Source of the DNA: Syntrophomonadaceae bacterium
Lineage (GTDB): Bacteria; Bacillota; Dethiobacteria; DTU022
DNA: 37,323 bases
Assembly: GCA_007128625.1 (NCBI GenBank)
Contig: SKXC01000009.1
Coordinates: forward strand, 1 to 37,323
Direction of reading: 5' to 3'
In this document: positions 1-37,323 of the stretch, piece after piece
How the letters are laid out: every line of letters starts with the position of its first letter
Position numbering within the stretch: position 1 is the first letter of the stretch
Notes under the pieces: model-generated
What the model was told of the DNA's origin: nothing
The model's input: the letters and a program-made list of their open reading frames with translations, nothing else
Databases searched by the model: none
Position numbers and translations under genes: made by a program

Positions 1-3000
1 ATGAACTATAAGGCACCACGGGGAACACGCGATATATTACCTGATGAAGCAAAAAGATGGAGATATCTTGAATCAAACTTCCAAAGGTATTGCGATCTCT
101 ACGGTTTTGGCGAAATTCGCACCCCTGTATTTGAGCAAACGGAGCTTTTTGCCCGCAGCGTCGGAGAAGATAGCGATATAGTATCCAAGGAGATGTATTC
201 GTTTAAGGATCGCAGCGGGCGTGAACTGACCCTGCGTCCCGAACTGACCGCTGCCGTGGCCCGGGCTTATCTTGAACATAATCTCGGTGAAAAACCCCAG
301 CCAATTAAACTGTATTACAGTGGTCCCATGTTTCGTTACGATCGGCCCCAGGCCGGACGCTATCGTCAATTTCATCAGTTTGGCCTTGAAACCTTTGGTG
401 CAGACCATGCTGCGGCCGATGTTGAAATAATCACTTTTTGCTATAATTTCTTTAAATCACTGCAGATCGAAAGCTTATCAATAGAGTTAAACAGTGTTGG
501 TTGTCCGGTTTGCCGTCCCGGTTTCCGTGAAAAACTGTTGCCCTTTTTGGAAAAACTGGAACAAGGACTGTGTGAAGATTGCCAGAGGCGTTATAAGAGC
601 AATCCGATGCGGGTTCTCGACTGTAAAGAAGAAAGCTGCCAGGTTCAGGTTGCCGGTGCGCCTCGGATGATCGATCATTTATGCGCCGGTTGTGAAGAAA
701 GCTTTACCAGGCTTAAAGAACTGCTTACCAGCCTGCAGGTGCCTTATAACCTGAATACTAACCTTGTTCGCGGTCTGGACTATTATACCCGCACAGCATT
801 TGAAATTACGGCCGGTGCTTCGGGAGCACAGGCTTCATTATGCGGAGGGGGACGTTATGATCACCTGGTTGAACACATTGGCGGTCCTCATGTGCCCGGT
901 GTTGGAGTGGCCTTTGGGGTGGAAAGAATTATGCTGGCCATGGATTGGAGCAAGGCGCTGCCTGAAGTACAGCCTCCTGTTTTTATTGCTACTGCCGGCA
1001 GTGGATTGGAAGAAGAAGCCCTGGTTTTGGCTGATCATTTAAGAAAAAACCAGGTGGCTGCTGAAATAGATTTGCTGCAAAGAAGCCTTAAAGCCCAGAT
1101 GAAATACACCGGCCGGCAGGGTTTCAAGCTGGTTGTAATTATTGGCGAAGATGAAATCAAGAAGGACATTATAACCCTGCGCAACATGGAAAACGGTGAG
1201 CAAAAAGAAATGTCCCGAGAAGTTCTAATAAAAGAACTGGCCGGTTGTAACAGTGAATCAGTGAAATTAATTAATAGCGGCAGTCCGGAAGCTAAAGCAG
1301 AAGTATTGTTACCCAATGGAATAGATTTCACCCAAAAGACCCACTACTGTGGTGCAGTTACATCTGAACAGGTAAATCAAAACATAAAGCTTACCGGCTG
1401 GGTGGGCAAGCGCCGTGATCATGGAGGGTTGATTTTTATCGATTTACGTGATCGCAGCGGTTTAATACAGCTGGTTTTTGATCAGCGGCAGGGGATTGAA
1501 CTATTTAACCTGGCCGAGAGTTTGCGCAGTGAATATGTTGTGGCTGTTGAAGGAGAGGTCCTGAGGCGATCCGAAGAAACCATAAACCGTTCCCTGCCGA
1601 CCGGTGAGGTTGAAGTACAGGTCAGCAAAATGAAAATATTAAACACTTCTAAAACCCCTCCTTTCTATATTGAAGATAACATCAACGTTGATGAAAATTT
1701 GCGTTTACGCTACCGCTATCTTGATTTAAGACGCCCGGAAATGCTCAAGCGCCTCCAGGTGCGCCACCGGGCAGTAAAGCTGCTCCGTGATTACATGGAC
1801 CGTTTTGACTTTCTGGAGGTTGAAACTCCGATGCTGACCCGCAGCACGCCGGAAGGAGCCAGGGATTTTCTGGTGCCCAGCCGCATGCACAGCGGTTCAT
1901 TTTATGCCCTTCCCCAGTCTCCTCAGATTTTCAAACAGCTGCTTATGGTCAGCGGACTTGAGCGCTATTTTCAAATTGCCCGCTGTTTTCGCGATGAAGA
2001 TCTGAGAGCTGACCGGCAACCGGAATTTACCCAGGTTGATATTGAAACTTCATTTTTCTGCACAGATGATCTTTTTGCTCTTACCGAGGGTCTGATTGCT
2101 GAGCTTTGGAAAGAGTTCTTTGGTGTTGAAATTAATAAGCCTTTTATTAGAATCCCCTACAGGGATGTTATGAACCGGTTTGGGACAGACAAGCCTGATT
2201 TACGCTACGGCCTTGAACTGGTTGATCTTAATGATTTAGCTCAAAAAAGCGAATTTAAGGTATTTAAGACTGCGCTGGAAGGCGGCGGGACAGTAAAAGG
2301 CTTGCGGGTACCCGGTGGAAAAAGCCTGAGCCGCAAAGATCTGGATGATCTTACTTTGCGGGCCCGTCAGCTGGGAGCAAAGGGCCTGGCCTGGACATTT
2401 GTTGAAGAAGACGGATGGCGCTCACCGATTAGCAAATTTTTCGATCAGTCACTGATTGAAGCTATCAACAGCAGAATGGAAGCTGAATCCGGAGATGTTT
2501 TGCTTTTTGTGGCTGACAGCTGGGAGACAACCTGCCAGGTTCTGGGCAGTTTACGCAGTTATTTTGCCCCTCAGGGGCTTTCTATAAAACCTCATTTCCT
2601 CTGGGTGGTTGATTTTCCATTATTTTACTTTAACAGGGAAGAACAGCGTTATGATTCAAATCATCACCCCTTCACAGCACCCAGGGTTGAAGATATGAAT
2701 CTGCTGGAAAGCGATCCGCTTGCTGTGAGATCCCAGGCTTACGATCTGGTTCTTAACGGCGTGGAAATTGGTGGTGGAAGCATGCGTATTCACGACAGTG
2801 CCACCCAGGCCAGGATATTTCAGAAGCTCGGGTTATCGGAAGAAGAAAGCAATGAAAAATTTGGGTTTTTACTTGAAGCCCTTTCCTACGGAACTCCGCC
2901 GCATGGTGGGATTGCTCTTGGTCTCGATCGCCTGGTGGCCTTGTTAACCGGGGATGAATCGATCAGGCAGGTTATTCCCTTTCCCAAAACAGCAACGGCA

Positions 3001-3093
3001 AACTGCCTGATGACCGGTGCGCCTTCTGCTGTATCCACAAAGCAGTTGGATGAATTAAAAATCAAGTTGCAGACGGACAATGATAAAGAATAG
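1..3093 (+). CDS. hisS-aspS: Fused histidine--tRNA ligase / aspartate--tRNA ligase (HisS aa ~1-415, linker, AspS aa ~446-1030)
   Basis: HisRS motifs APRGTRD, TLRPELTA, FRYDRPQAGRYRQFHQ, LVRGLDYY, GGGRYD plus anticodon domain; then AspRS motifs THYCG, RRDHGGLIFIDLRD, RLRYRYLDLRR, STPEGARDFLVPSR, CFRDEDLRADRQPEFTQ, PPHGGIALGLDR in a single open frame. Confidence 0.95.
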   Translation: MNYKAPRGTRDILPDEAKRWRYLESNFQRYCDLYGFGEIRTPVFEQTELFARSVGEDSDIVSKEMYSFKDRSGRELTLRPELTAAVARAYLEHNLGEKPQPIKLYYSGPMFRYDRPQAGRYRQFHQFGLETFGADHAAADVEIITFCYNFFKSLQIESLSIELNSVGCPVCRPGFREKLLPFLEKLEQGLCEDCQRRYKSNPMRVLDCKEESCQVQVAGAPRMIDHLCAGCEESFTRLKELLTSLQVPYNLNTNLVRGLDYYTRTAFEITAGASGAQASLCGGGRYDHLVEHIGGPHVPGVGVAFGVERIMLAMDWSKALPEVQPPVFIATAGSGLEEEALVLADHLRKNQVAAEIDLLQRSLKAQMKYTGRQGFKLVVIIGEDEIKKDIITLRNMENGEQKEMSREVLIKELAGCNSESVKLINSGSPEAKAEVLLPNGIDFTQKTHYCGAVTSEQVNQNIKLTGWVGKRRDHGGLIFIDLRDRSGLIQLVFDQRQGIELFNLAESLRSEYVVAVEGEVLRRSEETINRSLPTGEVEVQVSKMKILNTSKTPPFYIEDNINVDENLRLRYRYLDLRRPEMLKRLQVRHRAVKLLRDYMDRFDFLEVETPMLTRSTPEGARDFLVPSRMHSGSFYALPQSPQIFKQLLMVSGLERYFQIARCFRDEDLRADRQPEFTQVDIETSFFCTDDLFALTEGLIAELWKEFFGVEINKPFIRIPYRDVMNRFGTDKPDLRYGLELVDLNDLAQKSEFKVFKTALEGGGTVKGLRVPGGKSLSRKDLDDLTLRARQLGAKGLAWTFVEEDGWRSPISKFFDQSLIEAINSRMEAESGDVLLFVADSWETTCQVLGSLRSYFAPQGLSIKPHFLWVVDFPLFYFNREEQRYDSNHHPFTAPRVEDMNLLESDPLAVRSQAYDLVLNGVEIGGGSMRIHDSATQARIFQKLGLSEEESNEKFGFLLEALSYGTPPHGGIALGLDRLVALLTGDESIRQVIPFPKTATANCLMTGAPSAVSTKQLDELKIKLQTDNDKE

Positions 3094-3124
3094 GCCGTTT
3101 TTGTGCCTGTTAAACAGGTATTCC

Positions 3125-3153
3125 TTGCAACCGGGGCTGTTTTGTGCTATGAT
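3125..3153 (+). promoter_or_regulatory. Sigma-A-type promoter for 6S RNA
   Basis: TTGCAA (3125-3130), 17 bp spacer, TATGAT (3148-3153) with extended -10 TG. Confidence 0.65.
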
Positions 3154-3186
3154 TTTTATGGAAATAGTAAGTCAATTATGGGCATG

Positions 3187-3360
3187 ACCCTGCTGTGTTC
3201 GTGACAGCCGATTAAGTTTTGAGCCAACATTTTATGAACGGGAGCCCGGGCTTCAGCTGCGGCGCAGCAGCCTTTGAAAAGAGGACCTGCAAAACAGCTG
3301 AGAGGGCACCCACCTTTTGGGGGAACAGTTCAAAACGTACGGTCCACGGCATGGCGGGGT
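3187..3360 (+). ncRNA. ssrS: 6S RNA
   Basis: ~175 nt; 5' end CCCTGCTGTGTTCGTG pairs with 3' CACGGCATGGCGGGG; internal GGGAGCCCG and GAGGGCACCCACC motifs typical of Firmicutes 6S; lies downstream of aspS as is usual; followed by a T-tract. Confidence 0.88.
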
Positions 3361-3379
3361 TTTTTTATGTTTTTTTGCA

Positions 3380-3388
3380 TGCTATAAT
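3380..3388 (+). promoter_or_regulatory. Extended -10 element upstream of mgtE
   Basis: TGCTATAAT about 50 nt before the probable mgtE start. Confidence 0.5.
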
Positions 3389-3438
3389 AAAGCTTGTTTG
3401 ACTGTTTATCAGGTTTATGTGGAGAGGAGGTGAAGGTA

Positions 3439-4761
3439 TTGACCGTTGAAAATATTCGTTTTTTGATAAGCCGGGAATTGAAAGCGGGAACTCATCCGGG
3501 AGATCTCCTTGAGCAGCTTGAAGATTTGGAAATGGATCAAAAAGTTGAGTTGATTCAGCAGCTATCCGATCAAGAAGCAGCTCTTTTATTTCAGGAAATG
3601 GAAGATTTTGAACAGGCTGAAATTATCAGGGGTCTTGACCGGGAACGGGCAATGACAATTCTGACCGATATGGCTTCAGATGATGCTGCTGATTTGATCG
3701 GTAAGCTTTCACCGGAAGAAACACAGGAAATGCTGCAGTTAATTGATGAAGAAGAGCCTGCAGACTTTGGAAATTTACTGAAATATCCGGAAGAAAGCGC
3801 CGGGGGGATCATGACTACCGAGTTTATCTCCCTTCCGGCGGATATTCCGGTTGAAGAGGCTATTGACCGCCTGCGGGAAATAGCTCCTGAAGCGGAGACG
3901 ATCTACTATGTATATGTAGTTGATCAGGATGGCCATTTGATCGGCGTGCTTTCACTCCGCGACCTGATTGCTTCCACAGACGGGACTATCCTAAAAACGA
4001 TCATGCGGCGCAATGTGATCAGCGTGAATGCCGGTCTCGACCAGGAAGAGGTGGCCCGTATTGTCTCAAAGTACGACTTGCTGGCCGTTCCGGTTGTTGA
4101 TGATCAAGAGCGTTTGCTGGGTATTATTACTGTTGATGATGTTATTGATGTCATGGAACAGGAGGCCACCGAGGATATTTACCGCCTGGCCGGAGCCGGT
4201 GAAGTGGTCGATATGGAGTTGACTGAAGCGCCCGTAAGTAAAGTAGTCCGCCTTCGTCTTCCCTGGTTAATGATCAGTATGGTCGGCGGCTTCATCTCCG
4301 GAAGCGTTATTGGTGGTTATGAAAGCACTCTTGAAGCGATCGTAATTCTTGCCGTTTTTATTCCTGTTATCATGGATATGGGCGGTAATGTAGGCACTCA
4401 ATCATCAACCATTTTTGTTCGCGGCATTGCGACCGGAGAAATTGACGAGGCTGAAGTATGGCCTTATTTTTTCCGTGAAATTCGTATCGGTATAACCCTT
4501 GGCTTGATTTGCGGGGCGATAATATCGATAGCTGCCTATTTTTGGCAGGGCAATCCTTACCTTGGCCTGGTAGTAGGCATTTCTATGCTGGCCACAATTA
4601 GTGTGGCGGCTTTAATCGGCACACTTGTCCCCCTGCTCTGCAGTAAAATTAATATTGATCCGGCAATAACTGCCGGGCCTTTTGTAACCACGATAAAAGA
4701 TGTTACCGGCTTGATGATATACTTTGTTATTGCCACTGCCTTTCTCCAGTACCTCCGCTGA
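3439..4761 (+). CDS. mgtE: Magnesium transporter MgtE
   Basis: MgtE N-domain, YPEESAGGIMTTEF, tandem CBS domains, RLPWL, MGGNVGTQS, DPAITAGPFVTTIKD; start placed at TTG 3439 behind GGAGGTG (ORF track start 3394). Confidence 0.95.
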   Translation: MTVENIRFLISRELKAGTHPGDLLEQLEDLEMDQKVELIQQLSDQEAALLFQEMEDFEQAEIIRGLDRERAMTILTDMASDDAADLIGKLSPEETQEMLQLIDEEEPADFGNLLKYPEESAGGIMTTEFISLPADIPVEEAIDRLREIAPEAETIYYVYVVDQDGHLIGVLSLRDLIASTDGTILKTIMRRNVISVNAGLDQEEVARIVSKYDLLAVPVVDDQERLLGIITVDDVIDVMEQEATEDIYRLAGAGEVVDMELTEAPVSKVVRLRLPWLMISMVGGFISGSVIGGYESTLEAIVILAVFIPVIMDMGGNVGTQSSTIFVRGIATGEIDEAEVWPYFFREIRIGITLGLICGAIISIAAYFWQGNPYLGLVVGISMLATISVAALIGTLVPLLCSKINIDPAITAGPFVTTIKDVTGLMIYFVIATAFLQYLR

Positions 4762-4977
4762 TTATTCAGATGCAGGCCAGTTCTCCTTAACTCTAAAGTA
4801 AGACTGATTAATTATTTTCCCCTTCGAATCCTAAACTACCCTGGATCACATATTTGTTCTTGCATACATATGATCGCCAACCCTGTTTGTTATATAAAAA
4901 AGTCATTTTGCAGGTAATGACCGCAGGGCAGCAAAGTGTGGGCAATTAGATGACATATTTTATTATATATGTAATAT

Positions 4978-5013
4978 AAAGGAGGGAGAATATAGGCAAT
5001 TTCCTCTTTTTTT
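4978..5013 (+). terminator. Possible intrinsic terminator upstream of the dcw cluster
   Basis: GGAGGGAG pairs with TTTCCTCT (including G-U pairs), followed by a T-run. Confidence 0.4.
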
Positions 5014-5054
5014 AATTTTTTTTTAAATTTTAAGCGTTTTTATGTAAAAAGGGG

Positions 5055-5097
5055 TTGCAAAATAGAGTAAAGTGGTGTAATGTGGTGAAAAGTGGTA
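5055..5097 (+). promoter_or_regulatory. mraZ/dcw promoter with three MraZ-binding repeats
   Basis: TTGCAA -35 (5055-5060); GTGGTG/GTGGTG/GTGGTA at 5072, 5082 and 5092 with 10-bp period, matching known Firmicutes MraZ boxes. Confidence 0.8.
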
Positions 5098-5124
5098 GCA
5101 GTATCCCTAAATGGAGGCGAACAG

Positions 5125-5556
5125 GTGTTTACAGGAGAATTCCATCATGCGCTTGACGGAAAGGGAAGGGTGATAGTTCCCTCCCGCCTGCGGGAAGGTT
5201 TGGGTGATAGCTTTGTGATTACCCGCGGACTCGATCATTGTCTTTTTGCCTATCCCAACTCTGAATGGGTTCGCCTGGAACAAAAAATGAAACAGCTGCC
5301 CATTACCAGGAAGGATTCAAGAGCTTTTATGCGCCTGTTTTTTTCCGGAGCGATAGAAGTAGAAGCTGATAAACAGGGCCGGGTGCTTATACCCCAGAAT
5401 TTACGAGAGTATGCAGGGATTGATAAAGATATTATCTTTATTGGTGTTTCAAGCCGGGTGGAAATATGGAGCAAGTTGGCCTGGAAAGAGTATTTCGGTG
5501 AAGCAGATAGCAATTATGAAGAGCTTGCTGAAAAATTGGGTGACTTTGATTTGTAA
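5125..5556 (+). CDS. mraZ: Transcriptional repressor MraZ
   Basis: [14 protein letters not shown] and DKQGRVLIP duplicated motifs; GTG start 5125 after GGAGG. Confidence 0.97.
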
Positions 5557-5570
5557 AAGTGGTGTTTTAA

Positions 5571-6518
5571 TTGGTCGAACTGCATCTGCCGGTGATGGAA
5601 AAAGAAGTCCTTGCTTTTTTGAACTGCCGGGATGATGGGGTATATGTCGATGCAACAGTAGGAGATGGCGGACATGCAGAAGCAATTTGCCGCAGCCTGG
5701 TTGCCGGAGGAAAGCTGATCGGGATAGATTGGGATGAAGCTGCCCTGGAAAGAGCGGAAAAAAGGCTTTCAGCTTTTTCCGGGAAGGTAAACCTTGTTCA
5801 TGCCGACTATACTCGCCTGGCAGAAATTCTTAAAGATATGGGCTTGCCCCTGGTCGATGGCATCTTGATTGATTTAGGAGCATCAACCCTGCAGTTGATG
5901 GACAGGGAAAGAGGTTTTTCTTTACACCGGGGCGGTGATCTGGATATGCGGATGGATCGAAGACAGTCTCTTACAGCCAGTGATATTGTTAACAATTACA
6001 CTGCTGACCAGTTAGCTGATATTTTCTTTCGCTACGGTGAAGAACGCTTCTCTAGACGTATAGCGGCCAGGATAGCGCTGGAAAAAGAGAAAAGTGGGCC
6101 GATTAATAATAGTTTCCGTTTGGCTGAAATAGTCAAGGAGGCAATTCCGGCCCGTTATCGAAGACGGGGTGGCCATCCTTCCCGGAAAGTATTCCAGGCT
6201 TTGCGTCTGGCGGTAAACAGGGAGCTTGATAATATTTGTAAAGTTTTGCCCCGGGCGGTAAACTGCCTTGTCCCGGGGGGAAGGTTGGTTGTAATTGCTT
6301 ATCATTCTTTAGAGGACCGAATTGTAAAAAATTTCATGCGAGAATGGGCCAGAAAGTGTAATTGCCCGCCGGGGAAACCCTGTGTCTGTAAAGGAGAAGC
6401 TGAAATAACCATACTAAGTGCTAAAGCAGTCAGACCCGGTGAAGATGAAGTGAATAGGAATCCCCGTTCGCGTAGTGCACGTTTGAGAGCAGCAGAGCGC
6501 CTGAAGAGTACAGGTTAG
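5571..6518 (+). CDS. rsmH: 16S rRNA m4C1402 methyltransferase RsmH
   Basis: HLPVM, YVDATVGDGGHA, LDMRMD, YGEERFSRRIA, FQALRLAVN, YHSLEDRIVK, NPRSRSARLR. Confidence 0.97.
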   Translation: MVELHLPVMEKEVLAFLNCRDDGVYVDATVGDGGHAEAICRSLVAGGKLIGIDWDEAALERAEKRLSAFSGKVNLVHADYTRLAEILKDMGLPLVDGILIDLGASTLQLMDRERGFSLHRGGDLDMRMDRRQSLTASDIVNNYTADQLADIFFRYGEERFSRRIAARIALEKEKSGPINNSFRLAEIVKEAIPARYRRRGGHPSRKVFQALRLAVNRELDNICKVLPRAVNCLVPGGRLVVIAYHSLEDRIVKNFMREWARKCNCPPGKPCVCKGEAEITILSAKAVRPGEDEVNRNPRSRSARLRAAERLKSTG

Positions 6519-6534
6519 AAAGTAGGTGAGTAAG

Positions 6535-6906
6535 ATGCAGCAGGCAAGAATACTATCTACAGCTAAACGACCGATTCCGTCGGTTCAACCGGGTAAAAAC
6601 CCGGTTGCAGGGCCGCAACCCGGGCATCGTCTAAAAAAAGCAAAACTAGTTATGATTTTATTGACCTGTTTCATGCTCAGCCTGGTCGTGGTAGCCCAGT
6701 ATTCATCCTTAGTTGTTCTCAACTACAGGCTTAGCAGTGCCCGTAATGAACTGTTGGCGGCTAACGAAATTACCCGCACCCTGGAACTCGAAGCTGCCAA
6801 ACTCGGTTCGATTGGTCGGGTTGAGCAAATTGCCAGGGAAGAACTGGGCATGGTTGAACCTGACACTGAACAGCTGGTTGTTATAAAAACTTCCCGGGGA
6901 GAATAG
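6535..6906 (+). CDS. ftsL: Cell division protein FtsL
   Basis: Single TM helix, coiled coil, RVEQIAREELGM; position between rsmH and the PBP gene; ATG 6535 after AGGTGA. Confidence 0.85.
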   Translation: MQQARILSTAKRPIPSVQPGKNPVAGPQPGHRLKKAKLVMILLTCFMLSLVVVAQYSSLVVLNYRLSSARNELLAANEITRTLELEAAKLGSIGRVEQIAREELGMVEPDTEQLVVIKTSRGE

Positions 6907-6928
6907 TGCGGCAGGGAGAGTGAACTAA

Positions 6929-8662
6929 ATGGCTGGCTTTACCGTAAACCGGGCAACTGTAAGGCGAAGATTATTGGCAGCCTTTATTATTACAGCGCTG
7001 CTTACTCTCCTTTTGGTTGGCCGGCTGGCCTTGATTCAAATTGTATGGGCTGATCAGCTTTACGAACAAGCCTGGAAACAATGGAATCGCAATGTTCCGA
7101 TTTATACAGCCCGGGGTTCAATTTATGATTGTCATGGCCGTTTGCTGGCAGGTACCAGCTCGGTCGATACAATTGCTGCCGTCCCTCCGCATGTAAAAGA
7201 TCCCCAGACAGCAGCCGAAGCCCTGGCACCGGTTCTGGATATGGAATCAGAGAGGATCAAGGAGCTAATTACCATGGAGCGCAGCTCAATATTTATCAAG
7301 CGAAAAGTAGATTCGGAAACAGCGGAGGCAGTGCGTGAGATGAACATACCGGGTATAATATTTTTCACTGAAGAGAAAAGAGATTATCCGGGTGATAATA
7401 TTGCACCCCAGCTGCTGGGTTTTGTCGGAATGGATGAGGGACTGGCGGGCCTGGAATATTATTATGAGGATTATTTAAAAGGTGGAGAAAGCAGGTTGTA
7501 TTATCCTGCTGATGGGCGAGGGCGGCAGCTTCCCCACTATTTTAACCGTTTTGTTCCACCCAGGCAGAACTATGATTTATTTTTAAGCATTGATGAAACA
7601 ATTCAATACATTGTGCAGAAAGAATTAGCAGTCATTATGGAAGAAACAGCCCCAAAACAGGCCATGGCTTTGGTGGTAGATCCACAAACAGGAGCAGTAC
7701 TGGCGGCAGCGGGCAAACCGGATTATAAGCCGAAAGCTTTTGAAAGATATGATCCCGAAAGCTGGACCCTGGCTCCGTTCAACTCTTCATTTGAACCCGG
7801 CTCGACTTTTAAGCTGGTTACCCTGGCCGCAGCTCTCGAAGAAAACTTGATTGATCTGAATGAAACACATCATTGCACTGGCAATGTTGTTGTTAATGAC
7901 CACCGGATTAATTGCTGGACCACTGGTCGGGGGGGGCATGGAGAAATTAGTTTTTCTGATGCCCTGGCAGGCTCATGTAACCCTACATTTATTGAGATGG
8001 GCAGGCGGCTGGGCGAAGAAAAATTATTACATTATATAGAAGGGTTTGGATTTGGCCGGGCCACCGGTATAGATTATCCCGGGGAAAGCAGAGGTATGAT
8101 TTTTAATCCCGGGCAAATGGGACCGCTGGAACTGGCAACAACCACTTTTGGCCAGGGTATAACCGTTACCCCGATCCAGCAGGTGATGGCGGTAACCGCC
8201 ATGATCAATGGTGGATACCTGCTTAAGCCTTACCTGGTAAAAGAGATTCGCGATCAAAACGGCGATGTTTATTTTAAGCATGAGCCGGAAATTATCAGGC
8301 AGGTAATTTCAGAAAATACATCCGTTCAGTTGATGGAACTGATGGAAACTGTGATTACGGAAGGCACCGCAAAAGCTGCTGCCAGCGATATTTATCGCCT
8401 GGCAGGGAAAACGGGTATGGCGCAAATACTTGGTTCGGACGGAGAGTATAAGTCCGGTCAATATATACATTCCCTGGTTGGGTTTGCCCCGGTTGAAAAT
8501 CCGCGGGTGGTTCTTTACGTAGCAGTGGATAGCATCACAAGAGGGCCGCAGTCTGGTTCGTATACGAGCGCGCCCCTTTTTAAAAGGATTATGGAGGACA
8601 TATTAAATTATTTACAGGTTACTCCATCAAGTAGATTAGAGTCTGAACTGGAAACCGGTTAG
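6929..8662 (+). CDS. Class B penicillin-binding protein (SpoVD/FtsI-like), no PASTA domain
   Basis: N-terminal TM, RGSIYD, KRDYP, STFK (SxxK), SCN (SxN), KTG motifs. Confidence 0.93.
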   Translation: MAGFTVNRATVRRRLLAAFIITALLTLLLVGRLALIQIVWADQLYEQAWKQWNRNVPIYTARGSIYDCHGRLLAGTSSVDTIAAVPPHVKDPQTAAEALAPVLDMESERIKELITMERSSIFIKRKVDSETAEAVREMNIPGIIFFTEEKRDYPGDNIAPQLLGFVGMDEGLAGLEYYYEDYLKGGESRLYYPADGRGRQLPHYFNRFVPPRQNYDLFLSIDETIQYIVQKELAVIMEETAPKQAMALVVDPQTGAVLAAAGKPDYKPKAFERYDPESWTLAPFNSSFEPGSTFKLVTLAAALEENLIDLNETHHCTGNVVVNDHRINCWTTGRGGHGEISFSDALAGSCNPTFIEMGRRLGEEKLLHYIEGFGFGRATGIDYPGESRGMIFNPGQMGPLELATTTFGQGITVTPIQQVMAVTAMINGGYLLKPYLVKEIRDQNGDVYFKHEPEIIRQVISENTSVQLMELMETVITEGTAKAAASDIYRLAGKTGMAQILGSDGEYKSGQYIHSLVGFAPVENPRVVLYVAVDSITRGPQSGSYTSAPLFKRIMEDILNYLQVTPSSRLESELETG

Positions 8663-8677
8663 AGGGAGCAGAAGCTC

Positions 8678-10069
8678 ATGATGCTTAAAGGAAATGAAAT
8701 AATCGAAGCCTGTGGAGGTACTTTGCTGCAGGGTAATCCTGAACAGTTGATCTCAGGTTTTGTCATTGATTCGCGGCAGGTTAAGGCCGGTGAATTATTC
8801 ATTCCTCTTAAAGGTGAGCATACAGATGGGCATCTTTATATTAAAAAAGCCTGTGAAATGGGTGCATCTGGAGCTTTTCATGAGTTGGGTAAAACGCTTG
8901 ATCCGGCCATCCCTCCCGATTTTCTGCTGATCGGGGTTGAAGATTCCCTGGGTGCGCTGCAGCAGCTTGCCGCCTTTCACAGGAGACGCTTTGACCTTCA
9001 TGTAATCGGGATTACCGGGAGCACTGGAAAAACAACCACTAAAGATTTTACTGCCGGGGTTTTAACGGCAAAATATAATGTTTTAAAAACAACAGGCAAC
9101 CTGAACAATGAAATTGGTCTTCCTTTGACTTTATTGGAGCTGGAAGACAAGCACGAGGTTGCAGTGCTGGAGATGGGTATGAGCGCCCGTGGTGAAATTA
9201 AAAACCTGTGCGAGATAGCCGATCCTACGATCGGTATTATTACTAATATCGGTGAAGCTCATATGGAATTGCTTGGTTCGATAGAAGCAATTACCGAAGC
9301 AAAAGGAGAACTCTTAGATTACCTCGGCTCAGGCGGGGTAGCCATATTGAATGGTGAAGATCCCCGCCTCCTTGATTTAGGAAAACGCTTCCCGGGAAAA
9401 GCCTACTACTATGGCTTTAACCAGGGCGATATAAAAGGCTTACAGTTGTCTCAAAAGGGAGAGAAAAGCTTTTTCCGGGGGCGTTTTCCTGATAATACCG
9501 AGGGGTGGTTTGAAACACCTCTTCCGGGACGGGAGTCGGTCAGTAATGCCCTGGCGGCTCTTACCGTTGGCTATATTCTTGAATTGAGTTTGCCGGAGAT
9601 GAAAAAGGGGCTTGAAAAAAGCCAGTCTACGGCCGGACGATTCCAGATTTTACATAATCAACAGGGTATGACCATTATTGATGACACCTACAATGCCAAT
9701 CCCAGTTCTGTTAGAGCAGCCCTGAGGTTGCTGGTGGAGCTGGGAGGTCAAAAAACAGTTGCTGTGCTTGCTGATATGCTTGAACTGGGAGCTATTGCCC
9801 GGGAAGCACATTTATCAGCGGGGCGTTTTGCAGCAGAATGTGGCCTGGGCACTCTGATCACTGTAGGTGAACTGGCCCGTATAATGGCGAAAGGGGCTGA
9901 AAATGCCGGCATGAGAGTATATCCATGTGTGGATCATGACCAGGCATTACAGGTTTTAAAAAAACTGCCCCTTGATAAAAACTGGTCTATTCTGGTTAAG
10001 GGCTCAAGAGGGATGAAAATGGAAATAATCGTTCATGCCCTTACCGGTGAGAAAGGAGCGGGTGGATAA
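8678..10069 (+). CDS. murF: UDP-MurNAc-tripeptide--D-Ala-D-Ala ligase
   Basis: DSRQV, GITGSTGKTTTKD, NLNNEIGLP, EMGMS, DDTYNANP, DMLELG, LVKGSRG. Confidence 0.96.
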   Translation: MMLKGNEIIEACGGTLLQGNPEQLISGFVIDSRQVKAGELFIPLKGEHTDGHLYIKKACEMGASGAFHELGKTLDPAIPPDFLLIGVEDSLGALQQLAAFHRRRFDLHVIGITGSTGKTTTKDFTAGVLTAKYNVLKTTGNLNNEIGLPLTLLELEDKHEVAVLEMGMSARGEIKNLCEIADPTIGIITNIGEAHMELLGSIEAITEAKGELLDYLGSGGVAILNGEDPRLLDLGKRFPGKAYYYGFNQGDIKGLQLSQKGEKSFFRGRFPDNTEGWFETPLPGRESVSNALAALTVGYILELSLPEMKKGLEKSQSTAGRFQILHNQQGMTIIDDTYNANPSSVRAALRLLVELGGQKTVAVLADMLELGAIAREAHLSAGRFAAECGLGTLITVGELARIMAKGAENAGMRVYPCVDHDQALQVLKKLPLDKNWSILVKGSRGMKMEIIVHALTGEKGAGG

Positions 10070-11028
10070 TGGTTGTAAAGATGTTAATGGCAATAATAAT
10101 TGCCTTCCTGACAACCGCTATCCTTTCTTCAGTTTTCATTAAACTGATGCTCCGTTTACAATACGGCCAACAAATTCGGGAAATCGGGCCAGAGCGACAC
10201 CAGGTCAAAGCCGGAACCCCAACCATGGGAGGGATCATTTTTATTCTGACCGCTCTGCTGATCAGCCTGCTGCTGGGTGGTTTTTCTCCCCTGATGTTTG
10301 CTGTAATCCTGGTTACTCTCGGTTGTGGGTTAATCGGTTTTTTTGATGATTACGGGAAGATTTCCCATGGCCGGTCACTGGGATTGAAAGCAAGGTCAAA
10401 GCTGGCTTTAGAAATAGTTCTTACAGCCCTGCTGGTTATACTATTACAGAGTTTTAGTTTATATTCAACTGAAGTATTACTGCCTTTTTTGAACTATACA
10501 ATTGATATCGGGTTCTTATACCCGTTTTTCATTTTCCTGATTATTTCAGCAGCCAGCAACAGTGTTAACTTAACCGATGGTGTGGACGGACTGGCCGCAG
10601 GAACTTCAGTTATAGCACTGGTTGCTTTTATGATTATTGCCTTTCAATCGGGATTAACTGAAATTGTTCTCTTTTGTGCAGCCCTGGCCGGGTCCTGCCT
10701 CGGTTTTTTAATCTATAACTACCACCCGGCCCGTTTGTTCATGGGTGATGTTGGTTCGCTGGCATTAGGTGGAGCTTTAGCTGTTGTAGCCGTTTTGAGC
10801 AAGGCAGAACTATTTCTTATAATCATCGGGGGAGTTTTTGTGCTGGAATCTTTATCGGTCATAATCCAGGTGATCAGTTTTCAATTAACCGGGCGGCGGA
10901 TTTTCCTGATGAGCCCGCTGCATCATCATTTTGAAATGAAAGGTTGGTCTGAAAAAAAAGTTACCACCTCGTTTTTGGGCGCAGCCCTGCTCTTTGCTGT
11001 AATAGGGGTGATAGCATACAATTACTAA
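10069..11028 (+). CDS. mraY: Phospho-MurNAc-pentapeptide transferase
   Basis: KAGTPTMGG, DDY, NLTDGVDGLA, FMGDVGS, PLHHHFE. Confidence 0.97.
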   Translation: MVVKMLMAIIIAFLTTAILSSVFIKLMLRLQYGQQIREIGPERHQVKAGTPTMGGIIFILTALLISLLLGGFSPLMFAVILVTLGCGLIGFFDDYGKISHGRSLGLKARSKLALEIVLTALLVILLQSFSLYSTEVLLPFLNYTIDIGFLYPFFIFLIISAASNSVNLTDGVDGLAAGTSVIALVAFMIIAFQSGLTEIVLFCAALAGSCLGFLIYNYHPARLFMGDVGSLALGGALAVVAVLSKAELFLIIIGGVFVLESLSVIIQVISFQLTGRRIFLMSPLHHHFEMKGWSEKKVTTSFLGAALLFAVIGVIAYNY

Positions 11029-11088
11029 CTTTCACAAATTGTATGCGATCAGTATAAATGATCAGGTTGAAGTCTGGAGTGACTTGTT

Positions 11089-12516
11089 TTGATCGATTTG
11101 ATTAAAGGCAAAAACATCCTGGTGGTTGGCATGGCTCGCAGCGGTATGGCTGCGGTGGCCCTGTTATCCAGGATTGGTGCTGCCAAAATTACTATTGCCG
11201 ATCAAAAACAGCCACAAGAACTCACTGCTGAATTAGCCGGGTTGGATCGTTATTCTTCTTTAGAGGTGAAAACCGGTGGAACTCCTCCTGACCTGGTAAC
11301 CCCCGACCTGTCTGTTATCGTAAAGAGTCCCGGTGTTCCGCCTGACCTGGACCTCTTTATACGGGCCGGATCACTTGATATACCGGTGTTATCAGAAGTT
11401 GAACTGGCCTATGCTTTTATAAAAGCCCCGATGATCGGTGTAACCGGGACTAACGGGAAGACGACCACCACTGCTTTGATTACTGCGATGCTGAAAGAAG
11501 CCCGGTTTGATCCGGTTGTTTCGGCCGGGAATATCGGGAATCCGTTATGCGGGGTTGTGGACAGCATAAACTCCCAGGGTTTCATTGTAGCAGAACTAAG
11601 CAGTTTTCAGCTGGAAAATATAAACTGTCTTCGTCCGCTTGTAGCAGTATTTCTTAACTTTGCCGAAGATCATCTGGACTATCACGGGACCCTTGAACGA
11701 TATTTTGCGGCAAAAGCCCGGATCTTTGAAAATCAACTTGCCGGTGATTATGTTGTGCTTAATGCCGGAGATAGAAAAGTTTCATCGCTGGCAAAAAATT
11801 GCATGGGTCAGATTCTTTGGTTCGACAGGGCACCGGTGAGGGCAGGAGTCGGTTTAAAAGAAGATTATATAACCCTTTTTAATCCGGGATGCAAACCCTG
11901 TGAAATTTGTCCCGCTGCCGAAATGGCTTTGCCGGGAGAACATAATTTGGAAAATGCACTTGCTGCATCTGCGGCAGCCTGGGCCGCCGGAGCTGATCCG
12001 CAGGCAATCGGTAATGTCCTGCGCAGCTTCAAAGCGATAGAACATCGCCTCGAATATGTTGCCACCCTGGCCGGTGTTGATTTTATCAATGATTCGAAGG
12101 GAACCAATCCCGGTGCATCAATAAAAGCATTAAAGTCTTTTCCCGGACGTAAGAAGATCCTGATTGCCGGGGGAAAAGACAGGGGCAGCAATTTTGAAGA
12201 ACTGGCAAATATGATCCGGCATGAAGTCAGCTACCTGTTCTTGTTTGGGGAATCAAAAGATAAGCTGGCCCTTTCTGTTGAAAAAACAGGGTTTTCTAAT
12301 TACCGGCAGGTAGAAGGCCTGGAAGAAGCGGTTCGCGGTGCCCGTAGTAAAGCCCGGGCCGGGGATATAATCCTTCTTTCACCGGCCTGTGCCAGCTGGG
12401 ATATGTTTACTGATTATGAAGCCCGGGGTAACCTTTTTAAAAAAATTGTTATTGGTTTAAAAGCGGAAGAGGAATTGAAGCAAAGAGTGGAGGGGGCAAA
12501 TAGCAATGACCGGTAA
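11089..12516 (+). CDS. murD: UDP-MurNAc-L-Ala--D-glutamate ligase
   Basis: GMARSG, VTGTNGKTTT, ELSSFQL, DHLDYH, NDSKGTN, LSPACASWD. Confidence 0.97.
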   Translation: MIDLIKGKNILVVGMARSGMAAVALLSRIGAAKITIADQKQPQELTAELAGLDRYSSLEVKTGGTPPDLVTPDLSVIVKSPGVPPDLDLFIRAGSLDIPVLSEVELAYAFIKAPMIGVTGTNGKTTTTALITAMLKEARFDPVVSAGNIGNPLCGVVDSINSQGFIVAELSSFQLENINCLRPLVAVFLNFAEDHLDYHGTLERYFAAKARIFENQLAGDYVVLNAGDRKVSSLAKNCMGQILWFDRAPVRAGVGLKEDYITLFNPGCKPCEICPAAEMALPGEHNLENALAASAAAWAAGADPQAIGNVLRSFKAIEHRLEYVATLAGVDFINDSKGTNPGASIKALKSFPGRKKILIAGGKDRGSNFEELANMIRHEVSYLFLFGESKDKLALSVEKTGFSNYRQVEGLEEAVRGARSKARAGDIILLSPACASWDMFTDYEARGNLFKKIVIGLKAEEELKQRVEGANSNDR

Positions 12517-13639
12517 AAAAACAGCCCACACCTATGATCGCACCCTGCTGTTTGTTACAATTCTGCTGTTGGGTATCGGACTGCTCATGGTTTTTAGCGC
12601 CAGTTTTGTCGCTGCTGCAGAAAACAGGGGCGACCCTTATTTCTACCTTAAACGACAGGCGTTATGGGTGTCTATTGGCTTGGTCGGTATGTTTATACTA
12701 TCACGTATCCATTATAAAAACCTGAAACGATTTTCGATAATCATTCTAATGCTTAATTTTGTCCTGCTGGGATTAGTATTTAGCAGCCTGGGTTCTGATT
12801 TGAGCACTGAAGCCAGGCGCTGGCTGGCAATCGGGCCCGTTGTTGTCCAGCCTTCTGAATTTAGCAAGCTGGCCTTAATAATCTTTACGGCAGCTTATAT
12901 GAGCAGCCGCAGGCTAAACCTTTATAATTTTTGGAGCGGCAGCCTGGTTCCCCTTGCTTTAATCAGCTGTGCTTTTTTCATGATTCAGTTTCAACCTGAT
13001 ATGGGTACGGCCCTGGTGGCCCTGATTGGCAGTGCGCTGGTGATTATTTATGCCGGCATGCCTTTATACCAGGTAGCCGGTCTGGCCCTGTTTTTTCTGC
13101 CGCCGATTGCCTATTTTATTGTAAAAGAAGAATATCGTATGCAGCGGTTGTTTAGCTATTTCGATCCCTGGGCAGATCCAACCGATTCAGGTTACCAGGT
13201 AATCCAATCACTTTATGCCCTGGGACCCGGCCACATCTTTGGAGCCGGTCTGGGCAGCGGCAGGCAAAAGCTGTTTTACCTGCCTGAACCGCAAAATGAT
13301 TTCATCTTTGCCGTTATCGGTGAAGAACTGGGCTTCATCGGAGCTGTAGCGGTGCTGATGCTTTATATGGTCCTGGTCTGGCGCGGTTTCCAGATTGCCC
13401 TCAGGGCGCCTGAACTGTTTGGCAGTTTACTGGCAGCGGGGATTACTTTTATGATCGCCGTCCAGATGTTGATTAATGTGGCCGTAGTTACCGGTTCACT
13501 GCCGGTAACCGGGATTAACCTGCCCCTGATCAGCTCAGGTGGCAGCTCAGTATTTTTTACCCTGGTCGGGATTGGCATCTTGCTTAATATTTCGAAATAC
13601 AGACGGGATACAACAAGCCACAGGGAGGCAGTAAAGTGA
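12506..13639 (+). CDS. ftsW: SEDS peptidoglycan polymerase FtsW/SpoVE
   Basis: MVFSAS, QPSEFSK, QPDMGT, GYQVIQS, LPEPQNDFIF, LPLISSGGSS. Confidence 0.94.
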   Translation: MTGKKTAHTYDRTLLFVTILLLGIGLLMVFSASFVAAAENRGDPYFYLKRQALWVSIGLVGMFILSRIHYKNLKRFSIIILMLNFVLLGLVFSSLGSDLSTEARRWLAIGPVVVQPSEFSKLALIIFTAAYMSSRRLNLYNFWSGSLVPLALISCAFFMIQFQPDMGTALVALIGSALVIIYAGMPLYQVAGLALFFLPPIAYFIVKEEYRMQRLFSYFDPWADPTDSGYQVIQSLYALGPGHIFGAGLGSGRQKLFYLPEPQNDFIFAVIGEELGFIGAVAVLMLYMVLVWRGFQIALRAPELFGSLLAAGITFMIAVQMLINVAVVTGSLPVTGINLPLISSGGSSVFFTLVGIGILLNISKYRRDTTSHREAVK

Positions 13640-14727
13640 TGAAAATTATGATCGGGGGAGGAGGAACCGGCGGACACATCTATCCTGCCCTGGCTTTAGC
13701 CCGGCATGCCCTGTCTGAAGACGGCACAAACGATATTCTTTTTGTCGGCAGTGCAGCCGGTCTTGAAAGTAAAATTGTTCCTGCTTCCGGTTTCACCCTG
13801 GTCACTATACCGGCCCGTGGATTTCAACGCAGTTTTAAACAGCTTTTTTTAACATTAAAAGATTTCATAAACGGTTTGAGGAGCTCATTTAAAGTGCTTA
13901 AAGACTATCAACCTGATGTGGTGCTTGGTACAGGCGGATATGTAGCTGCTCCCCTGGTGTTATCGGCATTGCTAAAAAAAATACCGGTAGTTCTTCATGA
14001 GCAAAATGCTCTGCCGGGATTGGTCAACCGCTGGTTTGCCCCTTTTGTCAAGAAGGTTTGCCTCTCCTTTGGGGAGACCGGTAAAAAGTTGCCGCCTTTC
14101 AGCAAAGCAGTTACTACCGGCAACCCCAGGGCCAGTGAAGTCAGTGAGATCGGCAGACTGGAAGGCTGCCGGTACTTTAGCCTTGATCCCGGCGAAAAAA
14201 ATATTTTGATTTACGGGGGAAGCCGGGGTGCGCTGAAATTAAACCAGGTAATCATTGCTTACCTGAAGGAAAACTTTCTTCCCGAAGGAGTAAATCTAAT
14301 CTATGTGACCGGGGATATATACTACCAGCAGGTTTTTACAGAGCTCGAACAGCAGCTGAACCGGGTTAAACTTTTTTCCTATCTTACAGAAATGCCCGAA
14401 GCAATGGCTGCTGCCGATCTGGCTGTAACCCGCAGTGGAGCAACAACCCTTGCCGAGCTAACCGCACTGGGTGTTCCGGCTTTGCTGATTCCTTCTCCCA
14501 ACGTGGTCAATAATCACCAGTACTACAATGCCCGGATTTTGTCTGATGCCGGTGCGGCAGTTTTAATTGAAGAGAAAGATTTTGATCACTTCCGGCTGCA
14601 AACAGAAATAAACAGGCTGATTACAGAACCGGCACTGCTTGAACAAATGAGCCGGCGCAGTAAGCAAATGGGCATGACTGATGCTGCTGAAAAATTATAT
14701 CGATGTCTGCAGGAGGTAGCTTTATGA
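13636..14727 (+). CDS. murG: Lipid II GlcNAc transferase MurG
   Basis: GGGTGGHIYP, GTGGYV, HEQN, GGSRGA, RSGATT. Confidence 0.97.
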   Translation: MMKIMIGGGGTGGHIYPALALARHALSEDGTNDILFVGSAAGLESKIVPASGFTLVTIPARGFQRSFKQLFLTLKDFINGLRSSFKVLKDYQPDVVLGTGGYVAAPLVLSALLKKIPVVLHEQNALPGLVNRWFAPFVKKVCLSFGETGKKLPPFSKAVTTGNPRASEVSEIGRLEGCRYFSLDPGEKNILIYGGSRGALKLNQVIIAYLKENFLPEGVNLIYVTGDIYYQQVFTELEQQLNRVKLFSYLTEMPEAMAAADLAVTRSGATTLAELTALGVPALLIPSPNVVNNHQYYNARILSDAGAAVLIEEKDFDHFRLQTEINRLITEPALLEQMSRRSKQMGMTDAAEKLYRCLQEVAL

Positions 14728-15620
14728 AAGTCGAGCAGGAGCTGGGCCCGAAATTAAAATATGGCATCAAAAAAAATGAGCCAATGGCTGATCATACCTC
14801 CTGGCTTGTCGGCGGGCCGGCAGATTATTTTCTTTACCCGACCGACTTAAATGAGCTTTTAGAAATAGTCACTTATAGTGAAAAATACCAGCTGCCGCTT
14901 TTTATCCTCGGCAATGGGACAAACCTGCTGGTTTTGGATGGCGGGATAAGGGGGTTGGTGGTCAATATCGGTGCTCCATTCAGCCATATAGAGCAAGATT
15001 GCAGCCGTTTAAAAGCAGGCGCCGGCCTGTCAATGGCCGCCCTGGCAAAAAGCGCGGCCTCCGCCGGTTTAAGCGGCCTGGAGTTTGCTATCGGTATTCC
15101 CGGTTCTCTGGGAGGAGCCCTGGTTATGAATGCCGGCGCATTTGGAGGTTATATCGGGGAAAAAGTGCAGTCGGTAAAACTGGTTGACTTTAACAGTCGG
15201 GTTGTGAATATGTCTCGTGCTGAAATATCTTTCGGTTATAGAACCAGCAGCCTGGCCGGAAAAGGAATTATTACTGAAGTGATTTTAGAACTTGAAGAAG
15301 GCAGCCCGGATCAGATCTATAACACCATGGAGCATTGTTCAGCCGAACGTCGTCGCCGTCATCCTGTAAAACCCAGTGCGGGTAGTGTGTTTCGGAATTT
15401 GCCCGATCAGCCTGCCGGAAGGATTATCGAAAATGCCGGAGCCAAGGGTATGAGGATCGGCGGGGCAGAAGTTTCTGAACATCATGCTAACTTTATCATC
15501 AATACCGGTAATGCCACTGCAGCCGATATTTTAAATCTAATTAAAGCGGTGCAGGATAAGGTTAAGAGTAAATATGGCATAGAGCTTCAACCAGAGATTA
15601 GAATTATTGGTGAGGAGTAA
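14724..15620 (+). CDS. murB: UDP-N-acetylenolpyruvoylglucosamine reductase
   Basis: GGPADY, LGNGTNLL, GIPGSLGGALVMNAGA, SAGSVFRN, HANFIIN; ATG 14724 overlaps the murG TGA and follows AGGAGG. Confidence 0.96.
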   Translation: MKVEQELGPKLKYGIKKNEPMADHTSWLVGGPADYFLYPTDLNELLEIVTYSEKYQLPLFILGNGTNLLVLDGGIRGLVVNIGAPFSHIEQDCSRLKAGAGLSMAALAKSAASAGLSGLEFAIGIPGSLGGALVMNAGAFGGYIGEKVQSVKLVDFNSRVVNMSRAEISFGYRTSSLAGKGIITEVILELEEGSPDQIYNTMEHCSAERRRRHPVKPSAGSVFRNLPDQPAGRIIENAGAKGMRIGGAEVSEHHANFIINTGNATAADILNLIKAVQDKVKSKYGIELQPEIRIIGEE

Positions 15621-15626
15621 TAACCA

Positions 15627-16421
15627 ATGCAGCGGAAAAAAGATCACCTCAAGCTGGTTAAAAAAAAGAAAGAGGGCCCGGTCTGGAAAAAGATTACTCG
15701 TTTTTTATTGCGGTTGGCCTTAATTTTGGGCTTCCTGTTTTTAATCTACCAGGTAGAACCATTTTTCCGGATCAGCGAAGTTAAGGTCCAGGGGGCAGAG
15801 GAAGTGGAAAAGGACGATATTATAAATGCTGCTGAGATCAATAGAGGGATGAGTATTATATTTTTCCGGGATAAGCATATAATTGCCCGGATTCAAGAAC
15901 AGTTACCGCGGGTAAAGCAAGTTGAGATTAACCGCAATCTGCCTGATACGGTAGTGATAAAAATTGATGAAAGAAAACCTGCTGCTTATGTAATGGCAGA
16001 TAATTGTTTTTGGCCAATCGATGTTCAAGCTGTCTGTTTAGGCTGCAGTGATCAACCTGCCGAACATTTGCCCCTGGTGGTTGGCATAGAAGGCGAAATG
16101 TTTGTTCCCGGATTTCCCATTGACTGCCGGGATAGAAGAGAAAGCCTCAAGAGCCTATTTTTATACCTGTCCGGTGAAGATGCCCTGGACATTAAAAAAA
16201 TTGAAATGGCTGAAAGTTATAACCTGGTTGTATATACAGTGGACGGCCTGGAGATATGGCTTGGTAAAGGAGAAGATCTGGATTACAAGCTGGACCTTAT
16301 CAAAAAAAGTATTCCATTCATTGACCCGACCGCAGAGGCCAGGCTTGATGTCAGGTGCGGAAAACGCGTAGTTGTCTCCGGGAGCGCGGTTAGTCCCAAG
16401 CAAGAGGGGGTGGATCCGTAA
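15627..16421 (+). CDS. ftsQ: Cell division protein FtsQ/DivIB
   Basis: Basic N-terminus, one TM, POTRA-like region (FRISEVKVQG...RNLPDTVVIKIDER); position before ftsA. Confidence 0.88.
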   Translation: MQRKKDHLKLVKKKKEGPVWKKITRFLLRLALILGFLFLIYQVEPFFRISEVKVQGAEEVEKDDIINAAEINRGMSIIFFRDKHIIARIQEQLPRVKQVEINRNLPDTVVIKIDERKPAAYVMADNCFWPIDVQAVCLGCSDQPAEHLPLVVGIEGEMFVPGFPIDCRDRRESLKSLFLYLSGEDALDIKKIEMAESYNLVVYTVDGLEIWLGKGEDLDYKLDLIKKSIPFIDPTAEARLDVRCGKRVVVSGSAVSPKQEGVDP

Positions 16422-16426
16422 AATAA

Positions 16427-16453
16427 AAAGGAAATAGTTGAAATGTGTTGAAT
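16427..16453 (+). promoter_or_regulatory. Sigma-H-type promoter upstream of ftsA
   Basis: AAAGGAAAT, 11 bp, GTTGAAT matches RNAGGAWWW-N11/12-RNNGAAT; B. subtilis ftsAZ has a sigma-H promoter. Confidence 0.7.
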
Positions 16454-16501
16454 TATTTAGTAGTTATTGCACCATACTGGGAATGGTAAGGGGGTTTACA
16501 G

Positions 16502-17734
16502 GTGAATCGAAAAAGCTTTCTGGTCGGTATTGATGTAGGAACAGCTGAGGTAAGGGTTGCGCTAGGAGAACCCCGTCCCGATGGTACTATCAACATTATC
16601 GGTTTGGGCCTGAGCCCCTCTGATGGTGTTCGAAAAGGAGTTATTGTTGATCTGGAGAAAACGGTTGAGTCAATTTTCACAGCAGTTGAAGAGGCTGAAA
16701 GAATGGCCGGGATTAAAATTGATTCTGCGTATATTGCCTTAAAAGGTTTAAACATCGAGCTAATCAATAATCGGGGTGTTGTAGCGGTTACAGCTGAAGA
16801 CCGGGAAATACACGAAGAAGACCTGGAAAGAGTCATGCAGGCCTCCAGGGTAGTTGCTCTGCCCATGGATCGTGAAATTGTTGATATTATCCCCCGTGAA
16901 TTCATTGTTGACGGTTTTGATGGGATTAAAGATCCTGTGGGAATGCTGGGAGTCAGGCTGGAAGTAGATGCCCAGATTGTAACCAGCTTGATCACATCTT
17001 TGCATAACCTTCTGCGATGTGTTAACCGGGCTGGAGTAAACATTGATGGACTGGTTCTACAGGCAATGGCCAACTCTGAAGTATCCCTTTCTTCTGATGA
17101 AAAAGATCTCGGTGTGTTTCTGATTGATATCGGGAGCGGCACAACCGAAATAGCTTTATTCCAGTATGGTAAGCTCCAGCAATTGAAGGTATTCCCGATT
17201 GGCGGTGATCATATCACCACTGATTTGGCTGCCGGTTTGAGAATTAACCATTACAAGGCAGAAGAGTTGAAAAAAGAACATGGAACAGCCCTGCTTTCTA
17301 TGGCCGAAAGCGAACCAAAAATAGAAATTAAAACTGTAGGCAGCCATGAGCTCAGGCTGGTATCGGAAAGAGAGCTCAGCAGTTATATCGAGCCGAGGGT
17401 AGAGGAAATTTTTCAGATTACAAGGGAAGAAATGGCTAAGATGGGCTGCCCGTACCTGCCGCCGGCAGGCGCGGTTTTGCGCGGGGGCGTGTCGAGGATG
17501 AAGGGGATAGTAGAGGTTGCCCGTCACACTTTTGAAAGTGACCAGGTCAGGACAGCTGAGTTTGATGTAGTCGGAATAAAGAACCCGACTTACTCGACAG
17601 TTGTTGGACTGCTCTATTATGTGCAGCGCCATCAGCCCCGAATGCATATCCAGGAGCAGAGTAAGAAGGTGAAAAAAGGCGGTCCCAGTCTGTGGCAGCG
17701 TATTAAAGACTGGTTGACGGATATAGTTGACTAA
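16502..17734 (+). CDS. ftsA: Cell division protein FtsA
   Basis: GIDVGT, GVRKGVIVD, EEAERMAG, GVRLEV, IDIGSGTT, C-terminal amphipathic helix WQRIKDWL. Confidence 0.97.
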   Translation: MNRKSFLVGIDVGTAEVRVALGEPRPDGTINIIGLGLSPSDGVRKGVIVDLEKTVESIFTAVEEAERMAGIKIDSAYIALKGLNIELINNRGVVAVTAEDREIHEEDLERVMQASRVVALPMDREIVDIIPREFIVDGFDGIKDPVGMLGVRLEVDAQIVTSLITSLHNLLRCVNRAGVNIDGLVLQAMANSEVSLSSDEKDLGVFLIDIGSGTTEIALFQYGKLQQLKVFPIGGDHITTDLAAGLRINHYKAEELKKEHGTALLSMAESEPKIEIKTVGSHELRLVSERELSSYIEPRVEEIFQITREEMAKMGCPYLPPAGAVLRGGVSRMKGIVEVARHTFESDQVRTAEFDVVGIKNPTYSTVVGLLYYVQRHQPRMHIQEQSKKVKKGGPSLWQRIKDWLTDIVD

Positions 17735-17767
17735 AAGAGCATACCACTTTTTAGGAGGTGCTTTAGT

Positions 17768-18856
17768 ATGATTGAGTTTGATATTGAAATGGAAAAATTT
17801 GCTTCGATCAAGGTAGTAGGAATTGGTGGGGGAGGTAGTAATGCTGTCAACCGGATGATTGCCGCCGGATTGCAGGGAGTTGATTTCTGTGCGGTAAATA
17901 CCGATGCCCAGGCGCTTTATCTGGCTAATGCCGGAACCAAGCTGCAAATTGGTGAGCAGTTGACCAAGGGATTGGGAGCCGGAGCCAACCCTGAAATAGG
18001 TCAAAAAGCTGCCGAGGAGAGCTCTGATGAAATAGAATCCATGCTCAAAGGAGCAGATATGGTTTTTATCACTGCCGGTATGGGTGGTGGCACCGGAACA
18101 GGTGCCGCACCGGTTATTGCAGAAATAGCGCAAAAATTGGGTCCCCTGACAGTAGGAGTGGTAACCAAGCCGTTCACATTTGAGGGGAAAAAGCGTAAGC
18201 AGCAGGCAGAAGAAGGCATCAACCACCTGAAGAATAAAGTTGACACCCTGATTACCATCCCCAACGACCGTTTGCTGCAGGTAGTTGAAAAGAAAACGCC
18301 GATCCTGGAGGCTTTCAGGGTTGCTGACGATGTTCTCAGGCAGGGAGTTCAGGGTATATCGGACCTGATAGCTGTTCCCGGTTTGATCAACCTTGATTTT
18401 GCCGATGTGCGAACAATAATGTCTGAAACAGGGCCCGCCCTGATGGGGGTTGGTTTGGGCAGCGGCGACAATCGCACCGTGGAGGCAGCCAGGGCAGCTA
18501 CCAACAGTCCCCTGCTGGAAACTTCTATTGAAGGAGCCAAAGGAGTGTTGATCAACGTCACCGGAGGCACTGATCTTGGCCTTTATGAAGTTAATGAAGC
18601 AGCCGAAATTGTGGCCGGTCATGCCGATCCTGATGCGAATATCATCTTCGGAGCAGTAATTGATGAAAACTACCAGGATAAAGTGCAGGTTACTGTGATT
18701 GCTACCGGATTCCACATGCATCAGCAGCAACAGCAGCAGGGCTTCAGGCCTACCCTGGCTGCTGTAGGGAAAAGTGCTTATGCCCGTGGAGAAAACCTTG
18801 ATGCTCCGGCCTGGTCCCGCTGGCAGCAGCAAAAGGAGAGGATTGTCAACGAGTAG
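17768..18856 (+). CDS. ftsZ: Cell division protein FtsZ
   Basis: [27 protein letters not shown] tubulin signature, [16 protein letters not shown]. Confidence 0.99.
18722..18739 (+). repeat. (CAR)6 triplet repeat encoding poly-Gln in the FtsZ linker
   Basis: CAG CAG CAA CAG CAG CAG. Confidence 0.9.
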
Positions 18857-18906
18857 AAATTAGTATAACATATATAAATGATACTAATTAAAGTATGGTT
18901 ATTAAT

Positions 18907-18942
18907 CCGGCACTCATATCAAGACAGGGTGCCGGTTTATTT
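18907..18942 (+). terminator. Probable intrinsic terminator after ftsZ
   Basis: Stem CCGGCACTC / GGGTGCCGG, 11-nt loop, then TTTATTT. Confidence 0.65.
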
Positions 18943-18979
18943 AAACTATCAGCAGAAATAATTTAAAGGAGCAGTGCAG

Positions 18980-20902
18980 ATGCCTGACAGCCTGACTTAC
19001 AAAATTCTTAAAGAACACCTGGTCAATGGTAAATTAAAAAAAGGCAGCGAGATTGGCCTCCGGATTGATCAAACCCTGACCCAGGATGCTACCGGAACCA
19101 TGGCCTACCTGCAGTTTGAAGCGCTTGGCGTAGAAAGAGTACAAACTGAACTGTCGGTCAGCTATGTTGATCATAACACCTTGCAGAACGGTTTTGAAAA
19201 TGCTGATGATCATCGCTATCTTCAAACTGCTGCTGCCAGGTTCGGGGCCTGGTTTTCAAGGCCGGGCAACGGTATTTGCCACCAGGTGCACTTGGAACGC
19301 TTTGGGATTCCAGGCAAAACCCTGCTGGGTGCAGACAGCCATACCCCCACTGCCGGCGGCATTGGAATGCTGGGAATCGGTTCAGGTGGCCTTGATGTGG
19401 CCGTGGCCATGGCAGGCGGTCCTTACTACCTTATAGTGCCGGAAGTTACTAAAGTTTATTTGAAAGGTAAACTGCCGCCGTGGGTAGGGGCAAAGGATAT
19501 TATCCTGGAAGTGCTTCGCCGCCTGTCGGTTAAAGGCGGCCTGGGTCAAATAATGGAATATGCCGGTCCGGGATTAGAAAACCTATCTGTTCCGGAAAGG
19601 GCTACTGTTACCAACATGGGTGCCGAGCTGGGGGCCACATCGTCAGTTTTTCCCAGCGATACAGAAACTAAAAAGTTTTTGGCAAGCCAGGGGCGAGAAG
19701 AAGCCTGGAGGCCGCTGACAGCTGATCCCGGTGCAGTTTATGACCACGAAATTACTGTAGATCTGGACAAACTGGAACCGTTGATTGCTGCGCCGCACAG
19801 TCCCGATGCAGTCAGGACAGTTAAAGAAATTGGATCGCTTCCTGTTGACCAGGTTGCTGTGGGCAGCTGCACGAATGGTTCATACAGTGATCTAAGACTT
19901 TTAGCGGAAATAATGAAAGGTAAAGTGGTCCACCCGAGGGTAAGCCTGGTAGTTTCTCCCGGTTCGCGGCAGGTAAGCATAACCCTGGCCCGGGAAGGGA
20001 TTTTAGAAAGCCTGCTGGCCTCCGGGGCGCGAATTCTTGAATCGGCCTGTGGTCCCTGTATAGGTATGGGACAGGCGCCGCCGACAGAAGGAGTTTCGGT
20101 GCGTACTTTTAACCGTAATTTTGCCGGACGCAGCGGGACAGCTGATGCCCGGGTCTATTTATCCGGCCCTGCGGTGGCGGCAGCAGCGGCTTTAAAGGGC
20201 CTTATAAGCGATCCCCGTGAAATGGGCGATTATCCCGTTTTAGCCGACCCGCCTCCACCGGTTGTTGATGACCGGATGCTAATTGCTCCACCGGCTGATG
20301 GAAAAAAAGTAGAAATAATCCGCGGCCCGAATATCAAACCTTTAACCCTTAACCGGCCGCTGCCCCAAAAAATCAGGGTTAATGTATTAATCGTTGTTGA
20401 AGATAATATTACTACAGATCATATCATACCCGGTGGATCAAAAGTTCTGCCGCTAAGGTCAAATATTGAAGCGCTGAGTAAACATGTTTTTTCTTCCCTC
20501 GCTCCGGATTTTTCGGATCGGGCCGGTCAATATGAAGGTGGTTTGATCGTAGCCGGAGAAAATTACGGCCAGGGTTCAAGCCGGGAACATGCCGCCCTTG
20601 CCCCGATGCATTTAGGGATTAAAGCTGTCCTGGCCAAATCATTTGCCCGTATACACCGGGCCAACCTTGTTAACTTTGGTATCCTGCCTTTGTTTTTTTG
20701 TGATCCATCTGATTATGAACAGTTATCCACCGGGGACGAACTGGCCACAGACAATGTTCATGAACAGCTGGACAAAGATAAGATTTATCTCCGGCGGATT
20801 AATGATGGTTTCCAGTTTGCTGCTAATCATCACCTCTCAGTGAGGCAAATAGAAATTCTTAAAGCGGGGGGGTTGCTCAATTATACCCGCCGCTCATTTT
20901 AA
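18980..20902 (+). CDS. Aconitate hydratase (single-chain ~640-aa type)
   Basis: TQDATGT, DHN, GICHQ, GADSHT, GSCTN, ACGPCIG, TTDHI, NYGQGSSREHA; ATG 18980 is 8 nt after GGAG. Confidence 0.93.
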   Translation: MPDSLTYKILKEHLVNGKLKKGSEIGLRIDQTLTQDATGTMAYLQFEALGVERVQTELSVSYVDHNTLQNGFENADDHRYLQTAAARFGAWFSRPGNGICHQVHLERFGIPGKTLLGADSHTPTAGGIGMLGIGSGGLDVAVAMAGGPYYLIVPEVTKVYLKGKLPPWVGAKDIILEVLRRLSVKGGLGQIMEYAGPGLENLSVPERATVTNMGAELGATSSVFPSDTETKKFLASQGREEAWRPLTADPGAVYDHEITVDLDKLEPLIAAPHSPDAVRTVKEIGSLPVDQVAVGSCTNGSYSDLRLLAEIMKGKVVHPRVSLVVSPGSRQVSITLAREGILESLLASGARILESACGPCIGMGQAPPTEGVSVRTFNRNFAGRSGTADARVYLSGPAVAAAAALKGLISDPREMGDYPVLADPPPPVVDDRMLIAPPADGKKVEIIRGPNIKPLTLNRPLPQKIRVNVLIVVEDNITTDHIIPGGSKVLPLRSNIEALSKHVFSSLAPDFSDRAGQYEGGLIVAGENYGQGSSREHAALAPMHLGIKAVLAKSFARIHRANLVNFGILPLFFCDPSDYEQLSTGDELATDNVHEQLDKDKIYLRRINDGFQFAANHHLSVRQIEILKAGGLLNYTRRSF

Positions 20903-20950
20903 GCCCTGCCGTATTAAGCGAATATTATTTAAAGGAGCATGCCATAGGTT

Positions 20951-22126
20951 ATGAAACATTTTCAAGAAGCACTTAAAAAAAATTTACCCATACTGGTTGA
21001 TACAACTCTGCGGGACGGTGAACAAACTGCCGGTGTAGTATTTTCGAACCAGGAAAAATTGCGTATAGGTAAAATGCTCAACAACCTGGGCATACATCAG
21101 ATCGAAGCCGGTGTTCCGGTTATGGGTGGCGATGAAAAAGAATATATCAAGGAGCTCGTTTCTTATAACCTGCCGGCCAGCATCATGGCCTGGAACCGGG
21201 TTAACATTGAGGATATTAAGCATTCTTTAGACTGTTGCGTTGATGCAGTGGCAATTTCTGTTTCCACCTCGGACATACATATAAACCACAAACTGCAAAC
21301 TTCCCGGGAATGGGTCCTGGAAAAGATGGCCAGGGCAGTGGAATTTGCCAAAAACCACGATTTATATATATCGGTTAATGCCGAGGATGCCTCACGCAGT
21401 GATATGGATTTTCTGATAAAGTTTGCCCAGCAGGCTCGTTCAGCCGGGGCAGACCGACTTAGATTTTGTGACACGATCGGCGTTTTGGAACCTTTCAAGA
21501 CTTATGATATTATCAGTGAACTAATTGACAAAACCGGCATGGATATTGAGATGCACACCCATAACGATTTCGGTATGGCTACAGCCAATGCCCTGGCCGG
21601 ATTAAAAGCCGGTGCCCGTTTTGTCGGGGTAACCGTTAACGGCCTTGGTGAAAGGGCGGGCAATGCTGCCCTGGAAGAAGTTGCCATGGCTCTCAAGTAC
21701 TTATTTGGGGTAGATTTAAAAGTTAATACCCGGGATTTTCGCAACCTCTGTGAATATGTAGCCCATGCTTCCGGCCGCCAGTTATACCCGTCAAAACCTA
21801 TTGTAGGCACCAATACATTCGCCCATGAGTCCGGGATTCACGCAGACGGTGTTCTTAAACACCCCCCGACTTACGAAGTATACAGTCCTGATGAGGTAGG
21901 TCTGGAAAGACAGATCGTTATTGGCAAATATTCCGGATCAAAGGCGATCAAAATGAAATTTGTCGAATACGGAATTGATCTTTCCGATGAAGAAGCGGCC
22001 GATCTGCGGGATGCTGTAAGGAATATGACTGTGGATTTGAAGCGTTCTCTTTTTGACAAAGAGATAATGTATATTTATGAAGATTACCTGTACGAAAAAA
22101 AGAAAGTTCTGGCAAAGGAAGAATAA
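20951..22126 (+). CDS. DRE-TIM acetyl-CoA condensing enzyme, homocitrate synthase NifV/AksA-like (candidate Re-citrate synthase)
   Basis: DTTLRDGEQ, HTHNDFGMA, GLGERAGNAALEE, HESGIH; 391 aa, no LeuA regulatory domain. Confidence 0.85.
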   Translation: MKHFQEALKKNLPILVDTTLRDGEQTAGVVFSNQEKLRIGKMLNNLGIHQIEAGVPVMGGDEKEYIKELVSYNLPASIMAWNRVNIEDIKHSLDCCVDAVAISVSTSDIHINHKLQTSREWVLEKMARAVEFAKNHDLYISVNAEDASRSDMDFLIKFAQQARSAGADRLRFCDTIGVLEPFKTYDIISELIDKTGMDIEMHTHNDFGMATANALAGLKAGARFVGVTVNGLGERAGNAALEEVAMALKYLFGVDLKVNTRDFRNLCEYVAHASGRQLYPSKPIVGTNTFAHESGIHADGVLKHPPTYEVYSPDEVGLERQIVIGKYSGSKAIKMKFVEYGIDLSDEEAADLRDAVRNMTVDLKRSLFDKEIMYIYEDYLYEKKKVLAKEE

Positions 22127-22154
22127 TTTTTTTTAAGAAAATACTTAACAGCCC

Positions 22155-22206
22155 TTTACATACAATATATTGTGGTCTATAATAAAGAAAATCCAATATA
22201 TTGATG
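22155..22206 (+). promoter_or_regulatory. Sigma-A promoter with two NrdR boxes
   Basis: TTTACA (22155)-17 bp-TATAAT (22178); ATACAATATATTGTGG (22160-22175) and ATCCAATATATTGATG (22191-22206), 31 bp apart, match the NrdR-box consensus acaCwAtATaTwGtgt. Confidence 0.88.
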
Positions 22207-22219
22207 GGAGAGCCTAAAT

Positions 22220-22702
22220 ATGAAGTGCCCATACTGCGGTGAGATAGATACCAGGGTGCTTGATTCTCGTTCCACCCAGGATTCTTCGGCAATCAGGCGG
22301 CGGCGCCAGTGTGTCAAATGTTCCAACCGTTTTACCACCATGGAAAAAACTGAAGAAGAACCTCTTGTTGTAATCAAGCGCGATGGGCGCAGAGAACTTT
22401 TCGATCCGGGCAAAATCATTAAGGGCCTGGTCCTGGCCGGCCAAAAACGCAATATACCGCTTTCTCTGTGGGAAGAACTGGTTGAAAGCCTTGAACAGGA
22501 TCTGCGCAGCAGCTATATTAAAGAAGTTTCCGCCGATCAAATTGGCGCTACACTTCTAAAGCGTCTGCGCGGCATCGATGAAATTGCCTATGTCCGCTTT
22601 GCCTCTGTTTTTCATAAATTTTCGGATGTGGAAGAATTTAAAAACGAACTGGAAGACATGCTTCGTGAAAAAGAGCAGCTAAAAAAACAAGGGAGGGTAT
22701 AA
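22220..22702 (+). CDS. nrdR: Transcriptional repressor NrdR
   Basis: MKCPYC...VLDSR...IRRRRQC..C..RFTT, ATP cone, AYVRFASV. Confidence 0.98.
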   Translation: MKCPYCGEIDTRVLDSRSTQDSSAIRRRRQCVKCSNRFTTMEKTEEEPLVVIKRDGRRELFDPGKIIKGLVLAGQKRNIPLSLWEELVESLEQDLRSSYIKEVSADQIGATLLKRLRGIDEIAYVRFASVFHKFSDVEEFKNELEDMLREKEQLKKQGRV

Positions 22703-22704
22703 TT

Positions 22705-24795
22705 TTGAAAAACAGCAATGCTCAGGTTGAAACTGAAAATGATCTTTCAACAGGAGTAACTTTTAAAGAAATTCGCAAACGCGACGGCCGGGTTGTTGAT
22801 TTTGATCCTGGGAAAATTACCGATGCCATTTTTAAAGCAGCGAAAGCAGTGGGCGGGCACGATCGCGGCATTGCTGAAAACCTGACCGGGCAGGTGATCA
22901 AAAATTTACAGCAGAAGGTCCATAATGCGGTCATACCTTCCGTGGAAGAAGTTCAGGACGAAGTGGAGGTAGCCCTGATTGAAAACGGTCATGCCCGTAC
23001 TGCCAAGGCCTACATCCTTTATCGTGATCGCCGTACCCGGATTCGGGACGGAAAATCTGAGCTTATGGACGTGGTTAAAGAAATCCTGGTTGAAACCAGC
23101 CGGGAAAACGCAAATGTCAGTAATTCTCCCTCGGCTAAAATGCTCCAAATTGCCATGGCTGCCAGTAAAAAGTATTATTTAAGTAATTTGCTGCCTGAAG
23201 AATATGCCCGTGCTCATGATGAAGGTGTCTTTCATATTCATGATCTTGACTATTACAGTAAAACTTTAAACTGTTTGCAAATAGATCTTTCCAGCCTGCT
23301 AAGGGAAGGATTCAATACCGGTTACGGTTATATTCGTCCGCCAAAGCGAATTGCTTCTGCCGTGGCCCAGGCGGCTATTATCCTGCAAAGCAACCAGAAT
23401 GACATGTTTGGCGGTCAGAGCTTCCCTCATTTTGACCGTAGTATGGGGGAAGTCATCCGCGGTCTTAAAAAGCAGCCCGATTACGATGAAATATACCAGG
23501 CCATGGAGGGGTTAATCTACAATTTAAATACCATGCATAGTCGGGCCGGGGCCCAGGTGCCATTTAGTTCACTAAATTTTGGTACCGATATGACTGATCA
23601 GGGGCGTATGGTTTCACAGGCCATTTTAGAGGCTTTCAAACGAGGCCTGGGTCATGGAGAAAGCCCGATTTTCCCCAACCTGGTTTTTAGGATTAAGGAA
23701 GGAGTAAATTTTAATCCTGAAGATCCGAATTATGATCTTTACCGCCTGGCCCTGCAGGTGTCTTCACGCCGGATGAATCCTACTTTTAGCTTCATGGACA
23801 GTTCATTTAACCGGGATTATGGTGATGAAGTGTCTTACATGGGCTGCAGAACCCGGGTTATCGCCAACCGGCATGGAGCCGAGGTTTCGGCCGGAAGGGG
23901 TAATATTGCTCCCGTAACCCTTAACCTCCCCCGCCTGGCCCTGGAGTGCCGCGGCCGGCAGGACATATTTTTTGTTCAGCTTGATCGGCTGCTGCGCCTG
24001 GCTGCCCGCCAGCTTCTGCATCGCTTTGAAGTGCTGTCCCGTTTAAAAGTCCGTGACCTTCCTTTCCTGATGGGTCAGAAACTATATCTTGATTCAGACA
24101 AACTCGGTCCCGATGATTCTATCGGAGAAGTGATCAAGCACGGTACCCTGGCCATAGGTTTTATCGGGCTTGCAGAAACTGTTTATCTTCTGACCGGCAG
24201 GCATCACGGCGAAGATGATCAGGCTCTTGCCCTGGCCCTCAAGATCGTGGAACATATCCGCAAGCGCATTGACAGCTATGCCGATGAATACGATTTAAAC
24301 TTTGCCCTGGTTGCCACCCCGGCTGAAGGGTTGGCCGGAAGGTTTGTAACCATGGACCGTGAGCGCTACGGGACGATTCCCGGTGCAACTGATAAAGAAT
24401 ACTACAGCAATTCATTTCATATTCCGGTCTACTATACTATGTCCATATTCGAAAAAATTAAGGCCGAAGGCTGTTTCCACCGCTATTGTAATGCCGGACA
24501 TATTACTTACACTGAACTGGAAGCACCTCCGGACCATAATATCGAAGCTCTTGATCGCATTATCCGCCAGATGGCTGAGTCTGATGTCGGCTATGGCGGA
24601 ATTAACTATCCGCTTGACGAATGCCGGATTTGTTTTCACAGTGGAGTATTCAACAGTTCCTGTCCACGGTGCGGCAGTGATCAAATCAGGCACATTCGAC
24701 GGATCACCGGGTACCTGTCCACCGATGAAAGGTTTAATGAGGCCAAGTTAAATGAATTGAAGGATAGAAAGGCTCACTTTGTTTCCGGGGAGTGA
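22705..24795 (+). CDS. nrdD: Anaerobic (class III) ribonucleoside-triphosphate reductase
   Basis: N-terminal ATP cone, RENAN, HIHDLD, YMGCRT, CxxC..CxxC, glycyl radical loop RITGYL. Confidence 0.96.
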   Translation: MKNSNAQVETENDLSTGVTFKEIRKRDGRVVDFDPGKITDAIFKAAKAVGGHDRGIAENLTGQVIKNLQQKVHNAVIPSVEEVQDEVEVALIENGHARTAKAYILYRDRRTRIRDGKSELMDVVKEILVETSRENANVSNSPSAKMLQIAMAASKKYYLSNLLPEEYARAHDEGVFHIHDLDYYSKTLNCLQIDLSSLLREGFNTGYGYIRPPKRIASAVAQAAIILQSNQNDMFGGQSFPHFDRSMGEVIRGLKKQPDYDEIYQAMEGLIYNLNTMHSRAGAQVPFSSLNFGTDMTDQGRMVSQAILEAFKRGLGHGESPIFPNLVFRIKEGVNFNPEDPNYDLYRLALQVSSRRMNPTFSFMDSSFNRDYGDEVSYMGCRTRVIANRHGAEVSAGRGNIAPVTLNLPRLALECRGRQDIFFVQLDRLLRLAARQLLHRFEVLSRLKVRDLPFLMGQKLYLDSDKLGPDDSIGEVIKHGTLAIGFIGLAETVYLLTGRHHGEDDQALALALKIVEHIRKRIDSYADEYDLNFALVATPAEGLAGRFVTMDRERYGTIPGATDKEYYSNSFHIPVYYTMSIFEKIKAEGCFHRYCNAGHITYTELEAPPDHNIEALDRIIRQMAESDVGYGGINYPLDECRICFHSGVFNSSCPRCGSDQIRHIRRITGYLSTDERFNEAKLNELKDRKAHFVSGE

Positions 24796-24801
24796 AAAAT
24801 T

Positions 24802-25311
24802 ATTCTAAGGATAGCCGGTTTATATACAGATAGTATTGTTGATGGCCCCGGAATCCGTCTTTCTATTTATGTTCAGGGCTGTCCGCATTTATGCCCTGGC
24901 TGTCACAACCCGGATACACATGATCCCCGTGGCGGTTACGAACTCAGTCTGGAAGAACTGGTTGTTTTACTCGATCAGCACCACCGCACCATAGATGGTG
25001 TGACCATTTCAGGCGGAGAACCTTTTGAGCAGACTGCTCCACTTGCTGTCCTTGCTTCAGAAATAATAAACAGGAACCTGGACCTGGTTTTATACAGCGG
25101 CTATACTTTTGAAACACTCCTTTCAAAAAGTGATAATGACCGGGACACCTGCTTTCTTTTAGAAGCGGGTTGGCTGCTGGTAGATGGACCTTTTATGCAG
25201 AAAGAACTGGATCTTAGCCTTGCTTATCGTGGATCAAGGAATCAGCGTTTAATCGATTTGCCTGCCTCTTTAAAAATAAAGAGAGCTGTCCAATGGGCCG
25301 GAAATTTTTAA
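24802..25311 (+). CDS. nrdG: Anaerobic RNR activating enzyme (radical SAM); start uncertain, no canonical start codon
   Basis: Frame open from 24796: KIILRIAGLYTDSIVDGPGIRLSIYVQGCPHLCPGCHNP...GVTISGGEPF...LVDGPF...RGSRNQR; CxxxCxxC at 24880-24903. The ORF track start at 25000 lies after this motif. Confidence 0.9.
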   Translation: MLRIAGLYTDSIVDGPGIRLSIYVQGCPHLCPGCHNPDTHDPRGGYELSLEELVVLLDQHHRTIDGVTISGGEPFEQTAPLAVLASEIINRNLDLVLYSGYTFETLLSKSDNDRDTCFLLEAGWLLVDGPFMQKELDLSLAYRGSRNQRLIDLPASLKIKRAVQWAGNF

Positions 25312-25356
25312 AGGATCAAGCGGCTGATATTTGATAGGGGGAGAATAACTGAACAG

Positions 25357-26205
25357 GTGTCTGAAAAAGGTTTTAAATTGTATAAAGAAGGGGAGCCGGC
25401 TTACCTGAAGGCATCACTGCTTGCTGGAAATGGTTTTGTCGATCATGCTTTTTCCACTCGTCTTGGCGGCTGCAGTAAAGGTGCCTTTTCTTCCTTGAAC
25501 ACGGCTTTTCATGTCGGAGACAGCCGGGAAAATGTCCTGGAAAACAGGCGTATTTTTTTTAAGCAGTTTAACTACGATTACCGTTATATTATTTCTTCTG
25601 TCCAGGTTCATGGAACGGACCTAAAAGTTTTTGATCATAAGAATTGCGGTGAAGGAGCCCTGCCGTTTACGGCCCATGCCAGGTGCGATGCCCTGATTAC
25701 TGAAGAACCGGGACTGCCCCTGACGGCCTACTCTGCAGATTGCCTGCTGATCTATTTTGTATCATTGCAAAAAAGCCCCCTTGTTGCGATTGCCCATGCC
25801 GGTTGGCGGGGGACACTGGGAGGCATAGGAAAAAAAGTTGTTTCTTATTTAAAAGCTCATTTTTCTGTGCAGCCCGGACAGCTTCTTGTAGGACTGGGTC
25901 CGGCTGTTTGCAGGAATTGCTATATAGTTGATTATTATTTAGCTGATCAATTTAAAACTGCAGGGTGGGATGATCCCTCCTATCTTGAGCCGGCCGGCCA
26001 GGATCAGTGGAGCCTTGACCTGTCAGCAATCAATGCCGAACAACTTCTCCGGGCCGGTGTCAGGGCTGAAAATATGGCTTGCAACTATTGGTGCACCTCC
26101 TGTAACCCTGAACTATTTTACTCATATCGCCGGGAAAAAGGGATTACCGGGAGGATGATCGGTTTTATCTCCATAAATGATACAGGGCATAACGGCAGGA
26201 GGTAG
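25357..26205 (+). CDS. pgeF: PgeF/YfiH/YlmD family protein (purine nucleoside phosphorylase / peptidoglycan editing factor)
   Basis: FSTRLGG, QVHG, DALIT, ADC, AHAGWRG, YSYR. Confidence 0.94.
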   Translation: MSEKGFKLYKEGEPAYLKASLLAGNGFVDHAFSTRLGGCSKGAFSSLNTAFHVGDSRENVLENRRIFFKQFNYDYRYIISSVQVHGTDLKVFDHKNCGEGALPFTAHARCDALITEEPGLPLTAYSADCLLIYFVSLQKSPLVAIAHAGWRGTLGGIGKKVVSYLKAHFSVQPGQLLVGLGPAVCRNCYIVDYYLADQFKTAGWDDPSYLEPAGQDQWSLDLSAINAEQLLRAGVRAENMACNYWCTSCNPELFYSYRREKGITGRMIGFISINDTGHNGRR

Positions 26206-26211
26206 TGCTGT

Positions 26212-27261
26212 TTGAAAAAGAAAGGCTACAATAGGGGCAGGCAGCATTTTGAAGTTTTAAACGGCCAGGGGCGGCGCTTTAGTTTCAGTCGGTTGAAGCA
26301 GGCTTTCTTATATTATGTTTTGCTGCTTCTTGCCCTGGTGATCATCGTTCAGGTTGGGTATCACTGGCTGGGGGAGCAATTCCTGGCCTGGCGTCTGCAG
26401 GTTGTGGCAGCCGAGCGCGGTATTGTTGAGCAGGAGAAAGAAGTTGCCGGCCTGGTTACCCGCAGCGAACAGGTGGTTAATGCGCCTGCTTCAGGAGTAA
26501 TTTTAGATCTTGCTGAGCCCGGAGAAAGGGTTTCGGTGGGCGAAAACCTGGTTACCCTGGGCGTTGTTTCGGTTTCCGGGCAGGGTGACAACGAAGAAGC
26601 AGACCCGGCTCAAGCCGAACTGGATGATTTCGAAACTTTTATTACCGTTAAAGCGCATCATGCCGGTTTATTATCCTATTATACCGACGGTTGGGAAAAA
26701 CATAGCGATTCCTTTTACCTGTCAGAAGAAGAATATGCTGAAAACCGTCAGGAAGGATCTACAACTAAAAAAAATATGCGGGTTGCAGAGGGAGAGCCCA
26801 TACTGAAAATTGTCCATAACTGGCACTGGTATTATAATGTTATTTTACCTCTGCATCCCGGCCGCACTATAGCAGAGCAGCAACAAGCTGCTATCAAATT
26901 TGCCTTTGCGCCGGATCAATTGGTTCAGGCTGAACTGTTTGAAGCTTATATCGACAAAGAGGACAAAGAAGTTCGTCTTACATACCTCATCAAAAAACAG
27001 ATCAGTGGTTTTGAGGAGGTCCGCTGGACACAAGCTTCATTAATATATAACAGGCAGGAGGGTATAATTGTTCCTGCGGAAGCAGTTTTTAAAAAAGAGG
27101 GAAAGACCGGGGTTTATCTTAACCGGAACGGAAGAGTTGTATTTCAGCCGGTTACAGTAATTTCACAGCAGGGAGACAGAGTAATGGTCGAGGGACTGGC
27201 CCCCCAAAATATGGTTATTACCCGTCATGAACTGGTTGAAGAAGGCCGTCGGTTAAACTAA
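26212..27261 (+). CDS. Membrane-anchored HlyD/membrane-fusion-like protein of unknown function
   Basis: One N-terminal TM, lipoyl-like half motifs (VNAPASGVI...GERV; VKAHHAGLL), C-terminal IIVPAEAV...GVY; usual position before yggS in Clostridia. Confidence 0.65.
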   Translation: MKKKGYNRGRQHFEVLNGQGRRFSFSRLKQAFLYYVLLLLALVIIVQVGYHWLGEQFLAWRLQVVAAERGIVEQEKEVAGLVTRSEQVVNAPASGVILDLAEPGERVSVGENLVTLGVVSVSGQGDNEEADPAQAELDDFETFITVKAHHAGLLSYYTDGWEKHSDSFYLSEEEYAENRQEGSTTKKNMRVAEGEPILKIVHNWHWYYNVILPLHPGRTIAEQQQAAIKFAFAPDQLVQAELFEAYIDKEDKEVRLTYLIKKQISGFEEVRWTQASLIYNRQEGIIVPAEAVFKKEGKTGVYLNRNGRVVFQPVTVISQQGDRVMVEGLAPQNMVITRHELVEEGRRLN

Positions 27262-27300
27262 ATATTGGTTCAGAGCGGGGTTGGAAAGGGAAGATGTTAT

Positions 27301-27969
27301 TTGTTTGCTGATAATTATAAGCTGGTCCTGGCGAAAATTGACAGTGCGGCTAAGCGGGCAGGTCGTAACCCCATGGATATTACCCTTATTGCTGTTACGA
27401 AAAGTGCCGTTATCGAGGATATTAAGCTGGCCTTTGAACAGGGTATAAAAGATTTTGGCGCCAACAGGGTCCAGGAAGAAGCTGACAAGGTTAGAAGCAT
27501 AACCGGAGCCAGGTGGCATTTTATCGGGCACCTGCAGAGGAACAAAGTTAAATATGTCCTGCCCGTTTATTCATCAGTGCAAACCCTTGACAGGATTTCA
27601 CTTGCCGGGGAACTGCAGCGTTATGCAGTAAAGCTGGATCAAATGGTCAGGGTGCTTATTCAGGTCAATATTTCCGGAGAAAAAAGCAAGTTTGGGCTGC
27701 CGCCCGATGATTTGGCCGGTTTTTTAAAAGAAATCAGGGGTTGCGATCGCCTTAAAGTTCAGGGGTTGATGACCATGGCTCCCTTTGTCGATGATCCTGA
27801 AATGGCTCGTCCTTACTTCAGGCAGCTTCGTCAGCTCCGTGATAAAAATGCCCGGCCGGATTTAGATCTGCCCGAACTTTCTATGGGTATGACCAACGAT
27901 TTTGAAGTGGCTGTTGAGGAAGGGGCTACCATGGTTCGCATCGGCAGTGCCCTGTTTGGCATAAAGTAA
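27301..27969 (+). CDS. yggS: PLP homeostasis protein YggS/YlmE
   Basis: [43 protein letters not shown]; TTG 27301 chosen as start (ORF track 27265). Confidence 0.96.
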
Positions 27970-28077
27970 ATTTTTCTTGCCATACTGATGACTGTTTTTG
28001 CTTCATAATGTAAAATTGGATCAGGTTAATCTTGAATCATAAGCTAACAGCATAAACAAAAAAAGCAGGTGATAATA

Positions 28078-28362
28078 ATGACCATGGTTTTAGAAGGATT
28101 ACTGGTGTTTATTAATATTTACACCTTTATAGTATTTGGCAGGATAATAATGTCCTGGTTCATGATGGGTGCCGGGGGAAGCGAAGCAGTGTCTTCAATC
28201 TACCAAATCTTATATGCCCTGACCGAACCTTTGCTTGCTCCTCTGCGGGCAGTTATTCCCACGGTTAAAATGGGTATGGGTGCCCTTGATCTGTCGCCGA
28301 TAGTGCTTTTGATATTGTTAAGGGTCGCCCGGCAGATAGTTTACCAGTATCTCTATTTTTAA
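28078..28362 (+). CDS. ylmG: YggT/YlmG family membrane protein
   Basis: RIIMSWF, LTEPLLAPLR, LDLSPIV. Confidence 0.92.
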   Translation: MTMVLEGLLVFINIYTFIVFGRIIMSWFMMGAGGSEAVSSIYQILYALTEPLLAPLRAVIPTVKMGMGALDLSPIVLLILLRVARQIVYQYLYF

Positions 28363-28378
28363 GGCAGGAGGAGGATAA

Positions 28379-29146
28379 ATGAGCTGGGGATCTTCCCTTA
28401 CTGAAGAAGAAAAGAAATGGCAGCAGAATTTTGAGCGTAAGCTTAATGAGGTTAAAGACATAAAATCATACAGTACGTCATTTTTAGATCCACGGCAGCT
28501 CGAGCTGGCTGAAGAGGTTTTAAAGAAAAAAGGCGAACTTTCATATACTGTATACGGGGGCTGTCCCGATGCAGAAAGAAATGCTGTTCAAGTCTTTCCT
28601 GCTCAGCATAAAGGAACACTTCCGCCTGTTACCGCCGTACTGGTTGAATGGGCAGACACCCGGGCAAAAATAGGGCACCGGGATCTGCTGGGCGCGGTGC
28701 TGGCTTTAGGTTTACGTCGTGATCAAATTGGTGATATAATCATGCTCCAGGAAGGTGGAGCAGCCTTAATGGTTATGCAATCGAAGGCTGATTTTATTTG
28801 TGTTAACCTTTTTCAGGCAGGCAATCTAACAGTAAAATGCAGCATAGTTGATCCGGAACAGCTGTCTTTGGCCGAAGATAATGCCAGAGTAATTAAAGGT
28901 ACAGTGGCCAGCCTGCGTGTTGATTCCCTGCTTTCACTCGGGTTTGGTCTATCCAGGTCAAGGGTAGTTAGAATGATCAAGGGGGGACTGGTCATTGTTA
29001 ACTGGCATCCGGTAGATTCGCCTTCTCTGCAGTTGAAAGAAGGCGATCATGTAACCTTAAGAGGCCGGGGGCGCCTGCAGCTTTGTTCGGTAGAAGGAGA
29101 AACACGTAAAGGTAGAATACGCCTGCAATTGAAAAAATATAGTTAA
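28379..29146 (+). CDS. ylmH: YlmH family S4-domain RNA-binding protein
   Basis: FLDP, HRDLLGAVLALGLRR, VASLRVD, RGRGR, TRKGR. Confidence 0.92.
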   Translation: MSWGSSLTEEEKKWQQNFERKLNEVKDIKSYSTSFLDPRQLELAEEVLKKKGELSYTVYGGCPDAERNAVQVFPAQHKGTLPPVTAVLVEWADTRAKIGHRDLLGAVLALGLRRDQIGDIIMLQEGGAALMVMQSKADFICVNLFQAGNLTVKCSIVDPEQLSLAEDNARVIKGTVASLRVDSLLSLGFGLSRSRVVRMIKGGLVIVNWHPVDSPSLQLKEGDHVTLRGRGRLQLCSVEGETRKGRIRLQLKKYS

Positions 29147-29180
29147 ACAGGCAGGAATAGCAGTTTTTCCAGCGAAATCA

Positions 29181-29218
29181 TGCTATAATGTTTGAAATAT
29201 TAGCCATAATATGGCTAA
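29181..29218 (+). promoter_or_regulatory. divIVA promoter (extended -10) followed by a perfect palindrome
   Basis: TGCTATAAT 29181-29189; TTAGCCATA-A-TATGGCTAA 29200-29218. Confidence 0.55.
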
Positions 29219-29284
29219 ACCAGAACAGTGCTTCCATAATGTTGGTTTTAGTATTATTTTAAAGAACATAAAGGAGGTAAAGTG

Positions 29285-30058
29285 ATGACTATTACACCGA
29301 TGGACATACAGAACAAGGAATTTGAACGTTCTTTTCGCGGCTATGACATTGAAGATGTTGATGAATTTTTAGATCTGATAGCCAAGGATTTAGAAGAACT
29401 TTCCCGGGAGAACATGGAATTGAAAGATCAGGTCAGTCAATTACAGGAAAAAAACAAGAATTACCAAAAATTAGAAGAAACCATGCATAATGCAATTGTT
29501 GTAGCCCAGGAAACAGCAGAAGAAGTTAAGCAAAATGCCAAAAGGGAAGCTGATTTGATCAGGCGGGAAGCAGAAAAAGAATCTCAGAGGATAGTTGAAG
29601 AGGCCCGCTATCGTTCCGGAAAAATTTTATATGAACAGGAAGAACTGTTTAAAAAGGCCCGGCTTTTTAGAATGCGCTTCCGTTCCTTTATAGAGGCCCA
29701 GCTTTCTTCACTGGAAAGTGAAGATTGGCTGCAAGAAGCAGAAAAAGAACAGGGAACCGCTGATTTTAAAAGAGAATATAAACCAGAAGTGAGTCACCAA
29801 CCAACAAGCGATTATCAATCCCGGTCCGATCTTAAAAAGCAGACCGGCCATGATCCCAAAGAGAGTTTTTGGCCAAAACCTGCTTCTAAACCAGAACCCC
29901 GGTTGGAACCTCAACTGAACGATGATCAGGACTATGATTTTGAACCCAAAAATGACTACGAATCAAAACCCGATTATGAATCAAAACCTGATTACGAATC
30001 AAAACCTGATTCAAGGCCGTATTTTGATGAGGATATCGAGTCAGATCCTGATTTTTAA
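29285..30058 (+). CDS. divIVA: DivIVA with long low-complexity C-terminal tail
   Basis: ITPMDIQNKEF..SFRGYD..VDEFLD, coiled coil, AQETAEEVK..A.REA. Confidence 0.95.
   Translation: MTITPMDIQNKEFERSFRGYDIEDVDEFLDLIAKDLEELSRENMELKDQVSQLQEKNKNYQKLEETMHNAIVVAQETAEEVKQNAKREADLIRREAEKESQRIVEEARYRSGKILYEQEELFKKARLFRMRFRSFIEAQLSSLESEDWLQEAEKEQGTADFKREYKPEVSHQPTSDYQSRSDLKKQTGHDPKESFWPKPASKPEPRLEPQLNDDQDYDFEPKNDYESKPDYESKPDYESKPDSRPYFDEDIESDPDF
29954..30010 (+). repeat. 18-bp tandem repeat x3 (DYESKP) in divIVA
   Basis: GACTACGAATCAAAACCC / GATTATGAATCAAAACCT / GATTACGAATCAAAACCT. Confidence 0.95.
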
Positions 30059-30102
30059 AACTTTAAGCTGATTTTTAATGGGAACTTAATGTCAGGTGCA
30101 TA

Positions 30103-30131
30103 TTGATTTAATTATTTTTACATGCTACAAT
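30103..30131 (+). promoter_or_regulatory. Sigma-A promoter of the ileS leader
   Basis: TTGATT-17 bp-TACAAT with extended TG. Confidence 0.7.
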
Positions 30132-30137
30132 CTGTTT

Positions 30138-30389
30138 CAAAAGCTGTGAACGGGACATAAAAGCAGTTTTACGCTTAACCAGAGAGCCGGTATAAGGTGA
30201 AAGTCCGGCTAAGCAATTCTGCTGCAAATCACCCGGGAGCTTCCGCCCAAAATTTCAAGAGAGAAAGAGTAGACGCGGACGGCAGGCACCGTTATTGCTT
30301 AATAAAAAGAGGCCACAGCTATTACTGTGACCAGTAGGGTGGTACCGCGGGAGAAATCTCGTCCCTGGACAGGGGCGATTTTTTATTTT
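30138..30389 (+). ncRNA. T-box riboswitch, Ile specifier
   Basis: AGAGA and GGTGAAA stem I motifs, specifier ATC at 30228-30230, T-box AGGGTGGTACCGCG 30336-30349, terminator downstream, precedes ileS. Confidence 0.95.
30359..30389 (+). terminator. T-box leader terminator
   Basis: TCGTCCCT-GGAC-AGGGGCGA followed by TTTTTTATTTT. Confidence 0.88.
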
Positions 30390-30440
30390 CAACTTAATTA
30401 TTTGCTATAATTCGACGGTGCAAACGGAGGAGAAAAAGAC

Positions 30441-33200
30441 ATGGATTACCGGGATACTTTAAATTTGCCTAAAACCGACTTTCCTATGCGGGCAAAGCTG
30501 CCGCAGCGCGAACCCGAATTGCTGGAATTCTGGACTAAAATTGATATTAACAACCTGGTACGGGAAAACCGCAGGGGATCAACTCTCTACATATTACATG
30601 ACGGGCCGCCCTATGCCAATGGCGATATTCATATGGGCACTGCCTTAAACAAGGTGCTTAAAGATATTATTAATAAGTATAAAACCATACAGGGTTTTGA
30701 TTGCCCTTATGTTCCCGGGTGGGATACGCATGGCCTTCCGATTGAGCATCAGATCATCAAAACCAGGAATATCAACCGCAAGGAAATATCCGACCTGGAA
30801 TTTAGAAGGATGTGCCGTGATTATGCCCTTAAATATGTTGATGTGCAAAGAACCCAGTTTAAACGACTCGGTGTGCGTGGCGACTGGGAAAATCCTTACC
30901 TGACCCTGGAACCGTCCTTTGAGAGCCGGCAGATTAAAGTTTTTGGAACGATGGCCGATAAAGGCTTTATTTATAAAGGTATGCGCCCGGTTTATTGGTG
31001 TGCAAGTTGTGAAACAGCACTTGCCGAAGCGGAAATAGAATACGCCAACAAGGTCTCAGATTCGATTTATGTTAAATTTCCTTTTATCGATGATCGCGGT
31101 TTGTTGGATGGAGTTAAAAACCGTTACTGCCTGATCTGGACTACCACGGCCTGGACTATTCCGGCCAACCTGGCGATAGCAGTTCACCCCGGGCTTGACT
31201 ATGTATTAGCTGATGCCGGTTCCGAACAGTACCTTCTGGCCGAAGGTCTGCTGGAAAAAGTATCCAGTCTGGCCGGTTCAAATGAACCCTGGCCGGTACT
31301 AAAACGTTTTAAAGGCAGTGAGCTGATCGGTATGCGCTGTCGGCACCCCCTTTATGAACGGGATTCTATCCTGCTGGAAGGTGATTATGTGACCCTGGAA
31401 CAGGGCACCGGTTGTGTGCACACTGCACCCGGTCACGGTTATGAAGACTTTATTACCGGTCAGGCCAATAACCTGCCAATTTTAAGCCCCCTGGATGATC
31501 GCGGCTATTTTACCGCTGAGGCGGAACAGTATGCCGGTTTGCATTATGATCAAGGTGGTAAAGCTGTAATAGAAGATTTGAAGCAAGAAGGGGCCTTAAT
31601 TAAAACCATCCCTATTGAACACCAGTACCCCAACTGCTGGCGCTGCAAGCTGCCGATCATCTACCGGGCAACCGAGCAGTGGTTTGCTTCCATAGAAGGA
31701 TTTCGTAAGGAGGCCCTGGCGGCAATTAATAAAGTCCGGTGGACTCCTGCCTGGGGTGAAGAAAGAATCTATAATATGATTGCCGAAAGACAGGACTGGT
31801 GCATATCTCGCCAGAGGACCTGGGGTGTGCCTATCCCCATTTTTTATTGCAATTCTTGTTCCGCCCCTTTGATTAACAACCGGACAATAGAAGTGGTTAG
31901 CGATCTTTTCGCCCGTGAAGGATCGGATGCCTGGTTTGCCCGGGAAGCAGAAGACATTCTGCCTGCAGATATTTCCTGCTCCGAATGTGGACATACCCGG
32001 TTTAGAAAAGAAACAGATACCATGGATGTCTGGTTCGATTCCGGTTCCAGCCATGATGCCGTCCTGGAAACCCGGCCGGAACTGCGATGGCCCTCAGACC
32101 TTTACATTGAAGGCAGCGATCAATACCGGGGCTGGTTTCACTCATCCCTGCTTACGGCAGTGGCCACCCGGGGCGAACCACCTTACAGGGCTGTTTTGAG
32201 TCACGGCTGGGTTGTCGACGGCGAAGGGAAAAAAATGTCCAAATCCCTGGGCAATGTCATATCCCCGGACGAAGTTATCAAGCAGTACGGGGCAGACATT
32301 TTACGGCTCTGGGCTTCCTCGGCTGACTTTACCCATGATGTGCATTTATCTGACGATATTCTGAGCCAGTTGATTGAAGTTTACCGAAAAATTCGCAACA
32401 CTATTCGTTTTTTGCTTGGCAGTTGTTACGATTTTGATCCTGCAACCCAGGCAGTAGATTATTCTTCCATGGAAGAACTCGACCGCTGGGCCCTTTATCG
32501 TCTCAGCGGCCTGGTTGAACGAAGTACCGGGGCATACGATAACTACGAATACCACCAATTTTTCCATGCCCTTCATAATTTCTGTGTGGTTGATATGAGC
32601 AACTTTTATCTTGATGTTATCAAAGACAGGCTTTATTGTTCAGCGCCTGGTGATCTCGAAAGGCGTTCCGCCCAGACTGTATTAATGACGATTCTTGAGT
32701 ACCTGGTGGTGATGATGTCACCAATTCTGACTTTTACTTCAGAAGAAATATGGCAGTACCTGCCTGCCCGGGAAAAGCAAAGTGTTCAGCTGTCCGATTG
32801 GCCCCAACCGGACCCACAGTGGAACGATCAGGAACTGGGAAACCGCTGGCAAACCCTGCTGGATGTCCGCGAAGAGGTTACACGGGCCCTGGAACAAGCC
32901 CGGAAGGATAAAATAATCGGCGGTTCACTGGAGGGCTCGGTTAAAATATGGGCAGATGGATCAATTTTTGAAAGCCTGCAGCAATATGCTGAACAACTGC
33001 CGGAGCTCTTTATCGTATCTGAAGCCTCGCTTATGGCTGACAGGAATAAAGCACCTGCCCAGGCAGTTAAAGGCCAGCGTTTTCCGGTTAGCATTCTTGT
33101 TGAAAAAACAGCTGGCAGTAAATGCCCGCGTTGCTGGATTTTTAACAGATCTTCCGGCGAGCTCTGCCCACGCTGCGGTGAAGTAACAGAAAGGCTTTAA
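30441..33200 (+). CDS. ileS: Isoleucine--tRNA ligase (type 1)
   Basis: LNLPKTDFPMRA, HDGPPYANG, HMGT (HIGH variant), WCISRQR, KMSKS, C-terminal CPRC..CPRC zinc site. Confidence 0.98.
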   Translation: MDYRDTLNLPKTDFPMRAKLPQREPELLEFWTKIDINNLVRENRRGSTLYILHDGPPYANGDIHMGTALNKVLKDIINKYKTIQGFDCPYVPGWDTHGLPIEHQIIKTRNINRKEISDLEFRRMCRDYALKYVDVQRTQFKRLGVRGDWENPYLTLEPSFESRQIKVFGTMADKGFIYKGMRPVYWCASCETALAEAEIEYANKVSDSIYVKFPFIDDRGLLDGVKNRYCLIWTTTAWTIPANLAIAVHPGLDYVLADAGSEQYLLAEGLLEKVSSLAGSNEPWPVLKRFKGSELIGMRCRHPLYERDSILLEGDYVTLEQGTGCVHTAPGHGYEDFITGQANNLPILSPLDDRGYFTAEAEQYAGLHYDQGGKAVIEDLKQEGALIKTIPIEHQYPNCWRCKLPIIYRATEQWFASIEGFRKEALAAINKVRWTPAWGEERIYNMIAERQDWCISRQRTWGVPIPIFYCNSCSAPLINNRTIEVVSDLFAREGSDAWFAREAEDILPADISCSECGHTRFRKETDTMDVWFDSGSSHDAVLETRPELRWPSDLYIEGSDQYRGWFHSSLLTAVATRGEPPYRAVLSHGWVVDGEGKKMSKSLGNVISPDEVIKQYGADILRLWASSADFTHDVHLSDDILSQLIEVYRKIRNTIRFLLGSCYDFDPATQAVDYSSMEELDRWALYRLSGLVERSTGAYDNYEYHQFFHALHNFCVVDMSNFYLDVIKDRLYCSAPGDLERRSAQTVLMTILEYLVVMMSPILTFTSEEIWQYLPAREKQSVQLSDWPQPDPQWNDQELGNRWQTLLDVREEVTRALEQARKDKIIGGSLEGSVKIWADGSIFESLQQYAEQLPELFIVSEASLMADRNKAPAQAVKGQRFPVSILVEKTAGSKCPRCWIFNRSSGELCPRCGEVTERL

Positions 33201-33245
33201 AATAACAGACAGATGATCTGGATAAGGAAGACCGGAGTGAAATGA

Positions 33246-33704
33246 TTGCGTAATTTAGTAATAATTGTAAGTATCATTATCATTGCTGATCAGGCAACCA
33301 AACATTTAGTGGCATCGACGATGGAAATCGGTCAATCCATTACCGTGATTAATAATTTTTTATATATCACTTATGTGCGCAATCCAGGCGCTGCTTTTGG
33401 CATGCTTCCCTACCAGACTAATTTTTTTATAGCGATCACTTTGATTGTGGCAGTCTTGATTCTCTATTATTACCGGCTTCTTTCTGAAAACCACAAATGG
33501 CTGCGAATTGGTCTTTCTCTGCAGCTCGGCGGGGCCTTTGGTAATTTGATCGACCGGATTAGTTCAGCACAGGTCATCGATTTTATAAATGTTACCATCT
33601 GGCCTCCTGTTTTTAACCTGGCAGATTCAGCGATCGTGATTGGAATTATTATCTTCCTGGTTTCCTTCTGGCTTGATCTTGATTTAAAAAGCAAAAGGAG
33701 CTGA
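33246..33704 (+). CDS. lspA: Signal peptidase II
   Basis: DQATK, NPGAAFG, GAFGNLIDR, VIDF, FNLAD. Confidence 0.96.
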   Translation: MRNLVIIVSIIIIADQATKHLVASTMEIGQSITVINNFLYITYVRNPGAAFGMLPYQTNFFIAITLIVAVLILYYYRLLSENHKWLRIGLSLQLGGAFGNLIDRISSAQVIDFINVTIWPPVFNLADSAIVIGIIIFLVSFWLDLDLKSKRS

Positions 33705-33708
33705 TTAT

Positions 33709-34497
33709 TTGTATCCCCAACTGTTTTCTGTCGGTAACCTGACAATCCATTCTTACGGTTTGATGATTGCCCTGGCTGTTCTTGTTTCGGCAGTGGCAAT
33801 CTACAGGGAAGCACCTAAAGAAAACCTGAGCCCCGATCATGTTCTTGAAGCGGTAATTGCCGCTACAATTTCCGGTTTGATCGGAGCAAGATTTCTTTAT
33901 GTCCTTTTAAACTGGAATTATTTTAGGGTTAACCCGATGGAGATTCTATTTGCCCGTTTTGAAGGACTATCATTTTACGGCGGTTTCTTCCTTGCGGTTT
34001 TAGTCCTTTATTTTTGGAGTAAATGGCGTCAACTAAATTTTTTGAAGCTGGCCGATCTCATGGCGCCTTACCTGGCCCTTGGTTATGCGTTCGGCCGGAT
34101 TGGCTGTTTTTTAAACGGCTGTTGTTTCGGAATAGAAACTAATTTACCCTGGGCTCTACCCGTAAGTATGTTTGACGATGTTTTGCGTCATCCCGTCCAG
34201 CTTTATGCCGCCCTGGGAGCAATAATAATCTTTATTGTGCTCAAACTATTACGTCCCGGCAGGCCCTTTGTCGGATTTATCCTGCTTTCCCTGTTTGCTC
34301 TATATGGCCTGTTACGCTTTACTACCGAGTTCTTTCGTTATGGGGAAGCAGTCGGGTTGGGATTAACCACGGCCCAGATCTTTAGCCTGTGTCTGACCCT
34401 GTTAGCGATAATAGTGATAATTGTGTTTACTAAAATCCAGGTGCCTTTTTTAAAAACCACCGGATCAAATAAACCTGATAAGGATGCCGGGAAATGA
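33709..34497 (+). CDS. lgt: Prolipoprotein diacylglyceryl transferase
   Basis: SYGLMI, GARFLYV, GLSFYGG, GRIGCFLNGCCFG, HPVQLY, RFTTEFFR. Confidence 0.92.
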   Translation: MYPQLFSVGNLTIHSYGLMIALAVLVSAVAIYREAPKENLSPDHVLEAVIAATISGLIGARFLYVLLNWNYFRVNPMEILFARFEGLSFYGGFFLAVLVLYFWSKWRQLNFLKLADLMAPYLALGYAFGRIGCFLNGCCFGIETNLPWALPVSMFDDVLRHPVQLYAALGAIIIFIVLKLLRPGRPFVGFILLSLFALYGLLRFTTEFFRYGEAVGLGLTTAQIFSLCLTLLAIIVIIVFTKIQVPFLKTTGSNKPDKDAGK

Positions 34498-35489
34498 TTT
34501 ATAATGACAGTCGCGGAGACCTGCAGGAAAATAGTGCCTGTGAGTTGCTCGTTTCAAGCAGCAAATCTTTTACTGCTAAAATTGAAGACGAGGATCGGCG
34601 TCTGGATCACTTTTTAGCAGAAAACCTGGTTGATATTTCCCGTAACCGGGTTCAAAAATTAGTTGAAGAAGGTCAGGTATCAGTTAACCGCCTTAAATGC
34701 ACTGATAATAACTATCGTTTAAAGTTGGGAGATCTGATCAATTTAACTATTCCTCCGCCGGAGAAAGCTTTAATAAAACCGGAAAAAATTACCCTTGATA
34801 TTATCTATGAAGATGAAGATTTGCTGGTTATAAACAAACCACGCGGTATGGTTGTTCATCCGGCTCCGGGTCACAGGAAAGGAACCCTGGTCAATGCCCT
34901 CCTCTACCACTGCAGTAATCTTTCGGGAATCGGGGGTGTAATACGGCCCGGTATAGTTCACCGTCTTGACAAAGATACATCCGGACTGCTGATTGTTGCC
35001 AAAAACGATCCCACGCATCGCAACCTTTCAGAACAGTTAAAATCCAGAAACCTGTGCCGGGAGTATATTGCCCTGGTCAGCGGGCGGGTTAAACCTGTAA
35101 TCGGCCGTATTGAAGCTCCTATTGCCCGCCATCCCCATCATAGAAAAAAAATGGCAGTTACGGCTGGAGGAAGGAAAGCAGTGACCCGCTACCGGGTCCT
35201 GAAATATTACGGACGCTACAGCCTGCTGCAGCTTAACCTGGAAACCGGTCGCACCCACCAGATTCGTGTTCACCTGGCCTATTTAGGTTACCCGGTTGTA
35301 GGTGATCACACTTATGCAAAAAGCAGCAGCTGGAATGAATTGCCATCTACCCTGTCACAACCTCATGCCCTCCATGCCCGCCGGATAAAATTTATGCACC
35401 CGCAGACCGGTGAACCCTTAGAATTCCTGGCCCCCCTGCCTGGCGATTTTAAAAAAGGATTGGTTTGGCTTAAAGCTAAGAAAGATTGA
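34494..35489 (+). CDS. rluD: RluA/RluD family 23S rRNA pseudouridine synthase with S4 domain
   Basis: RLDHFLA, NKPRGMVVHP, RPGIVHRLDKDTSG, LETGRTHQIRVH. Confidence 0.93.
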   Translation: MIYNDSRGDLQENSACELLVSSSKSFTAKIEDEDRRLDHFLAENLVDISRNRVQKLVEEGQVSVNRLKCTDNNYRLKLGDLINLTIPPPEKALIKPEKITLDIIYEDEDLLVINKPRGMVVHPAPGHRKGTLVNALLYHCSNLSGIGGVIRPGIVHRLDKDTSGLLIVAKNDPTHRNLSEQLKSRNLCREYIALVSGRVKPVIGRIEAPIARHPHHRKKMAVTAGGRKAVTRYRVLKYYGRYSLLQLNLETGRTHQIRVHLAYLGYPVVGDHTYAKSSSWNELPSTLSQPHALHARRIKFMHPQTGEPLEFLAPLPGDFKKGLVWLKAKKD

Positions 35490-35606
35490 AATTAGCCACA
35501 GTCTGAAATTTGAAGCGCACCCTGTTTACTAAAAGCTGCCCGGGCTTGTGACAATAACAAATCATGGTTTATCTGAGCCCTAACCCTCATAAGTAACAAG
35601 ATTATA

Positions 35607-37323
35607 TTACTCCAGGTTAAACTTACTGCGCAGCTCATTATCGAGGGGATTGGTGGTAATTGTCTGGAAATTTTCATAGAAAACCAGGCCCGGTTTGCCG
35701 CCCGGTCTGCGCCGCACATGGCGTATCTCTGTATAATCGACTGCTGCTGCGCTGCTTGTCCTGCCTTTGCTGAAATAAGCGGCCAAAAAGGCAGCTTCTT
35801 CAATGTCTTGTACAGGCGGCGGATATGGGGCTTCTTTCAGAACAACATGGGCACCCGGCAGTTTACGCACGTGAAACCAGGTATCGCGGCGGGCCGCGGC
35901 TTTAAAGGTAATGTAGTCATTCTGGCGGTTGTTGTTTCCGACCAGGACAGTATGACCGGCCGAGGTTTTAAATTTTGCCGGCTGCGGAGCCGAATCCATT
36001 TTCTTCTCTTTTTTCACCCGGTCACGCAAATACCCTGTATCAATCATTTCCTGGCGAATTTCTTCCAGGGATGATCGGTTATTATTCTCGATTGCATAAA
36101 GCAATCCCAGGCAGTATTCAATTTCAGTAGCGGTTTTATTTAGCTGCTTTTTGATTTTCTGCTCTCCTTTTTTAGCCTTTCGATAACGGTTAAAGTGATG
36201 TTGTGCATTTTCCATGGCTGACCGGGAAGGGTCAAGGGGTACTTTTACCAGGTTATCCGGATCATATAAGTCAGGCAGAACAACACATTCGCTTCCCCGG
36301 GTAACCTTATCCTGGTATGTTAACAGCAATTCACCGTAAAGACGGTGCTGTGGTGCATTTTTTGCATCAGCCAATTCTTTACTTTGCTGTTTTTGCTTTT
36401 TATAGAGCCTGCCCAGCTTTTTTTCAACATTGTTTGTCAGCTGCTGCTTAAGCTGTTTCTCCAGCTCTTTTCCGATCAGGTCCCTGTAAAATCGGTCAAG
36501 CATTTCGTTTGACTGATCAAAGACTTGTTGTTCAGCCCGGGGAAGGTGATCAAGAGGCACGGCGGCATAAATATTTCTGCCCGGCAGCATGACCGGCTGC
36601 AGTTTGGTGGTCCTGAAATCGTTAACGAGCTTTTTTACCTCGGTAAATAAAGCTTTGACAGCTTCGTCAAAATTATTATCAGCCTTAAAGCTGCTCCGGT
36701 AGAGCAGCTCCCGAGCCATTAACGGGTTGATCCCTTCAACAGCGCCATAAAGTGCTTGTTCCGGTTTTTTGCCTTCACTGGTTAAATTCCGGAACGCATT
36801 AATGAATTCTTTTTGTTCCATCTCCAGCGGGTTTAGTTTATTCTGTGGAGGAGCCGGACGATACAATTCACCGGGCAAAATTGCCCGTTTCGGATTTTTA
36901 TCCAGCGAAACCGGTTTAATTGCCCCCAATATAATATCCCGGTTGTCAACCAGGATCAGGTTGCTGCGTCGATTCATGATTTCAGCAACCAGTTTTACCG
37001 GTGGCATTTTATCCGCAGGTTCAAAGATTATTTCAAGTATTCTTTCCAAAGGAGGGCTGGTAAAGGAAACAGCCCGGCCTCCGACCAGGTATTTGCGCAG
37101 CAGCATGCAAAAAGGCGACGGGTTTTCTTTGGCCCGGTAACGCTTTTCGGTCAGGTGAACCCGGGCATACCTTGAATCAACTGAAAAAAGAAGGCCCGGT
37201 TGACTGCCTTTTGAGTACAGATGGATAATTATTTCACCCCGGCCGGGCTCGTAGATCCGTTGAACAGGTGCACCGGTGAGCCGGGCTTGCAGTTCATCTT
37301 TTACTGCTTTCATGATTAAGGAA
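35607..37323 (-). CDS. rqcH: Ribosome quality control factor RqcH (NFACT/FbpA family); 5' end probably outside the window
   Basis: FCMLLRKYL, LERI, EIMNRRSNLIL, GNNNRQND, DTWFH, GAHV, AAYFSK, VDYT; frame stays open upstream of ATG 37313 (S-L-I-M) to the window edge. Confidence 0.93.
   Translation of the reverse strand, partial: SLIMKAVKDELQARLTGAPVQRIYEPGRGEIIIHLYSKGSQPGLLFSVDSRYARVHLTEKRYRAKENPSPFCMLLRKYLVGGRAVSFTSPPLERILEIIFEPADKMPPVKLVAEIMNRRSNLILVDNRDIILGAIKPVSLDKNPKRAILPGELYRPAPPQNKLNPLEMEQKEFINAFRNLTSEGKKPEQALYGAVEGINPLMARELLYRSSFKADNNFDEAVKALFTEVKKLVNDFRTTKLQPVMLPGRNIYAAVPLDHLPRAEQQVFDQSNEMLDRFYRDLIGKELEKQLKQQLTNNVEKKLGRLYKKQKQQSKELADAKNAPQHRLYGELLLTYQDKVTRGSECVVLPDLYDPDNLVKVPLDPSRSAMENAQHHFNRYRKAKKGEQKIKKQLNKTATEIEYCLGLLYAIENNNRSSLEEIRQEMIDTGYLRDRVKKEKKMDSAPQPAKFKTSAGHTVLVGNNNRQNDYITFKAAARRDTWFHVRKLPGAHVVLKEAPYPPPVQDIEEAAFLAAYFSKGRTSSAAAVDYTEIRHVRRRPGGKPGLVFYENFQTITTNPLDNELRSKFNLE

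What the first reader, a model, noticed from the sequence alone, without database searches (positions are those of the whole stretch)
1..3093. Single-polypeptide HisRS-AspRS fusion
Seen: complete HisRS and complete AspRS motif sets in one stop-free 1030-aa frame, joined by a ~30-aa linker (about 1240-1335) with no convincing Shine-Dalgarno ahead of the AspRS part. Known: hisS and aspS are adjacent but normally separate genes in Firmicutes; fusions of two aminoacyl-tRNA synthetases are best known from eukaryotic GluProRS; both enzymes here are class II homodimers. Inference: if real, this is a bifunctional bacterial synthetase with two independent dimer interfaces, which could force 1:1 stoichiometry and give a closed dimer or higher-order chains. 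The linker is partly AT-rich (AAATTAATTAAT) and may be former intergenic DNA captured by loss of a stop codon.
Basis: partly seen in the sequence, partly recalled or inferred. Interest (0 to 1): 0.85.

Follow-up and report, generated by a model that had tools for sequence, protein, structure and literature searches.

The report
Natural bacterial HisRS-AspRS fusion protein
In one family of uncultured soda-lake bacteria, the genes for the enzymes that load histidine and aspartate onto their tRNAs have merged into a single gene, a kind of double-synthetase fusion best known from animals.

Summary
Window 1-3093 (+) is one 1030-aa ORF holding a complete HisRS (res 4-413) and a complete bacterial-type AspRS (res 445-1025), both over their NCBIfam cut-offs.

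It is not an assembly error. Contigs from three runs (2012, 2019, 2022) cover 900-1700 with no indel.

The same open frame spans the junction in 23 of 25 genomes of the window's family, and the other 2 are uninformative. None of 16 genomes in sister families has it.

Across 35 unique junctions the linker has 0 stops in 1051 codons, against 33 and 82 in the other frames. It has 11 different lengths, all multiples of 3.

Sister families have translationally coupled hisS and aspS. That makes loss of the stop a likely origin.

The linker is a variable polar tether of 12-28 aa plus a conserved [A/P]-E-V-x-L-P extension, which a confident model packs onto AspRS.

Among 1.84 billion cluster representatives, only one in the top 150 is fused. 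No paper found names this fusion.

It is the genome's only HisRS and AspRS. That it is made as one chain, and its oligomeric state, are untested.

The parts
1..3093 (+). Fused hisS::aspS ORF, 1030 aa plus stop
   Evidence: ORF; both domain sets; same open frame in relatives
1..1239 (+). HisRS module (res 1-413): class II core with a Cys-rich insertion domain, plus the HGTP anticodon-binding domain
   Evidence: PF13393 at 8-310, PF03129 at 327-413; TIGR00442, 518 bits against a cut-off of 287; matches solved HisRS chains 1qe0, 1kmm and 1adj over query 2-411
1240..1296 (+). Variable polar tether (res 414-432), which holds all the length variation between relatives
   Evidence: 12-28 aa in 34 junctions, 87% polar or disorder-promoting residues; pLDDT 44 for res 413-422 and 59 for res 423-432; 0 stops in frame
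1297..1335 (+). Conserved clade-specific N-terminal extension of AspRS (res 433-445), carrying A-E-V-L-L-P at res 433-438
   Evidence: motif in 34 of 35 junctions; Pro 8 residues before K446 in 32 of those 34; synonymous codon variation within the motif; pLDDT 85 for res 433-442, with a beta-bridge
1336..3090 (+). Bacterial-type AspRS module (res 446-1030): OB-fold anticodon-binding domain, class IIb core and GAD insertion
   Evidence: model mean pLDDT 93.9; TM 0.91-0.95, normalised to target length, for the top nine hits, including 1c0a, 1efw and 6sjc

Best explanation
This is a genuine, lineage-wide gene fusion. hisS and aspS are neighbouring, translationally coupled genes in related Bacillota. 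In the ancestor of one family of uncultured bacteria they merged into one ORF, most simply by loss of the hisS stop codon and then of the aspS start codon.

The product is inferred to be one polypeptide of 1030 aa. It carries a complete class IIa HisRS and a complete class IIb AspRS, and supplies both His-tRNA(His) and Asp-tRNA(Asp).

The two modules are joined by a short, fast-evolving, polar tether that is probably disordered. A conserved [A/P]-E-V-x-L-P extension follows it and is predicted to pack against the AspRS body.

Both parent enzymes are obligate homodimers (established knowledge). The fusion must therefore form either a closed (HisRS-AspRS)2 particle or open chains, with fixed 1:1 stoichiometry.

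Shown: the ORF, its conservation, frame maintenance, single-copy status and DNA-level reproducibility. Inferred: translation as one chain, both activities, and the quaternary structure.
For: (1) ORF and domains are complete.

(2) In the window's own family f1, 23 of 25 genomes (G000 included) have an open frame spanning the junction with no stop. The other two are uninformative: G004 has no copy in a 71%-complete genome, and G023 has only a fragment covering query 648-1028. None of 16 genomes of sister families f2-f5 has it.

(3) Of 80 loci fetched from genome contigs, 23 are fused, 54 split and 3 untestable. All 23 fused loci are MAGs titled Syntrophomonadaceae, Bacillota or Firmicutes, at 70% identity or more to the query.

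(4) 42 junctions give 35 unique DNA sequences with 11 distinct lengths (156-204 nt anchor to anchor), all multiples of 3. Stops in the linker: 0 of 1051 codons in frame, against 33 of 1016 and 82 of 1016 in the other two frames. The numbers of sequences with at least one stop are 0, 23 and 34 of 35.

(5) There is no conserved internal start. 10 of 35 junctions have no ATG/GTG/TTG in the last 30 codons. Only 10 of 35 have a candidate start with a 4-nt or longer SD-like match, and these lie at scattered positions.

(6) Logan contigs from runs X1 (2012), X3 (2019) and X5 (2022), at word depths 56.8, 14.8 and 16.4, each cover 900-1700 with 0 gaps. The one difference, T>C at 1422, is a synonymous His codon. 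A 262-nt contig from a metatranscriptome run covers 1232-1493 with no difference.

(7) Only one hisS match in the genome is over the cut-off. There is no second AspRS; the other class IIb hits are an AsnRS over its cut-off and a weak hit at about 30% identity.

(8) Catalytic regions of both halves are invariant across 22 fused proteins. Pooled dN/dS is 0.13 (HisRS flank) and 0.08 (AspRS flank) against 0.53 in the linker, from 3 independent pairs.

(9) Sister families show the precursor state. The aspS SD lies inside the hisS 3' end. The stop abuts an in-frame TTG start in L022, and TAATG overlaps occur in L027, L028 and L031.

(10) Trees: 33 fused rows form one clade (support 100). All fused rows as a single clade is not rejected (AU p = 0.371).
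Against: There is no protein-level evidence: no proteomics, western blot or activity data.

The RNA contig across the linker would also be expected from an ordinary operon, and could be DNA carry-over.

Proteolytic separation after translation cannot be excluded.

The closest relative (L003, 83-84% identical) lacks the Leu-Pro of the motif, so the motif is not indispensable.

A split relative (L072) sits in an unresolved trichotomy with the fused clade and the divergent fused G015 copy. One reversal or two independent fusions therefore remain possible.

The full-length model was poor (mean pLDDT 52.6), so nothing is known about how the two modules sit relative to each other.

The genome is 97% complete, so a stand-alone copy in the missing part cannot be strictly excluded.
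Confidence: 0.85

Rival explanations
1. The ORF is fused, but the cell still ends up with separate enzymes. AspRS would be produced by internal translation initiation within the linker, or the full-length chain would be cut in the exposed tether. On this view the fusion is a neutral quirk of gene structure.
For: The tether is polar, poorly conserved and low confidence in the model, so it would be accessible to proteases. 10 of 35 junctions have some in-frame start codon with a weak SD-like match. Linker dN/dS of 0.53 shows relaxed constraint.
Against: No start codon or SD is conserved in position. 10 of 35 junctions have no candidate start at all, and the window's own two candidates have no SD-like match. 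The ancestral Met of the sister families' 'MRLKRTHYCG' start is gone. The frame is kept through at least 11 length classes with 0 stops in 1051 codons. Internal initiation would not require that. A new conserved peptide motif evolved upstream of the old AspRS start.
Confidence: 0.1
2. The fusion is an assembly, binning or sequencing artefact, that is, a lost stop or frameshift error in this MAG.
For: The window comes from a fragmented MAG and starts at a contig end. The linker contains an AT-rich run.
Against: Independent contigs from three runs of different years show no indel and no stop. 14 runs hold 0.89 or more of the sampled words of the junction stretch. 35 distinct junction sequences from different assemblies are all open.
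Confidence: 0.01
3. One half is a degenerate or moonlighting paralogue, for example a HisZ-like regulator or an inactive AspRS-like domain, so the protein is not truly bifunctional.
For: HisRS-like domains are known to be reused as HisZ (established knowledge). HisZ models give sub-threshold hits (TIGR00443 at 185 bits against a cut-off of 272).
Against: hisS and aspS equivalog models both score far over their cut-offs and match end to end. The genome has no other HisRS or AspRS. Both halves are under strong purifying selection.
Confidence: 0.02

Closest known systems
Metazoan glutamyl-prolyl-tRNA synthetase (GluProRS/EPRS)
   Same: Two complete aminoacyl-tRNA synthetases on one polypeptide, joined by a non-catalytic linker and created by gene fusion. 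This is described in passages of PMC4394549, PMC11580382 and PMC7373986.
   Different: EPRS joins a class I enzyme (GluRS) to a class II enzyme (ProRS) through WHEP repeats, in eukaryotes, and sits in the multisynthetase complex. Here two class II homodimeric enzymes are joined by a short tether, in bacteria. Pfam reported no WHEP family.
Ordinary hisS-aspS operon of Bacillota
   Same: Same gene order. The neighbourhood in a close relative is also the same: relA/spoT C-terminus, then dtd, then hisS-aspS, then 6S RNA. The enzyme families are the same.
   Different: In 54 of 77 testable loci the two are separate ORFs with a stop and a Met start for AspRS. Here the stop and the start are gone and about 32 residues link the enzymes.
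Bifunctional AspRS/GatC (NCBIfam NF009460, PRK12820), and other synthetases fused to non-synthetase parts
   Same: A bacterial AspRS carried on a longer polypeptide with a second translation-related function.
   Different: In PRK12820 the partner is an amidotransferase subunit at the C-terminus, not a second synthetase. That model scores 626.7 bits here against a cut-off of 1379.

Membership tests
Histidyl-tRNA synthetase (class IIa; NCBIfam TIGR00442 hisS) | Full-length match to the equivalog model above its curated cut-off | tested here: met
   518.3 bits against 286.75; residues 4-405 on profile 1-405/406
Histidyl-tRNA synthetase (class IIa; NCBIfam TIGR00442 hisS) | Class II HisRS catalytic core followed by a C-terminal HGTP anticodon-binding domain | tested here: met
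   PF13393 at 8-310 and PF03129 at 327-413. Aligns to solved HisRS chains 1qe0, 1kmm and 1adj over query 2-411.
Histidyl-tRNA synthetase (class IIa; NCBIfam TIGR00442 hisS) | Histidylation of tRNA(His) and homodimer formation | not testable with these tools
   Needs biochemistry. Indirect support: it is the only hisS match over cut-off in the genome.
Bacterial-type aspartyl-tRNA synthetase (class IIb; NCBIfam NF001750 / TIGR00459) | Full-length match to the equivalog model above its curated cut-off | tested here: met
   840.1 bits against 443, and 763.8 against 373.85; residues 445-1025 on profile 4-588/590
Bacterial-type aspartyl-tRNA synthetase (class IIb; NCBIfam NF001750 / TIGR00459) | N-terminal OB-fold anticodon-binding domain, class IIb core and bacterial GAD insertion, with the fold of solved bacterial AspRS | tested here: met
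   PF01336 at 463-547, PF00152 at 564-997, PF02938 at 755-848. Model pLDDT 93.9. TM 0.91-0.95, normalised to target length, for the top nine hits, including 1c0a, 1efw and 6sjc.
Bacterial-type aspartyl-tRNA synthetase (class IIb; NCBIfam NF001750 / TIGR00459) | Discriminating or non-discriminating specificity | not tested
   An AsnRS is present in the genome (TIGR00457 at 613.8 bits, over cut-off), so a non-discriminating AspRS is not required. Specificity itself was not examined.
GluProRS-type double synthetase | Two complete synthetase catalytic cores on one polypeptide | tested here: met
GluProRS-type double synthetase | WHEP-repeat linker; class I GluRS plus class II ProRS | tested here: not met
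   Pfam reports no WHEP, GluRS or ProRS family. The linker is a short polar tether. The protein works like EPRS in being a two-synthetase chain, but it is not a member.
Bifunctional AspRS/GatC (NF009460) | Score above the curated cut-off, with a C-terminal GatC part | tested here: not met
   626.7 bits against 1379. The match covers profile 22-616 of 723 only.
HisZ (ATP phosphoribosyltransferase regulatory subunit) | Score above the curated cut-off of a HisZ model | tested here: not met
   TIGR00443 scores 185.4 against 271.65, and the other HisZ models are further below their cut-offs.

The most novel reading that the evidence does not exclude
The fusion is not just tolerated. It would build a covalent bacterial two-synthetase particle, a closed (HisRS-AspRS)2 or a higher-order chain held by two different class II dimer interfaces. 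In this reading the newly evolved [A/P]-E-V-x-L-P extension positions the modules, and charging of tRNA(His) and tRNA(Asp) is functionally coupled through stoichiometry, stability or tRNA handling. That would be a minimal prokaryotic counterpart of the eukaryotic multisynthetase complex.
Probability: 0.3. Interest if true: 0.75.

Novelty: new variant of a known kind. Interest (0 to 1): 0.6.

Why it matters
Polypeptides carrying two complete synthetases are textbook rarities. The reviews I read passages of cite essentially only metazoan GluProRS as a chain holding two different complete synthetases.

A natural, family-wide bacterial fusion of two obligate homodimers with different interfaces gives a simple system for three questions:
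- how such a chain assembles (closed dimer or polymer);
- whether fixed 1:1 expression or proximity of two synthetases has a functional pay-off;
- how a linker and a new docking motif evolve after a stop-codon loss.

The precursor state (coupled genes) and the product are both available in sister lineages, so the evolutionary path can be traced. The fusion could also serve as a marker for this uncultured soda-lake lineage.

Tried and rejected
Assembly error was rejected and by the comparative data.

Internal initiation as a conserved feature was looked for and not found.

I considered that the A-E-V codons might be a retained Shine-Dalgarno (GAGGT). I rejected this because most sequences use GAA for Glu and all three codons vary at synonymous sites, so the conservation is at the peptide level.

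T-box control of the fused gene: Rfam at gathering threshold found none in the 1.5 kb upstream in six fused relatives (L003, L009, L013, L015, L017, L018) or in the upstream flanks of two split ones (L023, L024). The window itself has no upstream sequence.

The full-length AlphaFold2 model on 22 close homologues (A1) was poor (mean pLDDT 52.6, pTM 0.35). I did not use it for any conclusion about module packing or for fold search.

Independent fusions elsewhere: the representative search listed the best 150 of 55,424 hits. Only P0037 spans both halves. The other 149 match only the AspRS half and are 452-773 aa long. Caveat: if fused proteins were clustered under shorter AspRS representatives they would be hidden.

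The Cys-rich HisRS insertion is not special to the fusion: it is in 34 of 34 fused rows and 34 of 65 split rows.

Complex prediction was not used. Two full chains (2060 residues) exceed its limit, and I make no claim that cut-down pieces bind.

Literature: searches (34 papers hold the terms, 20 listed; 3 papers, which only mention the hisS-aspS operon; 5 papers; 52 papers, 15 listed; 5 papers). For these I saw listings and the starts of abstracts only. I read passages by term search in PMC11580382, PMC4394549, PMC7373986, PMC13215547 and PMC3543383. None names a HisRS-AspRS fusion. Subscription journals and supplements were not searchable, so 'not in print' is limited to these searches.

The tree labels for L065, L090 and L100 were set to 'split' by default, although their junctions were untestable. 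Rows dropped from the trees were incomplete loci (first matched query residue above 20, or last below 1000) and identical sequences. The 32-row tree is a hand-picked subsample of the 99 rows.

The dN/dS figures rest on only 3 independent pairs.

An earlier count said 11 of 35 junctions lack a start codon. A recount of the output gives 10 of 35.
Full report
OBSERVATION. The window opens with a single ORF, 1..3093 on the + strand, 1030 aa, with no internal stop (sequence). Pfam finds a HisRS core (8-310) and HGTP anticodon-binding domain (327-413). These are followed by an OB-fold anticodon-binding domain (463-547), a class II D/K/N core (564-997) and the bacterial GAD insertion (755-848). The NCBIfam equivalog models for hisS (518 bits, cut-off 287, profile 1-405 of 406) and aspS (840 bits, cut-off 443, profile 4-588 of 590) both match end to end. 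The window is the first 37,323 bases of contig C26 of a 1.76-Mb, 175-contig assembly that is 97% complete.

IS IT REAL? Three lines of evidence say yes.

(a) Reproducibility. The 801-nt stretch 900-1700 is held at 0.89 or more of its sampled words by 14 runs labelled salt-lake, soda-lake or alkali-sediment metagenomes, from 2012, 2019 and 2022. Logan contigs of three of these runs (word depths 56.8, 14.8 and 16.4) cover it completely, with no gap and one synonymous difference at 1422. One of these runs may be the window's own source. A 262-nt contig from a metatranscriptome run covers 1232-1493, across the linker. That would also be seen for an operon, or from DNA carry-over.

(b) Recurrence. 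In a search of 40 relatives plus the window's own genome, an open frame without stops spans the junction in 23 of the 25 genomes of the window's own family, at 61-83% identity. The other two are uninformative (G004 has no copy; G023 has only a C-terminal fragment). In 16 genomes of four sister families it never does. There the two halves are separated by 1-2 in-frame stops (G028, G029, G031, G032, G039), lie in different frames, or lie apart. Of 80 loci fetched from genome contigs, 23 are fused, 54 split and 3 untestable. The fused ones are all MAGs titled Syntrophomonadaceae, Bacillota or Firmicutes. The split ones include Bacillus, Paenibacillus, Sporolactobacillus, Peptostreptococcus, Clostridioides and Desulfobacteraceae.

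(c) Frame maintenance. 42 fused junctions give 35 unique DNA sequences with 11 different lengths, all multiples of 3. The linker has 0 stops in 1051 in-frame codons, against 33 of 1016 and 82 of 1016 in the other frames. These sequences are related, so this is not a formal probability, but many independent indels have all preserved the frame.

ANATOMY OF THE JUNCTION. The linker has two parts.

The first is a tether of 12-28 residues. It holds all the length variation and is 87% Gly, Glu, Ala, Ser, Lys, Asp, Pro and similar residues.

The second is a fixed-length extension with [A/P]-E-V-x-L-P in 34 of 35 junctions. The Pro lies exactly 8 residues before the Lys of the AspRS 'K-T-H-Y-C-G' start in 32 of those 34. 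In the window this is A433-E-V-L-L-P438. The motif's codons vary at synonymous sites, so it is conserved as a peptide and not as an RNA signal. The closest relative, L003, lacks the Leu-Pro.

An AlphaFold2 model of residues 413-1030, built on 142 sequences (A2: 34 fused and 108 stand-alone AspRS), is confident (mean pLDDT 93.9, pTM 0.91). It matches solved bacterial AspRS with TM 0.91-0.95, normalised to target length, for the top nine hits. In this model residues 413-432 are low confidence (44-59). The block 433-442 has pLDDT 85 and includes a beta-bridge, so the motif is predicted to pack on the AspRS body. I could not see which surface it touches.

The full-length model was poor and says nothing about how the two modules sit together.

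No conserved internal start exists. 10 of 35 junctions have no ATG/GTG/TTG in the last 30 codons. SD-like matches are few and scattered. The window's own two candidates have none.

ORIGIN. In sister families the AspRS begins 'M-R-L-K-R-T-H-Y-C-G' or similar. The two genes are translationally coupled, with the aspS Shine-Dalgarno inside the 3' end of hisS. The hisS stop either abuts an in-frame TTG start (L022) or overlaps the start as TAATG (L027, L028, L031). Some f3 genomes have about 50-60 nt of in-frame spacer with one or two stops (L023, L025, L026). One substitution or a 1-nt indel at such a junction would fuse the genes.

The fused linkers are 13-29 codons longer than an L022-type junction would give, and similar in length to an L026-type junction. 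Whether spacer DNA was captured or the tether grew later is therefore open.

A FastTree tree of 99 complete loci puts 33 fused rows in one clade (support 100). That clade is nested among the split families f5 and f3. The divergent fused G015 copy (L032) and one split MAG (L072) join it in an unresolved trichotomy. On a 32-row IQ-TREE tree, holding all fused rows together costs 2.66 log-likelihood units (AU p = 0.371), so a single origin is not rejected. It is not proven either.

FUNCTION. The fusion is the only hisS match over cut-off in the genome and the only AspRS. An AsnRS is present. Across 22 fused proteins the class II motifs of both halves are invariant. Pooled dN/dS from 3 independent pairs is 0.13 and 0.08 in the two enzyme flanks and 0.53 in the linker (small sample). 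Both halves must therefore work.

The best reading is a bifunctional polypeptide. Because HisRS and AspRS are homodimers (established knowledge), it must form a closed dimer of fusions or open chains. This was not testable here.

COMPARISON AND NOVELTY. No solved chain holds both halves: 22 chains matched, each covering one half only. NCBIfam shows no model covering both halves (the best 25 of 44 families are listed).

Among 1.84 billion 50%-identity cluster representatives, the top 150 hits contain one fused protein (P0037, 1029 aa, 62% identical) and 149 that match the AspRS half only. A junction-centred search of 5.8 billion proteins found 24 proteins spanning the junction, P0001-P0024. Of these, 22 are full length (1027-1041 aa) and two are shorter (P0022 at 781 aa, P0024 at 721 aa). 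Where a source names them, it is only as 'aspartyl-tRNA synthetase'. The fusion therefore looks confined to one lineage.

Five literature searches and passages from five papers gave no mention of it (22, 49, 63, 65, 76). The closest known analogue is metazoan GluProRS. It works alike in being two synthetases on one chain, but this protein is not a member of that family: it has no WHEP linker, pairs different enzyme classes, and comes from a different domain of life.

I rate it a new variant of a known kind. The sequences are already in public databases but, within what I could search, undescribed.

LIMITS. There are no protein data. Supplements were closed.

Noticed in passing
window 3184-3364 (+): A 6S/SsrS RNA gene (Rfam RF00013, 91.3 bits) lies about 90 nt downstream of the fused gene. 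The same placement is seen after the fused gene in L003, L009, L013, L015, L017 and L018, and after aspS in split relatives L023 and L024.
   Followed up: partly
window 30137-30369 (+) and 30441-33200 (+): A T-box leader (RF00230, 115.3 bits) sits directly upstream of a 919-aa class I synthetase ORF (tRNA-synt_1 plus Anticodon_1). In contrast, no T-box was found upstream of the fused hisS::aspS in six relatives.
   Followed up: partly
window 502-693 (res 168-231 of the fusion): The HisRS insertion domain carries eight Cys that are invariant across 22 fused proteins (C168, C171, C191, C194, C208, C213, C228, C231), suggesting metal binding. The three-CxxC pattern is in 34 of 34 fused rows and 34 of 65 split rows, so it is not specific to the fusion.
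   Followed up: partly
G015:C146:193-3237 and G015:C258:5-2482: One family member has two fused copies on different contigs, at 63% and 61% identity to the query. Its C146 copy (L032) has a shorter, different junction. This could be a paralogue or a mixed bin.
   Followed up: no
L072 (CAYQQK010000006.1): A 62%-identical MAG titled Syntrophomonadaceae has split hisS and aspS in different frames, with a normal SD and Met start. It groups with the fused clade in an unresolved trichotomy. It is either a pre-fusion lineage or a fission.
   Followed up: partly
L003 1-1500 (closest relative, upstream of the fused gene): Upstream synteny is the relA/spoT C-terminal part, then a 155-aa dtd-like ORF, then a GGAGAGGAG Shine-Dalgarno and the ATG of the fusion. 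The relA/spoT and dtd names are my reading of the translations, not a family search. The window itself starts exactly at that ATG because the contig ends there.
   Followed up: partly
window 3394-18856 (+): An MgtE transporter (3394-4761) is followed by a cell-division and cell-wall cluster: MraZ, RsmH (MraW family), a PBP transpeptidase, and on to FtsZ at 17768-18856. Further on are an aconitase-family protein, an HMGL-like synthase, the anaerobic ribonucleotide reductase NrdD, and an NFACT_N protein on the minus strand at 35607-37313. All ordinary.
   Followed up: no

Follow-up and report, generated by a model that had tools for sequence, protein, structure and literature searches.

How translation of nrdG begins is examined here in a Syntrophomonadaceae genome (GenBank assembly GCA_007128625.1) in which this radical-SAM activase gene follows the stop codon of nrdD directly, in the same frame, and offers no canonical start codon ahead of its iron-sulfur motif. 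Initiation at an AUU, readthrough of the nrdD stop, a frameshift on an adjoining A run and an error or insertion in the homopolymer had all been put forward by an initial annotation of the locus. The window, referring to the whole stretch of DNA analysed, comprises 37,323 nt of contig SKXC01000009.1.

The nrdD-nrdG junction and its missing canonical start

The operon nrdR-nrdD-nrdG is preceded by a sigma-70-type promoter-like site, TTTACA-17-TATAAT (22155..22183), which agrees with the consensus at 11 of 12 positions and is the best of 11 sites in 21900-25600, as judged by consensus match alone. Its spacer holds an NrdR-box-like palindrome (22160..22174) with one mismatch to the consensus and a putative function. 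On the same plus strand, profiles identified the gene row nrdR, nrdD, nrdG and pgeF. The nrdR gene (22220..22702, 160 aa) matches TIGR00244 above cut-off, and nrdD (22705..24795), encoding a class III ribonucleotide reductase of 696 aa, matches both TIGR02487 and PRK07111 above their cut-offs and ends with the TGA at 24793-24795. The RITGY encoded at 24700-24714 is the glycyl-radical motif. The match of NrdG (24802..25311, 169 aa) to TIGR02491 scored 121.5 bits (E 2.9e-35), just below the cut-off of 126.1, and covers residues 6-155 and profile positions 2-153 of 154; CxxxCxxC is present at 24880-24903, nrdD adjoins, and a genome-wide profile search matched TIGR02491 to nrdG alone. Between nrdD and nrdG, nothing resembling a terminator was detected. 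A second reductase with a class I/II catalytic domain (PF02867) was present in all five genomes searched.

Regarding the origin of such sequences, the three closest named records are MAGs labelled as uncultured Syntrophomonadaceae, and the runs in which over half of the sampled words occur are metagenomes of salt lakes, soda lakes or alkali sediments. The RNA run X20 contains a 250-nt contig matching nrdD of this genome as well as a contig crossing a junction of the type seen in the closest genome, G007; these contigs give neither strand nor level.

The junction reads TCC GGG GAG TGA AAA ATT ATT CTA AGG ATA GCC, with an open stretch of 171 codons (24796-25311) placed directly after the nrdD TGA and in its frame. 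The first ATG, GTG or TTG of the nrdG frame is GTG 25000, located downstream of CxxxCxxC, and gene callers restricted to these three codons would return a 103-aa NrdG without the iron-sulfur motif, so that a functional class III reductase would seem defective. The absence of a canonical start and the shared frame, both claimed by the initial annotation, were confirmed from sequence, frames and profiles; its positions for GTG 24792, the A5 run (24795-24799), ATT 24799 and ATT 24802 are correct, as is the arithmetic behind a 169-aa NrdG and an 868-aa NrdD-NrdG. An nrdD stop in frame with nrdG was encountered in one of 36 family loci, namely the one described here, hence its in-frame placing looks like chance.

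Comparison of nrdG codons -25 to +14, the 40 codons upstream of GTG 25000, with G007 gave a dS of 1.48 and a dN of 0.059 (dN/dS about 0.04), and the region is therefore kept under purifying selection at the protein level. No canonical in-frame start stands ahead of this conserved, essential coding sequence. An assembly error, or a recent insertion in a decaying gene, is one rival explanation of the missing start: the site is a homopolymer, the comparison was made between contigs and not raw reads, and a loss of NrdG could be covered by the second reductase. This is nevertheless very unlikely, since contigs of runs X1, X4 and X8 cover 24400-25400 and one contig of X10 covers 24400-24896, each with 2-3 substitutions and zero indels. 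The four runs are dated 2012-2022; the sample behind the assembly may itself be X4, and rare variants are concealed in contigs. In addition, runs X10 and X19 hold populations 88-93% alike, of which one about 93% alike (X19 record 13) crosses the junction free of gaps, the G007-type junction was found again in DNA run X17 and RNA run X20, and the nrdG frame is open with the low dN/dS given above. The homopolymer error or inactivating insertion suggested earlier is contradicted by these observations.

A Shine-Dalgarno-led AUU as the candidate start

The translation start of nrdG is probably AUU 24802-24804, with a probability of roughly 0.85, which would yield a normal 169-aa activase beginning (M)LRIAGLYTDSIVDGPGIR. 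This codon is favoured because of its homology to starts in relatives, its spacing, the selection on the sequence that follows and the control provided by infC. The extended Shine-Dalgarno (SD) sequence GGGGAGTGA (24787..24795) contains the stop codon of nrdD as well as GTG 24792, which is out of frame, and its motif is the same across the sister clade. Its predicted duplex amounts to -10.7 kcal/mol, calculated, as for all SD energies here, with an assumed generic Bacillota 16S tail, as the 16S 3' end was not found in the assembly.

GGGGAGTGA ends 6 nt upstream of AUU 24802, the interval being occupied by AAAATT (24796..24801), which includes the A run and ATT 24799, and the spacing from the SD core is 8-9 nt. 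Among 155 canonical starts with TGA-extended SDs, a spacing of 8-9 nt is found in 70 and one of 5-6 nt in 9, so that AUU 24802 combines a strong SD with the spacing usual in this organism. Neither GTG 24792 nor GTG 25000 is preceded by an SD (-2.2 and -1.6 kcal/mol, respectively).

Initiation at the upstream AUU 24799, which would give a 170-aa protein, or a division of initiation between both AUUs, is improbable. ATT 24799 does occupy codon -27, the usual start position of the family (27 loci), and it is served by the same SD, but its spacing of 5-6 nt is the one found at 9 and not 70 of the 155 starts, and the codon that matches it is GTT in G007 and GCT, ACT, ACC or GGC in the sister clade. 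Of the two ATT codons first offered as starts, 24802 is supported, and 24799 is disfavoured by its spacing.

The layout proposed for nrdG is found once more in infC of this genome, where AGGAGGTGA, an SD ending with TGA, is followed by 6 nt and then by ATT. The ATT of infC is not forced, as an in-frame TTG lies 4 codons downstream.

The junction in relatives, readthrough and frameshifting

Junctions were read in 36 other family genomes, out of 60 with a match, by counting codons back from the first Cys; rows L030 and L108, whose N-terminus lies beyond the contig end, were left out. A canonical ATG, GTG or TTG was located 22-50 codons before the first Cys in 35 of the 36. Most of them start at -27, in an ATGA or GTGA overlap with the nrdD stop, where the SD is weak (median of -5.7 kcal/mol over 27 loci). 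Canonical nrdG starts were also the rule beyond the family, in 79/79 scorable metagenome loci (one further locus is incomplete), 80/80 named genome loci and 26/26 phylum-search loci, three sets that overlap. No relatives of more than 67% identity appeared in the metagenome and genome scans, from which records very near the window may be excluded.

In a tree of 41 sequences built from part of NrdD together with NrdG, G007, whose NrdG is 74% identical, and this genome are sisters (UFBoot 100) within a clade that also holds G002, G010, G003, G014, G005 and G001 (UFBoot 99). Codon -26 is GTG in G002, G010, G003 and G014, ATG in G005, and ATT in G007 and this genome; the proposed start is thus homologous to canonical starts in five sister-clade genomes and conserved in G007. 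For the junctions of relatives, the initial annotation had weighed four A with a GTG, a conserved ATT and true fusions; these seven genomes show GTG, ATG or ATT at codon -26 behind a spacer of variable length. From GTGA to codon -26 this spacer measures 5, 6, 7, 7, 7, 7 and 8 nt in the seven genomes, passing through all three frames, and with such free 1-nt changes in length it is therefore taken as non-coding. Codon -26 is start-capable in 7/7 genomes, whereas the GTG embedded in the SD is in frame in 2/7 (G002 and G005). The SD duplexes of the seven range from -10.7 to -19.4 kcal/mol, compared with the median of -5.7 kcal/mol for the 27 loci starting at -27.

At the conserved position G007, too, is without a canonical start, but its nrdD stop is TAG in a different frame and it has no A run, which argues that neither readthrough nor a +1 shift is a solution shared by the two genomes. 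G007 could use a TTG that lies in frame at -20, 25 nt beyond the SD, as a poor fallback start that removes ILRIAG; this genome has TTA there. In G001, codon -26 is TGC and a TTG at -34 stands behind GGAGG, so the start seems to have moved to TTG -34 and, by the same token, the start of this clade is labile. ATT or ATC at -26 is also present as ordinary Ile-2 in the -27 starters L016, L021 and L122, and part of the conservation of the -26 ATT may be at the protein level.

Readthrough of the nrdD UGA, with Trp or Sec inserted, would produce an 868-aa NrdD-NrdG fusion. The frames are unbroken across this single UGA, the next base is A, tRNA-Sec is present in the genome, and four database proteins consist of NrdD followed by NrdG; even so, this is the least credible of the explanations and extremely unlikely. 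The in-frame stop belongs to this genome alone in the family, the absence of a canonical start in G007 goes together with a TAG, and TGAA ends 101 of 1447 called genes. No SECIS-like hairpin follows the UGA, as the next 45 nt fold at -0.9 kcal/mol (z -0.2) versus -14.9 to -16.1 kcal/mol at the three selenoprotein-like UGAs of the genome. The four database proteins came from a word-limited search for longer homologues, in which absence is weakly informative and which returned 21 proteins among 352 candidates; each comes from one contig, the four are 92-97% alike, and since their NrdD part ends without the RITGY motif they are probably artefacts of frameshifts. The readthrough option of the initial annotation thus loses the conserved in-frame stop, the hairpin and the database fusions.

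A start or re-start at GTG 24792 followed by a +1 shift on the A run, or RNA polymerase slippage there, is likewise highly improbable. This route would exploit the GTGA overlap, the usual coupled start of the family, and the SD-embedded GTG is in frame in G002 and G005; with one A fewer, this genome would have a 5-nt spacer as in G005. Nonetheless, GTG 24792 has no SD of its own and opens a frame of 13 codons, the embedded GTG of G007, which lacks the A run, would require a different shift, and that of G010, G003 and G014 is out of frame, all three having GTG at -26. Runs of five A are short for slippage. Neither a conserved slippery sequence nor a conserved direction of shift was found, which leaves the frameshift or slippage once considered for this GTG without its defining marks.

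With initiation at AUU 24802, a history of the start can be proposed. One genus branch would have shifted its start from the -27 ATGA/GTGA overlap with a weak SD to -26 behind a strong SD, and the stronger SD would then have tolerated ATT in the common ancestor of this genome and G007, the two genomes to which the ATT start is confined.

Proposed mechanism, other near-cognate starts and known systems

In the proposed mechanism, the 16S tail would pair with the extended SD and set AUU in the P site, where fMet-tRNA would read it weakly and IF3, discriminating against AUU, would rarely let it through. The ribosome ending nrdD would stop inside the SD and open a predicted weak hairpin (24789..24806), in which the SD is paired with the start codon; nrdG would thus be coupled to nrdD translation, its output being a fraction of the nrdD rate. 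The start codon has a calculated unpaired probability of 0.025, a value as low as in 3% of 991 canonical starts; the rounded value of 0.03 here and 0.02 in G007 compare with 0.34-0.72 in six sister-clade loci. The hairpin-opening step is a soft part of the model because shuffled sequences fold just as stably. A conserved regulatory hairpin was considered and rejected, as different hairpins are predicted here and in G007, with z of -0.4 and -0.55, respectively.

NrdG acts transiently on NrdD, so a low level would suffice. In one study, 4 uM NrdG was used for 10 uM NrdD dimer and 1.5 radicals per dimer were reported (PMC9176816); with a transient interaction, such a ratio suggests that a low NrdG level would be enough. 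For a catalytic activase encoded behind the gene of its substrate, a weak start would be a simple way to set the enzyme-to-activase ratio, and it is plausible that the weak start keeps the activase substoichiometric. That the weak AUU was selected for its low output, rather than merely tolerated, is given slightly under even odds. Between this genome and G007, ATT has persisted while synonymous sites diverged by about 1.5, and the second reductase could relax the need for NrdG, which favours tolerance over selection. The two are hard to separate because ATT is found in two genomes only and relatives often carry ATT/ATC as their second codon.

The nrdG start does not appear to be isolated in this genome. 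Out of 1342 complete coding frames, 40 have no canonical start led by an SD. In an orphan-SD test with out-of-frame controls, which misses the nrdG of G007 itself, ATT, ATC, ATA or CTG stood behind strong orphan SDs in 19 cases in frame versus 1.5 in control frames; a second definition gave 22 versus 6 (21 genes, 1.6%) and a stricter SD score 13 versus 2. Among 20 candidates, the family profile starts before the first canonical codon in 10, namely ArgH, SurE, TsaB, an S1-domain protein, a geranylgeranyl-reductase-family protein, DUF2284, MnhB, a PyrK-like subunit, an MttB-family protein and a CoA-transferase; 7 were uninformative and 3 had no family. Near-cognates shared with relatives include the CTG of tsaB (G007, G012), the ATA of the CoA-transferase (G012), the ATT of DUF2284 (G007) and ATC/ATA in one unnamed gene. 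Altogether, SD-led ATT/ATC/ATA/CTG starts appear to serve about 12-21 genes (0.9-1.6%), including nrdG and infC, and starts would be miscalled likewise for about a dozen further genes.

A separate scan, in which orthologs were compared for conservation ahead of the first canonical codon, was abandoned as it was swamped by antisense and shadow frames, and it was still noisy after a coding filter since 5' UTRs are conserved at such distance.

The rates were 21/1342 in this genome, 6/508 in the part of G007 scanned (0.65 of about 2.3 Mb), 4/768 in that of G012 (1.0 of about 2.1 Mb) and 1/261 in three distant phylum genomes (100 kb each). The rate of this genome did not differ from that of the three phylum genomes, a small comparator (Fisher p 0.24), and the p of 0.036 against G012 is uncorrected and between kin. 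A broader proposal holds that near-cognate starts behind extended SDs, about 1-1.6% of genes in these soda-lake Bacillota and thus far more than the four sites described in S. aureus, form an IF3-sensitive tier, through which NrdG level and anaerobic dNTP supply would follow initiation stringency and growth state; this is speculative and rather unlikely. The members proposed for this tier are nrdG, infC, tsaB, argH, surE, the S1-domain protein, a Na+/H+ antiporter subunit and others.

Searches of the open-access literature turned up no report of nrdG starting at a non-canonical codon or of NrdD fused to NrdG. SD-led AUU starts as such are already established for infC, pcnB, ebpA and cvfC1, and the mechanism itself, though rare, is known. 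If the reading of AUU 24802 is right, a ribonucleotide-reductase activase joins the short list of bacterial genes starting at AUU, with a traceable history from an overlap start through a strong-SD GTG to ATT.

In Staphylococcus aureus, one report describes four non-canonical starts, cvfC1 (AUU), ccpN and citZ (AUA) and infC (AUA), with extended SDs predicted for three of the four sites and three reporters giving about 10% of AUG output in poor medium (PMC13009471). The nrdG start resembles these sites in belonging to Bacillota, in a near-cognate codon placed by a strong, start-proximal extended SD, in being kept between relatives and in a predicted lower output. It differs in that the S. aureus sites were shown by Ribo-Ret and reporters, whereas the nrdG start is deduced from genomes, and in that nrdG encodes a radical-SAM activase and its SD holds the stop of the upstream gene. 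The four sites there compare with about 12-21 candidates among 1342 frames here, a comparison across different methods.

The infC and pcnB genes of Escherichia coli start at AUU, as cited in bioRxiv 10.1101/063800 and PMC13009471, and the former gives AUU output in E. coli reporters as about 1-2% of AUG (10.1101/063800). The likeness to these two genes lies in the AUU start, and infC and nrdG of this genome share one layout; the AUU of E. coli infC serves IF3 autoregulation, whereas nrdG is likened to it by layout alone and has its ATT in two genomes. The ebpA gene of Enterococcus faecalis was annotated at a downstream canonical codon, while translation in fact begins at an ATT upstream, by which output is lowered (PMC4447247). 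It is likewise a Bacillota gene with an upstream ATT set against a downstream canonical codon, but ebpA encodes a protein of the pilus tip and its start was probed by mutagenesis, and the nrdG SD overlaps the stop of the gene of its partner enzyme.

The nrdD-nrdG operons of relatives share the gene order and a start of nrdG at or near the nrdD stop, in contrast to which they start at ATG, GTG or TTG (35/36 other family genomes). Taken together, the nrdG case shares three genomic features of SD-led AUU starts, i.e., no canonical start ahead of essential sequence, a strong SD at the usual spacing and a codon homologous to canonical starts, and lacks the features that define readthrough and frameshifting.

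The nrdG start in a related genome and database NrdD-NrdG proteins

In the related genome G001, codon -26 of nrdG, counted back from the first Cys of NrdG and corresponding to the inferred ATT start in the window, is TGC and thus no longer start-capable. A TTG at codon -34 is preceded by a GGAGG located within nrdD, and the sequence of this locus (L014) looks like a compensatory relocation of the start to that TTG. Four database proteins (P0010, P0012, P0013 and P0014) join NrdD to NrdG; they lack the glycyl motif (RITGY) and resemble frameshift artefacts. Elsewhere in the window, an aconitase-family gene and a NifV-like gene of the homocitrate/isopropylmalate-synthase family lie between ftsZ and nrdR (18974-22126, + strand).

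Start codon usage and recoding in the genome

Among canonical starts of the window's genome (G000) led by a Shine-Dalgarno sequence, TTG accounts for ~21% (254/1192), with GTG being rarer. The tsaB gene (G000:C140:1621-2346, + strand; listed alongside loci L126 and L222) appears to initiate at CTG, preceded by GGAGG, in G000, its sister G007 and G012. Further Shine-Dalgarno-led ATT/ATC/ATA/CTG candidates (L276-L295) were found on contigs C138, C137, C160, C124, C60, C39, C145, C35 and C100, where the family profile starts 5' of the first canonical codon. The genome also encodes tRNA-Sec and carries several in-frame TGAs of selenoprotein-like type. On contig C29, one frame opens directly after CTT-TGA, in what looks like the prfB frameshift.

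A synthetase fusion and a second ribonucleotide reductase

A 1030-aa ORF (window 1-3093, + strand) combines histidyl-tRNA synthetase (residues 4-405) with aspartyl-tRNA synthetase (445-1025). No paper on a fusion of this kind was found among the literature matches listed. Of 14 further genomes searched within the genus, 13 gave a match, and in all 13 the junction showed no frame break, so the fusion is genuine and genus-wide.

A second, probably class II, ribonucleotide reductase (PF02867) is encoded by a 1107-aa frame (G000:C108:4738-8061, + strand) containing an insertion of ~330-360 aa. The frame is of similar length in G001, G002 and G007, and the G012 protein has 739 aa and lacks the insertion. 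The insertion ends in HN-C, an intein motif, and is itself likely to be an intein.
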